Assembly: GCA_964509605.1 (NCBI GenBank)
Contig: CAZDXF010000002.1
Span: 25,514-89,513, forward strand
Reading direction: 5' to 3'
Length of the DNA stretch: 64,000 nt
Origin: an uncultured Candidatus Saccharibacteria bacterium
GTDB taxonomy: Bacteria; Patescibacteriota; Minisyncoccia; Phycocordibacterales; Zambryskibacteraceae
Shown: in pieces, positions 1 to 64,000 of the stretch
How the letters are laid out: every line of letters starts with the position of its first letter
Numbering within the stretch: the first letter of the stretch is position 1
Program-made: the position numbers and the translations under genes
The notes under the pieces: model-generated
Seen by the model: the letters and a program-made list of their open reading frames with translations, nothing else
Told to the model about the DNA's origin: nothing
The model's database searches: none

Positions 1-658
1 TAAAGTTTTGGTTTTTGGAAATCCAAATTGGCGTCCTTCTCTTTTGGGTCTCGCTGGAAATAGCCTGATGGATGAAGTCAGGAGACCGATTTTTTTATGG
101 GGCAGAAACGGAGATTCTCTTCTTAAAGGTTCTTGCAGGTCAGATGGAGAAACTGATATGACAGCTCTTATGGAGGGTGTTAAAGACTCTTTTGTGCGGT
201 TTGGTGGTCATAAAATGGCAGGAGGATTTGAGGTTTTTCACGAACAAATACATTCGCTTGAAAAGAGTCTAAACGATGCATTTGAAAAATTACCAAAAAG
301 AAATGTCTCTGAAGAAATTTTCGTTGAAAGCGAGATGGCTCCCAATGAAGTTGATTGGAATTTGTATTCTCAGATTGAAAAACTCGCTCCTTTTGGTGTT
401 GGCAATGAAAAACCAAAGTTTTTAATACCAGATGCTAAGATTTTGAGCGTAAAGCAGTTTGGAAAAGAAAAAAATCATTTAGAGATTTCTTTGGAATCTT
501 CTGCTAAGCCAATAAAAGCAATTTCCTTTTTTTCAAATCCGCAAACATATGAAAACGTTCCAGAGGAGGGAAAGAGAGTAAATATAATAGGTACTTTAGA
601 GAAATCTAACTTTAGAAATTATCCGGAATTAAGGTTGAGAATAGTTGATATTGTGTAG
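1..658 (+). CDS. recJ: ssDNA-specific exonuclease RecJ, C-terminal fragment (5' end lies outside the window)
   Basis: Translation has a DHHA1-type GGHxMAGG motif and the C-terminal FGxGNEKPxF motif typical of RecJ. The ORF runs from the window edge. Confidence 0.65.
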   Translation, partial: KVLVFGNPNWRPSLLGLAGNSLMDEVRRPIFLWGRNGDSLLKGSCRSDGETDMTALMEGVKDSFVRFGGHKMAGGFEVFHEQIHSLEKSLNDAFEKLPKRNVSEEIFVESEMAPNEVDWNLYSQIEKLAPFGVGNEKPKFLIPDAKILSVKQFGKEKNHLEISLESSAKPIKAISFFSNPQTYENVPEEGKRVNIIGTLEKSNFRNYPELRLRIVDIV

Positions 659-699
659 GGCGAGCTTTTTAGGTTTTAGCTTATAGTATTTTAAATACA

Positions 700-1500
700 A
701 ATTAAATAAAAACCCCTCTGGAAAACACTTATATTCGTAAGCTTGCGAATTGCTATGCTCAGCTACCCGCTTGTGCAATGTTTTCCAGAGAGGTTTTTAT
801 GTTGGAAATGCAAAACGCAATACCAAAAAAGTTTCGGTACAAGCTTTTTGCTGGTTTGGGTAAAAACTTGACATTTATAGTGTTTGGGAGTGTAGTTAAT
901 AGAGAAATGGTGGAATGTCCACCAACGACCCGATGTTTCGGGAGGGTTCTTAACAAGGAGCAATTTGATGACCAAAATCGAAACCTTGCCGGGCGAGCGC
1001 TTGGTAGGACCGCTTGAAGACCTGATTTACAAGGCCCAGAAAGGCGTGGTTGACTTGTTGAACCCCAACCATTGCAAGTTTGCAAGGGCAGGATTTACCC
1101 TCTATCTCCACCCGTGTCAGAGATTTGTGAGGATAAATGGCCTCACTCTGAAGAAGCACCTACGAGAAGCTGGCATCATGGACCGGTCACGCACCCTTGA
1201 GAGCTCGCTCGTCAGGGGTTGGCAAGCCAACCCAGAGACTTATCCAGAGGAATTGAAGGGTATTTTCCCTTTTCTCTGGGGAAGTATTCGGGATCGCGCT
1301 GGATGTTGTCTTGTCCCTTGTCTTGAATGGAGCTGTGACCAAGTGATTGTTCGGTGGGGCTTGGTTCACAATGCTTGGGGTAAAAAATTCCCCGCCCTCC
1401 TCGCAAATTTAGTACCGTGAGGAGTTTACAATCATTATCAAGAAGTTCTGAATTTTCCGCCCTCTCGCACTCACGTGTTGGGGGGGCGGTTTTCCATGTG
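700..1500. ncRNA. Unassigned GC-rich structured region, possibly ncRNA; identity unknown
   Basis: GC is clearly elevated against AT-rich flanks. Only overlapping Trp/Cys-rich ORFs in several frames, none with an RBS. Long hairpin 708-726/781-798 encloses the near-palindrome attcgtaagcttgcgaat. A GC stem plus T-run hairpin sits at ~1455-1495. Confidence 0.2.
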
Positions 1501-1513
1501 CTAAACTTTTCTC

Positions 1514-2266
1514 ATGCAAAATATCACTATTTTTACTGATGGGGCGTCTAGAGGAAATCCGGGTAAAGGGGGATGGGGAGCAATCATTATTTTTTCAAAT
1601 AAAAAAATAATGATTGCGAATAATGAAAAAGGAAAGATGAATGACGAGGTGAGAGAACTAGGAGGGCGAGATGGGAACACTACCAATAACAGAATGGAAC
1701 TCACGGCTGTTATTGAATCTCTGAATTTTGTATCTAAACTGGCTACTGATTACTCTCTACTGATTACTATTTACACCGATTCCTCTTATGTAATGAAAGG
1801 CGCTAAAGAGTGGGTTCACGGTTGGCAGAAAAATAATTGGAAGACAAAGGCGAAGCAGGCAGTTTTGAACCAAGATTTGTGGCAGAAATATTTGAAAGTA
1901 AGTGAAGGGTTAAAAATAGAATGGCACTTGCTCAAAGGGCACTCCGGTATTCCAGCAAATGAGCGCTGTGATGAAATAGCAACAGCTTTTGCCGACGGCA
2001 AAACCCCTAAACTCTATACTACAATTCTGCAGAATTACAGTATAGATTTGTCTGTGCCTCCTACATCTACAACTAAAAGCTCTAAGCTAAAACCTAGGAG
2101 CTCGTCAAAGGCTTATTCTTATGTCAGTTTGGTTAGGGGAGTTGTGAAAACTCATAAAACTTGGGCAGAATGTGAAAATAGAGTCAAAGGTGTTTCTGGC
2201 GCTAAGTTTAAAAAATCTTTTTCTCCAGAAGATGAAAAAGAAATAATAAACTCATGGTCCCGTTAG
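1514..2266 (+). CDS. rnhA: Ribonuclease HI with C-terminal RNA/DNA hybrid-binding (Cauli_VI-like) domain
   Basis: N-terminal TDGASRGNPG...MELTAV...HSG RNase H catalytic motifs. The C-terminal ~50 aa (YSYVSLVRG...TWAECENRVKGVSGAKFKKSF) resemble the hybrid-binding domain. Confidence 0.8.
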   Translation: MQNITIFTDGASRGNPGKGGWGAIIIFSNKKIMIANNEKGKMNDEVRELGGRDGNTTNNRMELTAVIESLNFVSKLATDYSLLITIYTDSSYVMKGAKEWVHGWQKNNWKTKAKQAVLNQDLWQKYLKVSEGLKIEWHLLKGHSGIPANERCDEIATAFADGKTPKLYTTILQNYSIDLSVPPTSTTKSSKLKPRSSSKAYSYVSLVRGVVKTHKTWAECENRVKGVSGAKFKKSFSPEDEKEIINSWSR

Positions 2267-2367
2267 AAACAGCAGAGGGTAAATAGCAGATTGCAAAATG
2301 CTTAAGCAGGAGAACCCAAAAACATTTGAAACGAAAAATAGCACAGACCCTCTTGTTTCTAACGGGA
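2258..2367. repeat. Palindromic intergenic element, family A, copy 1 (arms TCCCGTTAGAAAC / GTTTCTAACGGGA)
   Basis: Inverted arms at 2258-2270 and 2355-2367, extendable to ~20 bp. Begins at the rnhA stop and overlaps the annotated N-terminus of the comEC ORF. Confidence 0.5.
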
Positions 2368-3893
2368 TAAAAGTGAGACAAGTTTCTATAAAAGAAAAGG
2401 TATTTTTTTCTATAATCTTCGGATTTATTTCAGGGGTTTTAATTTCTTCTTTAATAAATTTGCCCGGTATGTTTTTTCTTTTACCACTTTTTCTATCTTT
2501 AGTATTCTTTCTGTATTCATTTTTTATAAAAGAAAAACAAAATATAAGCATTTTTATTGTTCTGTTTGTTTCCTTGCTTTTATTTGGTCTGGGGGTCTTG
2601 AGATATGAAGGAAAAGATTCTTTTTATATTGAAGGCGAACTCCAATCTAGAGTCGGAGAAAGGGTTTTTGTCAGTGGCGTTGTTGACCGAGAACCAGAAC
2701 TAAGAGAATCTTACTCTCAGTCGATTTTAAAAATTTCTCATTTCAATGCCTCGGACGGTTGGGAAGAATCTTCTGGAAAAATTTTGATAAGAGTGGAGCC
2801 GTATCCGGAAATATTTTACGGAGACGAGGTGGAAGTAGAAGGGGTCGTTAAGTTGCCGGAAAAATTTGAAACAGAAAGCGGAAGACTTTTTGATTATGAG
2901 TCGTATCTTTCAAAAGACGATGTTGGACTTATTTTAAACTTTGGGAAAGCGGAAGTGATTTCAAGAGGAAATGGTGGTTTTTTGAAATACAGACTGCTGT
3001 CTTTCAAGAAAAGTTTTGTAGAAAATATAGAGAGATCTTTGCCAGAACCTTTTTCTTCTTTAATGAATGGTATTTTACTTGGAATAAAAAGTTCTTTGGG
3101 TAAAGACTTAGAAGATGATTTGCGAAAAACAGCAATCATACACATTGTTGTGCTTTCCGGATACAACATTACTCTCGTTGCGCAGTTTGTGATGAAGTCC
3201 CTGTTTTTTATTAATAGAAAAAAAGCCCTTATCGCAAGTATTTTAGGAATCGCCCTATTTGCCGTCATGGTCGGGGGAGAACCTTCTGTCGTCAGAGCTT
3301 CTCTTATGGGCATACTCGCCCTATTGGCCAGAGGGACGGGGCGGAGGCATGACATTACTAGAGCTTTGTTGGTTGCAGGTTTTGTTATGATTGCCTGGAA
3401 TCCAAAAGTTTTGCTCTTTGATTTGGGATTTCAGCTTTCCTTTATCGCCACACTGGCTCTAATATGGCTCGCGCCATTTTTTGAGAGAAAATTAAAAACT
3501 TTATCGGAAAAATTTGAATTTCGTTCTATAGTTTCGGCGACAATTTCAACTCAGATTTTTGTTTTGCCCCTTCTTTTGTATCACACTGGTGAAGTTTCTT
3601 TGGTTGGAGTGGTGGTGAATTTGCTCGTTTTACCGATTGTGCCAATTATTATGTTTTCAGGTTTTCTAATGGGGGCTTTTGGTTTTTTGTCCGGATTTAT
3701 AGCATTTCCTTTTTCCGTAATTTCTCACCTCCTTCTTTTCTACACACTTAAAGTGGTTGAATTTTTCGCTTCTCTCCCGATTGCCTCTATCTCTATTTCA
3801 AAATTTTCTTTTTTGTTTACGATTTTTCTATACGCCTTGTTGGCCCTTATTGTTTCTAAGCTTCGGAAGTCAAAAGAAAATCCCAATCTTTAA
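2298..3893 (+). CDS. comEC: ComEC/Rec2 DNA-uptake channel, membrane domain only; true start probably GTG near 2371
   Basis: Many TM helices and the competence-domain motif HIVVLSGYNIT. The first ~25 codons of the ORF lie inside repeat copy 1, so the start is likely downstream. Confidence 0.7.
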   Translation: MLKQENPKTFETKNSTDPLVSNGIKVRQVSIKEKVFFSIIFGFISGVLISSLINLPGMFFLLPLFLSLVFFLYSFFIKEKQNISIFIVLFVSLLLFGLGVLRYEGKDSFYIEGELQSRVGERVFVSGVVDREPELRESYSQSILKISHFNASDGWEESSGKILIRVEPYPEIFYGDEVEVEGVVKLPEKFETESGRLFDYESYLSKDDVGLILNFGKAEVISRGNGGFLKYRLLSFKKSFVENIERSLPEPFSSLMNGILLGIKSSLGKDLEDDLRKTAIIHIVVLSGYNITLVAQFVMKSLFFINRKKALIASILGIALFAVMVGGEPSVVRASLMGILALLARGTGRRHDITRALLVAGFVMIAWNPKVLLFDLGFQLSFIATLALIWLAPFFERKLKTLSEKFEFRSIVSATISTQIFVLPLLLYHTGEVSLVGVVVNLLVLPIVPIIMFSGFLMGAFGFLSGFIAFPFSVISHLLLFYTLKVVEFFASLPIASISISKFSFLFTIFLYALLALIVSKLRKSKENPNL

Positions 3894-3944
3894 CTTTTGG
3901 CGTTTTTGTAATTGCTCTCCACTACTGACCAGTTAAGGTTGGCG

Positions 3945-4016
3945 AAAAAATCTTCCACCCCGAACGAAACAACGCTCCACTGACGTGGAACGGTTTCTTA
4001 CGGGGCGAGAAGTGGT
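3945..4016. repeat. Structured repeat, family B, copy 1 (AAAAAAtcTTCCACCCCGAACGAAAC...ACGGGGCGAGAAGTGG)
   Basis: ~70% identical to 15341-15410, with shared nested hairpins (cccc/gggg outer stem, gaaac/gtttc inner stem). Confidence 0.4.
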
Positions 4017-4628
4017 CTATTTAAGCGCGGTTTTGTAGTTTTGTTCTATGTTAGCCCAATTTACATTGGAAAAAAAATCTTCAACATACTGTTTTTTACC
4101 GCTTGGATTATAGTCTGCAACATACGCATGTTCCCACATATCAAGTCCGAGAATCATTTTTGCACCATTTAGCATGCCTAAGTGTTGTTCGTCCACCCAC
4201 GAATTTAAAAGTCTGTCACTTGCCTTGTCGTACCACAATACCTGCCAACCAATACCTCTGGTGGTAGTTGCTTGAGTTTTAAATTCTTCGAGCCAAAGCT
4301 CAAAAGATCCCCAAATTTCTTCAATTTTTTTCTTGAGCTCTGAATCTTCAGATATGGTTTTATAACCGCCTTTAAAAGAGGAAAAATATATTTCGTGATT
4401 CCTCATTCCGTTGTATTCAAAGCTGAACCTGCGTCCCAACTCTCCCACCACATAAGGAGCGAAGTTGTCACCCTCGGCATATTTTCTGTATTCAGGCATT
4501 TTTTCGATAATAGAATTGGCATTTTTTACATAACCGGAATATAGTTTCAAATGCTCCTCTATGTTTTTTTCAGAAATTCCTTTGAGCTTGGGAATTTCAA
4601 ATTTCTTTTCAACAAATTGTTTTGTCAT
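4017..4628 (-). CDS. sodA: Fe/Mn superoxide dismutase family protein
   Basis: C-terminal DMWEHAYVADY motif and overall SOD architecture. The N-terminal His-ligand region is diverged. Confidence 0.65.
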   Translation of the reverse strand: MTKQFVEKKFEIPKLKGISEKNIEEHLKLYSGYVKNANSIIEKMPEYRKYAEGDNFAPYVVGELGRRFSFEYNGMRNHEIYFSSFKGGYKTISEDSELKKKIEEIWGSFELWLEEFKTQATTTRGIGWQVLWYDKASDRLLNSWVDEQHLGMLNGAKMILGLDMWEHAYVADYNPSGKKQYVEDFFSNVNWANIEQNYKTALK

Positions 4629-4679
4629 AATTAAAGAGGTTTAATTTCTAATAGCTGAATTATATCAGTAGCGCCGAAG

Positions 4680-5537
4680 ATGCTCCAATTTTTAAAGAAA
4701 AATTACAAAATTTTAAGCATAGGACTGCTTTTGTTCTTTAATATAACAATCTGGATTTTTGTTTTTGCTGAGAAGCCAAGAAGTTTTGTCGAAGTTTCGT
4801 TTTTGGATGTTGGGCAAGGCGACTCAATCCTGATAGAGGCAAGGAATGGTAATCAGGTTTTGTTTGATTCGGGGCCAAACAGAAAGGTGTTGTCAGAACT
4901 TTCAAAAGAATTACCTTTTTTTGACAGATCTATAGATATTCTTGTTGCTACTCATCCAGACACTGATCATATTGGCGGTTTCCCAGAGATTGTTAAAAGA
5001 TATAAAACAAGATTGTTCGTTGAGCCAGGGATAGGTTCGGAAACATCTCTTTATAAAGAGCTTAAAAATAGACTCAAGGCGGAGAGGGTCTCGGTTTTAG
5101 AAGCCAAAAAAGGAATGGTTATCGATTTGAAAGATGGAAGCTTTATAGAAGTCTTTTTTCCTGATAGAGATATTTCTGGCCTTGATCCAAACGACGCTTC
5201 TATTATCGCTAGATATGTGTTTGGAGAAGTTTGCTTTCTTTTGACAGGAGATGCTTCGCAGAAAATGGAAGAGTATGTTTTGAGTCTAGAAAAAGAAGAC
5301 CTGAATTGCGATGTGTTAAAGGTTGGACATCACGGATCAAAAACCTCCACTTCACCTGCTTTTGTCTCAGCTGTGTCTCCGAGTGTTGCGATAATTTCTG
5401 CTGGAAAAGATAATAGATATGGTCATCCACACGAAGAAGTTTTGGAAACCTTAGAAAAAGCAGGTATTGAAATATTAAGTACGGCTCAGATGGGTACTAT
5501 AAGAATGAGGACAGATGGAAAGAATCTAAATAAATGA
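4680..5537 (+). CDS. ComEC-type metallo-beta-lactamase domain protein (separate ORF), with N-terminal TM helix
   Basis: Motifs VSFLDVGQGDS, HPDTDHIGG and VGHHGS match the ComEC C-terminal MBL domain. Confidence 0.7.
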   Translation: MLQFLKKNYKILSIGLLLFFNITIWIFVFAEKPRSFVEVSFLDVGQGDSILIEARNGNQVLFDSGPNRKVLSELSKELPFFDRSIDILVATHPDTDHIGGFPEIVKRYKTRLFVEPGIGSETSLYKELKNRLKAERVSVLEAKKGMVIDLKDGSFIEVFFPDRDISGLDPNDASIIARYVFGEVCFLLTGDASQKMEEYVLSLEKEDLNCDVLKVGHHGSKTSTSPAFVSAVSPSVAIISAGKDNRYGHPHEEVLETLEKAGIEILSTAQMGTIRMRTDGKNLNK

Positions 5538-5550
5538 AAACGCCACCAAG

Positions 5551-5862
5551 CTACAAGCGGTGGCGTTCCAGGACAGTCTCTATCTCTTTTCGGATTTTCT
5601 CCGAATCCGATCCGGCGTATGGAGTCACCTTGATTTTGCCATCTTCTAGAGCGACAAATTCAATATCGGCGATCCTTACAAGGTCGGACAGCATCGGCCC
5701 TGCCATTCGGCAACATTTCATGTAAGAGATGACTCCTCCAATGAAAGACTTGCTGTTAACCGATGGGCAGATGTGGGCAACACAACAGAGATAGAAGGGC
5801 GGGCTAAATTCCAGAACGACTCTGGTATTGCTTTCGCCACTGACTTCCGCAAGGACTTCCAA
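5551..5862 (-). CDS. Hypothetical Cys-rich protein
   Basis: ORF only. A convergent hairpin at 5544-5575 could serve as a bidirectional terminator. Confidence 0.3.
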   Translation of the reverse strand: MEVLAEVSGESNTRVVLEFSPPFYLCCVAHICPSVNSKSFIGGVISYMKCCRMAGPMLSDLVRIADIEFVALEDGKIKVTPYAGSDSEKIRKEIETVLERHRL

Positions 5863-5973
5863 TCTTCCTCCTTGAGAGCGACTTTCAATATTTTCTCACA
5901 ATAGATTTTTAATCGAAGTGGACAAAAAATTCCGACACAGAGTCGGAATTTTTTGAAGTAAGTGTTTTATTTT

Positions 5974-6216
5974 TTATATCACCCCAGCTTTTTTCAGTGC
6001 CTTGTATGGGCCTACTTTCTGTATAGTTTTTATGCCTCTTGTGGAAATATTCAGAGTAATTGTCTTCTTGAGTTCTGGAATGTAAATTTTCTTTTTCTGT
6101 ATATTGGCAAATTTTCTGGTTTTTCCGGTAGGGTTAAACTGTGTGGCACGAGTTCTGTTGCTGTAGCCACCTCCTACTTTTGAACTTTTTTTTGTAATAA
6201 CGCAGATTTTTGCCAT
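5974..6216 (-). CDS. rpmB: 50S ribosomal protein L28
   Basis: MAKICVITKK...basic 80-aa protein matching the bL28 N-terminal pattern. Confidence 0.75.
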   Translation of the reverse strand: MAKICVITKKSSKVGGGYSNRTRATQFNPTGKTRKFANIQKKKIYIPELKKTITLNISTRGIKTIQKVGPYKALKKAGVI

Positions 6217-6221
6217 AATTC

Positions 6222-6875
6222 TTGAGCGTCTATGCTATCATTGGTTTTGTAAATAATCAAGAGATGGACTTTGTATTTCAAATTGCAATCCTAATACTTT
6301 CAGTCGTCATTCACGAGGTGTCTCATGGCTATTCAGCGTATTTGTTGGGTGACAGAACGGCTTATTATCAAGGTCGCCTATCAATGAATCCAGTTCGTCA
6401 CTTGGATCCGTTCGGTTCATTTATCGTACCCCTTATTTTTTATAGTTTCGGTGGTTTTATTCTTGGATGGGCCAAACCTGTCCCTTATAATCCTTTTAAC
6501 TTAAAAAATCAGCGATGGGGGGAAGCGATCGTTGCCTTTGCGGGACCTCTTTCAAACATTCTTATCGCTATCATTTTTGGCCTGATGATTCGTTTTCTGT
6601 ATCCTATGGCAATTCTACCAGAGTCTTTTTTCATGATCGCTCAGTTTGTGGTTCTTATAAACATAATATTGGCCATTTTTAATCTGGTACCAGTACCACC
6701 TCTGGATGGTTCTAAAATCCTTTTTTCTGTCCTGCCATACCATATGCAAGAAGTTCGGTATTCTCTTGAAAAGTACTCAATTTTCCTAGTTCTCCTTTTC
6801 GTATTCTTTTTATGGAGGTTTTTGTACCCAGTAATCACATATATTTTTGGGCTATTAACAGGTCTTAATTTCTAG
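6222..6875 (+). CDS. Site-2 protease family (peptidase M50) membrane metalloprotease
   Basis: HEVSHGY HExxH motif inside a TM helix, with multiple further TMs. True start may be M15 (~6264). Confidence 0.7.
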   Translation: MSVYAIIGFVNNQEMDFVFQIAILILSVVIHEVSHGYSAYLLGDRTAYYQGRLSMNPVRHLDPFGSFIVPLIFYSFGGFILGWAKPVPYNPFNLKNQRWGEAIVAFAGPLSNILIAIIFGLMIRFLYPMAILPESFFMIAQFVVLINIILAIFNLVPVPPLDGSKILFSVLPYHMQEVRYSLEKYSIFLVLLFVFFLWRFLYPVITYIFGLLTGLNF

Positions 6876-6957
6876 ACTTTGAATATTTGCTTTTTTTAAA
6901 CTATTGTATTAAAGTTGTTTGCACTTGCTTCCCAAAGCATTTTTTGTTTGAGCCAAT

Positions 6958-7371
6958 ATGGCGAGGATAAATCAGCTTGTAAAAAGGAATAGAAAAAAAT
7001 TGCGCCGAAAGCCCAAGTCGGTCGCTCTTACTCGTGGTTTTAATACTCTTAAAAATAGACCGGTTTTGTTCAATTCTCCTTTCAAAAGGGGTGTTTGCAC
7101 AAAGGTAACCACAAAAACTCCTAAAAAACCAAACTCGGCTATTAGAAAAATTGCCAGAGTTCGTCTTACAAACGGAATGGAGGTTACTGCATATGTTCCG
7201 GGGATGGGACACAATCTTCAAGAACACTCCGTCGTTGTTCTTAAGGGGGGAAGAGTAAAGGATGTTGGTCTAAGATACTCCGTTGTAAGAGGTGTTCTTG
7301 ATGCTGGTGGAGTAGAAAACAGAAAGAAAGGAAGAAGCCAGTATGGTGCTAAAAGACCTAAGAAACAATAA
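6958..7371 (+). CDS. rpsL: 30S ribosomal protein S12
   Basis: Conserved S12 sequence (PKKPNSA...GGRVKD). Confidence 0.9.
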
Positions 7372-7373
7372 AA

Positions 7374-7844
7374 ATGCGAAGAAAAGTTAAAAACAGAAAG
7401 GCAGTTGGACCAGACTCGGTTTACCAATCGGTAAAAGTTGCCAAACTCATAAACTACTGCATGGAGCAAGGCAAGAAAAACACCGCAAGAAGAGTCGTTT
7501 ATTCTTCACTTGATTTAATAAAAGAAAAAGAAAAAGGGGTTGAGCCTTTGGAAGTTTTGGAATCTGCCCTAAGAAACACAAGTCCTACAGTTGAGGTTAG
7601 ATCTAGAAGAGTTGGAGGCGCCAACTATCAGATTCCTAGAGAGGTTCGACCTGAAAGGAGGTTGGCTCTCGGTATGAAGTGGATCATAGAATCTGCTAGA
7701 AATAGAAAAGGAGCTCCTATGCACATAAAACTCGCAGAAGAAATAATCTCTGCTTCAAAGGGGGAGGGTGAGGCCGTTAAGAAAAGAGAAAATACTCACA
7801 AGATGGCAGAGGCCAACAAGGCTTTTGCTCACTTTGCCTGGTAA
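7374..7844 (+). CDS. rpsG: 30S ribosomal protein S7
   Basis: S7 sequence; position after rpsL. Confidence 0.9.
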   Translation: MRRKVKNRKAVGPDSVYQSVKVAKLINYCMEQGKKNTARRVVYSSLDLIKEKEKGVEPLEVLESALRNTSPTVEVRSRRVGGANYQIPREVRPERRLALGMKWIIESARNRKGAPMHIKLAEEIISASKGEGEAVKKRENTHKMAEANKAFAHFAW

Positions 7845-7901
7845 TTGAGTGTTTATCGTTCGCGGTTTTTAGTTTATAGATTTAATTTTTAATATTTAAA
7901 T

Positions 7902-10055
7902 ATGCAAAGAGATTATCCACTAGAGAGAGTTAGAAACTTTGGAATTATTGCCCACATTGACGCGGGTAAGACCACTACATCTGAAAGAGTTTTGTATTAT
8001 ACCGGCTCACAGCACAAAATTGGTGAGGTGCATGAAGGGGAGACGACTACAGACTGGATGGAACAGGAAAGAGAGCGAGGCATTACCATTACCGCGGCGG
8101 CCATCACCTGTTTTTGGGGACCAACATACCTTTCTCACGAGGAAAGAAATAAAAAAGAAAACAAATATCGTTTTAATGTCATTGATACTCCTGGACACAT
8201 TGATTTCACTGTAGAAGTTAAGAGATCTTTGAGAGTTTTGGACGGAGCGGTTGTTGTTTTTGATGGGGTTGCCGGTGTTGAACCACAGTCAGAAACAAAC
8301 TGGAGATATGCAGAAGAGGCTCAAGTTCCTAGAATATGTTTTATAAATAAACTGGACAGAACCGGTGCTTCTTTTGAACGATCTTACAAATCTATTTTAG
8401 ATAGACTTTCTAAGAAAGCGGTAAGAATGCAAATTCCTGTAGGCGAAGAAGACAAGCACGAAGGTGTTATAGATCTTCTCAAAATGAAGATGTACGGATT
8501 TGAAGGAAAGCTTGGAGAGGATGTTATTGAAAAAGAAATTCCGGAAAACCTTAAAGCCGAAGCAGAAAAATATAGAGCAGAGCTTGTTGAGAAGATAGTT
8601 GAACATGATGATGCTCTGATGAATGCATATCTGGAAGGAAAAGAGGCTTCTGTTGAAGATTTGAAAAAGACTTTGAGAAAAGCAGTTATCGCCAATGAGA
8701 TTTTTCCAGTTTTTACCGGTTCAGCTCTAAAAAATAAAGGAGTTCAGCTTGTTTTGGATGCTGTTGTTGATCTTCTTCCATCTCCATTGGACATCCCGCC
8801 GGTTAAAGGCACTGATCCAAGAAATGGGGAAGAGATTGTTCGTCATGCTTCTGATGAAGATCCATTTTCAGCTTTAGCTTTCAAACTTCAAGCAGATCCA
8901 TTTGTTGGCCAACTAACATTCTTTAGAGTTTATTCAGGAACTATTGAATCTGGAAGTTATATTTACAACTCAACTACTGGAGAAAAAGAACGCCTCGGTA
9001 GAATTGTTCGCTTGCAGGCAGATCAGAGAGAAGAAGTAAAAAAAGTTTTTGCTGGAGAAATTGCGGCGGCAGTGGGTCTTAAAAACGCAAAGACTTCGCA
9101 CACATTTTCTGATGAGGAAAATCCGATATTGCTAGATCAAATCAAATTCCCAGAGCCAGTTATAAGCCTAAGAATTGAGCCAAAAACAAAAGCCGATCAG
9201 GAAAAAATGGGTATGGCCTTGAAGAGACTTTCAGATGAAGATCCTACTTTTAGAATAAAATCAGATTCAGAAACTGGAGAGACGGTTATTATGGGTATGG
9301 GAGAGCTACACCTTGAAATTATTGTTGATCGTATGAAAAGAGAATTTGGTGTTGAAGCAAATGTCGGTAAGCCACAAGTTGCTTATAAGGAAACTATTAC
9401 AGGAGAAGCTGAAGTGGAAAATAAATATATAAAGCAGTCTGGTGGAAAGGGTCAGTACGGACACGTAAAGATAAAAATTATGCCTTTGCCTAAATACGAT
9501 CCAGAAGAGAAGGTGCCTAAAAATGCTAAGAGGGAAGCCGGTTTTGAGTTTATAGATTCAATTAAGGGAGGTGTGATTCCTCAGGAATTTATTCCAGCAG
9601 TTGAGAAGGGAATAAGAGAAGGAATGGAAAGGGGTGTTGTGGCTGGATACAAAATGACAGATATTTCCGCAGAGCTTTTGTTCGGTTCTTACCATGATGT
9701 GGACTCTTCAGAAATTGCGTACAAGATCGCAGCGTCTCAAGCTTTTCAAGAAGCTGCGAGAAAAGCCGGTCCTGTAATACTTGAGCCGATTATGAAAGTT
9801 GAAGTTGTGGTACCAGAAAAATTTATGGGTGATGTTACTGGAAATCTATCTTCAAAGAGAGGCCAGGTTGAAGGTATGGAAGAGAGAGGTGAACTTAAGG
9901 TTATAAAAGCATTGGTCCCACTATCTGAAATGTTTGGATATGTTACAAATTTGCGTTCAATGACTGAAGGAAGAGGAAGCTCAACAATGGAATTTGATCA
10001 CTATGCTATTGTTCCTGCTAATGTAGCTCAGACGATTATAGAGAATAGAAAGTAA
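7902..10055 (+). CDS. fusA: Elongation factor G
   Basis: GTPase motifs [18 protein letters not shown]; 717 aa. Confidence 0.95.
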
Positions 10056-10091
10056 GCAGTAGACAGTGGTCAGTAGTTAGTAGACAGTGAA

Positions 10092-10130
10092 AGGTCGCTA
10101 ACAACCAAAAAACGGCTTTGAACAGCCGTT
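10092..10130 (+). terminator. Rho-independent terminator after fusA
   Basis: caaccaaaaaacggct...agccgttttttggttg stem followed by a T-run. Confidence 0.6.
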
Positions 10131-10276
10131 TTTTGGTTGTTTGGGCTCATTTTGCACCCTCTTTCCAAGCCCTCCCCTTGGAAAGCCTGGATTTGGCTGA
10201 TTAAGGTGAGACATGTTCATAAAAGCCTTGATTTGTTTCAGTTAAGTGTTTATCTTACTAGAAGTAGTTCCCCGCA

Positions 10277-10522
10277 GTGCTCGCCTTCCCCACCCTCCAC
10301 TCTTGCCACGAGGTAATCATGCCCCTCCGTAGCTCGATGTCGGCTGTTGACTTCACTACTGCTCCCAGCGGTATGATGAAGGGCCCAGGTCCGAGAGTCC
10401 CTGTCTTTTCTGGGAACAGCGAACCTTCTACGGAAGAGAGGGTTCGTGAGGTTTTCCGGATGGAGGCTCGGACCAAGATGAATGAGAGGGCGAAGAAGAA
10501 GGCTCGCAAGAGGCGTAGCTAA
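10277..10522 (+). CDS. Small basic-tailed hypothetical ORF in a GC-rich fusA-tuf spacer (could instead be ncRNA)
   Basis: 81-aa ORF with a KKKARKRRS tail and elevated GC. Followed by a terminator hairpin. No recognizable family. Confidence 0.25.
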   Translation: MLAFPTLHSCHEVIMPLRSSMSAVDFTTAPSGMMKGPGPRVPVFSGNSEPSTEERVREVFRMEARTKMNERAKKKARKRRS

Positions 10523-10537
10523 GAGCGAACAAAGCAG

Positions 10538-10580
10538 AAGCCCCCGTCCCGATTTACTGGAACGGGGGCTTGAATTTTTA
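10538..10580 (+). terminator. Rho-independent terminator
   Basis: gcccccgtcc...gaacgggggc stem, then a T-run. Confidence 0.5.
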
Positions 10581-10587
10581 AAAAAAT

Positions 10588-10615
10588 TTGACTATTTCAC
10601 TCCCTTTGCTATGAT
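10588..10615 (+). promoter_or_regulatory. Putative sigma70-type promoter for tuf
   Basis: TTGACT (10588-10593), 16-nt spacer, TATGAT (10610-10615). Confidence 0.4.
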
Positions 10616-10754
10616 ACTTCCCACGCTTTTGGCGTTTCTACCCCCTTGTCTTGGTAGGGTAGTTTTGTTTTTTTAAAAATTATTTAATAGCTAATTATTT
10701 GAATTTACCAAATTCTCGCGCGGTAAATTCAGGTAAGTATTTAAAAAAATTATT

Positions 10755-11945
10755 ATGACAACATTTGATCGTTCAAAGCCACACGTAAACGTAGGTACAA
10801 TTGGCCACGTTGACCACGGCAAAACCACTCTTACAGCTGCAATTCTCAATGTTTTGAGCCGAGCTGGAAAGAAGGCAACAATAAAAGGAGTTGACCAAAT
10901 TGACAAAGCTCCTGAAGAAAAAGCAAGAGGAATTACAATTTCTCTTTCTCACAATGAGTATGAGACCGACGCTCGTCACTATGCTCACATAGACGCTCCT
11001 GGACACGCTGACTACATTAAAAACATGATTACCGGTGCCGCTCAAATGGACGGCGCAGTTCTTGTTGTTGCAGCAACAGACGGAGTTATGCCACAAACAA
11101 GAGAACACGTTCTCTTGGCTAAGCAGGTTGGTGTTCCTAAAATCATCGTTTTCCTTAACAAGTGCGACATGGTTCCTGATAAGGAGCTCATTGACCTTGT
11201 CGAAGAGGAAGTTAGAGAGCTTCTCACAAAGTATGAATATGATGGTGCTAATGCACCTGTTATAAGAGGTTCTGGTCTCAAGGCTCTTGAAGCTACTGGA
11301 ACAGACGATGAATGGTCAAAAGCTATTCTTGATCTTGCAAACGCTCTTGATACGTACATTCCTTTGCCAGTTAGAGAGACAGATAAGCCATTCCTTATGC
11401 CAGTTGAAGACATCTTCTCAATTGAAGGAAGAGGAACCGTTGTTACGGGAAGAATTGAAAGAGGAACAGTTAAAGTCGGAGAAGAAGTGGAGGTCATCGG
11501 TCTTAAAGAAACAGCAAAAACTACTGTTACTGGAATTGAAATGTTCAATAAGTCTCTTGATTCTGGAATTGCGGGAGACAATGCTGGAATTCTCGTTAGA
11601 GGTTTGAAGAAAGAGGACATTACAAGAGGTCAGGTTCTAGCAAAGCCAGGTTCTGTTACTCCTCATACAGAATTTGAAGCAGAAGTTTACATCTTGAAAA
11701 AGGAAGAAGGCGGAAGACACACTCCATTCTTCTCTGGTTATAAACCTCAGTTCTACATTAGAACAACAGATGTGACCGGAGAGGTTACTTTGGCAGAAGG
11801 TGTTGAAATGGTTATGCCAGGAGACACTGTTACATTCAAAGTTAAGCTTGTTGCTCCGGTTGCTTTGGAGGAAAAACAGAGATTTGCTATTAGAGAGGGA
11901 GGAAAAACTGTTGGTGCAGGAGTTGTAACTAAAGTTGTTGCATAA
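10755..11945 (+). CDS. tuf: Elongation factor Tu
   Basis: [18 protein letters not shown] motifs; 396 aa. Confidence 0.95.
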
Positions 11946-11996
11946 GGTTTAAAAGCGTATAGCCTTTTAAACCCGACTGTTTCAAGCATAAAAATC

Positions 11997-12356
11997 GTGG
12001 CAAAAGAAACAAAAAAGAAAACAGTTAAAAAACAGGCAAAAGACACTCCTGTTTCCAAGCTGAGAATTAGAGTCAGAGCATATGAGTACAAAATACTCGA
12101 TGTTTCTGTAAAGCAGATCATGGACACGGCAATTCGCTATGATGCAGAAGTGCAAGGGCCAATACCTCTGCCGACGGAAATTAAAAAATATACCGTCAAT
12201 AGAGCCTCATTCGTCTACAAAAATGCGCGAGAGCAGTTCGAAATGAGGATCCACAAGAGGTTGATAGATATAGTGAACCCAACACCAAAGCTTATTGAGT
12301 CTCTGACAAACTTATCGCTTCCGTCTGGGGTAAATATAGATGTGAAGCTGATGTAA
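11997..12356 (+). CDS. rpsJ: 30S ribosomal protein S10
   Basis: S10 sequence ([12 protein letters not shown]...). Confidence 0.9.
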
Positions 12357-12410
12357 GTAAAAACAAAGAGTAAAGTGGCTGTGTTTTCGGTCACTTCACT
12401 CATAAAAACA

Positions 12411-13016
12411 ATGAAATTTCTTCTTGCAAAAAAACAGAATATGACACAGATCTTTACCGAAGAAGGTAAGGCTGTTCCCGTGACTGTTTTAGAAGCAGGA
12501 CCTGTAACAATTGTGGCCAATAAAGAAGTTGCGCGAGACGGCTATAAAGCTGTTCAGGTTGGTTTTGGAGAAAAGAGAGAAAAAAACATTTCCAAACCTC
12601 AAAAAGGACATTTAAAGGGACTCGGCAATTTTGCCATTCTTAAAGAATTTAGAACTGATGATGGAGAATTTAACGTTGGTGACAAGATAGACGTTTCTGT
12701 TTTTTCTCCCGGAGATAAAATTACAATTTCTTCAACTTCTAAAGGCAAAGGTTTTCAAGGGGTTGTAAAAAGACACGGCTTCAAAGGAGGTCCGAGAAGT
12801 CATGGTCAGAAGCACTCCGAAAGAGAGCCTGGTTCTATAGGAGGAGGTTTGCGAAATAAAGTTCCAAAAGGAATGAGAATGGCGGGCAGAATGGGAAGCG
12901 ACAGAACTACACTTAAAAAAGTTTTGGTTGTTGAAGTGGACAAGGAAAATAATCAGCTCTTTATAAAAGGAGCTGTTCCAGGAAGGAGAGGGACACTGGT
13001 TGAAATACGAGGATAA
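12411..13016 (+). CDS. rplC: 50S ribosomal protein L3 (start moved to MKFLLAKK)
   Basis: L3 sequence; N-terminus MKxLLxKKxxMTQIF. Confidence 0.85.
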   Translation: MKFLLAKKQNMTQIFTEEGKAVPVTVLEAGPVTIVANKEVARDGYKAVQVGFGEKREKNISKPQKGHLKGLGNFAILKEFRTDDGEFNVGDKIDVSVFSPGDKITISSTSKGKGFQGVVKRHGFKGGPRSHGQKHSEREPGSIGGGLRNKVPKGMRMAGRMGSDRTTLKKVLVVEVDKENNQLFIKGAVPGRRGTLVEIRG

Positions 13017-13026
13017 TTTTTAAAAC

Positions 13027-13803
13027 ATGGCAACAGCAACTGCAAAAACGAAAACAAAAAAAGAAAGTGTTGTAAAAAACACAAATTCTTTTGAGTTGCC
13101 AGTCTATGATTCAAAAGGTAAAGAAGTTGAAAAATTTTCTCTAGATGAAAATATTTTTGGAGCAAAATGGAATGCAGACTTGGTACATCAGGTGGTGGTT
13201 TCTGCACTTTCTTCTTCAAGAAATCCTATATCTCACACTAAAAACAGGGGAGAAGTAAGTGGGGGTGGTAAAAAACCTTGGAGACAAAAAGGGACAGGAA
13301 GAGCGAGGCACGGATCCACCAGATCCCCAATCTGGGTAGGCGGAGGAGTGGCTCACGGTCCAAGAAATGAGAAAAATTACGACAGAAAAATAAACAAGAC
13401 AATGAAGTCTAAGGCTCTTTCTGCCATTCTTTCAAAAAAACTAAAAGAAGGAGAAATCTTTCTGATAGATTCAATTTCTTTCTCTCAGCCAAAGACAAAA
13501 GAAGCAAAAGGTGTGGTTGAAAATTGGAAATCAGTATCTGGTCTAGACAGCATTGTTTCAAAAAGAAACAACGCTTTCATTCTCGCCACACCAAACAAAG
13601 AATCCAATCTAGTTAAAAGTTTCCAAAATTTTGGAAATGTTTCTGTTGAAGAAATCAGAAACATAAATCCGGTTTCTCTTTTGAAATACAAAGGCCTTGT
13701 TATTCTTGATCCAAAGAAATCTCTTGCGACTTTGTACGAAAGATTCGAATCTGTTTCAAAAGAGAAAATAAAAGAACCGAAACCAAAGAAGGTTAAAAAA
13801 TAA
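13027..13803 (+). CDS. rplD: 50S ribosomal protein L4
   Basis: L4 sequence; operon position. Confidence 0.85.
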   Translation: MATATAKTKTKKESVVKNTNSFELPVYDSKGKEVEKFSLDENIFGAKWNADLVHQVVVSALSSSRNPISHTKNRGEVSGGGKKPWRQKGTGRARHGSTRSPIWVGGGVAHGPRNEKNYDRKINKTMKSKALSAILSKKLKEGEIFLIDSISFSQPKTKEAKGVVENWKSVSGLDSIVSKRNNAFILATPNKESNLVKSFQNFGNVSVEEIRNINPVSLLKYKGLVILDPKKSLATLYERFESVSKEKIKEPKPKKVKK

Positions 13804-13804
13804 A

Positions 13805-14188
13805 ATGGCAGCAATTTTTGGAAAAAAGAAAAAAGATAAAGTGGAAGAAGCACCAAAAGAAGTGGTGAAGCAATCCTCTGAATCAAAGAAGACGGCTCCC
13901 ATTGTTTCTTCAGACTTTAAAAACCCCCTTCTCTCCCCGAGAATTACTGAAAAAGCTTCTGAAAGAGCTATGAACGGGAATGCCTATGTTTTTAATGTGG
14001 ATCAAAGGGCGACAAAAAAAGATATTTCAAAAGCCGTATCAAAAATTTACAAAGTTTCTCCGGTCAAAGTTTCTGTGGTTAGGATCCCAAGAAAGCAGAT
14101 TGTCGTGAGAGGGAAAAAGGGCATGCGTCCTGGTGGTAAGAAAGCCTATGTTTACTTGAAAGACGGAGACAAAATAGAATTTGTATAG
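13805..14188 (+). CDS. rplW: 50S ribosomal protein L23
   Basis: L23 C-terminal core with an N-terminal extension; operon position. Confidence 0.8.
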   Translation: MAAIFGKKKKDKVEEAPKEVVKQSSESKKTAPIVSSDFKNPLLSPRITEKASERAMNGNAYVFNVDQRATKKDISKAVSKIYKVSPVKVSVVRIPRKQIVVRGKKGMRPGGKKAYVYLKDGDKIEFV

Positions 14189-14198
14189 AAAATCATGA

Positions 14199-14281
14199 AT
14201 CCCGTTAGAAAGGACAAAAAAATAGGTTGCTATGGTCAAATTGCTTATCAATATGTTATAAGTAGTACTTTCTAACGGGAT
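14199..14281. repeat. Palindromic intergenic element, family A, copy 2
   Basis: ATCCCGTTAGAAA (14199-14211) / TTTCTAACGGGAT (14269-14281). The 3' arm ends in the rplB ATG. Confidence 0.5.
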
Positions 14282-15119
14282 GAAAAAATTTAGACCAACA
14301 ACACCATCACGCAGGCAAATGACCACCATCAATTATGCCCGCATCCTAACAAAAAAAGACCCAGAAAAGTCTCTCACTTCTGGTTTTAAGCGTTCTGTTG
14401 GAAGAAATAACCAAGGTAGAATTACAGTCAGACACAAAGGTTCTGGCCACAAAAGACTTTATAGACAAGTTGATTTTTCATACAACAAAATAAATATTCC
14501 CTACACTATAAAATCTATCGAATACGATCCAAATAGAACCGGTTTTATAGGTTTGGCGGTTTATAAAGATGGTGAGAAAAGATATGTCCTTCTTCACAAA
14601 GAAGCTAAAGTTGGCGATGAATATATTGTTTCCGAGAACGCTTCAATAACAGCGGGAAACAGGCTCCCTCTTAAAAATATAGGAGTTGGAACATTTGTTT
14701 TCAATGTTGAAGTTAAGCCAAGAGGGGGGGCGAAACTCGGAAGGTCTGCTGGTAATTTTATAGAAGTTGTAGCAAAGGATGCTGGTTATATTGACTTGAA
14801 AATGCCTTCAAGTGAAATTAGAAAAGTTAGCGAAAATTGCTGGGCTACTGTCGGTGAGGTATCAAACGAAGAGAATCGTTTGGTCAATCTTGGAAAAGCG
14901 GGCAGAAGCAGATGGTTGGGTATTAGGCCTACAGTTAGAGGTTCTGCAATGAACCCAGTTGATCATCCGCACGGAGGTGGAGAGGGGCGTTCAGGAAGAG
15001 GTCACAGGAGAGCTCGAACAGCTACCGGAAAACCAATAGGAAAGGGTCAAAAATCTCGCCGATCAAAGAAATACTCAAATAAGTTTATTGTTAGAAGAAG
15101 GAAGGTGGGGAAGAAGTAG
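14280..15119 (+). CDS. rplB: 50S ribosomal protein L2
   Basis: L2 sequence (GRNNQGRITVRHKGSGHKR...). Confidence 0.9.
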   Translation: MKKFRPTTPSRRQMTTINYARILTKKDPEKSLTSGFKRSVGRNNQGRITVRHKGSGHKRLYRQVDFSYNKINIPYTIKSIEYDPNRTGFIGLAVYKDGEKRYVLLHKEAKVGDEYIVSENASITAGNRLPLKNIGVGTFVFNVEVKPRGGAKLGRSAGNFIEVVAKDAGYIDLKMPSSEIRKVSENCWATVGEVSNEENRLVNLGKAGRSRWLGIRPTVRGSAMNPVDHPHGGGEGRSGRGHRRARTATGKPIGKGQKSRRSKKYSNKFIVRRRKVGKK

Positions 15120-15340
15120 AAACTAGCTGTTAGTTTGCTTTTAAATCCGAATCCCCTATATAGCTTAAATCCAAAAGCTAGAAGCTAACTTTCATTTGAC
15201 ACAAAGCCCTTATTTGTATAGTATCTTTGGAAGCTCGTTCGAGCTTTTTATGTTCGTATTTTTATTTTTTCAGGTCTTAGCTGTTTAAACTAAAAGCTAG
15301 CGACTAAAAACTGACAACTTATTTAATGACACGCTCAAGC

Positions 15341-15410
15341 AAAAAAGGTCCACCCCAAACGAAACGACAGTCGGCAAGCGACCCGTTTCGTACGGGGCGA
15401 GAGGGGGCGG
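15341..15410. repeat. Structured repeat, family B, copy 2, in the unusually long rplB-rpsS spacer
   Basis: AAAAAAGGTCCACCCCAAACGAAAC...ACGGGGCGAGAGGGGG. Flanked by a 27-bp duplication of the rpsS start (15326-15352 = 15451-15477). Confidence 0.4.
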
Positions 15411-15449
15411 GTTGGATGTAGGTATTGCAGATGTAGAGTATTATCATTT

Positions 15450-15791
15450 ATGACACGCTCAAGCAAAAAAGGTCCATATGTATACGAAAGACTCCTCAAG
15501 AAAATTGAGGGTAAAAAACCAGCAGATGTTGGACTTATTAAGACTTGGGCAAGAGATAGTCAGATATCTCCAGAAATGGTTGGTTTTACTTTTGGAGTCC
15601 ACAACGGCAAAGAGCATTTAGAAGTTTTTGTTACAGAAGATATGGTTGGTCACAGATTTGGCGAATTTTCTCCTACCCGCAAATTTGTTCGACACGGAGG
15701 AAAGATGCAGAAAGAGCTTGAACAGAAAAAGAAAGAGTCTGAAATAGCAGCAGCTCAAGCCGCTAAAGCATCAACTGCTTCAGCTAAGTAA
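15450..15791 (+). CDS. rpsS: 30S ribosomal protein S19
   Basis: S19 sequence with a C-terminal extension. Confidence 0.9.
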
Positions 15792-15796
15792 AATAT

Positions 15797-16174
15797 ATGG
15801 AAAGAGCGACAGCAAAACTAGATAGTTATAGACAGTCTCCGAGAAAAGTTCGGGTTGTTGCAAATACTGTAAAAGGCAAAAGTGTCAAAGAGGCAATGAC
15901 AACTTTATCTTTTCTTCCCAAGAGAGCTTCAGCTCCGCTTTTAAAACTTATTCAATCAGCGGTTTCAAATGCAAAAAATGCAAATCTATCGGCCGATGAG
16001 CTTTTGGTAAAAGAAATGAGGGTTGATGGTGGTCCAATTTTGTACAGAAGAAGGAGTGCTTCAAGAGGAAGAGCCCCTATTGTTAGAAAAAGGACTAGTC
16101 ATATAATGGTTGTTTTGGAGAAAGGAGAAAAAAAGAAGAAAAATAAGACTAAAACATCAAAAGAGCAAAAATAA
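15797..16174 (+). CDS. rplV: 50S ribosomal protein L22
   Basis: L22 sequence. Confidence 0.85.
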   Translation: MERATAKLDSYRQSPRKVRVVANTVKGKSVKEAMTTLSFLPKRASAPLLKLIQSAVSNAKNANLSADELLVKEMRVDGGPILYRRRSASRGRAPIVRKRTSHIMVVLEKGEKKKKNKTKTSKEQK

Positions 16175-16185
16175 TTTTAATATTT

Positions 16186-16854
16186 ATGTCCCACACAGTT
16201 CACCCATATTCTCATAGATTAGGAATAATAAGAGATTGGAAATCTCGCTGGTTTGGGCTAAAAGGGAAATATAAAGATTTTTTAAGAGGGGATATTTTGA
16301 TAAGAAATTTCCTTGAAAAGAAACTTAGAAACAGCTTCGTTAGTTCAATAGAGATAGAAAGGAGTGAGAAGATTCTCAGAATCATAATTGAAACTTCAAG
16401 ACCTGGCGCAATAATTGGAAGAAGCGGAGACGGAGCTCTTAAGTTGAAGGAGGAAGTCGTTTCTATGTTAAAGAAAAATGGTGTATATAAACATCAGGAA
16501 GAAGTTCGCCTTGATATAAAAGAAATTAAATCTCCAGAATCAAACGCTTACATTGTTGCGCAAATGGTCACAGAAGGTTTGGAGAAAAGGTTGCCTTACA
16601 GGAGGGTTGTAAAGCAAATTGTAGAAAAGGTGATGGCCAATAGAGATGTTAAGGGGGTAAAGATTACGGTTGGAGGCAGACTTGGTGGCTCAACTATTGC
16701 AAGAGGAGAAACCAGAAAGCTTGGCAGAATTCCCCTTCAAACTTTTAGAGCGGATGTTGATTATGCAAATAGAGAAGCCAGACTTCCTTATGGAAACTTG
16801 GGAGTAAAAGTTTGGATATATAGAGGAGAAATTTTCAATAAGCAAGAGAATTAA
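16186..16854 (+). CDS. rpsC: 30S ribosomal protein S3
   Basis: S3 sequence with KH domain. Confidence 0.9.
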   Translation: MSHTVHPYSHRLGIIRDWKSRWFGLKGKYKDFLRGDILIRNFLEKKLRNSFVSSIEIERSEKILRIIIETSRPGAIIGRSGDGALKLKEEVVSMLKKNGVYKHQEEVRLDIKEIKSPESNAYIVAQMVTEGLEKRLPYRRVVKQIVEKVMANRDVKGVKITVGGRLGGSTIARGETRKLGRIPLQTFRADVDYANREARLPYGNLGVKVWIYRGEIFNKQEN

Positions 16855-16865
16855 TTTTAGAGATT

Positions 16866-17285
16866 ATGTTATTCCCAAAGAAAGTAAAATTTAGAAAATG
16901 GCATACTATGCGCCGAAACAAGGACAGAGCTCAGGTTGCCACTCGCGGAGCTTCTGTTGACTTCGGTTCTTTCGGTTTGAAATCAGCGGAAGCGGGTAGA
17001 ATCAGATCAAACCAAATAGAAGCTGCTAGAAAAGTAATTTCACGATATTTGGGAAAAACTGGAAAGACTTGGATTCGTATTTTTCCTGATATGCCTTATA
17101 CTCAGAAGCCCGCAGAAGTAAAAATGGGTAAGGGCAAGGGTGATTTGCAGGGGTATTGCGCTCCAGTTTTACCGGGAAGGGTTCTTTTTGAGGTTGATGG
17201 TGTGGCAGATGCCATCGCTAGAGAAGCTTTAAGAAAAGCCGGTACTAAGCTTCCAGTAAAAACAAGAGTTGTTGCAAGACAATAA
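16866..17285 (+). CDS. rplP: 50S ribosomal protein L16
   Basis: L16 sequence (KFRKWHTMRR...). Confidence 0.9.
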   Translation: MLFPKKVKFRKWHTMRRNKDRAQVATRGASVDFGSFGLKSAEAGRIRSNQIEAARKVISRYLGKTGKTWIRIFPDMPYTQKPAEVKMGKGKGDLQGYCAPVLPGRVLFEVDGVADAIAREALRKAGTKLPVKTRVVARQ

Positions 17286-17293
17286 ACAGTCAT

Positions 17294-17488
17294 ATGAAAG
17301 ATTTGAAAGACAAAAACGAAAAAGATTTACAGAAGATGCTTCAGGAGAAGAGAGAGTCTATTCAGTCTTTTAGATTTGGTGTTGCTGGCAGTAAGGTCAG
17401 GAATGTAAGAGAGGGTAGAAATTTAAAAAAGGATGTTGCGCGTATTATGACAGAGATATCTTCAAGGAAGAATAAAGAAATAAAATAA
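17294..17488 (+). CDS. rpmC: 50S ribosomal protein L29
   Basis: Size and position; L29-like helical protein. Confidence 0.8.
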
Positions 17489-17489
17489 C

Positions 17490-17750
17490 ATGGAAAATAA
17501 TTCAGAAAAAAAGCAAGTATCCTTGAACGGGAAAAAATTTTCCGGGGTTGTTGTGTCTGACAAGATGAAAGATACAGTTGTTGTTCTTGTAGAAAGATAT
17601 GAAAAACATCCAAAGTATGAAAAATACATACGAAGGAGTAAAAAATACAAAGCTCATGACAAAGACAACACAAAGCGAATCGGAGAAAAGGTTACGATAC
17701 AGGAGACCAAACCAATTTCAAAAGACAAAAGATTTATAGTAATTTCATAA
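17490..17750 (+). CDS. rpsQ: 30S ribosomal protein S17
   Basis: S17 sequence; operon position. Confidence 0.85.
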
Positions 17751-17751
17751 A

Positions 17752-18123
17752 ATGATTCAACCACGATCCATTGTTAAAATAGCAGACAATTCCGGAGCCA
17801 AAATCGGGCGTATTTTCAAGGTGTTAGGAGGTTCAAAAAAGAGATATGCCAGAATTGGAGATTTGGTAGTTCTTTCTGTCCAGTCTGCCCAACCAAGAAA
17901 GCAGATTAAGAAAAAAGATGTGTTATACGCTGTTGTGGCAAGGCAGAAATATCCTTTCAGAAGAGCGGACGGATCTTATATAAGATTTGATGAGAACGCT
18001 GTGGTTATTGTTGATAAAACAAAACACGAGCCAATTGCCGGTCGTGTATTCGGCCCCATTCCAAGAGAGCTTGGAGAAAAAGGCTTTCAGCAGATCATTT
18101 CTCTTGCTCCGGAAGTTGTATAG
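17752..18123 (+). CDS. rplN: 50S ribosomal protein L14
   Basis: L14 sequence (MIQPRSIVKIADNSGAK...). Confidence 0.9.
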   Translation: MIQPRSIVKIADNSGAKIGRIFKVLGGSKKRYARIGDLVVLSVQSAQPRKQIKKKDVLYAVVARQKYPFRRADGSYIRFDENAVVIVDKTKHEPIAGRVFGPIPRELGEKGFQQIISLAPEVV

Positions 18124-18131
18124 TGGAATGA

Positions 18132-18249
18132 ATCCCGTAAGAAATCGCGATCGCTTTATTACAAAACAAACATGTCGACAATAAATAATTTATCAGTTAT
18201 ATTCACAGTGGATTACGATCAGATGATCGCGATCTATTTCTAACGGGAT
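18132..18249. repeat. Palindromic intergenic element, family A, copy 3
   Basis: ATCCCGTAAGAAATCGCGATCGC / GATCGCGATCTATTTCTAACGGGAT. The 3' arm ends in the rplX ATG (18248). Confidence 0.5.
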
Positions 18250-18553
18250 GAAAATCAAAAAAGGAGACAATGTAATAGTGATTTCAGGTAAAGACAAAGG
18301 AAAAACAGGAAAAGTTTCTCGCTCTTTTCCTCGTGAAAACAAAGTAATTATTTCTGGGGTAAATATTAAAAAAATTCACAAGAGACCGACCAAGTCAGGT
18401 CAAAAAGGTCAGGTAATAGATCAAGCTTCCCCTATTCATGTATCAAATGTTATGATTGCCGATCCAAAAAATAACAAACCAAGCAGGGTGGGTTTCTTAA
18501 AAAAAGGGGATAAGAAAGAAAGAGTTTCAAAAAAAAGCGGATCTGCAATATAA
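18248..18553 (+). CDS. rplX: 50S ribosomal protein L24
   Basis: L24 KOW-domain sequence (MKIKKGDNVIVISGKDKGK). Confidence 0.85.
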   Translation: MKIKKGDNVIVISGKDKGKTGKVSRSFPRENKVIISGVNIKKIHKRPTKSGQKGQVIDQASPIHVSNVMIADPKNNKPSRVGFLKKGDKKERVSKKSGSAI

Positions 18554-18563
18554 ATAAAATCTA

Positions 18564-19124
18564 ATGGAAACAATAAGGAAAAAAGAAAAGAAAGCTTTTG
18601 AAGCCCTGAAAGATAAAATGGGTTATAAAAACCTTATGCAATCTCCAAAGATTGTTAAGGTTGTCGTATCTGCTGGCACGGGCTCTTTCAAAGATCCTAA
18701 AAAGAAAGAATTGGCAATTGATAGAATTACTAAAATTACTGGTCAGAAGCCTTCTGTTAAGGGTGCAAAACAATCGGTGGCCGCTTTTAAAGTTCGACAG
18801 GGAGACCCAGTAGGACTCCAAGTAACTCTTAGAGGAAAGAGAATGTATGATTTTTTGGATAAGCTCATAAACATAGCATTGCCCAGAACAAAAGACTTTA
18901 GAGGTATTTCTATAAAATCCATTGATGATATGGGCAATTATACTCTTGGAATAAGAGAGCATATAATTTTTCCGGAAACCACGGATGAAGAGCTTAAAGA
19001 TGTCTTCGGTTTGGCGGTCACGGTAGTCACTAGTGCTAATAGCAAGGAAGAGACAAAAGCTTTCTTGGAACATCTGAATTTTCCATTCAAGAAAGAGGAA
19101 GAAAACCAGGGCAAAAAGAGGTAA
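18564..19124 (+). CDS. rplE: 50S ribosomal protein L5
   Basis: L5 sequence. Confidence 0.9.
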   Translation: METIRKKEKKAFEALKDKMGYKNLMQSPKIVKVVVSAGTGSFKDPKKKELAIDRITKITGQKPSVKGAKQSVAAFKVRQGDPVGLQVTLRGKRMYDFLDKLINIALPRTKDFRGISIKSIDDMGNYTLGIREHIIFPETTDEELKDVFGLAVTVVTSANSKEETKAFLEHLNFPFKKEEENQGKKR

Positions 19125-19196
19125 AAACCTTTATTTGACAAGCTTTTATTGCCTTGATAGGATGTAGCTCCAAAGCTTTCAAGAGCTTTTTATTTT

Positions 19197-19382
19197 ATGG
19201 CAAAGAAATCAGTTATAGCCAGATCTCTTAAAAAACCCAAATATGTAAGTAGGGTTGTTCGACGTTGTTTTAAATGCGGAAGGAAGCGTGGCTATATGAG
19301 AGATTTCGATCTTTGCAGAATCTGTTTTAGAGAACTTGCCAATGAAGGCAAAATTCCAGGTATAAAAAAATCTTCTTGGTAA
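19197..19382 (+). CDS. rpsN: 30S ribosomal protein S14 type Z (zinc-binding)
   Basis: 61 aa with CxxC...CxxC. Confidence 0.85.
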
Positions 19383-19386
19383 TAAT

Positions 19387-19770
19387 ATGACCGATCCTAT
19401 TTCTGACATGATAATAAGAATTAAAAATGCTGGAGAGTCCAGAAAAGAGACTTTGGTATTTCCTTATTCAAAATTAAAAATGGAAATTTGTTCTGTTTTG
19501 GAAAAAAAAGGTTTTATTAAATCAGCTTCTAAAAAGGGCAAGAAAACCAAAATGATAGAAGTTGTTTTGGTTGAAGGCAGAGAACCTCACATAAGGGGTG
19601 TAAAGAGGGTTTCAAAACCATCAAGAAGGATTTATAAAAAATATTCAGAATTGAGGCCTGTAAAAAATGGCTATGGAGCTTTGGTCCTTTCAACACCAAA
19701 AGGGATAATGACAAATCTGGAGGCTAAAAAAGATCGCCTCGGTGGTGAAGCCTTGTTTGAAATTTGGTAA
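19387..19770 (+). CDS. rpsH: 30S ribosomal protein S8
   Basis: S8 sequence (MTDPISDMIIRIKNA). Confidence 0.9.
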   Translation: MTDPISDMIIRIKNAGESRKETLVFPYSKLKMEICSVLEKKGFIKSASKKGKKTKMIEVVLVEGREPHIRGVKRVSKPSRRIYKKYSELRPVKNGYGALVLSTPKGIMTNLEAKKDRLGGEALFEIW

Positions 19771-19774
19771 AAAT

Positions 19775-20311
19775 ATGTCTAGAGTCGGAAAACAAATAAT
19801 TCAAATACCGGAGAAAGTAGAAGCGAAAATTTCTGAGAATATTTTTTCTGTAAAAGGACCCTTGGGCGATCTATCAAGGGAGATTCCAGAGAATCTCAAG
19901 GTTTCTGTTGAAAATGGATCAGTGTCTATTTCTCCCGTCTCAAATCCAGAGGCACTATCTGCCATATGGGGAACTTACAGTTCGCATATTTATAATATGG
20001 TAGAGGGAGTTTCAAAGGGTTTTGAGAAAAAACTTTTAGTTGAGGGGATTGGTTTCAAAGCTGATCTTAAGGGTGATAAGCTCGTTCTTGCCTTGGGATT
20101 TTCTCATCCGGTAGAAGTCTCTGTTCCTAAGGACTTAAAAGTTTCTATTGAAAAAAATACGATTTCTGTTTTTGGTGCTGATAAAGACAAGGTTGGTAGC
20201 TTCGCTTCTTATGTCAGATCTTTAAAGAAACCGGAACCTTACAAGGGCAAGGGCATAAGGTATGACGGTGAAGTTATAAAAATAAAACAAGGTAAGAAAT
20301 CAGTTGCGTAA
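19775..20311 (+). CDS. rplF: 50S ribosomal protein L6 (start moved to MSRVGKQ)
   Basis: L6 sequence. The ORF's GTG N-terminal extension overlaps rpsH and is rejected. Confidence 0.85.
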   Translation: MSRVGKQIIQIPEKVEAKISENIFSVKGPLGDLSREIPENLKVSVENGSVSISPVSNPEALSAIWGTYSSHIYNMVEGVSKGFEKKLLVEGIGFKADLKGDKLVLALGFSHPVEVSVPKDLKVSIEKNTISVFGADKDKVGSFASYVRSLKKPEPYKGKGIRYDGEVIKIKQGKKSVA

Positions 20312-20663
20312 GATGAATAAGACAAAAGCAAAAAAAGAAAAAAAAGAGAGGAGACAGCGCAGAATACGTGCCAAGGTTTCCGGTACTTCAGAAAAACCAC
20401 GACTTTCTGTTTTCAAGTCAAATAAGTTTTTATATGCACAAATTATTGATGACGAGATAGGTAAGACTTTGATTTCTGCTTCAACAAAAGAAATAAAACA
20501 GGGTGATGAGGCAAATAAGCCCAAGTCCTTAGGTGAGCTTATCGCCAAAAAAGCAAAAGAAAAAAATATTTCAAAAATAGTTTTTGACAGAAGTGGCTAT
20601 ATTTACACTGGGAAAATAAAAGATTTTGCTGATGGAGCTAGGGCTGGTGGACTTTCTTTTTAA
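20304..20663 (+). CDS. rplR: 50S ribosomal protein L18
   Basis: L18 sequence. Confidence 0.85.
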   Translation: MRKMNKTKAKKEKKERRQRRIRAKVSGTSEKPRLSVFKSNKFLYAQIIDDEIGKTLISASTKEIKQGDEANKPKSLGELIAKKAKEKNISKIVFDRSGYIYTGKIKDFADGARAGGLSF

Positions 20664-20667
20664 TTTT

Positions 20668-21291
20668 ATGAATACAGAAGACACAAAAATAAATAACGAA
20701 GAGGTTGTTTCAGAAAAGGAATCAACAGAAATTCCAGATGAAAATAAAGCGGTTGAAAATTCCGCTGAACCTTCTGCTAAGCCAAAAAATAAGGAATTTA
20801 AAAAGAATCCAAGGAGAGCCGTAAGAAAAGAGGGTAGGGTCAAATCTGAGTTTGATCAGAAGATTGTAAGTATCAGAAGGGTTACTAGGGTTGTTGCCGG
20901 AGGAAGAAGGTTTAGCTTCAGCGTTACCTTGGTTGCTGGAAATAGAAAAGGCAAAGTTGGTGTTGGCCAAGGAAAGGCGGGAGACACTCCAATTGCTATC
21001 GACAAAGCAATGAGAAATGCTAAAAAGAATATGATTGAAGTAAAACTCACAAAAAGCGCCTCTATTCCTCACGATACAAGCGCTAAGTTTGGAAGCTCAA
21101 ATGTTCTTATTATGCCCGCTCCGGGAAGAGGGATTCTTGCAGGAAGCTCCGTTAGAACAGTTTTGGAGCTTGCGGGCGTTAACTCTGTAAATGCTAAAAT
21201 TTTGTCAGGATCAAAAAACAGTGCAAACATTGCAAAAGCAACAATAGAAGCGCTTAAAGAATTTTCAAAAACAAGAAAGAAAATATCTTAA
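20668..21291 (+). CDS. rpsE: 30S ribosomal protein S5 (start at MNTEDTK)
   Basis: S5 dsRBD and C-terminal domain, with an acidic N-terminal extension. Confidence 0.85.
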   Translation: MNTEDTKINNEEVVSEKESTEIPDENKAVENSAEPSAKPKNKEFKKNPRRAVRKEGRVKSEFDQKIVSIRRVTRVVAGGRRFSFSVTLVAGNRKGKVGVGQGKAGDTPIAIDKAMRNAKKNMIEVKLTKSASIPHDTSAKFGSSNVLIMPAPGRGILAGSSVRTVLELAGVNSVNAKILSGSKNSANIAKATIEALKEFSKTRKKIS

Positions 21292-21295
21292 AAAT

Positions 21296-21736
21296 ATGCA
21301 ATTAAATAATTTAAAAAGAAAAAGCCCAAATAAAAAAGCCCGACAAGTTGGTCGTGGTGGCACCCGTGGTAAAACTTCTGGAAAAGGAACCAAAGGCCAG
21401 AACGCAAGAGCTGGAAGAAAAAAGAGACCGGAAGAAAGAGACATGATAAAGAAGCTTCCAAAGATGAGAGGAAGAGGAAAAAACATAAACACTAGTATCC
21501 AAACAAAACCAAAAGCTATTAATCTTTCAGACATCGAAAACCTTTTTTCTTCTGGAGAGACTGTTTCTGTGGAGACTTTGATAGCAAAAGGCGTTTTGTC
21601 TATAAAAGGCGGAACAAAACAAAAGGTTAAAATCCTTTCTCAGGGTGATATTAGTAAAAAACTTTCTTTTGTTTCTTGTTTAGTTTCAGAGCAGGCAAGG
21701 AAGAAGATAGAATCTGCCGGCGGAAAAATTTCTTAA
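21296..21736 (+). CDS. rplO: 50S ribosomal protein L15
   Basis: Gly/Arg/Lys-rich L15 N-terminus. Confidence 0.85.
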   Translation: MQLNNLKRKSPNKKARQVGRGGTRGKTSGKGTKGQNARAGRKKRPEERDMIKKLPKMRGRGKNINTSIQTKPKAINLSDIENLFSSGETVSVETLIAKGVLSIKGGTKQKVKILSQGDISKKLSFVSCLVSEQARKKIESAGGKIS

Positions 21737-21737
21737 A

Positions 21738-23009
21738 ATGAGTAAATTTTTTGAAAAAATAAGACTTGTATTCGGTGATTCGTCTCTTCGCCGAAGGATT
21801 TTGTTTGTATTGGGTGCTCTTGTGATATTTAGAATCCTTTCAACGATACCAATTCCCGGTATTGATGGAGACAGACTTCAGGCATTTTTCTCTAGCAATG
21901 AATTTTTGGGACTACTAAACCTGTTTTCTGGTGGTGGTCTTTCAAATCTTTCAATAATAATGCTTGGAGTTGGTCCATACATAACGGCTTCTATCATAAT
22001 GCAACTTCTAACTATCATGTCTCCAAAACTGAAGGCTATGTATCAGGAGGAGGGTGAGGCTGGAAGGAAGAAATTCACCCAATACAGCAGGCTTCTGACG
22101 GTACCTTTGGCAATAATCCAAGGTTTCGGTTTTTTGACCCTGCTTTCTAGACAGGGAGTAATAGACGCTCTTCCAACTTTTGAAATGATTACAAACCTTC
22201 TTTTGATTACAGCCGGCTCAATGCTTATTATGTGGATAGGTGAGCTTATATCAGAATTTGGTATTGGAAACGGAGTTTCAATTATAATTTTTGGCGGTAT
22301 TGTTGCTTCTCTGCCCTCAATTTTGGCTCAACTGTTGTTTACTTTTGATCCTTCTCAAATTCCTTTGTACTTAGCATTTTCTGTAGCCGCTCTGCTCATA
22401 GTTTTGGGTGTTGTGGTTATAACAGAGGCAGAGAGACCAATTCCCATTACCTATGCAAAAAGAGTTAGAGGTATGAAAGTTTACGGTGGCACCTCTACTT
22501 ATTTGCCATTGAGATTAAATCAAGCTGGAGTTATTCCAATTATTTTTGCCCTCTCTATACTCCTGTTTCCTCAAATGATTTTTAATTTCCTATCTGGAAT
22601 TGATAATGCAACCTTGCAAAGAGTTTCTGAATTTATTCTGGGCATTATTTCTAACCAGTGGTTTTATGCGTCCCTATACTTTATTCTTGTGTTCTTGTTT
22701 ACCTACTTCTACACAGCTGTCACATTTGATCCAGATATGATTTCAACCAACCTGCAGAAGGGTGGTGCTTTTGTCCCTGGAGTTCGTCCGGGCCAGCAGA
22801 CCTCTGAATATATTGCAAAAATTCTCACAAGACTGACTCTCGTGGGGGCATTGTTCCTCGGGTTTATAGCCGTTCTGCCTTTATTTATGGGCTCTCTCAC
22901 TGGTATCCAAGCACTTTCAATTGGAGGAACTGGACTATTGATTGTTGTTTCTGTGGTTATAGACTTGATTAAGAAAATAGAGGCTCAAATTTCTGTTAGA
23001 GAATACTAA
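21738..23009 (+). CDS. secY: Preprotein translocase SecY
   Basis: 10-TM SecY; position after rplO. Confidence 0.9.
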   Translation: MSKFFEKIRLVFGDSSLRRRILFVLGALVIFRILSTIPIPGIDGDRLQAFFSSNEFLGLLNLFSGGGLSNLSIIMLGVGPYITASIIMQLLTIMSPKLKAMYQEEGEAGRKKFTQYSRLLTVPLAIIQGFGFLTLLSRQGVIDALPTFEMITNLLLITAGSMLIMWIGELISEFGIGNGVSIIIFGGIVASLPSILAQLLFTFDPSQIPLYLAFSVAALLIVLGVVVITEAERPIPITYAKRVRGMKVYGGTSTYLPLRLNQAGVIPIIFALSILLFPQMIFNFLSGIDNATLQRVSEFILGIISNQWFYASLYFILVFLFTYFYTAVTFDPDMISTNLQKGGAFVPGVRPGQQTSEYIAKILTRLTLVGALFLGFIAVLPLFMGSLTGIQALSIGGTGLLIVVSVVIDLIKKIEAQISVREY

Positions 23010-23111
23010 TTTTAGAAGATAGTTTCTGGTAGTTAGTTAATGCTTGTAGATAGGATATAATAATTTTTGAGCATCACTACTTACTAACCACTGTCTACTA
23101 ACTACTTCTTT

Positions 23112-23687
23112 ATGAATTGTAATACTTTTATATTTGTTGGTGCGCCAGGTTCTGGAAAGGGTACCCAAGCTAATTTTTTGTCTGAAAAGCTCGGCTTGCC
23201 AATTTTTTCTATCGGTGGAAGGCTTAGGGAAATAGTAGCCGAAAACTCTCCTTTGGGTAAGAAAGTCGGAGAAGTTATAGATAAAGGAGGGCTGATGCCT
23301 TCTTGGTTTGTTTTATATTTTTGTGAAGATGTTCTTTTTAATTTGAAAGAAGAAGAGGGTATTATTTTTGATGGTGTTGGGCGAAAAAAAGAAGAGGCCG
23401 AAATTTTTTCGCAAGCATGTCTCTGGTTGGGTAGAGATTTCAAAGTTGTTTTTATTGATGTACCAGAAGATGTGGTTAAGGAAAGAATAGAAAAGCGCAG
23501 ACAAGAGGGTCGTAAAGATGATGCTCCAGAGCGTTTAGCTGAAAGATTTAAAAATTATCATGATCACACTCTGCCTGCGATTGAACATTTTCGTTCTCTT
23601 GGAAACTTAATTGAAGTAAACGGGAATCAGGCACCAGAAGAAGTGTTTTCAGAGGTTTGGGAAAAAGTCTCATCCTTATGTCAATAA
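23112..23687 (+). CDS. adk: Adenylate kinase
   Basis: P-loop GAPGSGKGTQ; position after secY. Confidence 0.85.
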   Translation: MNCNTFIFVGAPGSGKGTQANFLSEKLGLPIFSIGGRLREIVAENSPLGKKVGEVIDKGGLMPSWFVLYFCEDVLFNLKEEEGIIFDGVGRKKEEAEIFSQACLWLGRDFKVVFIDVPEDVVKERIEKRRQEGRKDDAPERLAERFKNYHDHTLPAIEHFRSLGNLIEVNGNQAPEEVFSEVWEKVSSLCQ

Positions 23688-24451
23688 ATATCAAAAATGA
23701 AAAAGAGATAGAGATTCTCAAAGAAGGCGGAAAGCGCCATTCTTTTATTTTAGAAGAACTTGCTAGAGCGGTTAAGCCGGGCATTTCTTCTTTAACTTTG
23801 AATGAAACGGCAGAGAAGCTTATTGCTGAAGAGGGAGATATTGCCGCTTTTTTAAACTATCGTCCAAAAGGGGCGCGAAGAAAATACCCCGCCTCTCTCT
23901 GTGTTTCTGTAAATGATGAGATTGTGCACGGAATTCCAAATGAAGGTGAAAAAATTTTAAAAGATGGAGATATTGTAACTTTAGATCTCGGTCTTTCTCA
24001 CAAAGGCCTCATAACCGACTCTGCAATCACAGTCGGAGTGGGATCAATAAGTAAGGAGAATGAAGAGTTAATTCAAGCCACAGAGGAAGCTTTATGGGCG
24101 GGTATTGCGGAAGCGAAAGCTGGAAATCATATAGGGGATATTGGTTTTGCCATTGAGTCAGTAGCAAAGAAAAAAGGGTTTTCTTTGGCCCAAGGGCTTG
24201 CTGGTCACGGTGTTGGTCACAGTGTCCACGAAGAGCCATTTGTACCAAATGCTGGCAGAAAAGGGGACGGTCCAGAGCTTAAGCCTGGCATGGTTTTGGC
24301 CATAGAACCAATGCTTGTGGTCGGCAAAGGTGACATTGTTTTATCTGGCGATGGTTATACTTATAAAACCAAGGATAAAAGTTTTTCAGCTCATTTTGAG
24401 CATACCGTAGTTATAACAGAAGGTGAGCCGATCGTGGTAACTTCTGGGTAA
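23678..24451 (+). CDS. map: Methionine aminopeptidase type I
   Basis: Pita-bread fold motifs (metal-binding D, D, H, E, E residues). Confidence 0.85.
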   Translation: MSINIKNEKEIEILKEGGKRHSFILEELARAVKPGISSLTLNETAEKLIAEEGDIAAFLNYRPKGARRKYPASLCVSVNDEIVHGIPNEGEKILKDGDIVTLDLGLSHKGLITDSAITVGVGSISKENEELIQATEEALWAGIAEAKAGNHIGDIGFAIESVAKKKGFSLAQGLAGHGVGHSVHEEPFVPNAGRKGDGPELKPGMVLAIEPMLVVGKGDIVLSGDGYTYKTKDKSFSAHFEHTVVITEGEPIVVTSG

Positions 24452-24557
24452 ACCCCGTTAGAAGCTCGTGCGAGACATTAAATCCGGTGTTCGTCAGAAC
24501 TAAACTTTTCCTTTATTCCACTGGCAAGATCGTGAGGGGCTATGCTTCTAACGGGGT
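24452..24557. repeat. Palindromic intergenic element, family A, copy 4
   Basis: ACCCCGTTAGAAGC (24452-24465) / GCTTCTAACGGGGT (24544-24557). Starts immediately after the map stop. Confidence 0.45.
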
Positions 24558-24622
24558 AAAAGTTTAAATTATTTATATTTCTGATATACTTTTTCCCACT
24601 TAATTAAAATAATTTCAAATAT

Positions 24623-25222
24623 ATGGACGGACAAAAAGAGAGGACTTTTGTACTTATAAAACACGATGGAATCCAAAGATCTCTTGTTGGAGAGATTATA
24701 AACAGAATTGAGAGAACGGGATTAAAAATAGTTGCTCTCAAAATGTTTGTTCCAGACAGCAAAAAGACGGAAATACATTATGGAAAGGACGATGCGTGGT
24801 GTGAAAAGGTCGGAGAGAGGACTATTGAAAATATGAAAAAGGGTGGTCAGGAACCATCTAAGACAGCACTTCAGTATGGTAAAGATGTCTTGGAAGCTTT
24901 GTATAAATATTTAACATTGGGCCCCGTGGTAGCAATGGTTATTGAAGGAAATCAGTCTGTTGGAATTGTTAAGAAGCTTGTTGGAGGAACTGAACCTTTG
25001 ACATCTGATGTGGGAACTATTAGAGGTGATTTAACGATAGATTCTTATGATATGGCAAATGTTTCGGGTCGCGCGGTAAGAAATTTAATTCATTGTACTG
25101 ACAAACCAGAGGAAGCGGAGAGAGAAATAAACATATGGTTTGATAAAGAAGAGATAATCAAGTACAAGCTTGTCCAAGAAAAGATTCTTTATGATGTTGA
25201 TGTTGATGGTATTTTGGAATAA
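24623..25222 (+). CDS. ndk: Nucleoside diphosphate kinase
   Basis: NDK sequence with a C-terminal extension. Confidence 0.85.
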   Translation: MDGQKERTFVLIKHDGIQRSLVGEIINRIERTGLKIVALKMFVPDSKKTEIHYGKDDAWCEKVGERTIENMKKGGQEPSKTALQYGKDVLEALYKYLTLGPVVAMVIEGNQSVGIVKKLVGGTEPLTSDVGTIRGDLTIDSYDMANVSGRAVRNLIHCTDKPEEAEREINIWFDKEEIIKYKLVQEKILYDVDVDGILE

Positions 25223-25260
25223 TTACTAAAAAATCTTTTTTAACATCAAAAAAACAGCTA

Positions 25261-25290
25261 ATAAAAGCTGTTTTTTTGATGCATCTCTTC
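25261..25290 (+). terminator. Rho-independent terminator after ndk
   Basis: aaaaaacagc-taataaaa-gctgttttttt. Confidence 0.55.
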
Positions 25291-25375
25291 ACTTTTTTAT
25301 TTTTGTGTTTCCTTCTTTTTCGCACCCCATTTTTAGGTGTATAATTTAAGTAGGGTTATTTGGCATATTATCTAG

Positions 25376-25546
25376 ATTAAAGTTATTTTCAGGGAGCCCT
25401 ATATTCACGAACCCCAATGAGTCCTTTGCGGGATTCTGACGGCTTCGTTTGCGGGCACCCACCTAGTAAATTCACTAGGGCAATATGACCAAGTAGCCCG
25501 CATTAAGATACTCCCGCAAAAGGGGGTGTTTTAATTTAAAATTTAG
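25376..25546 (+). promoter_or_regulatory. Candidate structured 5' leader (riboswitch-like) upstream of 25547
   Basis: GC-rich nested pairings cctttgcggga/tcccgcaaaagg, tgcgggc/gcccgca and cctag/ctagg. Preceded by an extended -10 element ggtgTATAAT (~25349). Confidence 0.3.
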
Positions 25547-25951
25547 ATGAAGAAAAACTTAGCTTTTTTACTGATTGTCATTCTTTCCATATCTGTGCTG
25601 TCTTTGCATTTTATAGCACTCAACTTTTTCTTGTATTGGCATATCTGGTGGTTTGATCTTTTGGTGCACTTTTTGGCTGGCGCTTTGGCCTCGACTTCAT
25701 TTATCTGGTTTTTTAGAGATCGTGTTAGAAAAATTTTTCCGACAACTCTATTTGTTTCAAGTATCTTTACTTTAGCTGTTGGTATAGTTTGGGAAACTTT
25801 TGAATATGTTGCGGGCCTAACTTTTTCCTCATCGAGTTATGCCTTAGACACTTCCTTAGATATACTACTAACTTTTATTGGAGGATTGGTTGTATCAGTA
25901 TATTTTTTATCTAATCTGACGGATAATAAATTGGAAGATGGACAAAAATAA
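25547..25951 (+). CDS. Small 4-TM membrane protein, hypothetical
   Basis: Hydropathy pattern only. Confidence 0.45.
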   Translation: MKKNLAFLLIVILSISVLSLHFIALNFFLYWHIWWFDLLVHFLAGALASTSFIWFFRDRVRKIFPTTLFVSSIFTLAVGIVWETFEYVAGLTFSSSSYALDTSLDILLTFIGGLVVSVYFLSNLTDNKLEDGQK

Positions 25952-27326
25952 ACAAACGACAAACTTGGTTTTTTGGGGAGGCGTGGGGACCGTTACTGGC
26001 GCAAACTTTCTTCTTAAAACTCACGGTAAAAAAATCTTAATTGATTGTGGAATGGTTCAGGGTGTCCCAGACGAAGAATCTGCAAATTCTGACACTTTTC
26101 CTTATAATCCAGCAGAAGTAGATTTTCTTTTTATTACTCATGCTCATATAGACCACATAGGCAGGGTTCCAAAGCTTTTTAAAGATGGTTTTAGGGGGCG
26201 TATAATTTCTACCCCAGAAACAAAGCAAATAGCCCAAATAATGCTTATGGACGCAGCCTCTATTGTTGCTGGTAGGGCCAAAAATGAAGGTGTAAAAGCT
26301 TCTTTTAATGAAAACGATGTGAGAGGGGCACTTTCTATCTGGGAGACTCTTCCTTATCATAGTAACCTCTCTGTTTGTGGCGGTGTAGAAGTCTATTTTT
26401 GGGATGCTGGACATATATTGGGTTCGGCAATGATTGAATTTAGAATTTTAGATTCACATAATAAAAAAAGGAAGGTTCTTTTTACCGGAGATCTTGGTAA
26501 TTCGCCCTCACCCCTTTTACCAGATACAGAAATACCAAAAGACATAGAGTTTTTGATTATGGATAGTGTTTATGGAGATCGCAATCATGAATCTATTGAA
26601 AATAGGCGCGATCGATTTTTGAATGTTATAAAAGAAACCATAAAGAACAGGGGAGTGTTGTTGATTCCCGCCTTTTCTCTTGAAAGAACTCAAACGATTC
26701 TTTTTGAAATAGATAATTTTCTAGAAAATAAACTGATTGATCCGGTTCCGGTTTTTTTAGATTCGCCGTTGGCTATTCGTCTTACTGAAATATATGAATC
26801 TATTTCAGATTTGTACAACAAAGATGTTCAGAAAGAACTACTTGGTGGTGATAAGATATTTAATTTTCCAAAACTTATTAAAACAGCAAAGGTGGAAGAT
26901 TCCAAAAAAATTGCCAACTCTCCAAATCCGAAAGTCATTATTGCTGGTTCTGGCATGTCTACAGCAGGAAGGATTCTTCATCATGAAAAATTGTTTTTAC
27001 CCAACAAAGATGCCGTCGTGCTTCTTATGGGGTATCAAGCCCCCGGAACTCTAGGAAGAGAACTTCAAGACGGAGCAAAGAGCGTGGTGATAGATGGAGA
27101 GCAGATAGTTGTTAAAGCGAAAATTGAAATTATAGATGGATATTCTGGCCATAAAGATTCTGACAATCTCTTGGAATTTGCCGGCTCATTGGGAGCTATA
27201 CTCAGGAAAGTCTTTGTTGTGATGGGAGAGCCAAAGTCTTCGCTTTTTTTGTCGCAAAGAATCCACGATTATATTGGGGTAGAAACCACATATCCAGAAA
27301 GAGGCAATCCCTATTTTCTTTTTTAA
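25938..27326 (+). CDS. MBL-fold beta-CASP ribonuclease (RNase J / CPSF-like)
   Basis: HAHIDHIG motif and beta-CASP region. Confidence 0.7.
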   Translation: MDKNKQTTNLVFWGGVGTVTGANFLLKTHGKKILIDCGMVQGVPDEESANSDTFPYNPAEVDFLFITHAHIDHIGRVPKLFKDGFRGRIISTPETKQIAQIMLMDAASIVAGRAKNEGVKASFNENDVRGALSIWETLPYHSNLSVCGGVEVYFWDAGHILGSAMIEFRILDSHNKKRKVLFTGDLGNSPSPLLPDTEIPKDIEFLIMDSVYGDRNHESIENRRDRFLNVIKETIKNRGVLLIPAFSLERTQTILFEIDNFLENKLIDPVPVFLDSPLAIRLTEIYESISDLYNKDVQKELLGGDKIFNFPKLIKTAKVEDSKKIANSPNPKVIIAGSGMSTAGRILHHEKLFLPNKDAVVLLMGYQAPGTLGRELQDGAKSVVIDGEQIVVKAKIEIIDGYSGHKDSDNLLEFAGSLGAILRKVFVVMGEPKSSLFLSQRIHDYIGVETTYPERGNPYFLF

Positions 27327-27350
27327 AACAAAATACCCAAATTGGGGTAT

Positions 27351-27695
27351 TTAGGAAACTTTTTCAACTATCTTCTTAAATGATTCAGGATTGTTTTCGG
27401 CGATTTCAGCGAGCATTTTTCTATTCAATTCCACCTTTCCCTTTTTCAATTTATCGATGAATTTACTGTATGAAATTCCCAAAGGCCTAAGACTGGCATT
27501 TAGACGAACATTCCAAAGTCGTCTGAAATCACCCTTTTTATCTCTCCTGTGGGCAAAAGCATAAGTTCCAGCGTGTGCAATAGCTTCATTTGCCGCCCTT
27601 TCTTTAGTGCTTCTTCCGTGTCTATAACCTTTGGTTTGTTTTAGGATATTTCGGCGTGTTTTAAGCGCATTTACTCCTTTTTTTACTCTAGCCAT
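27351..27695 (-). CDS. rplT: 50S ribosomal protein L20
   Basis: L20 sequence. Confidence 0.9.
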   Translation of the reverse strand: MARVKKGVNALKTRRNILKQTKGYRHGRSTKERAANEAIAHAGTYAFAHRRDKKGDFRRLWNVRLNASLRPLGISYSKFIDKLKKGKVELNRKMLAEIAENNPESFKKIVEKVS

Positions 27696-27700
27696 GTTTT

Positions 27701-27892
27701 TTAAAAATTTACAAGAAACCTAGTCTTAGCCTTGTTAGAAAGGCCAATTTTTTGAGAACGCTTTTTTGCCAGTTGTTTAGACCGTCCTTCTTTCGCATTA
27801 AAGTGGTTTTGACCGGTTTTTCTGGCAATAATCTTGCCTTTTCTGGTCACCTTTAATCGCTTTGTATAAGATTTGTTTGTTTTTATAGCCAT
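27701..27892 (-). CDS. rpmI: 50S ribosomal protein L35
   Basis: 63-aa basic protein between infC and rplT. Confidence 0.85.
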   Translation of the reverse strand: MAIKTNKSYTKRLKVTRKGKIIARKTGQNHFNAKEGRSKQLAKKRSQKIGLSNKAKTRFLVNF

Positions 27893-27944
27893 TTTTAAAA
27901 CGGAAACTATATATTACAGATTATAAGTTTTTTGTCCACTGTTC

Positions 27945-28457
27945 CTATTTCGATCTTTCTATAATGACAGTTAGTCCTTTCGGGCTCTTTTTGGCGGGAT
28001 CTGCAATTTTAAATTCAACACTCATTAGGTTCAAAAATCGCTCCAGCCTTTCTTTTAGGAATTTTTCTTCAAGATATTTTGTTCTTCCTGGCAAAAACAA
28101 GTCTATCTTAATTCTATTGCCTTCGGAAAGCCACTCGGAAGCTTTCTTGGCTTTCAAGTTTAAATCGTGTTCTCCGGTCCCGATTTTTATTTGGACGCTT
28201 TTAACTTCAACAGTTTTTGCCTTGGTTTTTGCGCTTTTGTTCTTTTTATTTTCCAAATACTGATACTTCCCGTAGTCCATTATTTTGGCTATCGGAGGGT
28301 TTGCGTTTGGAGAAATTTCTATCAGATCCATTCCGAGCTCCTCAGCTTTTTTAAGAGCACTGCTCAAGTCCAGTAATCCAAAATTTTCTCCCTCGGGCCC
28401 TATTAATCGGAGCTCCTTAGCTTGGATTTGATGATTTATTCTTGTTCTATTGTTCAA
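27945..28457 (-). CDS. infC: Translation initiation factor IF-3
   Basis: IF-3 N- and C-domain sequence. True start may be a non-AUG codon. Confidence 0.85.
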   Translation of the reverse strand: MNNRTRINHQIQAKELRLIGPEGENFGLLDLSSALKKAEELGMDLIEISPNANPPIAKIMDYGKYQYLENKKNKSAKTKAKTVEVKSVQIKIGTGEHDLNLKAKKASEWLSEGNRIKIDLFLPGRTKYLEEKFLKERLERFLNLMSVEFKIADPAKKSPKGLTVIIERSK

Positions 28458-28510
28458 TTTGTTTTGTTTAGACAGGGGATTTATAACATAACTTGTCTAC
28501 TTTATCAATT

Positions 28511-29587
28511 TTACAGGAATTTTTTCATAGGCAAAGCTATGAATTCGTATAATTTCAAAAGCTTGGATCGTTTTTTCCAAGAAGCCATCTCCAATTGCTC
28601 ACTTTTTTCTAGATCTTCAAAAAAGTACCTCTCTACTTCTTCTGCAAAATTTTTTCTGTTGCTCACTATATTTGCTTCGTAGTTAAATAGAAAGCTCAAG
28701 CTATCCAAGTTGAAGCTACCTACGGTCGCCCAAGAAGAATCTATAACGGCTGTTTTTGCGTGAAGCATTTCACCGGGATACTGATATATTTCTACCCCCG
28801 CGTCCATCAGTTTTTCAAAAGCTGACTGCGATGCTCTGTCCACCCAAAAATAATTGGAATATTTGGGCACCAAAATTTTCACATCCACACCTTTCATTGA
28901 AGCTCTTTTTAATGCCCCAGACATTTTTTTGTCAGGTATAAAGTACGGTGTTGTCAGGTACACACTTTTTTCTGCACTTCTTATTGCGCTTATGTATGCT
29001 TGGTAGAGAAATCTCTTTCTAAAATGTGGCGAGTTTGTCAGAAACTGAAATCCTTTTGAAAAGTCTCTGGCTTTCTGAATTCTTTTTAGTAGACTCTTTT
29101 CTCCTGCAGATTCCCAAATTTCTTGAAAAGCTTCACTCATTTCTTTTGTTATGTCTCCCAGCACTTTGAGGTGAGTATCTCGCCAGTTTCTCATGTCCGA
29201 CCTTATTCCTACACCACCAATAAAACCAACGTTACCATCTACTACCAATATTTTTCTATGATCTCTAAAAAACCAAGAGAAGAAACTTCTTATTCTCCAA
29301 GGTTTTATTATGTTAAAAAATCTTATTTCTATTCCAACCTCCTCGAGTTCTTTTGGAAGGCGAGAGCTGTAAAGAGAGAAACTACCAGCCATATCGCAAA
29401 GTATTCTAATTTTTACTCCCTGTCTGCTTTTTTCTTTGAACAAGTCTAGAAACTCTTTTCCAATCAAGTCGTTTTCCAGTATGTACTGCTCTATGTCTAT
29501 TGTTTTTCTGGCGTTAAAACAGGCTTCTTTCATTGAAAGCCAAGCGTCTTCAGTTTTTAGATAAAAATGCCAGTTTGTTCCTTCCAC
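28511..29587 (-). CDS. cls: Phospholipase D family protein / cardiolipin synthase
   Basis: Two HxK(x4)D motifs (HRKILVVDG and LHAKTAVIDS). Confidence 0.8.
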   Translation of the reverse strand: MEGTNWHFYLKTEDAWLSMKEACFNARKTIDIEQYILENDLIGKEFLDLFKEKSRQGVKIRILCDMAGSFSLYSSRLPKELEEVGIEIRFFNIIKPWRIRSFFSWFFRDHRKILVVDGNVGFIGGVGIRSDMRNWRDTHLKVLGDITKEMSEAFQEIWESAGEKSLLKRIQKARDFSKGFQFLTNSPHFRKRFLYQAYISAIRSAEKSVYLTTPYFIPDKKMSGALKRASMKGVDVKILVPKYSNYFWVDRASQSAFEKLMDAGVEIYQYPGEMLHAKTAVIDSSWATVGSFNLDSLSFLFNYEANIVSNRKNFAEEVERYFFEDLEKSEQLEMASWKKRSKLLKLYEFIALPMKKFL

Positions 29588-29596
29588 TTATGTCTT

Positions 29597-30184
29597 TTAT
29601 TTTAAATCGAAACTTTCCAAGATTTTGACAAAATCATCTCTTATAAAATCATCCTTTGAAATATATGTGACGGTGATTGATATAATATTTTCTTTATGTG
29701 TTAACGCAACCGTGTCGGCTTCATAAAGTCCAGACCAAGAGTATTTTACGGCTAGTTTTCCATCAACGGCCACTTCTTCAAATGTTCCGTTTGAAAGCTT
29801 AAAGTTGGAATTGTTGTTGTTTATGAGCCAGCTCTCAATAGAAATATTATCTAAGTTGTTTTGATAGATATCTATTGTTATTGCTGTTGGACCTTCTCTG
29901 CCCGGAGATTTCCCTTCTCTTACAAGCCTGTTTTCCTCAGTGTTCTCAGTCAATATAATTGCTTTGTGGTACCTCTCTCCGTTTCCAAGATCTTTTTCTT
30001 CAAGAAAATAAATTTCTGGGTATTTGAATGAAAAACCAAATTGAGAGCTTTCATAGACAACAAGATCTGACCCATCTGTTTCTATGTTCGGGGACATTTC
30101 TTTTTTATTGTCTTTTGAATACCAGAATACAAGGCCTATAACGGCAATCAGTAATATGATGCTTAAAATTTTATTTTTACTCAT
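29597..30184 (-). CDS. Hypothetical membrane-anchored protein
   Basis: N-terminal TM helix; no recognizable motif. Confidence 0.45.
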   Translation of the reverse strand: MSKNKILSIILLIAVIGLVFWYSKDNKKEMSPNIETDGSDLVVYESSQFGFSFKYPEIYFLEEKDLGNGERYHKAIILTENTEENRLVREGKSPGREGPTAITIDIYQNNLDNISIESWLINNNNSNFKLSNGTFEEVAVDGKLAVKYSWSGLYEADTVALTHKENIISITVTYISKDDFIRDDFVKILESFDLK

Positions 30185-30204
30185 AGTTGCTTAGTATATA
30201 TTTT

Positions 30205-31350
30205 TTAATGAAAATGTTCGTGTGAATGACTATGGCCTGAGTGCTCGTCTTCTCTCTTATAGTTTTTTAAAAAATGGACCGCGAGCATTGTGGTAATGGG
30301 CACAGTCAGGATAAGCCCAATACTTCCGACGATTGTCCTGACTATTTCTGTCGCTAAAGCTTCGGAGTTTATTATTGCAAATGTGGGTGCTTCGGAAAGA
30401 GAAAAGAGAAGAAGAAGGGGTAGGGAAGCGCCAGCATAAGCTAGAGCCAAAGTGTTTACAAGAGCACCTACATGCTCTCGACCCACTCTCACTGCTTTTT
30501 TATAAGCTTCTTTTTTTGTCATAGCAGGATTGGCAGAATATAGCTCGCTTACTACCGCTGACTGAGTAATAGCTATGTCGTCTAAAACACCCAAAACTCC
30601 GATCATTATTGCGCCCAATAGAAGACCTGTGAAATCCAAAGTTCCTCCCGTAAAGATGTTTAGATAAACAGATTCGTCAGTTCCAAAACCAGAAAGTTTG
30701 GTGGCTGAAACGGCCAGAGTTGCAAGTATTCCTGTAAGGGCTACGGCAATTGATGTTCCGGCAAAAGCAACAGAAGATTCTCTATTGAATCCGTGGGTAA
30801 AGTAAATTGCGACAAAAAGTATTGCGGAAGCAATCACAACACTTGTTGGTAGAGGAGAAAAACCCTTTAAGATTAATGGCAGAAGGACAAAAACAATAAT
30901 TGAAAAACTTCCAGCCAGACTTACCAGGGATCTCAACCCTTGTTTCCCGCCAAAAATGACTATTGTTCCAGCAAAAAGTATTAAGAGTAAAAGAAGTGAA
31001 CTCCTCCTGTCTACATCACCAACAGAATATATTTCCGCACCATTTATCGTGATTAGATAATTTAGAAAAAATCTGTCGCCCTCTTTTAGAGACAGGTAGT
31101 CGTTTTCAATGGTTATTATTTCTCCTTTTTTCTCTCCTTCTAGTATTTCAGCTCTTATTTTTTGAAATTGAGTGGTTGTATCGGTGCCGGGGACAGGGCG
31201 AATTTCTTGTTCAAGAACTTCAACGACTCTCGCCCTCCAGATACCTTGAATATCTTCGTGCACTTCTTGTGCGGTTGCGAAGGGGGGAATAAATAAAGTT
31301 ATTAGAATTACTGAAAATAAAAATCTTTTCATTTCCTGTAATACTAACAC
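30205..31350 (-). CDS. YibE/F-family membrane protein with C-terminal His-rich tail
   Basis: Signal/TM, then a periplasmic domain, then a multi-TM region. Ends in HSGHSHSHEHFH. Confidence 0.6.
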   Translation of the reverse strand: MLVLQEMKRFLFSVILITLFIPPFATAQEVHEDIQGIWRARVVEVLEQEIRPVPGTDTTTQFQKIRAEILEGEKKGEIITIENDYLSLKEGDRFFLNYLITINGAEIYSVGDVDRRSSLLLLLILFAGTIVIFGGKQGLRSLVSLAGSFSIIVFVLLPLILKGFSPLPTSVVIASAILFVAIYFTHGFNRESSVAFAGTSIAVALTGILATLAVSATKLSGFGTDESVYLNIFTGGTLDFTGLLLGAIMIGVLGVLDDIAITQSAVVSELYSANPAMTKKEAYKKAVRVGREHVGALVNTLALAYAGASLPLLLLFSLSEAPTFAIINSEALATEIVRTIVGSIGLILTVPITTMLAVHFLKNYKREDEHSGHSHSHEHFH

Positions 31351-31458
31351 ACTAGACCAATCTCGAATCGGACCAGATTTTCAGCAATGCGAATGCCTTA
31401 TGATGCTACTTTACTTTATATTTTGAATTAAACCATTTAAACAGATATAATATAACTA

Positions 31459-32697
31459 ATGGAAAAATCTGAGAAAATGATTAGGCTAGGGATTATTATC
31501 CTGGTGTCTTTCACGGTTTTTTGGGCAGTTTATTTAATAAAAAACCAATTTGTGTTAACGGGTAAAAATCTAAGAGATGGAGACGAGCTTTTAAAAGCAG
31601 AAGAAGTAAAAATTGACGAAAATCAAAGGAATTACGAGAAATATTTGATAAAAAAAATTTCTAATGAAGAACCTGTTGCCATCTTTGTATCTAATTCTGA
31701 CAATTCAATTTATTCATATAGCAAAAACGAAGGTAAAAAACTTATATTGAGTGCTGACGAATTACAAAAATATAACGATTCAAATTGGTATTATAATAAG
31801 TTAAACCTGAAAGGAGATTCTATTTTTTATACAACAAAAAAAGGCTTGTATTCAATTAGTATAAAAGGTGAAGTGCAGAATATATTGGATTTCAAGCTTT
31901 TTTCAGATTTTTTTGATGGTGTTTCTTTTATTCCATCTGAACCGATATTCTTGGATGATAATAGTTATATAATTAGTTTATCTTCTGGTGACAATGGTTT
32001 ACTACAACCAGATAGGGCCTTAATTATCAATGGAGATGCTGAGCAAAAGACAGGAACAATTGTTTGGGAAGAATCTGATGCCAGAGGACAATTATTGTTG
32101 GTTAATAAGAAATCTTTTGATGGCTATGTATATGTCACAAAGGGGGTGCCAAAGGGTTGTGGGGTTTGGCTAGATTTTCTTTTGGATCCAAATGATTTTT
32201 CGAAACACAGTGCGGATAATGAGCCAGGTCTATTTGAATATGGAAAAGAAGTTGTTTCACCAGATTTTAAATATGTGGCCAAGATGATTGAGCATCCAGA
32301 TGGTCATCCCAGGGGTGACATGTGTTATTCCGGTTATTCGGTTGGTATAGTTGCAATTTTTGACAAAGATGAAGGTATTTGGGATCTTGAAAAAGATCCA
32401 AGCTATGATTTTAGTCCGCTTGGTTGGACGAGTGATTCAAAATATTTCATATATTACAGAACAAAGTTGTCTTCTGAGTCAGATTTTGTCGTTTCAACTG
32501 AATACGCAATATTTTCTATGGAGACGGGTGAAAAATTTGTGGAAAAAGATAAAGAAGGAGTTGCGGATAGATTGAATCGCCTATATGGCACTGATTTATA
32601 TGAGGTTTTTATTTCTTCTAAATCTGATATTCCAGAATTTGATACGGACCATTTTGTAGGTTTTGTGGGTGCTTCTGAATTTTTTAGAATTTTTTAA
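31459..32697 (+). CDS. Hypothetical membrane-anchored extracellular protein
   Basis: N-terminal TM helix and a 412-aa ORF. Confidence 0.45.
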   Translation: MEKSEKMIRLGIIILVSFTVFWAVYLIKNQFVLTGKNLRDGDELLKAEEVKIDENQRNYEKYLIKKISNEEPVAIFVSNSDNSIYSYSKNEGKKLILSADELQKYNDSNWYYNKLNLKGDSIFYTTKKGLYSISIKGEVQNILDFKLFSDFFDGVSFIPSEPIFLDDNSYIISLSSGDNGLLQPDRALIINGDAEQKTGTIVWEESDARGQLLLVNKKSFDGYVYVTKGVPKGCGVWLDFLLDPNDFSKHSADNEPGLFEYGKEVVSPDFKYVAKMIEHPDGHPRGDMCYSGYSVGIVAIFDKDEGIWDLEKDPSYDFSPLGWTSDSKYFIYYRTKLSSESDFVVSTEYAIFSMETGEKFVEKDKEGVADRLNRLYGTDLYEVFISSKSDIPEFDTDHFVGFVGASEFFRIF

Positions 32698-32880
32698 AAA
32701 ATAAAATTTTTTACATTTTTTTATAATATTAGCACAGTGGCTTCACCGGGAATCAGATCCCACCCTCGGCAATGCGAATGCCTTATGATGCTACTTTACT
32801 ACGGGCCCAAACAACGATATATTTTTGTATGTAAGATATTCTAGTCTATGTGTTGTTTAGCTTCTCTATTTTTATAGAAA

Positions 32881-33498
32881 ATGCAAGATAATAAAAAAAT
32901 ATTATGGGTTCTGTTGTCTCTGGTTTTGATTACTAATATATTTTGGATAGCCATTTTTTATTTTGGAGAATTTGTAAACACAAGTTATCTAGATCTCTTA
33001 GAAAAAAAGAAGGACCAAATAGAAGTAAAAAAAGAAAGTCGTCATTTTAATTTTTTTGACATTTCTGATCTAATTTATTCGCATGGCGATTTTAATCTCT
33101 CTCACATTGATTTTTTAATGCTGGGAGAGTCAGAAGTGGAAGGAAGTTTTAGGCTTATTTCTAAATTTAAGCCATATAAATTCGTCCCAATTCTAATGTT
33201 TAGAGTAGAAGGTGATGGGGTTGAAAAAATACCAAGAAGATCTTCTTCTTATGGAGCCATAGATGGTTTGCCGGTATTTTTTACTTTTGAAAATTACCAG
33301 GATGCATTGGAAATGTTGCAAATTGACGAAAAGGTTTTTGAGGATTCGTCCATATGTAGTGTAGAAGGGTCTGCCAAGATAAAAATAAAGGATTTCATAC
33401 TTGCCGAGTCTAGTGCTGAATTTGGCGCAATTGACTCCACTTCTCTTGAGGAAGTCATCTCTTTGAATGGTCCTAGATTAGTGAAGTGTGCGATTTAA
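32881..33498 (+). CDS. Hypothetical membrane-anchored protein
   Basis: N-terminal TM helix. Confidence 0.4.
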   Translation: MQDNKKILWVLLSLVLITNIFWIAIFYFGEFVNTSYLDLLEKKKDQIEVKKESRHFNFFDISDLIYSHGDFNLSHIDFLMLGESEVEGSFRLISKFKPYKFVPILMFRVEGDGVEKIPRRSSSYGAIDGLPVFFTFENYQDALEMLQIDEKVFEDSSICSVEGSAKIKIKDFILAESSAEFGAIDSTSLEEVISLNGPRLVKCAI

Positions 33499-33595
33499 AA
33501 AATATTCCTTGAGTGTTAAAGGTGGTTTAATTTGAACAAAACAACAAATCACCAAAATTGTGATTTGTTGTTTAAGCGTATTTTTTTTGTTTCTA

Positions 33596-33895
33596 TTACA
33601 TACTGTTTTCTACCTGAATTCTTAGATTAGCAACTCTTTGTTGCAGTAGAGATATAAATTGCATTTGTATATCTCTAAGTTTTTGTTCAAGTGCGATTAT
33701 AATTTCCAATCTCAACATATTCGCTCTTTTTTCCAGTAAAACAATCAATTCTTTCTGTGCATCAATAAGTCGGGCTTCTATTACGGCTCTCTCTTGCTCA
33801 CTCAAAGTTTGTCCGGAGCTCGCCATTGCAGTTGTCGGTATTAATGTTGTTAGAATGGTCAAAGCAACCGCAAAAAACATAATGATTTTTTTCAT
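33596..33895 (-). CDS. Small secreted coiled-coil protein
   Basis: Signal peptide followed by heptad-like repeats. Confidence 0.4.
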   Translation of the reverse strand: MKKIIMFFAVALTILTTLIPTTAMASSGQTLSEQERAVIEARLIDAQKELIVLLEKRANMLRLEIIIALEQKLRDIQMQFISLLQQRVANLRIQVENSM

Positions 33896-34116
33896 AAGTT
33901 TTTGTTTGTTTGCTGATAAATCTGACCCCAGTCTATGTTTTTATAGACTCATTTTATTAAGACGAATCAAGGCCAATTTTATTTCCACCGCTTCCGTTTA
34001 TATCTATACAACAATTCTGCAGAATTGTTGTATAGATTAGGACACTTTTTTAATCAAACTAAGGCTGTGATATGTGTGGAACGAAAAATACCCGAAATGA
34101 ATCGGGTATTTTCGAT

Positions 34117-34522
34117 TGTGGAGGTGGGGAGTAGTGAGCTCCCGTCCAAAAAGCATTCTCAAATATTTCTACAAGAGGTAGTCTACCTCATTGGTTTTAA
34201 GCACTGTGAGTATAAGACAGACAAAACCTCACAATACCGTAGCTTCTACATTTCAGAAAATAGCGAAGCGGTTATTTTCTAAAGTCTGAAAATATTACAC
34301 CAACATTTCACTTACAGACTTTGTGAAAGTTGACGTCGTTCGGGTAAGCTTACGCTGTGACCGGAACGAAAGCAAAATCTTTAGCTCCAAAATATGGAGA
34401 AACTACTGACTTTGCTTTTGCGACAATGCTGTTTGCATTTATCTTTATGGCGGATTAAAGAGTCACCACAGCTCTCTCTTGCATATTTGAGAGGAAACCT
34501 TTTGTCGAATCAGTTCACCCCC
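34117..34522 (-). ncRNA. ssrA: tmRNA (SsrA)
   Basis: Minus-strand 5' end GGGGGUGAACUGAUUCGACAAAAGG matches the tmRNA 5' consensus. The 3' end is ...GGGAGCUCACUACUCCCCACCUCCACA. The acceptor GGGGGUG/CACCUCC pairs with a G3-U70 wobble. Lies ~90 bp from smpB. Confidence 0.65.
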
Positions 34523-34608
34523 GTCGTATCAGCTGTTAGCTTATAGCTTTCAGCTCTTAGAAAAGAAATCTTCCGTCCTGAAAGCTAATACCTATAAACT
34601 AAAATCTA

Positions 34609-35055
34609 CTACTCGTATTTCAAAGTTCTTCTAATGTCTATATCGGTTTCGCGCTTTTTTACCGTGTGCCTTTTATCACCCATTTTCTTTCCGCGCCCTA
34701 TTCCGATGGAGACTTTTATAACTTTACCCTTATTATACACCATAATAGGCACTATTGTCAAACCCTTTTGACTCTCCTTTACTGCAAGCTCAGCAATTTC
34801 TTTTTTGTTCAAAAGCAGTCTGCGGTTTCTTTCGGGGTCATAGTTTTTAGGAGCATTTTTTATTTGAAATGGTGGAATTTGGGCACCAACAAGAAAAACT
34901 TCTCCTCCACGCACCACAACACGAGAGCCCTCTAGAGAGCCTCTTTTTTCTCGGATTGATTTTACTTCAAAGCCAAAAAGCTCGAGACCCGCTTCAAATT
35001 TTTCTAAAATTTCGAAGTTGAAATAAGCTTTTTTGTTTTCTAGCAGGTTTGCCAT
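34609..35055 (-). CDS. smpB: SsrA-binding protein SmpB (start at MANLLENKK)
   Basis: SmpB sequence. Confidence 0.85.
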   Translation of the reverse strand: MANLLENKKAYFNFEILEKFEAGLELFGFEVKSIREKRGSLEGSRVVVRGGEVFLVGAQIPPFQIKNAPKNYDPERNRRLLLNKKEIAELAVKESQKGLTIVPIMVYNKGKVIKVSIGIGRGKKMGDKRHTVKKRETDIDIRRTLKYE

Positions 35056-35102
35056 ATTGGAATCATAGCAAAACAGAGAGATTATTGTATAATGGCTCAA
35101 CT

Positions 35103-37040
35103 ATGGCAAATCCCAACACTAAGAAAAAGAAACAGCATAAGGTTGTTATAAAAAGGGGCTTTAAACAGGGGTCTGGCCCTCAAAATCCAATGTGGAAAAA
35201 TTTTCTTTCCACCCTCCTTGTTTTTCTCATCATAATGACACTTTACTCCGCTGTTTCCGAGAGGAGGGAAAAAACCGAGCAAATTCCGATTTCACAACTA
35301 GCTTCGGCTGTAATAGAAGAGAAGGTTTCAAAGATAATTGTAAGCGGAGATAAACTGGAAGTTGAATATTCAGACGGTTCAAAAGTTGATTCAAAAAAAG
35401 AAGCCGAATCTTCTCTTTCTGAAACTCTGTCAATTTACGGAGTTTCTCCCGAAGTTTTAGCGAAAGTTCAGATTGAAATAAAGTCACAGGGAGGTCTTGG
35501 TTTCTGGATCTTGAATTTATTACCGATTATCATACCGATTTTATTTATAATATTTTTTATTTGGTTTTTGTCCCGCCAAGTCAAAGGGGCCGGCATGCAG
35601 GCATTTACTTTTGGCCAATCAAAGGCGCGAATTATTCCAGCTGGAGACACAAAACAAAAAGTCACATTTAAAGATGTCGCTGGTGTGAAAGAAGCAAAGC
35701 AAGAGCTTTATGAAATTGTAGATTTTCTAAAAAGCCCGAAGAAATTTTTAGATATTGGCGCTCAAATTCCAAAAGGAGTTTTACTTATGGGTGCTCCTGG
35801 AACAGGTAAGACGCTTTTGGCTAGAGCTGTGGCGGGTGAGGCAGGAGTGGCATTCTTTTCAATTTCTGGTTCAGAATTTGTAGAGATGTTTGTGGGCGTC
35901 GGAGCTTCTAGGGTTAGAGACTTATTTCAGCTTGCAAAAAAGGCATCTCCGGCAATTATTTTTGTTGATGAAATTGACGCTGTTGGAAGGGTGAGAGGAG
36001 TTGGCGCCGGTGGTGGAAATGATGAAAGGGAGCAAACTCTAAACCAAATTTTGGTGGAGATGGATGGTTTTGAACCAAATGAAAAGGTGATTGTAATGGC
36101 CGCGACCAATAGACCCGATGTGTTAGATCCAGCACTTCTTCGTCCGGGCAGATTTGATAGGAGAGTTGTGATTGATTTGCCAGATAGGGGTGATAGGGAA
36201 GAGATTCTTTTAATACACGCACGACAGAAACCTTTAGCAGAAGATGTGAATTTGAAGGTTATTGCAGAGCGTACCCCAGGTTTTTCTGGTGCGGATTTGT
36301 CCTCCCTTATGAATGAAGGAGCTATTCTTGCCGCTAGGGAAGATCGCACCAAAGTTTCGCAGTTTGATCTTATTCGTTCTATAGAAAAAGTAATGCTAGG
36401 TCCTGAGAGGAAAAGCCATCTTCTATCAGTAAAAGAAAAAGAAATTACTGCGTACCACGAAGCGGGACACGCCTTAGTTGGTTCAGTTCTTGAATATTCT
36501 GATCCTGTTCATAAAATTTCTATAATTTCTCGTGGTCGTGCCGCTGGATACACATTGAATCTTCCTCTTGAAGATAGAAGATTACAATCTAAAAAAGAAT
36601 TTTTGGACGATATAGCGATGTCACTTGGAGGTTATGTCGCAGAAAGGTTGGTGTTTGGTGATATTACTACAGGCCCGTCTAATGATCTGCAAGTTTCTAC
36701 TGCCTTAGCACGAGATATGGTGACCAAATATGGAATGTCTGACAAAATGGGCCCGATTGCTTTGGAAAGTTCTTCCGGCAAAACTCTTTTTGGCAGGGGA
36801 GTTGATGACAGAGATTATTCAGAAAAAGTTGGAGCCGAAATTGATGCTGAAGTTTCAAAGATAATGAAAGAAGCGTTGGCAAAAGCTCAAGATATTCTTG
36901 AAAAACATCGCAAAGTTTTGGATGTGATCTCTTTGAGACTTATAGAAGTTGAGACAATAGAAAGGGATGAATTTGAAGATATATTGGTTGCAAACGGCAT
37001 CACCCCAAAAAAGAAAAAAGACATAGAGCACCAGGTTTAG
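35103..37040 (+). CDS. ftsH: ATP-dependent zinc metalloprotease FtsH
   Basis: AAA+ Walker [18 protein letters not shown] zinc site. Extended -10 tgTATAAT lies upstream at ~35084-35091. Confidence 0.9.
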
Positions 37041-37043
37041 TTT

Positions 37044-37084
37044 GTCCGCCCTCCAGGATTCGAACCTGGGACCCCGGAGGTATA
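37044..37084 (-). pseudogene. Partial duplicate (3' half) of the adjacent tRNA-Ile gene
   Basis: 41 bp identical to 37100-37140 (acceptor 3' strand, T-arm, anticodon stem), then diverges. Confidence 0.5.
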
Positions 37085-37099
37085 TGAACGATTACATAG

Positions 37100-37173
37100 T
37101 CCGCCCTCCAGGATTCGAACCTGGGACCCCGGAGGTATAAGCTCCGTGCTCTAACCAACTGAGCTAAGGGCGG
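37100..37173 (-). tRNA. tRNA-Ile (anticodon UAU)
   Basis: Cloverleaf: acceptor CCGCCCU/AGGGCGG, D-stem GCUC/GAGC, anticodon stem CGGAG/CUCCG with loop CUUAUAC, T-stem CCAGG/CCUGG, T-loop UUCGAAU. CCA not encoded. Confidence 0.65.
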
Positions 37174-37249
37174 ACTTTGGAATCATTCATATAAGTAGGT
37201 CGTTCGGGTCTCATAAAAGCAAGCTTTTGCGAGACCTCTCACTATCACT

Positions 37250-37335
37250 TATAAGCTCCATGCTCTATCAACTGCCCGTCCCGTATGAAATAGACTGCTT
37301 TTCAGTCGTTATTTCATACGGGAAGCTAAGGGCGG
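37250..37335 (-). pseudogene. Degenerate tRNA 5'-half copy interrupted by a 47-nt perfect nested hairpin
   Basis: ccgcccttagct [cccgtatgaaata gactgcttttcagtc gttatttcatacggg] cagttgatagagcatggagcttataa resembles the tRNA-Ile 5' half. No T-arm or acceptor 3' strand follows. Confidence 0.4.
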
Positions 37336-37511
37336 ATGTAGGAGAATACTATAGCAAAAAATCTTTCCAGACAATTATTCAATGATGAATAAATTTTGTT
37401 AAAATTTTAACTTTCTAAGTTTGAATTTGATTATAGACAGATATTAGCTTTTAAACAACCACATTTATTTATGGTGATATTATAAAAAGATATAAAATTT
37501 AATTTATTCTA

Positions 37512-39668
37512 ATGAAAAACAAAGAGTTGGTTGATTATATTAAATTACAAAAGACAAAGGGCACTCCATTGAATGTTATAAAATCAAATCTTCGTCTCGG
37601 AGGGGGGTGGAGCGATGGTGATATTGATGAAGCTCTTATGGAAATAAGTCCTGAAGCTGTAGAGGTCCACGGAGATTCACCAAAAATCGCAGAAAGCACG
37701 ACGCAGGAGACTTCGGATCTGTCTTTAGAAAACAACTCTATTCCACAAGGTTATCCGTCTCAGAGTTCAGGAGAGTCCGTTGATGCGCTGTCTACTTGGG
37801 CATCAGAAGAAAATAAAAATAAATTAAACAAAAGAGCCCTTGTGATAGGAAGCGTCTTTGCTTTAGGGGGAATTGTTTTGATTGTTATTTTTTATTTATT
37901 TTTTCCAAAGGTTGGGTTTTTTGTAAAGGGCAAATATACAGAAAGCACTTTTCTTACCAGCATAATTTCCAAGTCCTCTGAGATAAAATCCTCATCAAGT
38001 CGTATAAAATTGTCACTTTCAGTTGTTCCGCGTGATGCGGACGCTCAGCCAATTGTTGTTATAGAACCTGATCAAAAAAACAGAAAGGACTACCAAAATG
38101 ATTACACCAGATCTAAAGACGCCAGTTCATTGCTTAGTCAGCTTAAATATAGAAATTCTTATCCACCCAGTCTCAAAGCCTTAACTCAAAGCTCTGATTA
38201 TTTTTATCAAAAACCATCCCTAACTGATCCCGTTTCTGGCAGGGAGTACGAGTATCGCCTTACTGATAATGGCAGAAATTTTACTCTTTCTATCACCTTT
38301 GATACCAAAGACGCCATATCTACTATACGTCGTTCGTTGAGCCATACAGATGGTGGTAGTAGCACAGTAATAAATGGCCAGACTGTAACTTTCACCAAAG
38401 ATAGCAATCCTTTCTTTTTCTTTTCTCCGGAGCCACCCAAACCATTTTTAATGGAGTTTGCAGATATGTCAGCTTTTCTGCCATCAGAGCTTTCTGCTGA
38501 TGTCTCTTTTGGGGCTACCACTGATTGGAGTAATGCAGATTGGGAGTTTAATTTTGATGCAAATGGTGATTTTGGAGATTTGGTTTATAAAATAAATGTA
38601 GATGCTCTCAGAAAAGATGGTGACTATTATTTTAGAATTAATAATATGCCGAGCTTGTTTCTTGGGTCCTTGTCTTCGGTAAAAAACCGTTGGATTAAGA
38701 TTGCATCACAAGAAGAAAATAACCCAACAGGTTATGGAAATAGACTTTTATATTTTGCAAATTTAATTTCTGATTATGAGGAGACGACACAGAAAAATCA
38801 GGAAGAATCTATTCGTTTATTGCAAAAAATTTCAGAATTTGCTGATAAAGAAAAACTGTTTAAATTTAGAAAATCTCCGTCCCCGGATAAAATTGAAGGA
38901 AGGAGTTTAAAGCGATATGAACTAGAGTTTAGAAAGGAAGCCATCGTTCCATTTTATGAAAGACTTCTTGATGAAATAAATAGTGGCAACTACAGTAGTT
39001 ATGGTTTTATGTTAAACGACGAAGGTCTTTTGGAATATTTTAAGAGTAAAGATTTTGATGTGATGTTTGATTACTACAACAAAAACACTTTTCTCTCTTT
39101 GTGGGTTGATAAAAATGGCTTCCCCGTGATTTTGGAATACAAAATTCGTGTAGTTCCTCCTGACACAGCGTCTCAGCTTAAGGACAGGCAGTTAGAACTT
39201 GTTTTTAATCTGGCCCTTAACGATATTAACAAACAGGTTAATATTAAGAGCCCGGCGGATTTTGTTAATTTGGAAGAAATAATAGAAGATTCCCCTCTAT
39301 TTTCTGCTAGACAAACTGGAGCGAATGCAGCTATAAAGTCGAATTTAGCTTCCATTAGAGCGGAAGCAGAGATTTATTATGATTACAGTGGTAATTTTTC
39401 TTACGGACCGGCTAATCGGGGTGGGAATTGTGATACATCAGGTACTATTTTTGTTAGTGCCGATGTTAAAAAAAGTCTAAGCGCTATTAGGTCCGTTCTT
39501 TCTTCTAATAATGTTGATAAGCCTATTACCTGCTATAACACGGCAGTTAGTTGGGCTGTATCGTCCCCATTAATTTTATCGGAAGTCGAGGGGGATTATT
39601 GGTGTGTTGATTCTACGGGTTTTTCTGGTCCAATAAGAAATTCTATAGTAAGTGCTTCTTGCATATAA
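37512..39668 (+). CDS. Large membrane-anchored extracellular protein with C-terminal type IV pilin-like globular domain
   Basis: TM helix at ~aa 110-132. The C-terminal ~130 aa align with the pilins of this locus (KSNLASIRAEAEIYYD..., WAVSSPL...YWCVDSTG, terminal Cys pair), but there is no prepilin leader or N-terminal pilin helix. Confidence 0.6.
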   Translation: MKNKELVDYIKLQKTKGTPLNVIKSNLRLGGGWSDGDIDEALMEISPEAVEVHGDSPKIAESTTQETSDLSLENNSIPQGYPSQSSGESVDALSTWASEENKNKLNKRALVIGSVFALGGIVLIVIFYLFFPKVGFFVKGKYTESTFLTSIISKSSEIKSSSSRIKLSLSVVPRDADAQPIVVIEPDQKNRKDYQNDYTRSKDASSLLSQLKYRNSYPPSLKALTQSSDYFYQKPSLTDPVSGREYEYRLTDNGRNFTLSITFDTKDAISTIRRSLSHTDGGSSTVINGQTVTFTKDSNPFFFFSPEPPKPFLMEFADMSAFLPSELSADVSFGATTDWSNADWEFNFDANGDFGDLVYKINVDALRKDGDYYFRINNMPSLFLGSLSSVKNRWIKIASQEENNPTGYGNRLLYFANLISDYEETTQKNQEESIRLLQKISEFADKEKLFKFRKSPSPDKIEGRSLKRYELEFRKEAIVPFYERLLDEINSGNYSSYGFMLNDEGLLEYFKSKDFDVMFDYYNKNTFLSLWVDKNGFPVILEYKIRVVPPDTASQLKDRQLELVFNLALNDINKQVNIKSPADFVNLEEIIEDSPLFSARQTGANAAIKSNLASIRAEAEIYYDYSGNFSYGPANRGGNCDTSGTIFVSADVKKSLSAIRSVLSSNNVDKPITCYNTAVSWAVSSPLILSEVEGDYWCVDSTGFSGPIRNSIVSASCI

Positions 39669-39672
39669 ATTA

Positions 39673-41832
39673 CTATTCAAGGTGTATTTTCGCGTTTTTA
39701 TCTGACAGTCTTTTTTTTAGATTTGGAAATTTTTTTATCTCTGGATCTTTTGCTACTAGATTTTTAGCTTCCTCTCTGGCAATTTCGACCATTTTTATAT
39801 TTTTTATGGCCTCCATTCCGAGGTCAGTGATTCCCCATTGTTTTTTACCATAGAGTTCACCAGCCCCTCTTTGTATCAAATCAAATTCTGCTAATTCAAA
39901 TCCGTTTCTCGCCGTCTTTAAAGCTTTTAATCTTTCAAAACTTTTCATACTTTTTGATTCTGAAAAAACAAAACAATACGGCTGATGGTTGCTTCTCATC
40001 ACTCTTCCACGAAGCTGGTGGAGTTGAGCGAGTCCAAACCTCTCTGCACCCTCTATTAAGATGGTGCTTGCGTTTAAAACATTCACTCCAACTTCCACAA
40101 CCGAAGTTGATACAAGAATGTGATATTTTCCATCTTTAAAATCGTTCATTACTTCCTCTTTATCTTTTGGTTTCATCTTGCTGTGGAGTATTCCTATTTC
40201 GTATTCCGGAAACACCTCTTTTTTTAGTCTTTTCGATTCTTCTTTTACAGACTTTGCTTGTAGTGCCATCTCTTTTGTTGGGTCTGGTTCGTCAATTCTT
40301 GGACAAATTACAAAAATTTGCCTTCCCACTTTCAATTCACTTCTTATTTTTTCATACACCTCATCTCTTTGGTTTGGAAGAACTATTTCAGTAATTGGCA
40401 TTTTTCTTCCTTTTGGCATTTCATCCAAAAGTGATAAATCCAAATCTCCATAAACCGTCAAAGCCAGAGTTCTTGGTATTGGAGTGGCTGTCATTGATAA
40501 GAGGTGGGGTAGAGGACCCTCCTTTTCTCGCAGTTTTTTTCTTTGCTCAGTTCCAAATCGATGTTGCTCATCTATTATTACCAAAGCTAGGTGCTTAAAC
40601 TTAACAGTTTTTTGGATCAGCGAGTGTGTGCCTATTAAAATTGGTATTTCTCCATTTGCTACCCATTTCAAAAGTTGAGTTCTAGAAATCTCTGTCGCTC
40701 CATTCGGAGAGACTTTTGAAGGAAATTTTTTGCACCCACTACTTGTAATTAGCCCAACCTGTATTTGCACTCCATCTGGATTGAAATATTTAATAAAAGA
40801 TTCAAAGTGCTGTTGCGCCAAAATTTCAGTGGGCGCCATATAGGCAACTTGAAGGTTTCCAAAGTCCGCTTCGTTTGGTCTAGTGCTTACAACCGCATAT
40901 GATGCCATAGCCGCTACGGCTGTTTTTCCGCTTCCCACATCTCCCTCTAAGAGTCTCGACATCGGTTCTCCTCTTTTGAAATCTTCTAGGATATGACTTA
41001 TGGATCTTTTTTGCGCTTTTGTTAGTGGAAAAGGAAATCTTTGCGCAAATTCCAACACCTCACTTTCATTTCTTTTTATTGAAAAGCTTTTGTGCGTCTT
41101 CCATTTTTCTTTTGCCAACGCTTTTTCTATTTGAATTAGAAAAATTTCTTCAAATGCAAATCTTTTTCTTGCGGAAAGAGCGTGATTTTCTTTTTTTGGA
41201 GAGTGTATCCAAATTAAAGAGGTTTTTAAGTTTGGAAGATTATATTTTTTTAAAATCTCTTCGGGTATGGGGTCTTTTATTTCATCCAGTACGCCCGTTT
41301 TAAATATTTTCTGAACAGAGTGATAGACCCAGTTTGATGTCATACCCCTTGTCTCTGGGTAAACGGGGTATAAGGTTTTTTCTTTGCCTCCTTCTGAAAA
41401 AAGAGAAAATCCGGCGCCAGAAGGCATTTGGGGAACGCTTTCAATTTTTGGGTTTGAGAGGTACAGATCTCCGTTTCTCTCGCTTACTTTTCCTTGAGCT
41501 TTTACAAAAGTTCCTTCATTTATCATCTTTGCCAAGTATGGCTGATGAAACCAGACTATCTTTACAGAGCCCGTAGGATCTTCAATTCGCGCTTCAGCCA
41601 TAGGAATTTTTTTCCTAAACGCTTTTTTGGTTTTTAGTCCAGAAATTTTTCCAGCGATTACAACTTCATCACCTTTTGCCAGCTCACTTATATTTTTGAA
41701 TTCGTCTGTTCCGCCGTATTTTCTTGGGAAGTAGTAAAGAAGGTCAAGTAATGTTTCAAGCCCTATTCGTTTGAGGGCTTTTGCGTGACTTTCTTTAAGT
41801 CTAAAGAAGTCCTTGAGTAGCTGTTTTCCCAT
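39673..41832 (-). CDS. recG: ATP-dependent DNA helicase RecG
   Basis: Wedge domain plus SF2 helicase motifs (GDVGSGKT, DEQH). Confidence 0.9.
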   Translation of the reverse strand: MGKQLLKDFFRLKESHAKALKRIGLETLLDLLYYFPRKYGGTDEFKNISELAKGDEVVIAGKISGLKTKKAFRKKIPMAEARIEDPTGSVKIVWFHQPYLAKMINEGTFVKAQGKVSERNGDLYLSNPKIESVPQMPSGAGFSLFSEGGKEKTLYPVYPETRGMTSNWVYHSVQKIFKTGVLDEIKDPIPEEILKKYNLPNLKTSLIWIHSPKKENHALSARKRFAFEEIFLIQIEKALAKEKWKTHKSFSIKRNESEVLEFAQRFPFPLTKAQKRSISHILEDFKRGEPMSRLLEGDVGSGKTAVAAMASYAVVSTRPNEADFGNLQVAYMAPTEILAQQHFESFIKYFNPDGVQIQVGLITSSGCKKFPSKVSPNGATEISRTQLLKWVANGEIPILIGTHSLIQKTVKFKHLALVIIDEQHRFGTEQRKKLREKEGPLPHLLSMTATPIPRTLALTVYGDLDLSLLDEMPKGRKMPITEIVLPNQRDEVYEKIRSELKVGRQIFVICPRIDEPDPTKEMALQAKSVKEESKRLKKEVFPEYEIGILHSKMKPKDKEEVMNDFKDGKYHILVSTSVVEVGVNVLNASTILIEGAERFGLAQLHQLRGRVMRSNHQPYCFVFSESKSMKSFERLKALKTARNGFELAEFDLIQRGAGELYGKKQWGITDLGMEAIKNIKMVEIAREEAKNLVAKDPEIKKFPNLKKRLSDKNAKIHLE

Positions 41833-41872
41833 CGCTCTATTGTATAAGAGCTTGGACTTGTGAGGAAATGCT

Positions 41873-42385
41873 CTATTTAACTATCACCAAACCTGTTCTA
41901 GAAGAATTCATGTGGTTGTGGAAATACCATTTTCCTATTTCTGTGAATGTAAAAGTGTATGTTCCGCCTCTGCCTACAGAAATTCTCTGATCAAATGCTG
42001 GATATGCGCTGTGAGAGGGGTGAGGATTTGAAGCAACCCACATTTGTTGATTACTTTCGTTTATAAATTGCACTGAGCCACCCTTGCTTATGGTTATTGT
42101 TGTCGGAGAAAATCCTTCATTTGTATATCTTACTGTTGCTGGAGGAAGGGCATGGGATGAAACTTGAGGTTGCACAACAGTTGGACTTGGCGCTTGTGGT
42201 TTTGGTGCAGAATTCTGACCATTTCCTGCAGAAGTTTCTTCAGAAACTGTTTCCTGCAAATCTTCTGCTGTGGGAGCAACAGTTTCTTTTTTACCAGCCA
42301 TTAAAGAAGCAAAAAGTACAATTATTAATATTGTGAGAACCGCTATCAATATATTTTTTTTATTCATATTTTTAATATTTTGCAT
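41873..42385 (-). CDS. Hypothetical secreted protein (cupredoxin-like C-terminal beta domain?)
   Basis: Signal/TM, Pro/Gln-rich linker, C-terminal beta-rich domain. Confidence 0.4.
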   Translation of the reverse strand: MQNIKNMNKKNILIAVLTILIIVLFASLMAGKKETVAPTAEDLQETVSEETSAGNGQNSAPKPQAPSPTVVQPQVSSHALPPATVRYTNEGFSPTTITISKGGSVQFINESNQQMWVASNPHPSHSAYPAFDQRISVGRGGTYTFTFTEIGKWYFHNHMNSSRTGLVIVK

Positions 42386-42407
42386 ACATTTAAATTATAC
42401 ACCTAAA

Positions 42408-42821
42408 TTATTTTCCGACTTGGGTTATGAAAAATGCTACAGTCGTTGAGAACCCGGTGATAAAAAATCCCCAAGCCATATCAGCAAGAGAGAGTTTCCA
42501 GCTCCATCCCGAAAGAGTAGCGAGGTTTGTCATATCGTATATTCCATAGACTATGAGTCCAAAAACTCCTCCTATTAAAAATGCTTTTATCAAGGTGGCG
42601 TCTGAACTAACTTTGGGTAGGGCAAAAAGGACCACTCCGAGAGCTAAGAAAATATAAGCGAACACTACGCCAGACCAATCTGGAGAAAGTTTCTCTCCGA
42701 CTCTACGCGCCAAGGCCCCTAGGTTGGTGTTATAAAAATCAGCCATCACTATGGATAGCCAAATATAGTCAAGAATTACAAAAGAAACGAGCGCACCAAT
42801 AAAAGGTTGTATAAAGCTCAT
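42408..42821 (-). CDS. Small multi-TM membrane protein (DUF2177-like)
   Basis: 4 TM segments. Confidence 0.45.
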   Translation of the reverse strand: MSFIQPFIGALVSFVILDYIWLSIVMADFYNTNLGALARRVGEKLSPDWSGVVFAYIFLALGVVLFALPKVSSDATLIKAFLIGGVFGLIVYGIYDMTNLATLSGWSWKLSLADMAWGFFITGFSTTVAFFITQVGK

Positions 42822-42842
42822 CCTAAAATTTTAGCACAATTT

Positions 42843-43298
42843 TTATTTTAGATCGGCTATTATTATTTTTTTCATTTGCATCATTTTTGCAAAAGCTTTT
42901 GGGTCTTGAACCCATTCATCAATCCCTTCTGGTGCCACTTGCCAGCTAAGACCGTATTTGTCTTTAAGCCAACCACAAACACTCTCTTGTCCACCGTTCG
43001 AAGTGAGTTTTTCCCAGTAGTAATCTATTTCCGATTGATCTTTACAGTTAATCAAGAATGAAACAGATTCATTAAATTTAAATTCAGATCCAGCATTTAT
43101 TGCGATAAAGCTCTGTCCTAGAATCTCAAATTCTATAGTCAAAACTTTTTCAGCAAATTCTTTTTGGAAGTCCGCAAGTCCTTCTTTTGGATAATAATTT
43201 ATTGAAATTATTTTTCCTTCTGGAAAAACAGAAAGATAAAAATCAACAGCTTCTTTGGCATTTCTATCAAACCATAAATTTGGAACAATCTTTTTCAT
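42843..43298 (-). CDS. VOC-family PhnB-like protein (3-demethylubiquinone-9 3-methyltransferase domain)
   Basis: N-terminal PNLWFD...EAVDFY motif typical of PhnB-like VOC proteins. Confidence 0.65.
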   Translation of the reverse strand: MKKIVPNLWFDRNAKEAVDFYLSVFPEGKIISINYYPKEGLADFQKEFAEKVLTIEFEILGQSFIAINAGSEFKFNESVSFLINCKDQSEIDYYWEKLTSNGGQESVCGWLKDKYGLSWQVAPEGIDEWVQDPKAFAKMMQMKKIIIADLK

Positions 43299-43552
43299 AT
43301 TTTTTTAAAATCCTTTCTGGCGGTGTATTTTAAAAATAGCTCGAACTGCATTCCCTCGCCGAGCTTCGCGCGGCTCGGGTGCGGCGGGGCAAAAATGAGC
43401 GGCTCCGCCTCGCACACTGACAATTTTAAGTTTTTCTTTGGCGGAATACAAATTCGAGCGTGCGAAGCACCCACAAAATAGTTCTTTCAAACTCAAAAAG
43501 AAAGGCGCCGTACCCGGAGGTCGTGCGCCTGATTGCGACCGCATGACGCGGT

Positions 43553-43891
43553 CTAGTCCTTCTTGCCCTGGACATACTCGGGAACCTCGGCGAGCATCTC
43601 CGAGAGCATCCAGCCGGCCACAGCTTCCTTGTCCTCGTGCGAGAGGCCGAAGGTGCCGAGCAGGCCGAGGAAGCAATCCTTCTGGTGTCGCTGTACCGTC
43701 TCGTCGCCGGACTTCCATTTCCAGTTGGCGATGTTGGCACCGCCGAAGAAGACGCGGCTTGCGTAGCTCGACCACGGATTGTAGAGTTTGAATTCGGGCG
43801 GACAGAGCTTCGCGAGCTCACGCTCGTTGGAGAGTCCACCGAATGCCTGGCCGTGACCAGCGAACAGCGGGGACGCCGTCTGCGTTTCCAT
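43553..43891 (-). CDS. Hypothetical protein encoded in the high-GC island segment
   Basis: ATG at 43889-43891, preceded by AAGGAGGTG 7 nt upstream. 112 aa (METQTASPLFAGHGQAFGG...). The overlapping ORFs in other frames are GC artefacts. Confidence 0.5.
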   Translation of the reverse strand: METQTASPLFAGHGQAFGGLSNERELAKLCPPEFKLYNPWSSYASRVFFGGANIANWKWKSGDETVQRHQKDCFLGLLGTFGLSHEDKEAVAGWMLSEMLAEVPEYVQGKKD

Positions 43892-44127
43892 CGTATTCAC
43901 CTCCTTCAAGGTTTAGTTTCCAACCTAGACGTCGTGCCTAAGTTGATAAGTACCATAGCACGACTTGAATTATCAGTCAAGAAACGACCGAGCGTTGCTT
44001 CTTGGAAAAAATCAGAATGAAAAAATTTCTTTTACCCTTATTGATAAAAGCATTTCTTTTTCGCCAAAAATTCCATACGAATTAGCCGCCGAGCGAAGCG
44101 AGGCGGACAGCCTGCATTTGCAAAATC

Positions 44128-44320
44128 CTTTCTGCGGTGATGTATTAGCCTTTGCGCGAACTCATTTTGAACGAAAGGAATGATGCGCGCCTCGTCCGCT
44201 CCCTTCGGTCGCGATCCCAAAACCAAAAATTTTCCTTCCTTTCTTAGATTTTCGGCGGGGGGTGTGGGGGGGAGCCGACAAAAAATGGAAAGGAAATTTT
44301 TGGTTTTGATTCGCCGCTTC
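44128..44320. repeat. 193-bp inverted repeat, left copy (IR-A)
   Basis: Perfect reverse complement of 45783-45975. Begins with the core CTTTCTGCGG. Confidence 0.9.
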
Positions 44321-44533
44321 AGACTACAAAAAGAGTAGATATTTGTATTTTAACACATTTGACTACTCTTTTCTCCGTCTTCGCGGCGAGACGAGGCGCT
44401 TCCAATTCGGTTGCGCTGAAGCGCATCATATTTGTATTGTGCTTGCCCCGCCCGCCCAGTGCGCGCACAAAGCCGTGCCGTTTTGAAGAAATATTATAAA
44501 ACGGCAAAACGGCGGGGATGGCTCCCTAGAAAA

Positions 44534-45481
44534 CTAATAACTAAAATTGACAGTCACGCTATCGCTGGAAGAATCAACTTTTCCGCTACTTGCCCCGCAA
44601 GTAAGTTGATACGTAGTCACGCCTGTCTTTTCATTTCCTGTCCAAACATTTTCAGATCCACTGGTGGACTTGGCACCAGACCAATATGTATCGCCTGAAG
44701 CAGTACAGTAATCAGAATTGTTTGATGTCCAACTGAAATTAGAGTAGCCAGCCGATTTTGTTATCGGGCCATCTGAATTGTTTATTTTTAGATCAGCTGA
44801 TGGCAGTTGCTGTGTTAACTGAAATGGCACTGTCACTGGATTCGAAGAATTAGTGCCGCCAGCTCCGGTACAGGAAACTGTATATGTCGTAGTCTGGGAA
44901 AGGGATACCGCCATCGACCCAGACGGTGATAATTTTGATTTTTCGAAATTACAGTAAGTCGCATTTGTTGATGACCAGTAAAGTGTAATTGTTCCGGGCT
45001 TCCCGTCAGAAACAATTGACGTTGGGTTCGCGTATAGGTACACGCTCGGAGACGGAATTGTTGTCTGGATAGGGTTAGGTGTCGGTGTAGGATTCGTTGG
45101 GGTTGGAGTTGTAACCGACGGAATTACTGATGCTGTGTTTCCACATTTACTGTTCCATAAGTTCCGTGTCTTTGGGCCATAAGTGCCGAAACCAAAAGTG
45201 TTCGATGGAATTCCAAGCCACGCTTGCAGTTGCGACACTCGACCGCCTGGCTCGGTGTCAAAATTGCCATAAGAGAGGTCGGCAAAGGTACTGCACGACA
45301 GCACACCTGTGGACCCCTGCAATTGGGCAATCTGTGCTTGAAGCGCTTTAATCTGCGCGAGCAAGGCCTGTATTTGAGCGGCAACATCAGTTGTTTGTGC
45401 AAAAGTTGGCGTTGCAAAGCCAATGGACACAAGAATTCCAAGCGTCAAGAATCCTGTGGCAATATATTTTTTCATGGTCAT
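44534..45481 (-). CDS. Secreted surface protein: signal peptide, Ala/Gln coiled coil, Thr/Pro linker, Ig-like beta domains
   Basis: N-terminal signal MTMKKYIATGFLTLGILVSIGFATPTFA, then AQIQALLAQIKALQAQIAQLQ, then TPTPTNPTPTPNP, then Ser/Thr/Gly-rich beta domains. Confidence 0.65.
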   Translation of the reverse strand: MTMKKYIATGFLTLGILVSIGFATPTFAQTTDVAAQIQALLAQIKALQAQIAQLQGSTGVLSCSTFADLSYGNFDTEPGGRVSQLQAWLGIPSNTFGFGTYGPKTRNLWNSKCGNTASVIPSVTTPTPTNPTPTPNPIQTTIPSPSVYLYANPTSIVSDGKPGTITLYWSSTNATYCNFEKSKLSPSGSMAVSLSQTTTYTVSCTGAGGTNSSNPVTVPFQLTQQLPSADLKINNSDGPITKSAGYSNFSWTSNNSDYCTASGDTYWSGAKSTSGSENVWTGNEKTGVTTYQLTCGASSGKVDSSSDSVTVNFSY

Positions 45482-45494
45482 TTATTATTGATAA

Positions 45495-45716
45495 TTATTT
45501 AATAAAATACTTAATATCCTTACCATATAGTTTAGCAAATCGTTGAAGTTCGACAACATCAACTCTTTGCTGTCCTGATTCAACATTTGAGATGTGCGAT
45601 TGCGGACGTTTCAACTTTTTTGCCACTTGCACTTGGGTCAATCCTACTTCTTGCCGAGCCGCCCGCAACCGCTCAACAAAATAGGCATATTCCTTTGTGT
45701 GGATTGACTTAACCAT
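45495..45716 (-). CDS. XRE-family helix-turn-helix transcriptional regulator
   Basis: LTQVQVAKKLKRPQSHISNVESGQQ HTH motif. Putative promoter at 45720-45780 (minus strand). Confidence 0.75.
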   Translation of the reverse strand: MVKSIHTKEYAYFVERLRAARQEVGLTQVQVAKKLKRPQSHISNVESGQQRVDVVELQRFAKLYGKDIKYFIK

Positions 45717-45782
45717 ATGATACTATGGTCTATCCAAACATTCAATATCCAAACTTTAGATATTGTGATAAACTAGATTTTG

Positions 45783-45975
45783 GAAGCGGCGAATCAAAAC
45801 CAAAAATTTCCTTTCCATTTTTTGTCGGCTCCCCCCCACACCCCCCGCCGAAAATCTAAGAAAGGAAGGAAAATTTTTGGTTTTGGGATCGCGACCGAAG
45901 GGAGCGGACGAGGCGCGCATCATTCCTTTCGTTCAAAATGAGTTCGCGCAAAGGCTAATACATCACCGCAGAAAG
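45783..45975. repeat. 193-bp inverted repeat, right copy (IR-A')
   Basis: Perfect reverse complement of 44128-44320. Ends with CCGCAGAAAG. Confidence 0.9.
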
Positions 45976-46096
45976 AAACTTCCAAATCCGAAAGGTGGGA
46001 AGAAGCCCGCGCCGAAGGCGCGGGGCTAGGCAAAATGTTCCGTCGCTCCGCGACGAATTGGGACGGAATGGGCAGGGCGAAATGGGCGGATTTGTC
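45966..46096. repeat. 131-bp inverted repeat, left copy (IR-B); shares the CCGCAGAAAG core with IR-A'
   Basis: Reverse complement of 47512-47642 with one mismatch. Contains the hairpin gcccgcgccgaaggcgcggggc. Confidence 0.85.
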
Positions 46097-46122
46097 CTTG
46101 TTTCAATCTAAAAGCAATTTAT

Positions 46123-47691
46123 ATGTCCAAACCAAAGTATTTTCTTTACGCTCGCAAGAGCATCGAGGACGATGACCGACAAGTGATGTCCATTGAGGCA
46201 CAGCTTTTTGAGTTGCGAGAATTGGCGCGTAAAGAAAATCTTGAAATTCTTGAGGAATTTCAAGAGTCGAAAAGCGCAAAGACGCCTGGACGCGAGGTAT
46301 TCGGCGAAATGATGTTAAAAGTAGAGAAATTGGATGGTGTCGGCATATTAGCGTGGCATCCCGATCGCCTCGCGCGTAATTCGATTGACGGTGGACGAGT
46401 AATTTACGCCGTGGACACTCGCAAGGTTGTGTCTTTGCGCTTCCCGACATTTTGGTTTGAACCAACCCCGCAAGGGCTCTTTATGTTGCAAGTGGCGTTT
46501 GGGCAGAGCAAATATTATTCTGATAACTTATCCGACAATATTAAGCGAGGTGTCCGCCAAAAATTGAGACGTGGCGAATGGTTGAACTTAGCTCCCTTTG
46601 GCTATCAAAACAACCCGCGTATTAGAAATATTGAACCTCATCCGACAAATGCTCGCGTGGTGAAGTTAGCTTTTGAGGAATACGCCAAAGGTTCGCACAC
46701 TTTTATTTCGCTCGCGCAATTTTTGGCGGACTTAGGTGTGGTAACAAAACACCAAACGCCACTCGCCAAAGTTTCCATCAAACGACTTCTTACTCATCGA
46801 GCATATCTCGGTTTCGTGAAGCATGGACAAGAATGGTTTGATGGAAACTTTGAGCCAATTATTTCTCCCGCATTGTTTGAAGCCGTGCAGAAAGTATTGC
46901 AAACGAAGGAAAGGCCGCGCAAAAGGAAAATCAAGCATGATTTTCCTTTTACCGGACTTTTTCGATGTGGCGAGTGTGGCAGTATGATTTCCGCACAGTG
47001 GGCAACTGGAAAGTCTGGTCGTCGTTATCGGTATTATCGGTGCTCGAAAAAGCGCGGCCATTGTTCGCAAGCTTATTTACAAGAAAGTGAACTTACGAGG
47101 CAAATCTGTGCACGGCTTCAAACAATTTCGCTTTGCGATCGCTATACCGACTGGATGTTAGATAAAGTGAAACTGTGGGAGCACGAGGAAATTGGAGCGT
47201 CGCAAAGCGAGGTTCAAAATCTTTCCGATAGTATCAAAGCGAACGAGGAGCGCATGGAAAAACTACTCTCGGCGTATTTAGATGGTGATGTACCAAAAGA
47301 GGTTTACCTTAAACGAAAAGATGTTCTCATGCGCTCTCTCGCCGCTTTGAAAGAGAAAAAGAAAGATTTTGAACGCGGAAGAAAAAATTGGGTCGAACCC
47401 TTGCGGGAATGGATTTTAGATATGAAACAAGCCGATTTTTTGTCCTCTTCGTCTGATTTGTACCAAATCAAGTCGTTCGTCCAAAAAATCGGAACGAACC
47501 CCTTGGTTCGTGACAAATCCGCCCATTTCGCCCTGCCCATTCCGTCCCAATTCGTCGCGGAGCGACGGAACATTTTGCCTAGCCCCGCGCCTTTGGCGCG
47601 GGCTTCTTCCCACCTTTCGGATTTGGAAGTTTCTTTCTGCGGAAGGGGAGGGATTCGAACCCTCGGACCGATTTCTCGGTCAACACATTAG
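46123..47691 (+). CDS. Large serine recombinase (resolvase/invertase catalytic domain + recombinase domain + zinc ribbon)
   Basis: N-terminal YARKSIEDDDRQ...SIEAQ catalytic serine motif, DRLARN, C-terminal CGECGS...YYRCSKK zinc ribbon. The ORF tail reads through IR-B' into the tRNA, so the true stop is uncertain. Confidence 0.8.
   Translation: MSKPKYFLYARKSIEDDDRQVMSIEAQLFELRELARKENLEILEEFQESKSAKTPGREVFGEMMLKVEKLDGVGILAWHPDRLARNSIDGGRVIYAVDTRKVVSLRFPTFWFEPTPQGLFMLQVAFGQSKYYSDNLSDNIKRGVRQKLRRGEWLNLAPFGYQNNPRIRNIEPHPTNARVVKLAFEEYAKGSHTFISLAQFLADLGVVTKHQTPLAKVSIKRLLTHRAYLGFVKHGQEWFDGNFEPIISPALFEAVQKVLQTKERPRKRKIKHDFPFTGLFRCGECGSMISAQWATGKSGRRYRYYRCSKKRGHCSQAYLQESELTRQICARLQTISLCDRYTDWMLDKVKLWEHEEIGASQSEVQNLSDSIKANEERMEKLLSAYLDGDVPKEVYLKRKDVLMRSLAALKEKKKDFERGRKNWVEPLREWILDMKQADFLSSSSDLYQIKSFVQKIGTNPLVRDKSAHFALPIPSQFVAERRNILPSPAPLARASSHLSDLEVSFCGRGGIRTLGPISRSTH
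47512..47642. repeat. 131-bp inverted repeat, right copy (IR-B'); abuts and overlaps the 3' end of tRNA-Ser
   Basis: Reverse complement of 45966-46096. The core CTTTCTGCGG at 47633-47642 includes the tRNA's last bases. Confidence 0.85.
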
Positions 47692-47726
47692 CAGTGTGCT
47701 GCATTCGACCGCTCTGCCACCCTTCC
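47640..47726 (-). tRNA. tRNA-Ser (anticodon GCU), class II with long variable arm
   Basis: Acceptor GGAAGGG/CCCUUCC, D-stem GCA/UGC, anticodon stem GCACA/UGUGU with loop CUGCUAA, variable arm GACCGAGAAAUCGGUC, T-stem GAGGG/CCCUC, T-loop UUCGAAU. Confidence 0.8.
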
Positions 47727-47783
47727 TTTTTGTAGGCTGTAATCTATCATACTCTGCTTTCACTTCAAAACATCCCCCACTAT

Positions 47784-48443
47784 TTAATGAGCCATTGTAA
47801 AAGCCAATACTTTTTTAGCGCCTGCGGAAATCAGTGTTTTTCTAGCTTCTGACAGGGTGCTTCCGGTTGTTACCACATCGTCTATCAAAATTATCTTTGC
47901 GCCCGATATTTCATAACTGTTTTTGATTTCAAAACACCCTTCAAGATTTTTCAACCACTCCTTTCTTTTTAAAGAAGTTTGCGGTAGCGTGTCTTTTTTT
48001 CTAATCAAAATTTCTTTATTGTATTTAAGCAAACCACTCTGATCATTTTTTAAAATTGCTTCACAGATAAGCTCTACTTGGTTAAAACCCCGTTCAGTTT
48101 TTCTCTTTTTAGAAAGGGGAATTGGAATAAGGATAAAGTTTTTGTTTGCACTAGCCACCAGCTCATCTCCCAGGTTGTCTATGATTCTTTCGTAAATTAA
48201 ATTGCTAACCGCTTGTGAAAGTTTCTTATTTTCTTTGTATTTTATTGCCCAGACCAAAGCTCTTACTCTTCTGTCTCCATAATCAAACACAGATTCTGCC
48301 CACGATATCTTGTTATCAACACACTGCGGGAGGTAAGATAGCTTATTTTCATCAGCCATTTTTTCTAATTCCAAAACAGCTTTTTCTTTGGGAAATATGA
48401 AATCAACAATCTCTCCTGCTATTTTGGTCAGAAGACTTAACAT
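47784..48443 (-). CDS. comF: Competence protein ComF (phosphoribosyltransferase domain)
   Basis: C-terminal PRTase motif ILIDDVVTTGSTL. Confidence 0.7.
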   Translation of the reverse strand: MLSLLTKIAGEIVDFIFPKEKAVLELEKMADENKLSYLPQCVDNKISWAESVFDYGDRRVRALVWAIKYKENKKLSQAVSNLIYERIIDNLGDELVASANKNFILIPIPLSKKRKTERGFNQVELICEAILKNDQSGLLKYNKEILIRKKDTLPQTSLKRKEWLKNLEGCFEIKNSYEISGAKIILIDDVVTTGSTLSEARKTLISAGAKKVLAFTMAH

Positions 48444-48489
48444 ACAATAATTCTATATCAGTATTTACCCTTCGTGCTATAATTTTCCT

Positions 48490-49605
48490 ATGGCCAACAT
48501 CTTTGGAACTCTTTTCCACAAAAAAAGCGGAAGTGTCTTGGGTATAGACATAGGCACCTCTGCTATTAAAGTTGTTCAACTCAAAAAAAGCGGTGGAAAG
48601 GCGATTCTTGAGACATATGGCGAACTGGCCCTTGGACCATATGCGGGGGCAGAAATAGGACAAGCTACAAATCTTCCGACAGAAAAGATAGTTGAAGCCC
48701 TTTCCGATCTGATGAGAGAAAAAGAAGTCAATCTTTCTTCAAATAAGTGCGGTATGGCAATACCTTTTTCTTCAAGTCTGATGACTCTTTTGGAGATGCC
48801 TTCTCTTCCCACAAAGCAACTTGAGACAATGATTCCTTTGGAGGCTAGAAAATATATTCCGGTTCCGATTTCCGAAGTGGTACTTGATTGGTCTGTTATC
48901 CCGAAAGATGAGAAAGAAGAAGAGGAACAGGAAGAAAAAGAGAAGCACGGTCCAGCCAGAGTAAAAAAGTCAGATATTTTACTTGTTGCAATTCACAATG
49001 AAACTTTAAATAAGTATCAGGAAATAATGACAAAGACTGGTCTGGAAGCGAGTTTTTTTGAAATAGAGATTTTTAGCACCCTTCGAGCCGTTTTGGACAC
49101 AGAGGTAAAGCCCGTGATGCTTATAGATATGGGAGCTGCTACTACAAAACTTTATATTGTGGAAAGAGGAATTGTGCGCGCATCTCACACTGTAAACAGA
49201 GGATCACAAGACATAACTACAACAATATCTCAATCATTGGGTGTGCCTGTGGCCAGAGCAGAAGTTTTAAAAAGATCTGTTGGAGCTATGTCTGGAGGCG
49301 AAGTAGATTTAAGAGAAATTATCCGTATTGGTTTGGCACACATTTTTTCAGAAACCAATCAGGTAATACTTAACTATCAAAAAAGATACAATAAAGCTAT
49401 TGAAAAGATTGTCATGGTTGGCGGGGGTTCTGCGCTCAAAGGGTTACCCGAGCTTGCAAAGAGCAGTTTTCAGTTTGAAGTAGAAGCGGGCAATCCGTTT
49501 TTGAAAGTAGAAGCTCCTGCATTCTTGGAAAAAGTGCTGAGAGAGACCGGACCAGAATTTGCTGTTTCTGTTGGAGTTGCCCTTCGGCGTCTCCAAGAAA
49601 ACTAA
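48490..49605 (+). CDS. pilM: Type IV pilus assembly protein PilM
   Basis: Actin-like ATPase fold (GIDIGTSAIKVV). First gene of the pil locus. Confidence 0.85.
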   Translation: MANIFGTLFHKKSGSVLGIDIGTSAIKVVQLKKSGGKAILETYGELALGPYAGAEIGQATNLPTEKIVEALSDLMREKEVNLSSNKCGMAIPFSSSLMTLLEMPSLPTKQLETMIPLEARKYIPVPISEVVLDWSVIPKDEKEEEEQEEKEKHGPARVKKSDILLVAIHNETLNKYQEIMTKTGLEASFFEIEIFSTLRAVLDTEVKPVMLIDMGAATTKLYIVERGIVRASHTVNRGSQDITTTISQSLGVPVARAEVLKRSVGAMSGGEVDLREIIRIGLAHIFSETNQVILNYQKRYNKAIEKIVMVGGGSALKGLPELAKSSFQFEVEAGNPFLKVEAPAFLEKVLRETGPEFAVSVGVALRRLQEN

Positions 49606-49716
49606 ATTCTTTTCTGTGGATTAGAAATTACCACACTAATGTTTCAAGTGTAGTATAATATTTTCAAAAGAGAAGAACGAAATTTCTTGGCTTTTCAAAA
49701 CTAAAATATTTATAGG

Positions 49717-50421
49717 ATGGATCCAAAATTTCAACCATCTTTCATACCAAAAAAAGCAGACTCTGGTCTGGACTCTTTCAAGAGGCCATCTAGCACCTCC
49801 GGAGGTTTGTTTTATCTACTTGGCGTTTCTTTATTTGTTCTTGCTTTGATTTCAGCAACAGGTGTTTTTGTGTATGAAAAATACTTAAACAGTCGAATAT
49901 CAAAGATGCAGGCTGATCTAGAAACAGCAAGACAGGCTCTAAACCCCGAACTAGTAAAGGACCTTTCTAGATCTCATGCGAGAATGATGTCTGCCAGAGA
50001 GATATTGTCAAAGCATGTTTCTATGACATCTTTCTTTTCTCTTTTGGGTTCTCAAACTCTTCAGGCCGTAAGTTTTAACGATTTTTCTCTAATGTCTTCT
50101 GGTGATGGAGCAATAACTGTAGAAATGTCCGGAGAATCTAGAGATTACAAAACAGTTGCATTGCAGTCTGAAATATTTTCCAACAATCCCTATTTTAGAA
50201 ACCCGTCTTTTTCAGGTCTTGATTTAAATGAATCTGGAAATGTTATTTTTAGATTTAAATCTGGTATTTCTCCGGACTTGGTTTTGTATGAAAAAACTTT
50301 TGAAGTAAAGCCAGTTTCGGAGATAACTCCACCGCCAGCCTCATTGCCCGAAGAATCAGCAACTGATTCAGCCGAAACTGAGCCGGTCGGAAATGAACAA
50401 GGCCCAGTAAACCCATCATGA
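49717..50421 (+). CDS. pilN: PilN-like protein
   Basis: Single TM then coiled coil; position after pilM. Confidence 0.55.
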   Translation: MDPKFQPSFIPKKADSGLDSFKRPSSTSGGLFYLLGVSLFVLALISATGVFVYEKYLNSRISKMQADLETARQALNPELVKDLSRSHARMMSAREILSKHVSMTSFFSLLGSQTLQAVSFNDFSLMSSGDGAITVEMSGESRDYKTVALQSEIFSNNPYFRNPSFSGLDLNESGNVIFRFKSGISPDLVLYEKTFEVKPVSEITPPPASLPEESATDSAETEPVGNEQGPVNPS

Positions 50422-50966
50422 GAAGTTTAATGCCCATACTTTTAATATCTGTTTCCTTAGCACTTTTCTATGTTTTCATAGATCCGCGTCTTGAGGCCGT
50501 CAGAGATTTGGTTGAAGAAGAAAATCAGTATCAAGAGGCAATCGCAAAAGCTGAAGAACTTATGGTTGTAAGGGACCAGCTTCTTTCTCAATACAACTCA
50601 ATTCCAGATGGAGATTTGGATAGACTTGAGAGAATAGTTCCAGATTCAGTCAATTTTGTTAAACTTGTTGCTGATATAGACTCTGTTGCTGGTAGATACG
50701 GAATAGCTCCCCGTGGCATAGAGGTGAAGGAAGTACTAGACGAATCTTTGGGTATAGGTGATACCGCAAGTTTGACGCCATATCTTTCCTCGACAATCAC
50801 CTTTTCGTTTGTAAGTTCTTATGAAAATCTCGTAAACTTTCTAACCGACTTGGAAAAGAGTCTTCAGATGATTGATATAAAGTCCATCACTTTCTCAACG
50901 GAAGGGGAAGACAGCGACCTTCACAACTTTAATGTGTCTTTTGACACATATTGGTTAAGACAATAA
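50418..50966 (+). CDS. pilO: PilO-like protein
   Basis: Single TM plus coiled coil. Start overlaps the pilN stop. Confidence 0.55.
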   Translation: MRSLMPILLISVSLALFYVFIDPRLEAVRDLVEEENQYQEAIAKAEELMVVRDQLLSQYNSIPDGDLDRLERIVPDSVNFVKLVADIDSVAGRYGIAPRGIEVKEVLDESLGIGDTASLTPYLSSTITFSFVSSYENLVNFLTDLEKSLQMIDIKSITFSTEGEDSDLHNFNVSFDTYWLRQ

Positions 50967-50971
50967 ATTTT

Positions 50972-51277
50972 ATGCAACTTGGAAACTTAAAACAATTTTC
51001 AGCCGCAGTCATCATAATAGCCGTTATAGGTTTCGGTATTTATTTTTTGTTTATTAGAGGAGGTGGAGAGGAAGCTGAAATTTTGTTTGATGAATTTGGT
51101 TATCCAATAGAAGCGCAGGCTGTGGGTCAAGACTTGATAAGTCTTCTTGAAGAACTTCAGTCTGTTTCTTTTGACTCTTCTTTATTCAGATCTCCCGCTT
51201 TTGTGAATCTGACCGATTATTCCGTAGATTTAGGCACACAGCCCCAAGGAAGAACAAACCCGTTTGAGGGAATCTAA
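50972..51277 (+). CDS. Small single-TM protein (PilP-like?)
   Basis: Position and topology only. Confidence 0.3.
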   Translation: MQLGNLKQFSAAVIIIAVIGFGIYFLFIRGGGEEAEILFDEFGYPIEAQAVGQDLISLLEELQSVSFDSSLFRSPAFVNLTDYSVDLGTQPQGRTNPFEGI

Positions 51278-51326
51278 TTTTATCCTCTGTATATAAATAG
51301 TTTTTTGTTCTACAATTTCAAGCAGG

Positions 51327-53108
51327 ATGAGTCTTCTTGATACTTTAGCTGAAAAAAAAATAATCAATAAAGCTGATATTCCTTCTATTTTGGATGAAGC
51401 AGAATCGGCTGGTATTACTGTTGAGCAAGTTTTAATAAAAAGTGGAGTTGACCCAAGTGTTATTTTAAAAAGCAAAGGAGATTTTCTTGAAATTCCAGTT
51501 AAGGATTTAAAGGGGAAAGAAATTTCTGGAAAAATTTTGGAGTATATTCCAGAGGAATCAGCGTCTCATTATAGGTTTTTACCTTTGGGTGTAAAAGACG
51601 GCGTCTTGGAAGTCGGGGTTGTTGATCCAGACAATATAGAGGCTCGTGATGCACTGAATTTCATTTCTTCAAAAATCGGGATGCCGTTTAAAATTTTCCT
51701 TATTTCGGAACAGGATTTTGAATCAGCAATGGGAGGATATAAAGGTTTGTCTGGAGAGGTCACGCAAGCTCTTTCAGAGCTTGAAACAGAGCTCAAGGGC
51801 AAAAAAAATGAGCAGGATGAAGACGAAGAGGATACGGGAGCATCAGCGGAAGAGACGGATGCTTCTGCAGATTTGTCCGACATTGATACAAGTAAGTTAA
51901 AAAAAGACGGGAAGGAAGAAAAAATAATTGAGGATGCACCAGTTACAAAAATAGTCGCCACGATTTTGAGATACGCTACAGACGGAAACGCTTCAGACAT
52001 TCACATAGAAAGGATGCGCGACAATGTTCGCGTCAGATTTAGGGTTGACGGCACAATGAATACAAGTTTGGTCCTACCAACGAAGATTCATTCAGCAGTT
52101 GTGGCTCGTATAAAAATTCTCTCTAGTATGCGTTTGGATGAGAAAAGAAAACCCCAAGACGGAAGATTCAGCGCAAAGGTGGGAGACAAAAGAATAGATT
52201 TTCGTGTGTCTACTTTTCCGGCATATTTTGGAGAGAAAGTGGTGATGAGAATCTTGGACCCACAAAAAGGAGTTAAATCTCTAGATGAACTAATGCTCAC
52301 AGAGAGAAACCTCCGCCTCATAAGGGAAGCTCTCAAAAAACCTTACGGAATGGTCCTTATTTCAGGTCCGACCGGTTCGGGAAAATCAACAACTCTTTAT
52401 TCAATGTTGAATGAAGTAGATAGAGAGCACAAAAATGTTTTGTCTCTGGAAGATCCTGTTGAGTATACGATTGAAGGAATGAACCAGTCTCAAATTCGTC
52501 CTGAAATAGGTTATAACTTTGCTACAGGTCTTAGAACCACTTTGCGTCAGGACCCGGACATAATAATGGTTGGTGAGATTAGAGATAAAGAGACCGCACA
52601 GCTTGCTATCCAAGCCGCTCTCACTGGACACTTGGTCTTTTCTACAATCCACACCAACAATGCTGTAGGCGTCATTCCTCGTCTTATAGATATGGGAGTG
52701 GACCCATATCTTATTGCCCCCACTTTGGTTTTGGCCATTGCTCAGAGACTCGTTAGAGCTTTCTGTCCAGGTGCTGGTAAGCCCATTCCAGTAGAAGGAA
52801 GTATAAAATTGATGCTTGAGAAACAGTTTGCGGATTTACCAGAAAAATACAGAAAAGAGATAGAATTTGGTAAAGAGGTTTATGAAATATCTCCGACAGA
52901 AGATTGTCCAAATGGTACAAGGGGTCGGTATGCTGTAATGGAAGTTATGGAAATGGACAGAGGGGTGGAGGAGATAATTCTAAAAGGAGGCACAGAAATA
53001 GATTTAGCAAAAGCGGCACGAGAGAGAGGTATGCTTTCTATGAAAGAGGACGCAATACTCAAGGCATTTAAGCGACTCGTTCCTTTTGAGGATGTCGGGA
53101 CATTGTAA
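51327..53108 (+). CDS. pilB: Type IV pilus assembly ATPase PilB (GspE family)
   Basis: Walker A GPTGSGKSTT, Asp box, His box, tetracysteine-like region. Confidence 0.9.
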   Translation: MSLLDTLAEKKIINKADIPSILDEAESAGITVEQVLIKSGVDPSVILKSKGDFLEIPVKDLKGKEISGKILEYIPEESASHYRFLPLGVKDGVLEVGVVDPDNIEARDALNFISSKIGMPFKIFLISEQDFESAMGGYKGLSGEVTQALSELETELKGKKNEQDEDEEDTGASAEETDASADLSDIDTSKLKKDGKEEKIIEDAPVTKIVATILRYATDGNASDIHIERMRDNVRVRFRVDGTMNTSLVLPTKIHSAVVARIKILSSMRLDEKRKPQDGRFSAKVGDKRIDFRVSTFPAYFGEKVVMRILDPQKGVKSLDELMLTERNLRLIREALKKPYGMVLISGPTGSGKSTTLYSMLNEVDREHKNVLSLEDPVEYTIEGMNQSQIRPEIGYNFATGLRTTLRQDPDIIMVGEIRDKETAQLAIQAALTGHLVFSTIHTNNAVGVIPRLIDMGVDPYLIAPTLVLAIAQRLVRAFCPGAGKPIPVEGSIKLMLEKQFADLPEKYRKEIEFGKEVYEISPTEDCPNGTRGRYAVMEVMEMDRGVEEIILKGGTEIDLAKAARERGMLSMKEDAILKAFKRLVPFEDVGTL

Positions 53109-53142
53109 TTTTTTTTAAATTTTGTGTGGTAGAATTTTCTAT

Positions 53143-53535
53143 ATGAGCAAAAAGAAAGACTTCAGTATTCTTTTGGTGGATGACGACAAATTTTTGTTGG
53201 ATATGTACGCTACAAAATTTAAAAGTGAAGGTTTTACGGTTCACACTTCTTCAGGGGCGCAAGACGCCTTGAATAAGCTGAGGGGAGGAGAAGTGCCCGA
53301 TATTTTGGTTTTTGATATCATAATGCCTCAAATGGATGGCTTAGAACTTTTGGAAAATGTTCGAAAGGAAGGCCTAGCAAAAACTTCTGTTGTGGTGATG
53401 CTTACAAATGAGACAGATCCAGCTAAAATTGAAAAAGCTCAATCTTTGGGAATAGATGGTTATATTGTGAAAGCCACTCTTATTCCTTCCGAGGTTGTTG
53501 ATGAGGTTATAAAAATTGTAGAAAATAAAAAATAA
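53143..53535 (+). CDS. CheY-like single-domain response regulator (PilH-like)
   Basis: Receiver domain with DD...D...K residues. Sits between pilB and pilT. Confidence 0.75.
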   Translation: MSKKKDFSILLVDDDKFLLDMYATKFKSEGFTVHTSSGAQDALNKLRGGEVPDILVFDIIMPQMDGLELLENVRKEGLAKTSVVVMLTNETDPAKIEKAQSLGIDGYIVKATLIPSEVVDEVIKIVENKK

Positions 53536-53539
53536 AAAT

Positions 53540-54598
53540 ATGGAACACAGCAAACTGTTAGACGAACTTATAGATATAGTAATAAAAGAAAATGGCTCGG
53601 ATATACACCTCTCAGAGGGGCGAGTGCCCGTTATTAGGGTTTCGGGTTTTTTAATTCCTTTGACGACAATACCTGCGGTTACCAAACAACAAGTAGACGA
53701 AATTCTTTCTTCTCTTTTGACTCCAGATAACAAAAAAGAGTTTCTTGAGACAAGAGAGATGGATTTCGGCTTCTCTCATTCAGCCGGAAGGTTTAGAGGA
53801 AACGCTTTTTATAGACTTGGAAAAATTTCTATTGCTTTGCGTCTTATTCCTAAAAAGATAAGAACATTAGAAGAACTCAACCTTCCGCCAATTTTGGGAT
53901 CTTTTGCGGAGCGACAGCAAGGCTTTTTTCTTGTTGTGGGCCCTACTGGGCATGGCAAATCTACAACACTTGCTACGCTTATAGAAAAGATAAATCAGGA
54001 AAGACTTGAGCATATTGTGACCGTAGAAGATCCTATTGAATACATTTTTGAACCAAAAAAGGCAATTATTGATCAGAGAGAAGTGAAAGTGGACACGGTA
54101 GATTTCCACAGAGCTTTGAAGAGTGTTTTTAGACAAGATGTAGATATCTTGATGATTGGTGAAATGAGAGACTCAGAAACGATTGCTACAGCTGTAACAG
54201 CCGCTGAAACTGGGCACTTGGTACTTTCAACTCTTCACACAAATACTGCATCTCAGACAGTAGATAGAATAATAGACTCCTTTCCTGCGGATCAGCAGGA
54301 CCAAATTAGATCACAGCTGGCAAGTAGCTTGGCGGGAATATTTTCTCAGAGACTTGTTCCTAGAATTTCAGGCGGTCTCATCCCTGCATACGAGCTTCTT
54401 CTGAACAATACTGCAGTTGCAAATCTAATAAGAGATAAAAGGACCCATGAGATAAACACTGTTATAGAAACAAGCACGCAGGACGGTATGATAGATCTAA
54501 ACAGATCTTTGGCGGGTCTAGTGCAAGCGGGGGAGATTACCGTTGAAAACGCATATTTGTTCTCCACAAATTCAAAGATGCTTCAGAAGATGCTCTAA
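53540..54598 (+). CDS. pilT: Twitching-motility retraction ATPase PilT
   Basis: Walker A GPTGHGKSTT and the PilT-type C-terminal region. Confidence 0.9.
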   Translation: MEHSKLLDELIDIVIKENGSDIHLSEGRVPVIRVSGFLIPLTTIPAVTKQQVDEILSSLLTPDNKKEFLETREMDFGFSHSAGRFRGNAFYRLGKISIALRLIPKKIRTLEELNLPPILGSFAERQQGFFLVVGPTGHGKSTTLATLIEKINQERLEHIVTVEDPIEYIFEPKKAIIDQREVKVDTVDFHRALKSVFRQDVDILMIGEMRDSETIATAVTAAETGHLVLSTLHTNTASQTVDRIIDSFPADQQDQIRSQLASSLAGIFSQRLVPRISGGLIPAYELLLNNTAVANLIRDKRTHEINTVIETSTQDGMIDLNRSLAGLVQAGEITVENAYLFSTNSKMLQKML

Positions 54599-54607
54599 CA
54601 TAAAAAA

Positions 54608-55813
54608 ATGCTTTTTAATTACAAGGCAATAGATAATAACGGGGAAGAAAAAGTCGGAAGTATAGATGCGATAAATATTGATGTTGCAATAAGTTCGCTT
54701 CAGAAAAGAGGATTGGTTATTTCTTCCGTAACTCCAGTTGAGGAAGAGCTTATTAAAAAGCAGTTTTTTTTCCGTAGAAGAGTTTCTGGAAAGGATATTG
54801 TTATTCTATCCAGACAGTTGTCTACTCTTTTTGAAGCACAGGTTCCAGCTCTGAGAATTTTCAAACTTATTTCAGCCGAAGCTGAAAATTTGGTTTTAAG
54901 AAAAAGTCTTATTGAAGTGGCTGACGACCTTCAGGGTGGAAGTTCAATTTCCAAAGCGCTTTCTAAGCATCCGAATATTTTTTCTGATTTTTATGTAAAC
55001 ATGGTTCGTGCTGGAGAAGAGACTGGAAAGCTAAATGAGACATTTAGTTTTCTTGCAGATTATTTGGACAGAAACTACGAGGTTACATCAAAGGCCAGAA
55101 ATGCCCTTGTTTATCCAGCATTTGTCATCACTGTTTTTATTGGTGTTATGGCTCTGATGTTTACAATGATTATTCCAAAAATCAGCGTTATTTTGGTTGA
55201 ATCTGGTCAAGAGCTCCCGATTTATACAAAAGCAGTGATTGCAGTGAGCGATCTGTTTGTAAATTACGGCATCTTTATGCTCGTCGGTCTCATAATTGCC
55301 AGCTTTTTTGGTATTAGATATGTCAGGACTTCTGCAGGAAAATACGCCTTTGATAGTTTCAAACTAAGTGTTCCTTATGTCGGTGATCTTTATAGAAAGC
55401 TATATCTTTCTATAATTGCCGACAATATGAATACCATGGTGGCTAGTGGTATTCCAATGTTGAGAGCCATTGAAATTACGAGCAATGTTGTGGGTAGCGC
55501 AATTTACAAGCAAATCTTGGATGAAAGTTTGATATCGGTAAAAGGTGGAAGCTCTCTTTCAAATTCTCTTTCTCAATACGCAGATATACCAGGGATTTTG
55601 GTTCAGATGATTAAAGTTGGAGAGGAAACCGGAGAACTTGGAAGTATTTTGAAAACTATGGCGAAGTTTTATCAAAGAGAAGTGATGAATGCCGTAGATA
55701 CTTTGGTAGATCTTATAGAGCCGGTAATGATAGTGCTTTTGGGTCTTGGTGTGGGCGTTCTTTTGGCTTCTGTATTAATGCCTATATACAATATTGCTTC
55801 TACCGCCGCTTAA
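54608..55813 (+). CDS. pilC: Type IV pilus platform protein PilC (GspF family)
   Basis: Two GspF-like repeats and 3 TM helices. Confidence 0.85.
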   Translation: MLFNYKAIDNNGEEKVGSIDAINIDVAISSLQKRGLVISSVTPVEEELIKKQFFFRRRVSGKDIVILSRQLSTLFEAQVPALRIFKLISAEAENLVLRKSLIEVADDLQGGSSISKALSKHPNIFSDFYVNMVRAGEETGKLNETFSFLADYLDRNYEVTSKARNALVYPAFVITVFIGVMALMFTMIIPKISVILVESGQELPIYTKAVIAVSDLFVNYGIFMLVGLIIASFFGIRYVRTSAGKYAFDSFKLSVPYVGDLYRKLYLSIIADNMNTMVASGIPMLRAIEITSNVVGSAIYKQILDESLISVKGGSSLSNSLSQYADIPGILVQMIKVGEETGELGSILKTMAKFYQREVMNAVDTLVDLIEPVMIVLLGLGVGVLLASVLMPIYNIASTAA

Positions 55814-55928
55814 TTTCTTATCCACAGAGAGTTTTAAATTTGTTTTTTTTGGCTTATAATATAAGTACACGTTTAAAAAACGGCTGTCTTGGAAGGACAG
55901 GTCGATTAAAAATTAAATTATTTTAAAA

Positions 55929-56390
55929 ATGAAAAAAGATAGAGGTTTTACACTTATAGAGCTTTTGGTGGTCATAGCGATCATCGGGATTCTATCTTCA
56001 GTTGTCTTGGCGAGTTTGAATGTAGCCAGAGGAAAGGGTGCTGACGCTGCTACAAAATCAAACTTAAGTAATGCTAGAGCACAGGCTGAGGTTTATTACG
56101 ATGGAAATAGCCAAGCTTATACCAACCTTTGCACTGCAACAGGTGCTAACCCTGGTATTGGAACAATGCTGACCGCAGCACAATCTAGTTCTGGGGCGGC
56201 GAGCATAGTAACTGCAAACGGAACTGCAGGAACTGCTACTACTGTTATATGTCATGCTGATGCAAACGGTTGGGCTGTTTCAGCTCCACTTAGATCAGAG
56301 ACGGGGTATTGGTGTGTTGATAGTGCTGGTACTTCTGCAAAGAAAACAAATGTTTTGGCGGCTAACTCAATGGCTTGTCCAGCAACATAA
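55929..56390 (+). CDS. pilA: Type IVa major pilin
   Basis: Leader MKKDRG|FTLIELLVVIAIIGIL and C-terminal Cys pair. A strong terminator follows. Confidence 0.85.
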   Translation: MKKDRGFTLIELLVVIAIIGILSSVVLASLNVARGKGADAATKSNLSNARAQAEVYYDGNSQAYTNLCTATGANPGIGTMLTAAQSSSGAASIVTANGTAGTATTVICHADANGWAVSAPLRSETGYWCVDSAGTSAKKTNVLAANSMACPAT

Positions 56391-56412
56391 TCTGCTTTTA
56401 GTTTCTTTTTTC

Positions 56413-56442
56413 AAAAACCCCGGTTTACCGGGGTTTTTGTTT
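56413..56442 (+). terminator. Rho-independent terminator after pilA
   Basis: aaaaccccgg-ttta-ccggggttttt. Confidence 0.6.
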
Positions 56443-56490
56443 GGGGATAAAATGCTGTGTTATAAACGAAATAATCTGTATAATTGATTT

Positions 56491-56958
56491 ATGAATAGAC
56501 AAAAAGGTTTCACTCTCATAGAACTTCTAGTAGTAATTGCCATCATTGGAATTCTATCTTCAGTTGTTTTGGCGAGTTTGAATACTGCTAGAGGGAGAAG
56601 TGCGAATGCTGCTATAAAATCAAATTTAGCAAATGTAAGAGCCCAAGCAGAGCTCTTTTACGATACGACTGGAAACAGTACATATGGCGCTTTTGGTACG
56701 GCTACTGCAAATTGTCTGACAACATCAGCAAGCCTGTTTGCTGATACTAAAATTAGGTCATTTATAACTTCTGCTCAAAGTGCCGGAGGGGGCACAGCTC
56801 TTTGCGCTTCTCAACCACTTTCGAATTCAACTTCTTTTGTAATTTCCGTTCAACTCAAACAAACAGAGGGCACATTTAACTATTGGTGTGTGGATTCTTC
56901 CGGAAGTTCTAAAGGACACGCTTCTGCTATTAGCGGAAGCCTAACAGCTTGCCCATAA
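56491..56958 (+). CDS. Type IVa pilin (second copy)
   Basis: Leader MNRQKG|FTLIELLVVIAIIGIL. Confidence 0.8.
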   Translation: MNRQKGFTLIELLVVIAIIGILSSVVLASLNTARGRSANAAIKSNLANVRAQAELFYDTTGNSTYGAFGTATANCLTTSASLFADTKIRSFITSAQSAGGGTALCASQPLSNSTSFVISVQLKQTEGTFNYWCVDSSGSSKGHASAISGSLTACP

Positions 56959-56968
56959 AAATAATTTA

Positions 56969-57144
56969 ATGAATAGACAAAAAGGTTTTACCCGCACACC
57001 TGTTTTAAGTAAATTTTCCAGAAATTTGTTCGGATTATTTTTTGCAAACCAAACTCAAAATGAGGGAGGCAAAGAATTAGATAAAACAGGTGTTAGCTCT
57101 GCCAAAGCAGAGCGCGGGTTTACTCTTATAGAACTTCTCGTGGT
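56969..57144 (+). repeat. 176-bp perfect direct repeat (second copy 57589-57764) spanning the 5' ends of two adjacent pilin genes
   Basis: Identical from the ATG through gaacttctcgtggt. Identity stops exactly there. Confidence 0.9.
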
Positions 57145-57544
57145 AATAGCGATCATTGGAATTTTAGCTTCGGTTATTACGGTAAATCTTACTAGTACAA
57201 AAAATAAATCTTCAAATACTGGGATAAAGACAAATTTAGCGACGGTTCGTTCTCAAGCAGAAGTTTATTACAATCAAAACAGCTATGTGTACGGATCTTA
57301 TTCAGGAGCGTGCCCCACAGTTTCAGGAACCGGACATGTCTTTTTGGATCCTGTTGTTGTTTCTGCAATGAATGCAGCAAAATCTGCCAGCGGGGGTACA
57401 GCTCAGTGCTGGGCAAATGGCAATCAGTGGTCGGCTTCCGTCCAACTCCGAGTTCCTGAGGGAAGTGCCAATCATTGGTGTGTGGATTCAACCGCAGCGG
57501 GCAGAGGTACAGCCACAGCACCAAGCAGTTCACTTTGTCCATAA
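56969..57544 (+). CDS. Pilin with unusually long (49-aa) leader
   Basis: MNRQKGFTRTPV...KTGVSSAKAERG|FTLIELLVVIAIIGIL. The 5' 176 bp are identical to the next gene. Confidence 0.7.
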   Translation: MNRQKGFTRTPVLSKFSRNLFGLFFANQTQNEGGKELDKTGVSSAKAERGFTLIELLVVIAIIGILASVITVNLTSTKNKSSNTGIKTNLATVRSQAEVYYNQNSYVYGSYSGACPTVSGTGHVFLDPVVVSAMNAAKSASGGTAQCWANGNQWSASVQLRVPEGSANHWCVDSTAAGRGTATAPSSSLCP

Positions 57545-57588
57545 AGTGTTATAATAGTGTTCTTAACGGTTTAATTAATTTTTTCAAA

Positions 57589-58185
57589 ATGAATAGACAA
57601 AAAGGTTTTACCCGCACACCTGTTTTAAGTAAATTTTCCAGAAATTTGTTCGGATTATTTTTTGCAAACCAAACTCAAAATGAGGGAGGCAAAGAATTAG
57701 ATAAAACAGGTGTTAGCTCTGCCAAAGCAGAGCGCGGGTTTACTCTTATAGAACTTCTCGTGGTCATCGCCATCATTGGTATACTTTCTTCAGTTGTCTT
57801 GGCGAGTTTGAATGCTGCTAGGGCAAAAGGAGCCGATGCGTCCATAAAGTCCAATCTCTCAAATATTAGGCCTCAAGCCGAAATATATTTTGATGACAAT
57901 GGTCATTACGGAGCTGATGTAGATGATAACTGCTCAGCTGGAATTTTTGCAGAGGCAACAATGTCCGCGGCCATTTCTCAAGCTTCCACTGTTAGTGGTA
58001 GTGCTGCAAGTTGTTTTGCAGAGGATGGCATTACTGGATCAGGGGGTACAGCTGCTAACAGCTGGGCCGTTTCAGTTCCTCTCAAGAGCGATCCATTAGT
58101 GCATTGGTGTGTTGATTACACAGGTATTTCTACTTCTACACCAAACGGAGCAGATATTACCAGTGATGTCGCATATTGCCACTAA
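57589..58185 (+). CDS. Pilin with long leader (start moved to MNRQKGF)
   Basis: Same 49-aa leader as 56969, with a distinct mature domain. A terminator follows. Confidence 0.7.
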   Translation: MNRQKGFTRTPVLSKFSRNLFGLFFANQTQNEGGKELDKTGVSSAKAERGFTLIELLVVIAIIGILSSVVLASLNAARAKGADASIKSNLSNIRPQAEIYFDDNGHYGADVDDNCSAGIFAEATMSAAISQASTVSGSAASCFAEDGITGSGGTAANSWAVSVPLKSDPLVHWCVDYTGISTSTPNGADITSDVAYCH

Positions 58186-58200
58186 AATGTAAGATTAAAA

Positions 58201-58240
58201 TCACCCCGTTCCGATGAGTCGGAACGGGGTGATTTGTTAT
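58201..58240 (+). terminator. Rho-independent terminator
   Basis: atcaccccgttccga-tgag-tcggaacggggtgat, then a T-run. Confidence 0.6.
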
Positions 58241-58251
58241 ATAATTAAAAA

Positions 58252-59073
58252 GTGATTTCAAACTTTTACTTAATTTCTTTCCTGTTTTTACTCGGAGCAG
58301 TTGTGGGCAGTTTTCTAAATGTGCTCATTTTGAGGTGGAACAGCGGTTTTTCTATTGGGGGGAGATCAAGATGTTTTTCGTGCTCAAAAACTCTTTCTTG
58401 GTATGAACTTTTTCCCATACTGAGTTTTATTTTCCTTAAAGGAAAATGCCGATCCTGTAAAACAAAAATTTCTTGGCAATATCCGACAGTAGAGTTTTTA
58501 ACGGGTCTTTTGTTTGCTCTCTCTTATTTATATTTTCCTTTTTATTTTGATTTATTTTCCGTGATTTTATTTGTATCCCTGCTTTGCATTTGGTCAGTGT
58601 TAATTTTCTTGGCGGTTTACGATTTGCGTCATATGATTCTGCCAGATTTTTTTGTTTTTCTTTTTGTTTTTCTTTCAGTGGTTTTTGCTTTTTCAAATCA
58701 TACTCTTGGAAATGTAAATCTGTCCTTGTTAGATCTGCTTTCTGGACCGATTCTTTTCACTTTCTTTTTCCTGCTTTGGTTTGTCTCAGGTGGGCGATGG
58801 ATGGGTTTTGGGGATGCTAAACTTGCTTTGGGAATCGGAATATTTTTGGGCTTTCAAAAAGGTATTGTTGCCGTAGCGTTGTCATTTTGGATAGGAGCTT
58901 TGGTAAGTTTACTTATAATCTTGGTTCAAAAATTCTATGTTTCTAGTAAAAAAGGTGGGTTGAGTCTTTCCTCCAAACAAATTACAATGAAAAGTGAAAT
59001 ACCTTTCGGACAATTTCTGATTTTAGGCACAATCCTGTCGTTTTTTATAGATTTTGGATTCTTTCCATTTTGA
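58252..59073 (+). CDS. pilD: Prepilin peptidase PilD (A24 family)
   Basis: N-terminal CxxC...CxxC zinc motif and TM core (DAKLALGIGIFLG). Confidence 0.85.
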   Translation: MISNFYLISFLFLLGAVVGSFLNVLILRWNSGFSIGGRSRCFSCSKTLSWYELFPILSFIFLKGKCRSCKTKISWQYPTVEFLTGLLFALSYLYFPFYFDLFSVILFVSLLCIWSVLIFLAVYDLRHMILPDFFVFLFVFLSVVFAFSNHTLGNVNLSLLDLLSGPILFTFFFLLWFVSGGRWMGFGDAKLALGIGIFLGFQKGIVAVALSFWIGALVSLLIILVQKFYVSSKKGGLSLSSKQITMKSEIPFGQFLILGTILSFFIDFGFFPF

Positions 59074-59729
59074 TGAAACGCTTTTTTAAAAAAATATATC
59101 TATCGTCCCAAAATTCAGGTTTTAGTTTGCCGGAAGTACTTGTATCGGCATTTATTATTGCACTCATTACATCTGTTGTTGTTTTTAATCAGGGAGATTT
59201 TAACGATAGAATTGCCTTAAAAAGTGCTTCTGACGATATAGAGCTTCAGATACGAGAAGCTCAAGTTTACAGCATTAGTGTCAGAGAGTTCTCTCCTTCT
59301 GGTGGAGAGTTCTCATCTTCTTACGGCATTTATTTCAATCTGGATGGCACCACAGGAAGCAATAATTCATATTTATTTTTCGCTGATAGAGGAGTGAAAA
59401 ATAATATTTATGACGGTACAGTGGCTTGTCTTACAGGAGGATCTTATGAGTGCTTGAGGAGATTTACGCTTACCAGAAACAATATAATTTCAGATGTTTG
59501 TGCAATTTTAAGCGACAGTTCAGAAAGGTGCCTTTCAGGCGGACATGTAGAAAGAGTTGATGTTGTTTTTTCAAGACCAAATCCGAATGCTCAAATATCT
59601 TTCTTTAATCTCTCCGGATCGCCCGTTTCTTATGCTGGACATCTTGGTGCTAAAATTACAGTCAGGTCTCCAAAAAACAACACAAAAAATATATATATTT
59701 ACACAACGGGCCAGATTGCTGTTCAGTAA
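59070..59729 (+). CDS. Minor pilin / pseudopilin
   Basis: Leader ...SQNSG|FSLPEVLVSAFIIALI. Confidence 0.6.
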   Translation: MMKRFFKKIYLSSQNSGFSLPEVLVSAFIIALITSVVVFNQGDFNDRIALKSASDDIELQIREAQVYSISVREFSPSGGEFSSSYGIYFNLDGTTGSNNSYLFFADRGVKNNIYDGTVACLTGGSYECLRRFTLTRNNIISDVCAILSDSSERCLSGGHVERVDVVFSRPNPNAQISFFNLSGSPVSYAGHLGAKITVRSPKNNTKNIYIYTTGQIAVQ

Positions 59730-59732
59730 AAT

Positions 59733-60315
59733 GAGAAAATTTTTTAAAAAAGAAAAAAGTGAGGGAAACAGAGTGTTAAATAAAACAGGTGTTAGCTCCG
59801 CTAAAGCGGAGCGTGGGTTTACACTTGTTGAAATACTCGTAGCCCTTGCTCTGTTTATTACCGTTATGACTATTGGTCTAGGCTCTGTTATAAATGTTCT
59901 TGAAGCAAATAGAAAATCAGACTCTTTGAAGTCTGTAATGACAAATCTCAATTTTGCTCTAGAGGTGATGTCTAGGGATATAAAATTTGGAGACTCTTAC
60001 AGTTGTTCTATCTCTACTTGTTCAAGCGGGGACACTTCTATCTATTTTAGAAATAGCGATGGAATAAATGTCAGATACAGACTAAACAATAGCCGAATAG
60101 AAAAATCCGTCGATAATGGAGCGACCTATCAAATCATTACAGCCCCAAACATAGTGGTGCAAGATATGAGGTTTTATATCTTTGGCTACAACACCGGAGA
60201 TGGAGCACAACCTAGAGTTTTGATTTCTATTAGAGGGTATTCAGGTACAAAGCCATCAATTCAGACGACTTTCGTAGTGCAGACGACAGTCTCGCAGAGA
60301 GTTCTTGATTCATAA
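59733..60315 (+). CDS. Minor pilin with long leader containing KTGVSSAKAERG|FTL (alternative GTG start ~59775 possible)
   Basis: Shares the conserved leader-region hairpin motif with 56969/57589. GAGGGA lies 6 nt before the in-frame GTG. Confidence 0.6.
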
Positions 60316-60868
60316 AATGTTTAGAAAAAATACAAAAAAAATATCGGGTTGCTCCCAAAAAGGTTTTACACTTTTGGAAAGTCTTGTTGCCATAGCAATT
60401 CTTCTTATGTCTATCACAGCCGCGACCACAGCTGTTCAGACCGCATTGTCCAGTTCTATATTTGCCAAAAACCAAGTTATTTCATTTTTTCTCGCTCAAG
60501 AGGCGGTTGAGTACATAAAAAACACCAGAGATAACAATGCTTTGCAGGGTCAAAACTGGTTAAATGGATATGCTTCATCTGGCTCCCCGTGTGTTTTTGG
60601 AACAGTTTGCACAGTAGATGCAACTTTGAGTTCCGGTGCTTTTAGCTCTTGCGGTGGAGCCGGATCGTGTCCTGTTTTGAGACAATCTTCTTCGGCTCCA
60701 TTTTTGTATGGATATAACAGCGGTTGGGTCCCAACGGGATTTAGAAGGGAGATCGTATTAAGCCAAGTTAATGCAAACGAAATTACAGCTACTGTGAATG
60801 TTACATTTACAAAAGGCACGATATCTAAAACAATTACAGTCCGAGAATCAATATTTAATTGGCAATGA
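60305..60868 (+). CDS. Minor pilin / pseudopilin
   Basis: Leader ...CSQKG|FTLLESLVAIAILL. Confidence 0.6.
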   Translation: MIHKMFRKNTKKISGCSQKGFTLLESLVAIAILLMSITAATTAVQTALSSSIFAKNQVISFFLAQEAVEYIKNTRDNNALQGQNWLNGYASSGSPCVFGTVCTVDATLSSGAFSSCGGAGSCPVLRQSSSAPFLYGYNSGWVPTGFRREIVLSQVNANEITATVNVTFTKGTISKTITVRESIFNWQ

Positions 60869-61344
60869 TTAATCTTAATTTAAATAAAAAGAATAATAGA
60901 CAAAGAGGGGTTTCTCTCTATATCGCCATTTCTGTGACAGCAGCGATGACTCTCATTAGTTTTGCTGTCATAAATAGCGCAGTAAAACAGCTCGGAATTT
61001 CTAGTCTTGCCAGAGATTCTCAAAATGCTTTTTTTGCCGCTGATAGTGGAGTGGAGTGTGCTCTTTATTGGGATCTGAAAAGTGGCGCAAATCCGTTTTC
61101 TACCACTACTTCTCCAACACCTACAGTTTCTTGCAACGGTATGACGGTTAATCAGACAAGAACCTATGTAAACTTAATCGCCACATCTACCGTGTCATTT
61201 GGCCCAAATCCATGCATCAGTATTTCTGTGGTTAAGTGGTATCAAGGTTCAGATTTAAGAACAAAAATAGAATCTAGAGGTTATAACACTTGTTCAACTT
61301 CCGACCCCAGAAGAGTAGAAAGAGCGATATTGGTAAATTACTAG
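60859..61344 (+). CDS. PilX-like minor pilin
   Basis: N-terminal QRGVSLYIAISV... PilX_N-like hydrophobic segment. Confidence 0.5.
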   Translation: MAMINLNLNKKNNRQRGVSLYIAISVTAAMTLISFAVINSAVKQLGISSLARDSQNAFFAADSGVECALYWDLKSGANPFSTTTSPTPTVSCNGMTVNQTRTYVNLIATSTVSFGPNPCISISVVKWYQGSDLRTKIESRGYNTCSTSDPRRVERAILVNY

Positions 61345-61356
61345 TGTTTGGGGTAG

Positions 61357-63390
<2,034 letters not shown>

Positions 63391-63414
63391 TTTTTTAGGT
63401 GCTAAAATAGCTCC

Positions 63415-63696
63415 ATGATTGGTCCAAAAGATATAGAAAAACTAGCGGAACTATCCAGAATGAAAATAGATGAGAAAGAGAGGGATTCTCTACTCAAGGA
63501 TATTGATCCTATATTGGAATATGTGAGTCAACTCAACGAAGCGGTGGAGGGATCGCCTTCTTTTGTTTTACCAGAACATCGAGGAATTATGAGGGAAGAT
63601 GGAGAGCCCCATGAGAGTGGTGTGTGGACAAAAGAAATTTTGGAGCAAGCTCCTGATAAAGATGGCGATTTGATAAAAGTAAAGAAAATTTTATAA
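63415..63696 (+). CDS. gatC: Glu/Asp-tRNA amidotransferase subunit C
   Basis: 93-aa GatC-like protein immediately before gatA. Confidence 0.75.
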   Translation: MIGPKDIEKLAELSRMKIDEKERDSLLKDIDPILEYVSQLNEAVEGSPSFVLPEHRGIMREDGEPHESGVWTKEILEQAPDKDGDLIKVKKIL

Positions 63697-64000
63697 ATGA
63701 TTGATTTAGAAAATCTCAACATAAAAAAAGCCCACAAAGCTCTTATAGAAAAAGAGTTTTCTGTCGTTGAACTTGTAGAAGAGTATAGAAAAAAAATTTC
63801 AGAGAAAAATAAAGACTTAAATGTATATTTAGAAGTTTTTGACACTGCTTTGGATGAAGCAAAAAGTGCTCAAGAAAAGTTTGAAAATGGTAATGCCGAT
63901 ATTCTTTCTGGAATTCCAATTGCTTTGAAAGACAATATTTTATTAAAAGGTCACAAAGCTACTGCATCTTCTAAAATTTTAGAAGGTTTTGTTTCGCCTT
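63697..64000 (+). CDS. gatA: Glu/Asp-tRNA amidotransferase subunit A, N-terminal fragment (runs off the window)
   Basis: Translation from the ATG at 63697 gives MIDLENLNIKKAHKALIEKEFSVVELVEEY...GIPIALKDNI, the amidase-signature N-terminus. Confidence 0.7.
   Translation, partial: MIDLENLNIKKAHKALIEKEFSVVELVEEYRKKISEKNKDLNVYLEVFDTALDEAKSAQEKFENGNADILSGIPIALKDNILLKGHKATASSKILEGFVSP

Follow-up and report, generated by a model that had tools for sequence, protein, structure and literature searches.

An inverted-repeat island at a tRNA-Ser gene of a Patescibacteria contig: a probable serine-integrase element with a second, inverted copy of its attP

Introduction

Large serine integrases, which include SprA/YokA of SPbeta, the integrases of A118, phiC31 and Bxb1, CcrAB of SCCmec and TnpX of Tn4451, insert DNA site-specifically at a very short core and share a domain architecture: a Resolvase domain with the motif YARKS, a Recombinase domain, and a zinc ribbon with a coiled-coil insert. 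Their attP lies beside the integrase gene or overlaps it, and a half-site motif is offset between attP-type and attB-type arms. The island described here, found in a 64-kb window (the whole stretch of DNA that we analysed), resembles them in domain architecture, short core and position of attP, and its half-sites are consistent with such an offset. Unlike them, it targets tRNA and tmRNA genes at their very 3' terminus, which is typical of tyrosine and not of serine integrases; its recombinase is at most 25% identical to phage and plasmid homologues; it carries a second, inverted attP copy of ~300-400 nt, both of its modules lying within near-perfect inverted repeats; and it is tiny (3.5-8 kb), with no phage genes and no identified directionality factor. 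It differs also from the tRNA islands of tyrosine integrases, in that the integrase is of the serine type and the core shared in direct orientation is 4-10 nt, instead of repeats of ~15-50 nt.

An invertible-looking segment beside a serine recombinase is reminiscent of the DNA-invertase switches (Hin/hix, Gin/gix of Mu, Cin/cix of P1, Pin and Min), and the crossover sites bound the long repeats on their outer side, as they do in the P1 C segment with its 0.6-kb inverted repeats. However, invertases are proteins of ~190 aa with a C-terminal HTH, whereas the island enzyme is a 522-aa integrase whose own gene lies within a second repeat pair; the island repeats split no promoter or ORF, the cargo is unrelated between elements, and the orientation is near-fixed. 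The yeast 2-micron circle (Flp/FRT, 599-bp inverted repeats) offers another likeness: a predicted circle of two unique halves, with a recombination target in each repeat and the recombinase encoded in one half. Here the recombinase is a serine, not a tyrosine enzyme, and the element sits integrated at a tRNA gene of a bacterium; no replication or partition functions were found, and the isomers are not equimolar. Lastly, the res site of Tn3 and gamma-delta, between tnpA and tnpR, is a serine-recombinase site between divergent genes of which one encodes the recombinase, an arrangement that gives Tn3 autoregulation. The corresponding site in the island is a whole inverted attP with its flanks rather than a three-subsite res, and its regulatory role is conjectural.

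Results

Two inverted repeat pairs meet at a common core. The X pair joins 44128-44320 to its exact reverse complement at 45783-45975; the perfect 193-bp repeat described in the initial annotation is recovered on re-alignment (193/193), and with a few mismatches tolerated the pair extends over 205 nt (44116-44320 and 45783-45987, 98%). A perfect match of 193 nt cannot have arisen by chance. The Y pair, overlooked in that annotation, matches 45966-46096 to 47512-47642 (130/131) and flanks the gene for the 522-aa recombinase. It adjoins the X pair at the core CTTTCTGCGG, and the window has no further inverted repeat of at least 40 nt. The order is flank-core-X[cargo]X'-core'-Y[recombinase]Y'-core-tRNA, and the core shared in direct orientation amounts to 4-10 nt only.

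The X arm (44128-44320, plus strand), the P' side of the putative attL, begins with CTTTCTGCGG, with the minimal shared core GCGG at 44134-44137; 3' of the core lies a conserved P' half-site, GGTGAnnTA..CCTTTGCGCGAAC, and at the far end a long AT-rich hairpin (44218-44308). The Y' arm (47512-47642, plus strand), the P side of the putative attR, contains three small hairpins and ends in CTTTCTGCGG at 47633-47642, with GCGG at 47639-47642. As had been proposed, the arms have their outer ends at a recombination core, which the comparison of cores across loci bears out. Between the divergent XRE and recombinase genes lies an intact 314-nt stretch (45783-46096, minus strand), composed of the right X arm (45783-45975), the core (45966-45975) and the left Y arm (45966-46096), which is the reverse complement of Y'-core-X. 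Folded as single-stranded DNA, this internal copy is unexceptional (z = -0.93), and an Rfam scan of 43000-48000 returned the tRNA alone, plus a sub-threshold antisense match to that tRNA. RNAalifold gave no consensus structure for 39 Y' arms, because the variable region aligns poorly; three hairpins with compensatory changes can be seen in the alignment by eye only.

Might the repeats be a collapsed or chimeric product of assembly? A short-read graph alone cannot orient a segment between 193-nt inverted repeats, and many related contigs end at these repeats. However, the same layout recurs across numerous assemblies made independently, by different studies and with different assemblers, complete chromosomes included; independent Logan unitigs of SRR15237813 end precisely 30 nt into the repeats and confirm the cargo-to-X' and tRNA-to-core/Y' junctions; and the conserved C-terminus of the recombinase requires Y'. 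The repeat is real, and an artefact of assembly is very unlikely.

The recombinase (46123-47691, plus strand) matches Resolvase (PF00239, 2.1e-19, residues 7-153), Recombinase (PF07508, 1.6e-13) and Zn_ribbon_recom (PF13408, 1.2e-10), with the serine motif YARKS at residues 9-13. In a PHROG search it matched PHROG 95, "integrase", at 1.3e-76, compared with 3.4e-14 for "DNA invertase", and its PDB matches are the SPbeta and A118 integrases, the SPbeta alignment spanning residues 9-416. The neighbouring serine recombinase of the initial annotation is therefore of the serine type, as stated, but by its domains and PHROG match it is a large integrase and not a Hin/Gin-type invertase. The last ~45 conserved codons of its ORF lie within Y', and the ORF continues through the core to a stop codon inside a tRNA-Ser(GCT) gene (47639-47726, minus strand). 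The right-hand core overlaps the 3' end of this gene, which provides the B' half of attB and is the predicted integration target. An exact look-up of the recombinase protein matched no contig, IMG/VR held no close relative (one match, 24% identical), and in PLSDB plasmids and phage collections the homologues are at most 25% identical. No recombination directionality factor was identified; the XRE protein is, by its position, a candidate regulator or directionality factor.

Across 25 loci, attL, attP and attR have only 3-7 nt in common, at the tRNA discriminator and acceptor end. Conservation from locus to locus extends to the P and P' arms but not to the B arm. The motif CGAA(C) lies at ~20-24 nt in the P and P' arms and at 14-18 nt in the tRNA B' arm, an outward offset of ~6 nt in the former. 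The attP and attB half-sites of large serine recombinases differ in that the outer motif, contacted by the zinc ribbon, is displaced by about 5 bp, and the CGAA(C) offset is consistent with attP-type and attB-type half-sites, the protein-DNA contacts being predicted. A better reading of the 193-bp arms is that they form the P' side of attP, one copy standing in attL and the other in the intact, inverted, internal attP.

This architecture is conserved, as is its tRNA target. The recombinase has more than 5000 homologues, almost all in Patescibacteria, and most of ~160 related loci have the double inverted-repeat layout, including the chromosome-level records CP060229.1 and OY970382.1 (loci L042 and L029); it is likewise present in a second recombinase subfamily (~40% identity) with tandem arrays. 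A Y pair of ~130 nt occurs at nearly every locus, and an adjoining X pair, ~100% identical, at most loci with sufficient upstream DNA. The 3' end of a tRNA or tmRNA gene adjoins the 3' end of the recombinase gene in 121 loci, and in 95 of 106 loci the upstream Y arm has a P'-type arm immediately on its outer side. The elements measure 3.5-8 kb and are without phage genes. Recombinases at least 90% identical are found across MAGs labelled Nomurabacteria, Yanofskybacteria and Parcubacteria group, and another cluster at this level takes in a Woesebacteria MAG. We found no account of such islands in the literature searched. For serine integrases it is unusual that a design of two inverted-repeat pairs, with one attP intact inside the element, is conserved.

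The cargo is unrelated between elements: restriction-modification, AbiL, CBASS, ATPases, metabolic enzymes and surface proteins all occur, and by blastp comparison cargo families are otherwise unshared, with XRE present in 14 of 25 loci. In the window, the unique segment between the X arms (1462 nt) holds two minus-strand ORFs, as had been annotated from their sequence and as domain matches confirm. The XRE-family HTH gene (45495-45716, 73 aa; HTH_31 1.5e-12, HTH_3 9.6e-12) is the first gene of the cargo operon and divergent from the recombinase, a place and strand kept in ~50 loci. The second gene (44534-45481) encodes the 315-aa exported protein, whose earlier description as a secreted coiled-coil and Ig-like surface protein holds. 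The sequence has a hydrophobic N-terminus; in the AlphaFold2 model (mean pLDDT 80.6) residues 33-55 form a helix and residues 63-113 a small PG_binding_1-like helical domain, followed by a Pro/Thr linker modelled with low confidence and, over residues 146-313, by two Ig-like beta-sandwich domains; homologues match PG_binding_1, TIG, PKD and fn3; and the Foldseek search against the PDB, which had been suggested, matched adhesin, fn3 and PKD modules. The promoter-like TTGAAT-N17-TATCAT (45745-45717, minus strand), within the unique segment, is present as claimed, but it is a consensus match only and such matches are not above chance (5 found, 6.6 expected from shuffled sequence). The cargo-distal non-coding stretch (44321-44533, minus strand) has a terminator-like hairpin at 44329-44372, and its start continues a backbone conserved in relatives past the repeat (..TTCGCCGCTTCAG.CT.C.AAAAGAG..); the left copy is continuous with this backbone and the internal copy stops at variable points.

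Could the recombinase invert the 1.46-kb cassette and so switch expression of the surface protein, giving phase or antigenic variation? This was the reading of the initial annotation, and a perfect inverted repeat beside a serine recombinase, around an exported Ig-like protein, invites it. So do two loci with cargo in the opposite orientation (L053 and L128), and a pair of loci (L113 and L115) that share element and flank but differ by an exactly inverted 2.1-kb segment. However, both of the latter contigs begin inside the X arm, and their orientation may for that reason be the assembler's choice. Where both arms are internal to the contig, XRE-marked cargo is canonical in 22 cases and flipped in 2, and the recombinase segment keeps one orientation by 121:1. 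The repeats occur throughout the family whatever the cargo, and the recombinase, a large serine integrase, targets the 3' ends of tRNA genes; the site pairs would be attL/attP and attP/attR, which canonical large serine recombinases, being specific for attP x attB, do not recombine. Nor is an expression switch evident by way of an outside promoter or a partner ORF: the segment flanks are identical on both sides for 193 nt and split no ORF or promoter, and since the promoter-like site and both ORFs are inside the segment they would invert together. Given the near-fixed orientation and a promoter-like site within the cargo itself, there is no support for classical phase variation, and we consider it very unlikely. 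Two further loci do not settle the matter. In L108 a tRNA adjoins the 5' side of the recombinase, but this is no solid proof that the recombinase segment inverted, since an assembler that took the wrong path at the 130-nt repeat would produce an identical contig; L168, with a close homologue of the 315-aa protein beside an XRE gene, has no recognisable X arms and is uninformative on inversion.

The arms evolve in concert, which upholds one part of the earlier proposal of gene conversion or inversion, and a few assemblies have the inverted state. Between this element and relatives with recombinases at 91-93% identity, an alignment of X holds over only ~45 nt, whereas within each element the arms are identical. 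In older copies the arms have diverged (74-79% identity in L048, 72-88% in L032), so that homogenisation must be conditional.

Concerted evolution of the arms would also be expected of a mini-replicon like the 2-micron plasmid, a ~3.5-kb circle isomerised or amplified by recombinase-driven inversion, of which the chromosomal copy is one state. Such a circle, if integrated through one repeat, would leave the layout seen in the window, and locus L082 has the corresponding geometry, cargo-IR-recombinase-IR, with two uninterrupted 399-nt arms (X'+core+Y) that are 100% complementary and no host flank. But integrated copies alone can yield such a dumbbell-like contig, and L082 could have arisen from them if heterogeneous flanks were clipped by the assembler. 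Moreover, no Rep or Par family was found among 54 cargo proteins scanned, PLSDB plasmids contain no relative above 25% identity, and the isomers are far from equimolar. Cluster membership lists revealed no circles, and look-ups of the cargo and flanking proteins returned same-sample Logan unitigs only, with no alternative arrangement or empty site. A replicating circle of this kind is improbable.

A third reading has two separately mobile modules, a recombinase mini-circle (Y'-core-Y) and a cargo mini-circle (X'-core-X), integrated in turn. It would explain the fixed orientation without selection and why each module has its own repeat pair, and it would fit relatives that are 92-94% identical in X, Y and recombinase but have different cargo genes. 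Against it, the palindromic P-P or P'-P' junctions of such mini-circles are absent from ~165 loci, on which ground we rejected them; in the 95 loci noted above, the neighbour of the upstream Y arm on its outer side is a P' arm; and the second step would use a target like attL or attR. The conserved backbone, which has an XRE end and a terminator-like hairpin end, accounts for cargo turnover without cassette mobility. Separate mobility of the modules is thus highly unlikely.

The island was earlier called GC-rich, and its G+C of 0.44-0.61 indeed contrasts with 0.33-0.40 in the flanks. Part of it lies outside the X arm: 43323-44127 (G+C up to 0.61) is the internally deleted remnant of an older tandem element. 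Its outer junction (43301-43322, plus strand) is degenerate and attL-like: TTTTTTAAAATCCTTTCTGGCG is the fourth member of the 22-nt core family, and next to it comes a P'-like arm; an alignment of 43302-43352 with 44117-44166 scores 46 (shuffle maximum 34, n=200). Its right end resembles the recombinase 3' end and Y' (43999-44096 against 47476-47565, score 40; shuffle maximum 37, n=200), and tblastn finds recombinase residues 464-481 within the remnant at 50% identity (E 0.11). A 118-aa ORF (43553-43909, minus strand) has no Pfam or PHROG match. These alignments show tandem accretion: 43301-44127 is filled by an earlier member of this element family, now decayed.

Discussion

Why should an element keep its integrase and its cargo each between inverted repeats? 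We think it probable that 44128-47642 is a ~3.5-kb integrative element with a duplicated attP, inserted by its large serine recombinase at the 3' terminus of tRNA-Ser(GCT), with crossover within a core of about 4 nt (GCGG). Integration would be an attP x attB reaction. The two-armed geometry of L082 and the decayed tandem copy are in keeping with such an element. Its attP region would be Y'-core-X; in the excised form the recombinase gene and the cargo operon would converge on this region with their 3' ends. Integration would have split this attP into attL (core-X, 44128-44320) and attR (Y'-core, 47512-47642), while a second, full-length 314-nt copy, inverted, would remain between the divergent XRE/cargo operon and recombinase gene (45783-46096). 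The 193-bp repeat would therefore be X in attL plus X' in the internal copy, and the 131-bp repeat Y in the internal copy plus Y' in attR. Arm identity would be maintained by gene conversion, through homologous recombination, the recombinase or both; the few inverted isomers may be rare crossover products of that conversion, and inversion would have no switching role for the surface protein. The excised circle, the empty attB and the recombination event itself have not been directly observed.

The weakest step in this proposal is the function of the internal copy, which most likely has a cis-acting role for the element. It could serve as an operator to which the recombinase binds between the divergent promoters, comparable to res and the Tn3 resolvase, or it could insulate each module. 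Two identical attP sites in the excised form should yield two orientations of the integrated element, and one is seen (121:1), which needs an unexplained asymmetry or selection. It is possible, although we doubt it, that the attP duplication, by which the integrated element always keeps one intact attP, is not passive but serves a purpose new for serine integrases. Were this so, one candidate is a flip-flop circle, a prokaryotic analogue of 2-micron run by a serine recombinase; a second is mobility without a directionality factor; and a third is the use of attP as a recombinase operator or insulator that makes the modules context-independent.

Much of bacterial diversity lies in the CPR bacteria (Patescibacteria), only a few of whose mobile elements are characterised. 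The repeats described here account for the frequent breaks in CPR assemblies beside these recombinase genes. The double inverted-repeat design could reveal a new form of regulation or mobilisation of serine-integrase elements, and compact tRNA-targeting integrases with defined attP/attB pairs are possible genetic tools for bacteria that have few. With cargo that spans defence systems, surface proteins and enzymes, and with frequent tandem arrays, this family of islands looks like a major vehicle for moving single genes and small operons between distant CPR lineages.

The double inverted-repeat architecture

What does the perfect inverted repeat around the surface-protein gene represent? The repeat reported in the initial annotation is genuine and biologically meaningful: 44128-44320 matches the reverse complement of 45783-45975 at 193 of 193 positions, and the 1462 nt enclosed carry, as described there, an XRE-family HTH gene (73 aa, 45495-45716) and the gene for the 315-aa exported protein (44534-45481), both on the minus strand. 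It is one of two pairs made by an inverted duplicate of an attP region, and the host of both is a small serine-integrase island inserted at tRNA-Ser. The second pair, which had been overlooked (45966-46096 and 47512-47642, 130/131 identical), encloses the recombinase gene (46123-47691). The two pairs adjoin, and their outer ends have in common the 10-nt string CTTTCTGCGG, present at 44128-44137, 45966-45975 (as the reverse complement) and 47633-47642; the right-hand core is overlapped by the 3' end of tRNA-Ser(GCT) (47639-47726, minus strand). Besides these two pairs, the 64-kb window contains no inverted repeats of at least 40 nt.

If X denotes the 183 nt past the core in the first pair and Y the 109 nt past the core in the second, with primes for the inverted partners, the element reads flank - core - X (cargo) X' - core' - Y (recombinase) Y' - core - tRNA-Ser, and the middle block (45783-46096), taken in reverse complement, gives an unbroken Y'-core-X. 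At the sequence level, this layout fits the pattern expected for site-specific integration of an element with attP = Y'-core-X. After integration, attL would be flank-core-X and attR would be Y'-core-tRNA, and the element would additionally hold the whole attP region internally, intact, as an inverted copy. Both X arms also contain a long AT-rich hairpin (44218-44308 and 45795-45885; AAAACCAAAAATTT(T)CCTT ... AAGGAAATTTTTGGTTTT) with a C-rich loop, for example CTCCTCCCCCGACCCCTCC. The inner end of X carries this conserved sequence in many distant elements, and the hairpin could be an operator, terminator or origin.

Distribution and attachment sites

The enzyme is a large serine recombinase with the Pfam domains Resolvase, Recombinase and Zn_ribbon_recom, and it matches PHROG 95 'integrase' (1.3e-76). 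The nearest solved structures are those of the SPbeta and A118 integrases, and the nearest characterised integrases are at most 25% identical to it. More than 5000 homologues match it at E below 1e-20. The best 120 are 69-94% identical, and among all the homologues with a named source nearly every one is from a Patescibacteria MAG. Species-representative genomes and metagenomes supplied 80 loci each for comparison (L-numbers below). A Y/Y' pair of ~130 nt surrounds the recombinase gene in nearly every locus, and an abutting X/X' pair of 150-430 nt is present in most loci whose upstream DNA extends for a few kb, its arms usually 99-100% identical and the cargo between them 1.1-5.2 kb long. Many contigs stop 200-300 nt upstream of the recombinase gene, which indicates that assemblies break at the repeat; the double-pair layout is also found in the chromosome-level assemblies L029 (OY970382.1) and L042 (CP060229.1). 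Tandem arrays are built alike, as (X cargo X')(Y recombinase Y'). Some of these tRNA-anchored arrays (L023, L032, L016, L084, L019 and L109) also contain another subfamily of large serine recombinases, ~40% identical, whose elements have the double inverted-repeat layout too; three elements follow one another in L023. No description of this architecture was found in the literature searched.

In 121 loci a tRNA or tmRNA gene on the opposite strand has its 3' end directly against the recombinase 3' end: tRNA-Ser (46 loci), tRNA-Glu (35), tRNA-Arg (16), tRNA-Ala (9), tRNA-Leu (5), tmRNA (2) and eight others (Ile twice; Gly, Val, Lys, Pro, Tyr and Met once each). Alignment of 25 loci shows that attL, the internal copy and attR have only 3-7 nt in common, such as GCGG or TGCGG at tRNA-Ser and GTGA at tRNA-Glu. 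The crossover thus maps to the discriminator and the final bases of the acceptor stem, which leaves the tRNA intact. The P' arm at the start of X (GGTGAnnTAnTnnCCTTTGCGCGAACC) and the P arm at the end of Y' (GAAGTTTCnnTcTG) are conserved, and the attL-side flank shows no conservation. The distance between the core and a CGAA(C) motif is ~20-24 nt in both P arms but 14-18 nt in the tRNA arm, in which the motif is the T-loop TTCGAAC. The attP-type and attB-type half-sites of large serine integrases are known to show such a motif offset, and the offset seen here may likewise reflect a difference between attP-type and attB-type half-sites.

In the window, 10 nt rather than 4 are shared at the core, and the attL "flank" resembles a P arm, because an older copy adjoins the element. 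This neighbour, at 43301-44127, belongs to the same family and has decayed: its left end (43302-43352) aligns to the attL/X start (44117-44166) and its right end (43999-44096) to the recombinase 3' end and Y' (47476-47565), each alignment beating all 200 shuffles. The intact element has thus integrated next to the tRNA, beside an earlier one. Inside the remnant, which is 61% G+C, a minus-strand ORF of 118 aa (43553-43909) without a Pfam or PHROG match may be leftover cargo. Logan unitigs of the source sample, SRR15237813, end at 43460 and 44442, with no repeat detected at either point; strain polymorphism or a drop in coverage, within the old remnant and at the cargo-distal end, could account for this.

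Two other sets of repeats occur in the window. In the region 37037-37139 (family D6), the 3' part of tRNA-Ile(TAT) (37099-37173, minus strand) recurs 55 nt downstream as a direct copy of 48 nt, 94% identical. This may be a partial tRNA duplication, e.g. a scar or att remnant left by a different integrative element; tRNA-Ile(TAT) is also among the targets of the recombinase family elsewhere (L094, L158). The tandem gene-segment repeats at 55929-59849 (families D1-D3, spaced 560-620 nt, up to 98% identical) resemble a series of small paralogous genes that follows pilM- and T2SSE-like pilus genes on their downstream side.

Origin of the duplicated attP

Which attP copy came first? On the cargo-distal side, the conserved backbone runs past the repeat end into ..TTCGCCGCTTCAG.CT.C.AAAAGAG.., a terminator-like hairpin, and Y' is continuous with conserved coding sequence. 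Where the internal copy ends varies by up to ~20 nt; on one side it adjoins the AT-rich XRE upstream region, and in the window its other end lies ~27 nt upstream of the recombinase start codon. The split copy is therefore the original attP region, between convergent gene ends, and the internal copy is a duplicate in inverted orientation that takes up the space between the divergent genes. The final ~45 conserved recombinase codons fall within Y', and the ORF continues across the core to a first stop codon within the tRNA. The codon-position signal is weak in Y' (47512-47642), which seems to be under constraint at the DNA or RNA level no less than at the protein level. Three small hairpins lie within these final codons, with compensatory changes between elements and UNCG-like tetraloops, as judged by eye in the alignment.

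Orientation and cargo

The initial annotation viewed the cassette as a phase-variation switch for the surface protein, which is not supported. The XRE gene sits at the recombinase-proximal cargo end, on the opposite strand, in ~50 loci, and where both X arms lie inside the contig the cargo is canonical in 22 cases and flipped in two (L053, L128). In three further flipped cargos (L092, L113, L124) the left arm lies at the contig start. L113 and L115, from two samples, share the same element and flank with a 2.1-kb segment exactly inverted; both contigs start inside the repeat, so that the orientation may be the assembler's choice. In a single locus, L108, a tRNA adjoins the recombinase 5' side, and here too the assembly may have taken a wrong path through the 130-nt repeat. 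Free flipping or arbitrary assembly would give ~50:50, and the almost invariant orientation indicates that inversion is rare at most. Moreover, the promoter-like site and both ORFs lie within the segment and would invert together, and the flanking 193 nt are the same on either side, so inversion would not switch the surface protein on or off.

The 315-aa protein itself agrees with the first description: it has an N-terminal hydrophobic segment, a helix (33-55), a small helical domain whose homologues match PG_binding_1, a Pro/Thr linker and two Ig-like sandwiches. The model (pLDDT 80.6) has Foldseek matches to adhesin, fn3 and PKD modules. Its closest homologue (L168, 5036-6610; 445 aa, 63% identity) likewise follows an XRE gene, but sits in a host context where no X arm could be recognised upstream, and the XRE and surface-protein pair may be a module that predates capture by the element. 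Roughly two thirds of the complete cargos include an XRE gene, and by blastp the other cargo proteins are unrelated between elements. They include defence systems (type II restriction-modification, AbiL, CBASS cyclase with effector, Gabija/Ptu-like ATPases, GmrSD), an aromatic amino-acid lyase, GTP cyclohydrolase II, and PKD or PG-binding proteins. Close relatives, 92-94% identical over X, Y and the recombinase, carry different genes.

Homogenisation and the role of the duplicated attP

Compared with relatives whose recombinases are 91-93% identical, X is alignable only over its first ~45 nt, the P' arm, yet within each element the two X arms match exactly over 150-430 nt. Arms identical within and unalignable between elements imply that some homogenising process acts along element lineages. 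Diverged arms are found in older or damaged copies: L048 (74-79%), L032 (72-88%, with a frameshifted recombinase gene) and the window remnant. In seven loci (L027, L030, L067, L072, L074, L075 and L078) the upstream copy of Y exceeds the coding copy, Y', by 7-11 nt in length, a consistent difference that survives homogenisation; the X arms are 99-100% identical in L027, L030, L067 and L074, those of the seven with an X pair detected.

One candidate is a free form of the element, a circle with two inverted attP-bearing repeats. L082, a 3923-nt JGI contig with a 93% identical recombinase, has the structure that such a circle would give: cargo, a 399-nt repeat, recombinase and a second 399-nt repeat, the arms 100% complementary and each an unbroken X'+core+Y, with no tRNA and no host flank. 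However, an assembler could also produce this structure from integrated copies with heterogeneous flanks, and random integration of the circle through either attP copy would yield two orientations, whereas only one is seen. The duplicated attP may thus be viewed in several ways, with an operator for the recombinase in the divergent promoter region, insulation of the modules, and a flip-flop episome as candidate roles.

Follow-up and report, generated by a model that had tools for sequence, protein, structure and literature searches.

A candidate tRNA-targeting serine recombinase element of Patescibacteria with an internal, inverted attP-like site

The hin gene of Salmonella lies inside the invertible H segment. 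The yeast 2-micron plasmid has an FLP/FRT system with inverted repeats, in which the recombinase is of the tyrosine type. The integrases of archaeal SSV-type elements are also tyrosine recombinases; their attP lies inside the int gene, which integration splits in two. The TnpX/TndX elements (Tn4451, Tn5397) and those of IS607 TnpA are without long inverted repeats and insert at many sites. The ultra-small Patescibacteria (CPR) account for a large part of bacterial diversity. They cannot be grown alone and, to our knowledge, almost no mobile elements have been described from them.

We analyzed a stretch of 64,000 nucleotides (the window) from contig CAZDXF010000002.1 of an uncultured Candidatus Saccharibacteria bacterium, in which a gene encoding a large serine recombinase (LSR) is flanked by inverted repeats and abuts a tRNA-Ser gene (Table 1). 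With a probability of roughly 0.6, we read positions 44128-47642 as a site-specific, LSR-driven integrative element that targets tRNA genes, has three sites sharing a short core and holds an internal, inverted attP. No description of this architecture was found in the literature searched, and the locus represents a widespread, apparently undescribed family of small mobile elements in Patescibacteria/CPR.

Table 1. Coordinates of the features discussed, numbered from the first nucleotide of the window
Feature	Position	Strand	Evidence or remark
Degenerate, probably older P-arm remnant (old attR scar), "B" side of left junction	44058..44127	+	local alignment
IR-A left arm, the putative P' arm at X	44116..44320	+	repeat pairs I1, I5; hairpin 44218-44308, 28-bp stem, G-rich loop
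Core at X, CTTTCTGCGG	44128..44137	+	X / rc(Y) / Z alignment; family-wide minimum TGCGG
Cargo gene, 315-aa protein, no Pfam family	44534..45481	-	ORF and Pfam search
HTH_3/XRE-type regulator, divergent from LSR gene	45495..45716	-	Pfam 1e-12; conserved; opens the cargo module beside Y
IR-A right arm, the putative P' arm of internal site Y, inverted	45783..45987	-	repeat pair I1
Core of Y, CCGCAGAAAG; Y = rc(P-core-P')	45966..45975	-	site alignments
IR-B left arm, the putative P arm of Y, inverted	45966..46096	-	repeat pair I2; ends 26 bp before LSR ATG
LSR ORF, 522 aa	46123..47691	+	last ~60 codons in IR-B' and tRNA
Intrinsic-terminator-like hairpin and T-run, tRNA strand, inner edge of IR-B'	47494..47511	-	inside conserved KIGTNPLVR motif
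IR-B right arm (IR-B'), the putative P arm of attR-like site Z	47512..47642	+	encodes LSR C-terminal tail; three hairpins and conserved GAAGTTTC...TG box
Core at Z	47633..47642	+	last 3 nt = tRNA discriminator and acceptor end
tRNA-Ser(GCT), putative integration target (B' half-site)	47640..47726	-	Rfam; ARAGORN gives 47639-47726

The recombinase gene and its inverted repeats

A repeat search of the window recovered the 131-nt pair that a sequence-only reading of this DNA had described around the recombinase gene (IR-B, 99% complementary, arms 1415 nt apart). Such a near-perfect repeat is well past chance expectation, and its single mismatch sits in a hairpin loop (GCGCC-G/A-AAGGCGC). It adjoins a second pair, IR-A, with 205-nt arms matching at 98%. 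The two had been thought to overlap by a 10-bp core. The overlap covers 45966-45987; the 10 nt of CCGCAGAAAG are the only stretch exactly common to the three sites X, Y and Z described below, and the remaining 12 nt match only in part. As had been proposed, the right copy ends in the acceptor end of the tRNA, covering the last 3-4 nt of its gene. The Rfam search returned the tRNA alone; a sub-threshold match to a plastid 3'UTR, antisense to the tRNA, was disregarded.

The resolvase, recombinase and zinc-ribbon domains that the earlier reading had suggested looking for were all found by Pfam in the LSR: PF00239 (Resolvase, 2e-19, residues 7-153), PF07508 (Recombinase, 1.6e-13, residues 174-261) and PF13408 (Zn_ribbon_recom, 1.2e-10, residues 275-332). 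A YARKS motif with the putative catalytic Ser is present at residues 9-13. The protein is distantly similar to the SPbeta and A118 integrases, CcrB and XisF, and its alignment to the SPbeta integrase covers residues 9-416. The zinc-ribbon domain may hold the coiled-coil insertion that controls directionality in LSRs. The look-up of the exact protein returned no record.

The gene had been placed entirely between the two arms. This is not the case, as IR-B' is entered from codon 464 and the frame passes through it into the tRNA gene, where the first stop is met (47689-47691). The suspected read-through is real and family-wide: homologs extend through the arm, and an in-frame stop was found in 1 of 101 arms, as compared with 40-47% of arms with a stop in the other frames. 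The LSR ORF has no stop of its own and never ends inside the element. At the other end of the gene, the distance from the left IR-B arm to the LSR ATG is conserved (modes 26-27 bp), and the 26-bp leader shows no convincing promoter.

These features were surveyed across Patescibacteria genomes and metagenomes, in about 160 related loci. An inverted repeat of about 131 bp brackets the LSR gene in 101 of the 110 copies having enough upstream sequence, and its arm begins at codon 463-464 in 75 of these 101. Homologs normally ending well before position 47512, together with diverged IR-B copies, would have argued against functional sites; instead the pair is kept in more than 100 loci, and the view that the arms hold real recombination sites of the recombinase's own system holds. 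Both repeat pairs, with 1.1-6 kb of cargo, were identified in 40 elements, the second pair bracketing the variable cargo wherever the flank was long enough. In 38 of the 40, the pairs overlap at the shared core by 4-14 nt with no spacer. The family appears abundant: each of the two collections scanned yielded more than 500 confirmed relatives, and a protein search gave 5150 proteins at E <= 1e-10, the best 120 of the 5150 being 69-94% identical. The IMG/VR scan gave a single relative, 24% identical, suggesting that the family is not phage-borne. Several genomes have 2-3 copies, and many assemblies break at the repeats.

Attachment sites, inserted unit and orientation

When X, the reverse complement of Y, and Z were aligned in the window and about 100 loci, identity switched at a core of 4-10 nt. 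From these alignments, X (44116-44137) has the structure flank-core-P' and is attL-like, and Z (47621-47642) has the structure P-core-tRNA and is attR-like. Y (centred on 45966-45975) is an intact, attP-like P-core-P', inverted, just upstream of the LSR gene and between it and the divergent HTH-cargo module. IR-B thus exists because the 131-bp P arm occurs at Z and, inverted, at Y, and IR-A because the P' arm occurs at both X and Y. No attP is expected to remain once an element has integrated, yet the site alignments show Y intact in the integrated copies of nearly all loci. The start of P', TGAnATnnTAnCCTTTGCGCGAAC, is conserved to the same extent.

The core varies with the tRNA: it is TGCGG in 25 of 31 Ser loci, TGTGA in 25 of 27 Glu loci, TGTGC for Arg, Leu and Gly and TGTGG for Ala. 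A CGAA box lies 13 nt from the end of the repeat on the tRNA side (62 loci) and 19 nt from it on the P' side (55 loci), a shift of 6 bp. This resembles the published attB/attP offset of the zinc-ribbon domain, which is 4 bp in SPbeta and is predicted to be 5 bp for most integrases (PMC11722253). Outside the left junction, the putative remnant listed in Table 1 aligned locally to the inner P arm with a score of 31 (shuffles: mean 16.5, sd 2.7, max 28), and its ATTTGCAAAATC resembles the core-proximal P-arm sequence ATTTGGAAGTTT.

The inserted unit, delimited by the site alignments, would measure about 3.5 kb and lie immediately 3' of tRNA-Ser(GCT). Across the family loci, the right arm abuts the 3' end of a tRNA gene with its outer end. 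Every insertion occupied either the 3' end of a tRNA gene or a resident P-core site, none was at a random site, and no target duplication was seen beyond the core. A syntenic relative (L166) has an empty homologous site, tRNA-Ser(gct)...CCG-CA, with the next gene 35 nt on and no element; this comparison is at the level of synteny, ComF being only 58% identical, and the element boundaries are inferred in that way. The window's element adjoins ComF and type IV pilus genes.

Tandem arrays in a single orientation were found in four loci (L082, L015, L022 and L031). They define the inserting unit as P'-cargo-Y-LSR-P, with Z serving as target for incoming elements. Scars were seen in L105. Neither a circular form nor a product of X x Z excision was seen, and no contig had terminal direct overlaps; five short contigs with LSR-P-core-P' (L081, L101, L135, L137 and L151) are indistinguishable from tandem copies or assembly paths through Y. 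Logan look-ups of two flanking proteins returned only SRR15237813 contigs breaking at or near the repeats, with no alternative junctions.

The cargo differs by locus and is made up of defence or accessory genes, among them R-M methylases, toxin-antitoxin genes, AbiL, AriA and others. The cargo operon is mostly transcribed away from Y. Homologs of the HTH gene are always at the Y-proximal end on the minus strand, and none lies near X, as in a flipped cargo, among the ~30 elements with an identified HTH (12 loci and ~16 more). The 138 cargo proteins included no Rep or origin family, and genes for transfer or replication are missing from the elements. Nor was a recombination directionality factor identified; the gene for the 73-aa HTH_3 protein is the sole companion to be conserved.

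The recombinase gene has a nearly fixed orientation. It reads toward an abutting convergent tRNA in 122 of the 141 copies with 3' flank, and 2 of the 119 copies with upstream flank are flipped, one of them without its first 89 codons. In L106 (5' end intact), tRNA-Ser(+) directly adjoins the upstream arm, but this is a 4.1-kb contig in which a mis-join across the 131-bp repeat is possible; a search for a near-identical canonical counterpart of this element found none. In the second copy of L130, tRNA-Pro(+) adjoins the upstream arm and P' follows the downstream arm. LSR inversion therefore occurs occasionally but is rare, transient or selected against. An orientation this invariant is that of neither a free-running inversion switch nor an IS with terminal repeats.

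Within a locus the two arms are nearly identical, and between loci they have diverged: in 98 of the 101 loci, no foreign arm is closer to an arm than its own partner is. The near-perfect identity probably reflects concerted evolution or recent copying and not chance. Mismatches show a weak gradient, from about 0.9% near the core to about 2% further in, and the difference in arm identity between pseudogenised and intact LSR copies was not significant (p = 0.16, n = 8). GC-rich hairpins are present in all arms, most of them without a T-run; under a strict rule, a terminator-like hairpin is found in 41 of 87 distinct loci. Pairing in the arm hairpins is kept by compensatory changes, which hints at a function as single-stranded DNA or RNA of which the integrative-element model makes no use. 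The 340-nt Y region folded as DNA was overall unexceptional (z-score -0.9).

Models for the element

In the model we favor, the P arm would have three parts to play. It would carry the LSR half-site next to the core, encode the C-terminal tail of the LSR and, on the other strand, give the tRNA gene a new hairpin-rich 3' trailer reaching up to the terminator-like hairpin. Excision by X x Z would form a circle whose re-formed attP completes the LSR ORF, the stop then falling 43-58 nt into P'. In the family, the ORF end indeed lies 43-58 nt past the core in the P-core-P' configuration versus 7-550 nt when integrated. The circle junction would then recombine with a tRNA gene at its 3' end; the core would match the last tRNA nucleotides, and the recombinase would read the T-arm CGAA as a B-type half-site. 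Resident P-core-tRNA sites would be reused, giving the tandem arrays, and Y would be carried along intact.

We tentatively suggest that Y might act before the gene as an LSR operator and transcriptional insulator; just as tentatively, it might on rare occasions recombine with Z and so invert the LSR module. About 50 bp suffice for a recombinase operator and the repeats are identical over 130-300 bp, so the operator role leaves the length of the repeats unexplained. A further difficulty lies in the polarity of insertion. With two identical, inverted attP in the circle, integration should be open to each of them. Instead, X invariably marks the cargo-distal end, and the 3' end of the LSR gene falls at Z in about 98% of copies, which counts against the model. 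On paper, we also considered a linear fragment joined via Y, a dumbbell with replicative resolution and two circle isomers; none yields the observed polarity without an extra assumption.

The sequence-only reading had proposed self-inversion, and a switch in which the LSR inverts its own module (46097-47511) via Y and Z is an unlikely alternative that nevertheless has several observations on its side. The gene in the common orientation, converging on the tRNA gene and ending in a foreign, tRNA-derived tail, would be silent. Once flipped, it would lie directly downstream of the tRNA promoter and regain its native, P'-encoded tail via Y. The resulting burst of recombinase would flip the module back or mobilise the element, and with identical arms the junctions would show no trace of the flip. 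The ORF has a tight end only when it reads into P', the leader offers no convincing promoter and, as arrays show Z to be usable as a target, Y (attP-like) x Z would be plausible chemistry. Two flipped copies do exist, and the only one on a long contig is that without the first 89 codons, which would follow from a flipped state that is unstable with an intact LSR. However, 122 canonical copies stand against these two, of which L106 may be a mis-join, so that regular switching is poorly supported. Excision from the flipped state would moreover bring the HTH gene next to X upon re-integration, an arrangement never seen in the ~30 HTH elements, and recombination of the attP x attR type would be outside the LSR reactions known to us. 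Such Y x Z inversion might be an on/off switch for the recombinase coupled to the tRNA promoter, a reading less radical than the fold-back described next.

We consider it a long shot that the repeats act by folding back. Here, one strand would fold so that P-core-P' pairs with Y, an internal splint aligning the element ends. The product, a dumbbell with a double-stranded attP stem, would arise from single-stranded DNA such as that taken up by natural transformation, and would permit re-circularisation or integration without prior excision, with mismatch repair of the stem homogenising the arms. Repeat pairs meeting at one core without a spacer, arms alike within but not between loci, and compensated hairpins would all fit. 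So would Patescibacteria hosts, the ComF and type IV pilus genes beside the window's element and the lack of transfer or replication genes in the elements. However, there is no direct evidence for folding, the observed polarity is on paper not produced by this model alone, and all of its sequence predictions are also those of a double-stranded circle with two attP. We also know of no serine recombinase acting on folded single-stranded substrates. If true, these would be the first serine-recombinase elements adapted to transformation-borne single strands, and would correspond to integron attC sites or to the CTX phage with its folded attP. By folding, they would restore either a double-stranded attachment site or a circle that can be closed precisely.

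It is quite improbable that the arms are passive insulators, the same bidirectional terminator block being mirrored around each module and kept identical by gene conversion, only the ~50 bp around the core having a part in recombination. The GC-rich hairpins in all arms, the terminator-like hairpin that faces the tRNA from the inner edge of IR-B' and cargo transcription mostly leading away from Y would agree with such a role, but most hairpins have no T-run, and the fixed arm boundaries would be left unexplained, as would the retention at Y, in nearly all loci, of a complete core together with both half-sites. Lastly, an autonomous IS-like transposon made of the LSR and 131-bp terminal repeats, next to a separate cargo cassette with repeats of its own as the sequence-only reading had also suggested, is largely refuted despite the long repeats bracketing the gene, the genomes with multiple copies and the assembly breaks, as the left IR-B arm is one half of the internal Y (the IR-A right arm being the other) and runs through the core into P' in nearly all loci, never forming a boundary, as insertions are confined to tRNA 3' ends or resident P-cores without duplication beyond the core, and as the arrays show a unit that includes the cargo.

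Significance and comparison with known systems

If the integrative-element reading is right, an intact inverted attP inside the integrated copy is outside the current serine-integrase model. The stop-less ORF crossing the site and the long identical arms are also new to that model. Explaining this architecture should reveal how directionality or expression is controlled without a separate directionality factor, or else a new route of transfer. With their R-M, toxin-antitoxin and abortive-infection cargo, these elements are a plausible main route of defence-gene exchange in Patescibacteria. Their targets, the conserved universal 3' end and T-arm of tRNA genes with a core of 3-5 nt picking the tRNA, are attractive for integration tools, and the repeats explain why MAG assemblies frequently break at these loci.

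The large serine integrases (SPbeta SprA, Listeria A118 Int, phiC31, Bxb1) have the same resolvase, recombinase and zinc-ribbon domains and the same attL- and attR-like junctions with a short common core, and the 6-bp shift of the half-site box is like their 4-5 bp attP/attB offset (PMC11722253). In contrast to these systems, the element described here keeps a complete inverted attP-like site when integrated, has arms of 115-310 bp duplicated as inverted repeats and has a recombinase ORF that crosses the attachment site to end in flanking DNA. It targets many different tRNA genes at their extreme 3' end, the far half of this target appears non-specific, and no directionality factor was identified.

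The Hin/Gin/Cin/Pin switches share the placement of a serine recombinase gene between inverted copies of its own site, and rare flipped copies occur in this family. However, the recombinase is a 522-aa LSR and not an invertase of ~190 aa (with a C-terminal HTH in the Hin/Gin type), the arms have 131 bp rather than about 26 bp, the orientation is near-invariant across genomes, and the unit is part of an integrative element beside a tRNA gene. As in the 2-micron plasmid, the excised circle would have two long inverted repeats, each with a recombinase site, separating two unique segments, one of which encodes the recombinase. It would differ in using a serine recombinase and in having no replication gene or origin in the cargo, and the element is found integrated; no isomers with the segments flipped relative to each other were seen.

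With the SSV-type integrases, this family shares an attachment site within the recombinase ORF, a product changed by integration and a tRNA gene as target, but here only the last ~15-19 codons are swapped and a spare copy of the site is kept. TnpX/TndX and IS607 TnpA are also serine recombinases that move small elements via a circle, with the element ends as half-sites. IS607 TnpA is a small enzyme with a different domain order (PMC6188088). Compared with these elements, targeting in the family described here is strictly to tRNA 3' ends with a matching core.

The element has three sites with a common core

A repeat search of 40000-52000 recovered both inverted pairs of the element, IR-A around the cargo (205 nt, 98%) and IR-B around the gene of the large serine recombinase (131 nt, 99% complementary). 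Given the two placements of tRNA-Ser(GCT), the right arm of IR-B covers the last 3-4 nt of this tRNA, and the first stop of the recombinase ORF lies within it. The repeat search, ARAGORN/Rfam and translation bore out what the sequence-only reading had described of IR-B, the tRNA overlap and the ORF read-through, except that the gene had been placed entirely between the IR-B arms; its last ~60 codons are in the right arm and the tRNA. All three domains named there were matched in a domain search. Rfam also gave a sub-threshold match on the plus strand at 47640-47691 to a plastid psbI-rps4 3'UTR family (51.9 bits, gathering score 68), and this match, on the antisense strand of tRNA-Ser, is probably mere antisense tRNA sequence.

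The core CTTTCTGCGG is common to the three recombinase sites X, Y and Z. The reverse complement of Y is identical to Z on the left side of the core (this P arm is IR-B) and to X on the right side (this P' arm is IR-A). X is thus flank-core-P' and Z is P-core-tRNA, and Y is a complete inverted P-core-P' site. Two minus-strand genes occupy the X-Y interval, encoding a 73-aa HTH_3 regulator and a 315-aa protein for which no Pfam family was matched; the Y-Z interval holds the recombinase gene. Beside the element (47784-53108), a competence and type IV pilus cluster encodes a ComF-like phosphoribosyltransferase, PilM and a T2SSE/PilB-like ATPase, in a gene order kept in the relatives L163, L166 and L167.

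Features of the element in the window and of selected related loci (L numbers)
Feature	Position	Strand	Description
IR-A arms	44116-44320 / 45783-45987		inverted pair
IR-B arms	45966-46096 / 47512-47642		inverted pair
X			...gcctgcATTTGCAAAATC-CTTTCTGCGG-TGATGTATTAGCC... (flank-core-P')
Y, reverse complement			...ctttcggATTTGGAAGTTT-CTTTCTGCGG-TGATGTATTAGCC... (P-core-P', inverted in the window)
Z			...ctttcggATTTGGAAGTTT-CTTTCTGCGG-AAGGGGAGGGATTCGAACC (P-core-tRNA; AAGGGGAGGGATTCGAACC is tRNA)
Recombinase ORF	46123-47691		522 aa; Resolvase, Recombinase, Zn_ribbon_recom
tRNA-Ser(GCT)	47639-47726 (ARAGORN), 47640-47726 (Rfam)	minus
Terminator-like hairpin and T-run	47511-47494	minus (tRNA strand)	exactly at inner edge of IR-B right arm
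IR-A arm hairpin	44218-44308 and 45795-45885		28-nt arms, 86% complementary, 35-nt loop
L022, three recombinase genes	2467, 6001, 12070		one orientation, one site
L105, scar and recombinase copy	3788-3866 and 6360-6480		scar next to tRNA-Leu; copy cargo-less
L106, flipped copy			4.1-kb contig; 5' end intact
L130, second recombinase	13382-14933		50% identical; flipped relative to tRNA-Pro

The P arm is coding and the IR-B arms evolve in concert across the family

The recombinase protein search (E <= 1e-10) returned 5150 proteins; the best 120 of these are 69-94% identical to the query, and the named ones among those listed belong to Patescibacteria. Distant similarity extends to the SPbeta and A118 integrases and to CcrB and XisF. 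We collected 80 loci from species-representative genomes and 80 from metagenomes. IR-B, with an arm of at least 90 bp required, was present in 101 of the 110 recombinase copies with an intact 5' end and sufficient upstream sequence. Its right arm begins at codon 463-464 in 75 of these 101 loci and in nearly all loci overlaps the minus-strand tRNA at its outer end by exactly 4 nt, while the left arm most commonly ends 26-27 bp from the ATG. IR-A was also present in 40 elements with sufficient flank (61-312 bp, mostly 98-100% identical), where its right arm joins IR-B at the core and the enclosed cargo is variable (1.1-6 kb). Beyond the core from the IR-B left arm, the P' start TGAnATnnTAnCCTTTGCGCGAAC is conserved in almost all loci, a count that takes in loci whose left IR-A arm falls outside the fetched flank. 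Paralogs at 40-50% identity (L107, L130) likewise have both pairs, and many MAG contigs terminate inside or just beyond the repeats. The cargo encodes HTH or C-protein-like regulators, EcoRI-like proteins, N6/N4 and C5 DNA methylases, SocA/Panacea and AbiEii-type toxin-antitoxin parts, AbiL, AriA, GTP cyclohydrolase II and others. A scan of IMG/VR did not find the family.

Stop counts show that the P arm is coding. The recombinase reading frame is interrupted in 1 of 101 arms, whereas 40% of arms carry a stop in the two other forward frames and 47% do so in the reverse frames; with these arms scanned for stops, no recombinase ORF was found to end inside the element. Integrated copies reach their stop 7-550 nt into the flank. 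Were the arm joined to P', by re-formation of attP or by inversion, the stop would come at a tight 43-58 nt, so that the native recombinase ORF spans the attachment site. Own-partner similarity equaled or exceeded that to any arm of other loci in 98 of 101 loci (median identity 99.3%, compared with 80.9% to the best foreign arm and 61.5% between random pairs), and by this comparison the two IR-B arms evolve in concert.

The P arm also contains three hairpins, with pairing kept by compensatory changes, and a conserved GAAGTTTC...TG box adjoining the core. The terminator-like hairpin falls in the conserved KIGTNPLVR codons of the recombinase and was found in 41 of 87 distinct loci under a strict rule. 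With such a hairpin at its inner edge, the right arm would become the new 3' trailer of the tRNA; read-through from the tRNA would yield a structured trailer of ~150 nt, antisense to the recombinase tail. The hairpin in each IR-A arm has a G-run or C-run (ggggggtgtggggggg) in its loop and recurs in L081 and L130; it may represent a terminator, a single-strand origin or a G-quadruplex.

Elements insert serially at tRNA ends matched by the core

The target tRNAs were Ser (four anticodons), Glu, Arg, Leu, Gly, Lys, Ala, Pro and Ile, and the core follows the target: TGCGG at Ser (25 of 31), TGTGA at Glu (25 of 27), TGTGC at Arg, Leu and Gly, TGTGG at Ala and TGTCC at Lys and Ile. The first CGAA past the repeat lies at +13 nt on the tRNA side (in the T-loop; 62 loci) and at +19 nt on the P' side (55 loci). 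The resulting shift of 6 bp is similar to the offset between attB- and attP-type half-sites of serine integrases, which is 4 bp in SPbeta and predicted to be 5 bp in most (PMC11722253). In the syntenic relative L166 (ComF - tRNA-Ser(gct) - ... - DUF2177 - x - RecG), synteny comparison found the element absent at tRNA-Ser(gct), which ends ...CCG followed by CA, with the next gene beginning 35 nt on. A tRNA-Ile with anticodon TAT (window 37099-37173) recurs in L009, L082, L092, L156 and L166, and is itself a target of the family in L092 and L156.

Two or three elements are stacked in uniform orientation at one tRNA in L082, L015, L022 and L031, the older P-core being fused to the newer P' and the recombinases belonging to mixed subfamilies 41-75% identical to the query. 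Resident P-core-tRNA sites thus receive new insertions, and no specific sequence need be present in the far half of the target. Beside tRNA-Leu, L105 has a scar of ~100 bp, in which the core and 35 nt of P' are fused to 60 nt of P and the core; a recombinase copy in L105 lacks internal site Y, and at its left junction flank-core-P' (40 nt) is joined to the inner 73 nt of the P arm. In the window, the DNA to the left of X (44058-44127, including the GC-rich hairpin gccgccgagcgaagcgaggcggac) resembles a P arm in decay (an older attR scar). The alignment of 44058-44096 with the inner P arm beat all 300 shuffles, so the present element probably adjoins an older scar, which suggests repeated use of the tRNA-Ser site.

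A 52-nt pseudo-copy of the 3' part of tRNA-Ser(tga), 85% identical, adjoins the element in L018 (6175-6429), with the complete tRNA ~120 nt beyond. L167 (6784-6951; likewise L168 and L169) has a 153-bp insertion 3' of tRNA-Ser(gct); its borders are marked by a 15-nt direct repeat of the tRNA 3' end, and it holds an inverted partial copy of the acceptor and T-arm (perfect inverted repeats of 14 nt and 12 nt). L170, with an identical ComF protein, lacks this insertion, and the two variants carry different R-M systems downstream.

Fixed polarity, the proposed mechanism and known systems

Polarity was fixed. A convergent tRNA abuts the 3' end in 122 of the 141 recombinase copies whose sequence continues for 150 bp or more past that end; tandem arrays or P-core-P' junctions account for most of the other 19. 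In 2 of the 119 copies with 300 bp or more of upstream sequence, a tRNA adjoins the upstream arm, which denotes a flipped recombinase module. These two copies are in L106 and L130; the L130 copy lacks its first 89 codons, the deletion beginning precisely at the arm's inner edge. The HTH gene was always the cargo gene next to Y, divergent from the recombinase gene, and a search of the loci for flipped cargo found none. The near-invariant orientation of the modules rules out a freely reversible switch as a form of the self-inversion suggested by the sequence-only reading. The IS-like unit with IR-B as its termini, also proposed there, is likewise excluded by the orientation data.

We propose that excision by X x Z would yield a circle bearing two attP copies, the inverted Y and one re-formed at the end of the recombinase ORF, and that integration would proceed via the re-formed site. 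Three options were ranked for Y. It may be an operator and insulator before the recombinase gene, or a partner for a rare Y x Z inversion, which would bring this gene downstream of the tRNA promoter and give it back its native tail, or, in a single-stranded form, a splint or stem. Pathways were also worked out by hand for integration of a linear fragment through Y, for a dumbbell resolved by replication and for two isomers of the circle. None gives the observed polarity unless an assumption is added, and in all of them the attP copy left unused has its P' arm next to the HTH promoter region.

Full-text literature searches returned no description of this architecture, and no paper matched Parcubacteria and serine recombinase together. 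Single features are common to Hin-type switches, ISs and 2-micron-like plasmids, though each was rejected as the identity of the element. Serine-integrase elements work alike and agree with it in most of the properties compared; however, they leave no attP after integration, whereas here the attP-like Y remains. Members of the family abound in a little-understood part of the bacterial tree, and the current model of serine integrases does not account for their architecture.

Follow-up and report, generated by a model that had tools for sequence, protein, structure and literature searches.

Non-reciprocal copying between pilin genes underlies pilE/pilS antigenic variation in Neisseria. In-frame palindromic insertions are already known as well, chiefly from Rickettsia, whose palindromic elements of ~100 to 150 nt, with no transposase, lie inside open reading frames (ORFs), in frame and without a stop codon, and are translated as an extra peptide (PMC10969869). 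Prepilin leaders range from 6 to 26 amino acids (aa), and those of type IVb from ~15 to 30 aa (PMC4471445). For the transposon IS608, TnpA recognizes subterminal imperfect palindromes at both ends (PMC3201880).

The window, the whole 64,000-nt stretch of DNA of an uncultured Patescibacteria bacterium that was analyzed, contains a pilus locus with a PilB-type ATPase (51327), PilM (48490), a PilD-type prepilin peptidase, and genes of the pilT type (53540) and pilC type (54608), whose homologs in a relative (L007) match T2SSE and T2SSF. Among its pilin genes are two tandem paralogs, A and B, and a minor pilin gene, which starts at 59731 and not at 59733 as given in a preliminary description made from the sequence alone. 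That description had reported an exact 176-bp repeat at the 5' ends of genes A and B, which we confirmed (176/176 nt, or 177 with one further base leftward). The identity does not end at the start of the mature pilin as had been stated, however, but covers the start codon, the entire leader, and 26 nt of mature codons (FTLIELLV+GT), and continues at ~96% to 57175/57795. The leader opens as in the neighbouring pilin, as had also been noted, with the first 20 nt of the repeat equal to 56491-56510; this neighbour, by its sequence, appears to represent the uninterrupted state of the site discussed below. The mature parts of A and B share 39% aa identity, or 31% past residue 30; gene A is 84% identical to its ortholog in the relative L004 (P0121/L004a).

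What interrupts both genes, at their Gly-Phe-Thr cleavage codons, is a 127-nt element which together with a second TTTAC makes up 132 nt, in frame and stop-free (Table 1). Its inverted-repeat ends read CCCGC-ACACCTGTTTTA and TAAAACAGGTGT-hairpin-GCGGG, the perfect inverted repeat being 12 nt long and a closing pair adding 5 nt, and region 56940-57180 (241 nt) folds at -59.1 kcal/mol (z = -3.0) with its ends paired. The insert ends in GGG and is followed by TTTAC, which rebuilds the G/FTL site (the slash marks cleavage), and the leader is therefore 50 aa long (M1-G50) instead of the 49 aa first proposed. The ~42 extra residues look like a single, self-contained palindromic insertion bounded by terminal inverted repeats and accompanied by a duplicated TTTAC. 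The earlier observation of a long leader that contains G-F-T twice is correct, and relatives have such leaders too.

Table 1. Positions in the window of the pilin genes, the repeat, and the parts of the insert
Feature	Position	Strand	Basis or remark
Neighbouring pilin, ordinary 6-aa leader MNRQKG/FTLIELL	56491..56958	+	N_methyl at residues 1-27
Exact repeat, copy 1	56969..57144	+	Identical to 57589-57764
Pilin gene A, 191 aa, 50-aa leader	56969..57544	+	ORF list; Pfam N_methyl at residues 46-70 (2.3e-9)
Short-leader relic ATGAATAGACAAAAAGGTTTTAC = MNRQKGFT	56969..56991; copy 2, 57589-57611	+	First 20 nt as in neighbour
Left TTTAC, end of leader relic	56987-56991	+	Flanks insert copy 1
Palindromic insert, copy 1, 127 nt (CCGCACACC...GCGGG)	56992..57118	+	Paired-end fold
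5' arm ACACCTGTTTTA	56996..57007	+	With CCCGC 56991-56995, left terminal inverted repeat; inverted repeat I10
3' arm TAAAACAGGTGT	57082..57093	+	Closing GCGGG at 57114-57118
Hairpin GCTCTGC-CAAA-GCAGAGC, helix 6 of fold	57096..57113; copy 2, 57716-57733	+	Between 3' arm and GCGGG
Right TTTAC direct repeat, Phe+1 and Thr+2 codons of mature pilin	57119..57123; copy 2, 57739-57743	+	
Exact repeat, copy 2	57589..57764	+	Logan contig L001 begins 30 nt before right end
Pilin gene B, 198 aa, same 50-aa leader as gene A	57589..58185	+	ORF list; Pfam N_methyl at residues 46-71 (3.4e-9)
Palindromic insert, copy 2, 127 nt	57612..57738	+	Exact repeat of copy 1
Prepilin peptidase, PilD-type	58252..59073	+	Pfam A24_N_bact 9.7e-30, Peptidase_A24 1e-14
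Minor pilin gene, 194 aa	59731..60315	+	Leader holds the element's 3' 62 nt (59756-59817), including the hairpin
Hairpin GCTCCGC-TAAA-GCGGAGC, minor pilin leader	59795..59812	+	Same place as in genes A and B

Short-read assembly may misplace repeats, and the identity of the two copies could in principle arise in a metagenome-assembled genome when a repeat is collapsed or duplicated. In an independent assembly of SRR15237813 (Logan), the sequence does break at the repeat, and the contig is 100% identical to the window across the 6,266 nt compared. However, the break lies exactly 30 nt inside the right boundary of copy 2, and these 30 nt, present at 57115 and 57735, are the k-1 overlap expected of a genuine de Bruijn branch, which argues that the repeat is not an assembly artefact. 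The flanks of the copies also differ, encoding two distinct full-length pilins, and in L004 both orthologous genes contain inserts, which differ from each other in sequence. We regard an artefact as hardly credible.

The identity of the copies is far above chance or ordinary paralogy, because the mature parts are only 39% identical and the two leader segments of L004 (L004a and L004b) differ from each other at 29/129 nt (pS 0.46). With the L004 copies diverged and the window copies identical, the identity in the window is best read as a recent gene-conversion tract, and the recombination of 5' cassettes suggested in the preliminary description fits. In L004, the inserts of both genes have the same length as in the window and an open frame; judging from these copies, the element appears to predate the split from L004.

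The consensus fold of the element has 44 pairs in six helices. The preliminary description had pointed to a hairpin with a compensated change in the minor pilin gene, and this hairpin is real, with folding energies of -12.3 kcal/mol (genes A and B) and -13.8 kcal/mol (minor pilin), both copies folding as predicted. It is just one of the six helices, however, and the nature of the segment as an insertion had been missed. The proposed selection on hairpin structure is borne out and is strengthened by three more variants found in relatives: across five sequences the stem is 94% paired, with one position occurring as U-A, C-G, and A-U, and in L004 the pairing is kept at the price of aa changes from A to D, S, or T. 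Over the whole fold, at a small comparative depth of three full-length and two partial copies, six pairs changed on both sides, against 2.3 in shuffled alignments (2/500), and the covariation score was reached by 0/500 shuffles. The compensatory changes are spread over four helices, in copies at orthologous sites. The 19-nt 5' arm region (alignment A2 columns 7-25, window 56990-57008) has 0 differences to L004a and 1 nt to L004b, and the 3' arm plus hairpin has 4 to 6 differences in 38 nt; the arms are thus nearly invariant, whereas the mature region reaches a pS of 0.66, with synonymous sites saturated. We conclude from these comparisons that the fold appears to be kept by selection acting on nucleic acid. 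Arms invariant in place and compensated internal helices would exceed the needs of a dead transposon relic and, as a point against the insertion reading favoured below, indicate a present function.

One candidate function is that the ~130-nt segment now serves the host as a structured mRNA, a cis-regulator of the translation, stability, or processing of secondary pilins placed in a discarded part of the protein. Here its palindromic origin would be secondary, and since the proposal concerns present function, it is compatible with origin by insertion. Besides the near invariance of both arms at synonymous sites and the compensatory changes, it would account for the hairpin being retained where the 5' arm is absent (the minor pilin gene and L007) and despite aa changes. 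The sense strand folds somewhat better (44 pairs, -38.6 kcal/mol) than the antisense strand (37 pairs, -32.7 kcal/mol), although this bias is partly inherent in the way the structure was predicted, and G-U pairs outnumber C-A combinations (10 versus 3 cells, counted by hand from the covariation tables). On the other hand, palindromes fold on both strands and as DNA, the full-length sequences number three, and the internal helices are not common to the inserts of other loci (L005, L002, and L006). No conserved loop or bulge motif that would suggest a ligand or protein site was seen, and no Rfam family matched: with Rfam 15 at E <= 10, the sole match in the element was Bacilli-1 on the minus strand, with 17 bits against a gathering threshold of 55.6 (E = 2.9). 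We therefore consider a regulatory mRNA element possible but doubtful. The hairpin is also not a terminator, as no U-tract follows it and a terminator scan did not include it.

Both pilins have the features of class III signal peptides at the rebuilt site, G50/FTLIELLVVIAIIGILASVI, with Phe+1, Glu+5, and ~21 hydrophobic residues, and their N_methyl domains lie correspondingly further inward than that of the neighbour (Table 1). The leader carries 9 K/R against 4 D/E. Its 50 aa exceed the prepilin range of 6 to 26 aa (~30 aa for type IVb), and among relatives with a recognized cleavage motif, 221/254 have leaders of <20 aa by the position of the cleavage Gly. In the window, L004a, and L004b, the 129-nt segment from ACC to GGG (the insert and the 2 preceding bases) is of equal length, without indels; each of the three has an open frame 0, and the remaining frames hold 2 to 5 stops. 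Substitutions by codon position were 5:9:16, 7:10:15, and 6:9:14, with position 3 favoured (dN/dS 0.24-0.41), a bias that is merely modest in the middle of the insert. The ATG at 56969 has the usual A/T-rich context of starts in the window. In L004, the leader relic is decaying (MKNIK--T and MKREKDFT) and contains a 6-nt indel, yet it remains in frame and so does the upstream ATG. Translation from ATG 56969 and removal of the whole 50-aa leader by the prepilin peptidase are probable.

The preliminary description had also mentioned an ordinary leader made from an internal start. On such a reading, translation would begin after the SD-like GAGGGAGG with a leader of ~15 aa (MLxKTGVSSAKAERG), and all of the sequence further upstream would be structured 5' untranslated region, open by chance. 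An in-frame GTG is indeed present there in the minor pilin gene and in L004a, and a TTG one codon later in L004b, and the gene caller used for L004 picked that GTG (P0121 begins MLDKTG...). However, the two repeated genes read GAA TTA at this site, with no in-frame ATG, GTG, or TTG there or following, and the collection's gene call on this contig uses the upstream ATG. The SD-like reading of GAGGGAGG did not hold up either: an SD-like motif precedes 2/45 long-ORF starts in the window, compared with 10.6% at random positions, and since the genome barely uses SD sites, the motif is irrelevant. Together with the upstream frame, ATG, and length kept in three copies against 2 to 5 stops in the other frames, this makes an internal start very unlikely. 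Programmed translational bypass from GGU-UUU-ACC to GGG-UUU-ACU was rejected, as the frame of the insert is open and conserved among three copies, and as L004a has lost the take-off codons.

Relatives have the same architecture, which fits a family of long-leader pilins, one of the readings offered earlier. Among other Patescibacteria pilins, the layout of a short leader with GFT, a palindrome, and a G/FT site was found at the protein level in P0136, P0209, P0164, and P0033 and at the DNA level in L005 (20-nt inverted repeat, 90%) and L002 (16 nt, 88%), each flanked by TTYAC. L006 has two tandem 108-nt units with one common TTCAC, likewise TTYAC-flanked, with an inverted repeat of 17 nt (82%). 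The inserts of these three loci are other palindromes, with the stem architecture in common with the window element but not the internal helices. A covariance model built from the window element also matched L005, at 20.9 bits, and L007, where the copy has shrunk, at 36 bits. The segment in the minor pilin gene of the window belongs to direct-repeat family D4 of the window (79% over 94 nt; cmsearch 46 bits), and its orthologs P0002 and P0003/L003 (84-85% identical) are without it, with the leader MKFLFFKKEKKLNSG/FTL. Likewise, L007 and L036 differ by 27 nt, the hairpin module, which lies exactly between the Gly-1 and Phe+1 codons in L007 and is absent from L036.

In wider searches, the back-translated motif KTGVSSAKAERGFT had 0 matches in genome and metagenome contigs; a looser hairpin pattern hit 28 loci, all chance matches save a Paceibacteria metagenome-assembled genome already found; and the 5' end pattern matched viral contigs 101 times, with a matching 3' arm in 0 cases. 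Leader-only protein searches in a word-indexed collection returned nothing, a weak result, as the index missed the window's own proteins present there. Two candidates were set aside. A palindrome in the pilC-pilin spacer of L007 and L036 does not count as an independent non-pilin insertion site, as its 63-nt indel resembles a vestigial pilin 5' end, and P0043/L138, with a leader ending in KAERG, lacks the hairpin and is of unproven kinship.

We compared the insert with MITEs, miniature transposable elements that have inverted repeats. Terminal inverted repeats are present in the window and also in L005, L002, and L006, and filled and empty states of orthologous sites were found twice (the minor pilin gene of the window against L003 and P0002; L007 against L036). 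TTTAC or TTCAC occurs on both sides of the insert in the window, L005, L002, and L006, but as it also encodes the required Phe-Thr, the apparent target duplication is confounded, because solely insertions that restore G/FT would survive and these could mimic a duplication. Copies were found only in three pilin genes in the 64-kb window and, at the relatives' loci, only at pilin or vestigial pilin 5' ends; the numerous copies at scattered, unrelated loci that typify MITEs were thus not seen. The ~39 window ORFs scanned with Pfam included no cognate transposase, and their sole recombinase is a large serine recombinase (46123-47691). The IS1380 family has 'CC' ends and 4- to 5-bp duplications, which offers a lead but not a test.

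A different origin would be a non-autonomous, PATE-like derivative of an IS200/IS605-type single-strand transposon, which would insert 3' of TTAC or TCAC and duplicate no target sequence; its right-end subterminal hairpin would be the GC-rich hairpin, and its own cleavage site the right TTTAC. Every insert does lie directly 3' of TTTAC or TTCAC, as the target site of IS608 is 3' of TTAC, and the foot of the hairpin and the start of an internal hairpin lie 10 nt from the right end and 20 nt from the left end, respectively, compared with 10 and 19 nt in IS608 (PMC3201880). However, the family is without terminal inverted repeats, while repeats of 12 to 20 nt reach the ends here. The two end hairpins of IS608 resemble each other, whereas the left (A/T-rich) and right (G/C-rich) hairpins of this element are unrelated in sequence. 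By inspection, the 4 nt 5' of the left hairpin foot mismatch the left TTAC in both pairing schemes, and those 5' of the right foot match the right TTAC at 3/4, which is not compelling. The inserts of L005 and L002 are simple long palindromes with no separate hairpins, and neither a Y1 transposase nor TnpB was found among the ORFs scanned. We judge such an origin unlikely. Three other kinds of element were dismissed by inspection: an integron attC site, as the repeats on either side are direct rather than inverse cores; the target hairpin of a diversity-generating retroelement, as the site is at the gene 5' end and no reverse transcriptase was seen; and an invertible pilin segment, as all pilin genes are on one strand.

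The explanation we favour, and hold as a whole to be rather probable, is an in-frame, MITE-like insertion whose translated product the prepilin peptidase then cuts away. Both genes would have started as ordinary type IV pilins opening with MNRQKG/FTLIELL like the neighbour. A small palindromic MITE-like DNA element would have landed at the TTTAC of the Gly-Phe-Thr codons and left a second TTTAC, adding 132 nt in frame and without a stop. Its terminal GGG and the duplicated TTTAC would regenerate the G/FTL site at the 3' end, with the first GFT becoming a dead relic. Translation would still start at the original ATG and read through the element into a positively charged 50-aa leader, which the prepilin peptidase, encoded 500 bp downstream, would cut off entirely; because the whole leader is removed, the insertion would cost the mature pilin nothing. 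Recent gene conversion between the tandem paralogs would have made the 176 nt identical in the present genome, and an older partial conversion may have carried the 3' half of the element into the minor pilin gene. The fold may be kept for mRNA structure or as a signal for copying or recombination.

A bolder proposal, which we advance tentatively, comes in two versions. Either the fold acts in cis as a structured RNA of a new kind, controlling secondary pilins from a disposable leader, or it marks a selfish element specialized on the conserved GGN-TTY-AC cleavage codons of pilins, which gene conversion would carry from paralog to paralog and which selection would not see since the prepilin peptidase "splices" its peptide out. 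If the favoured insertion history is true, extra DNA could live cost-free inside an essential surface-protein gene, with the cell's leader peptidase stripping the added peptide, and class III signal peptides with roughly double the customary maximum length are predicted. The data also reveal a conserved six-helix fold within the 5' coding region of Patescibacteria pilin genes; the pili of these bacteria are central to host attachment and DNA uptake. For annotators, the choice of start codon in these pilin genes is to be taken as unreliable. Start calling was in fact inconsistent, one caller having chosen the internal GTG (L004) and another the upstream ATG (this contig).

An element that sits repeatedly and precisely at prepilin cleavage codons and rebuilds the site with its own end was not found in the literature searched. 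Like type IVb prepilins, genes A and B encode a class III signal peptide (Gly-1, Phe+1, Glu+5, hydrophobic helix) and have a dedicated peptidase; unlike them, their 50-aa leader is ~2 times the usual upper range, the mature N terminus is type IVa-like (FTLIELLVVIAIIGIL), and the extra length is a discrete insertion with a second, dead GFT within the leader. As in Neisseria pilE/pilS, copying within the cluster gives identical tracts in otherwise diverged pilin genes, but here conversion affects the 5' leader instead of the variable C-terminal part, each gene is complete, and neither silent cassettes nor a G4 element were seen. IS608 and other IS200/IS605 ends are alike in the insertion 3' of TTAC and in the hairpin distances (10 nt right, ~19-20 nt left) and differ in that here there are terminal inverted repeats, the hairpins are unrelated, and TnpA/TnpB was not found. 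With classical MITEs, the element shares terminal inverted repeats of 12 to 20 nt, 4- to 5-nt direct repeats TTYA(C), a size of 70 to 135 nt, the lack of its own coding capacity, and its being present in some orthologs and missing from others; in contrast to them, neither a parent IS nor copies at unrelated loci were found, selection may account for the duplication, and the fold is conserved in place. Rickettsia palindromic elements, to which an Rfam scan gave no sequence relation, are similar as small palindromes without a transposase, in frame and translated as an extra peptide. However, they are scattered over many unrelated genes, whereas all copies seen here are at pilin G-F-T codons, the extra peptide is part of a leader that would be removed, and the element rebuilds the cleavage site.

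The long-leader repeat with its insert is a real, coherent feature of a type IV pilus cluster (see the table) in a Patescibacteria (Paceibacteria-like) genome. The G+C content is 38.8%, and relatives carry the labels Patescibacteria, Paceibacteria or Minisyncoccia. A gene for a large serine recombinase (46123-47691, plus strand, 522 aa) with Resolvase, Recombinase and Zn_ribbon_recom domains lies about 0.8 kb upstream of the cluster, adjoining a gene for a ComF-like phosphoribosyltransferase (47784-48443). The latter and a ComEC-type competence channel (2298-3893) share the window with the pilus genes, as would fit pili that take part in DNA uptake. Strong G+C-rich hairpins, each with a T-run behind it, at 56408-56445 (after pilin 55929) and 58188-58238 (after pilin 57589) were not listed by a simple terminator scan; they look like intrinsic terminators, which would make 56491-58185 a possible single transcription unit. 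ORFs of 151 to 718 aa at 31459-32697, 37512-39668, 44534-45481 (minus strand), 32881-33498, 43305-43775 (minus strand), 49717-50421 and 965-1420 gave no Pfam match at E ≤ 0.001.

Features of the type IV pilus cluster (window positions)
Feature	Position	Basis
PilM	48490	
PilB-type ATPase	51327	
pilT-type gene	53540	homolog in relative's locus L007
pilC-type gene	54608	homolog in relative's locus L007
Four pilins	55929, 56491, 56969, 57589	
Prepilin peptidase (PilD)	58252	
Minor pilins	59070, 59731, 60317	
PilX_N protein	60859	
ligA	61366	

Direct comparison of the two long-leader genes, 56969 (gene A, 191 aa) and 57589 (gene B, 198 aa), bore out the claimed exact repeat: 56969-57144 equals 57589-57764 at 100% over 176 nt (177 with one extra base leftward). 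Two details of the preliminary description had to be corrected, as the leader has 50 aa, not 49, and the identity extends 26 nt into the mature codons instead of stopping at their start. The mature parts are 39% identical (31% past residue 30), and the genes are old paralogs. An assembly artefact as the source of the identity was rejected. An independent Logan assembly of SRR15237813 (contig L001) matches the window perfectly across the 6,266 nt compared and has its first base exactly 30 nt before the right-hand limit of repeat copy 2, those 30 nt being present at 57115 and 57735; a k=31 graph breaks in this way at genuine repeats, which shows that this one is real. The fragment L004, syntenic and from a different sample, has orthologs of both genes (that of gene A 84% identical), and both orthologs carry the insert. 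The L004 copies have diverged (pS 0.46 between the two), so the window copies must have become identical recently, and the pattern bears the signature of gene conversion.

As had been proposed, the long leader opens like the ordinary leader of the adjacent pilin (56491), MNRQKG/FTLIELL (slash, cleavage site); the first 20 nt are identical. The repeated genes then run through ATGAATAGACAAAAAGGTTTTAC, 127 nt (56992-57118) and a second TTTAC to the usual mature-pilin TCTTATAGAACT, and the added 132 nt are in frame and stop-free. The left inverted-repeat end of the insert is CCCGC plus ACACCTGTTTTA; the right is TAAAACAGGTGT plus GCGGG, with an 18-nt hairpin wedged between these two parts. This hairpin was confirmed at the positions claimed, with predicted folding energies of -12.3 kcal/mol in the repeated genes and -13.8 kcal/mol in a third gene, a minor pilin whose start moves from 59733 to 59731. 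The 241-nt region 56940-57180 is predicted to fold with the insert ends paired (-59.1 kcal/mol, z = -3.0). The terminal GGG of the insert and the duplicated TTTAC recreate a complete Gly/Phe-Thr-Leu site at its 3' end. In the short-leader relic, the first GFT is followed by RTPVL without a hydrophobic helix, and the Pfam N-methylation motif falls at residues 46-70, against 1-27 in two short-leader paralogs. With 9 K/R versus 4 D/E, the 50-aa leader fits the positive-inside rule for prepilin leaders (PMC4471445), in keeping with probable PilD cleavage at G50/F51.

An exhaustive HMMER search, together with a search using the minor pilin as query, gave four informative groups of loci. The cleavage glycine lies within a leader of <20 aa in 221 of the 254 relatives with a recognized cleavage motif, among which double-GFT proteins are rare exceptions. 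The comparison among copies covered the 129 nt from ACC to GGG, which comprise the two bases ahead of the insert and its 127 nt. This segment has equal length and zero indels in all copies; each of the three distinct copies is open in frame 0, with 2 to 5 stops in the other frames. The 5' relic in L004 is decaying yet in frame (MKNIK--T and MKREKDFT versus MNRQKGFT in the window). The same layout with other palindromes recurs in proteins P0136, P0209 (locus L005), P0033 (L002) and P0164 (L006), where a canonical short basic leader is followed by GFT, an in-frame palindrome and G/FT. The inserts of L005, L002 and L006 start with CC, end with GG, are flanked by TTYAC and have terminal inverted repeats of 20 nt at 90%, 16 nt at 88% and 17 nt at 82%, respectively. 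In L006 (85-300) the palindromic unit is doubled: two in-frame copies of 108 nt, 72% identical, lie in tandem with one TTCAC in common, and the leader reaches 88 aa and includes three GFT motifs.

A covariance model built on the window-type element likewise matched L005 (20.9 bits) and, at 36 bits, a shrunken copy in L007. In the orthologs nearest to the third gene (84-85% identical), the leader reads MKFLFFKKEKKLNSG/FTL and the KTGVSSAKAERG segment is missing, and a 27-nt difference between L036 and L007 is the hairpin module, precisely between the Gly-1 and Phe+1 codons. The pilC-pilin spacers of L007 (4360-4430) and L036 (350-420) include an extra 63-nt segment, absent from the window (55813-55820), in which ATG...GGTTYAC is joined to a 37-nt palindrome (CCGCACAC...GTGTGCGGG); the palindromes of the two relatives differ by T-A versus C-G, a compensated change. 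The segment resembles a vestigial pilin 5' end that contains a shrunken window-type element. Leaders of the distant minor pilins P0043 (L138, 280-345) and P0058 end in KAERG/FS (window, SAKAERG/FT), the hairpin being absent, and may be decayed relatives or chance resemblances. We saw no copies outside pilin 5' ends in the window or the relatives' loci and no transposase among about 39 window ORFs scanned. Searches of large DNA collections yielded just one further genome. A leader query found no match in a word-indexed protein collection, but negatives from this non-exhaustive index are weak, since it returned nothing even though the window's 191-aa and 198-aa proteins sit there as singleton clusters.

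Several lines suggest that the insert is translated. Substitutions by codon position (1:2:3) among the three copies favour position 3 (5:9:16, 7:10:15 and 6:9:14), dN/dS is 0.24-0.41 versus 0.07 in the mature part, the upstream ATG remains in frame across a 6-nt indel, and insert length and frame are conserved. The third-position bias is modest in the middle of the insert, so protein-level constraint is weak there, which fits a discarded peptide. Translational bypass was rejected, because the insert frame is conserved and open in three copies and L004a lacks the take-off codons.

An internal-start model was likewise rejected: genes A and B read GAA TTA around the supposed start and offer no ATG, GTG or TTG in frame there, and SD usage is near absent. 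The earlier argument from an SD-like motif upstream of this start fails, as such motifs hardly ever precede start codons in this genome; GGAG, GAGG or AGGA occurs within 20 nt upstream of 2 of the 45 long-ORF starts in the window (e.g., 10755, 53540, 54608 and 56969), versus 10.6% of random positions. The third gene and both L004 orthologs have GTG or TTG at or beside the site, so these could yield a shorter precursor. Start calls differ, as one caller took the internal start in relative P0121 and another the upstream ATG in the window contig. ATG 56969 has an A/T-rich context typical of starts in this genome. TGTATAAT plus 6 nt plus ATG is conserved ahead of a pilin gene in three genomes (window 56477-56493, L007 ~5115-5135, L036 ~1085-1110), an arrangement that points to leaderless pilin mRNAs. 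Another extended -10 box (TGTTATAAT) occupies 57547-57555, 33 nt ahead of ATG 57589.

The insert is under structural constraint. Copies differ at 0-1 of 19 nt in the 5' arm, 4-6 of 38 nt in the 3' arm plus hairpin and 24-25 of 73 nt in the middle, and synonymous sites of the mature region are near saturation (pS 0.66). The RNAalifold consensus has six helices with 44 pairs, six of which changed on both sides with pairing kept. The number of double-changed pairs was reached in 2 of 500 shuffles and the covariation score in 0 of 500, and sliding the partners lowered pairing from 94% to 36-52%; these statistics are somewhat inflated because the structure came from the same sequences. The hairpin alone is 94% paired over five distinct sequences, with C-G, A-U and U-A at one position and C-G and A-U at another, so the compensated change first taken as a sign of selection on structure is joined by further pair types in relatives. 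The hairpin changes in L004 replace A by D, S or T in the encoded peptide, which shows that pairing was preserved at the peptide's expense. Folding is slightly more favourable for the sense strand (-38.6 kcal/mol) than for the antisense (-32.7 kcal/mol), which would hint weakly at an RNA role. That the element is a host-serving mRNA element, a reading compatible with an insertion origin, is possible if doubtful.

We favour insertion of a palindromic MITE-like element at the TTTAC of an ordinary pilin gene, which would still be translated from its original ATG and its product cleaved by PilD at G50/F51. An older conversion may have carried the 3' half of the element into the minor pilin (79% identity over 94 nt). 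An IS200/IS605-type origin would account for the TTAC/TCAC target and for hairpin distances of 10 and 20 nt, close to the 10 and 19 nt of IS608 (PMC3201880), but inverted repeats at the termini and hairpins that are unrelated to each other contradict it, and we consider it very improbable.

These pilins fit the class III signal-peptide definition except in leader length, which is 50 aa here against 6-26 aa for prepilin leaders and about 15-30 aa for type IVb (PMC4471445). By mode of working, the closest analogues of the favoured MITE-like element are the Rickettsia palindromic elements and other in-frame MITEs (PMC10969869). Unlike these analogues, the insert has a single, repeatedly hit target, the prepilin cleavage codons; the cleavage site restores itself, and the added peptide would be removed by the leader peptidase.
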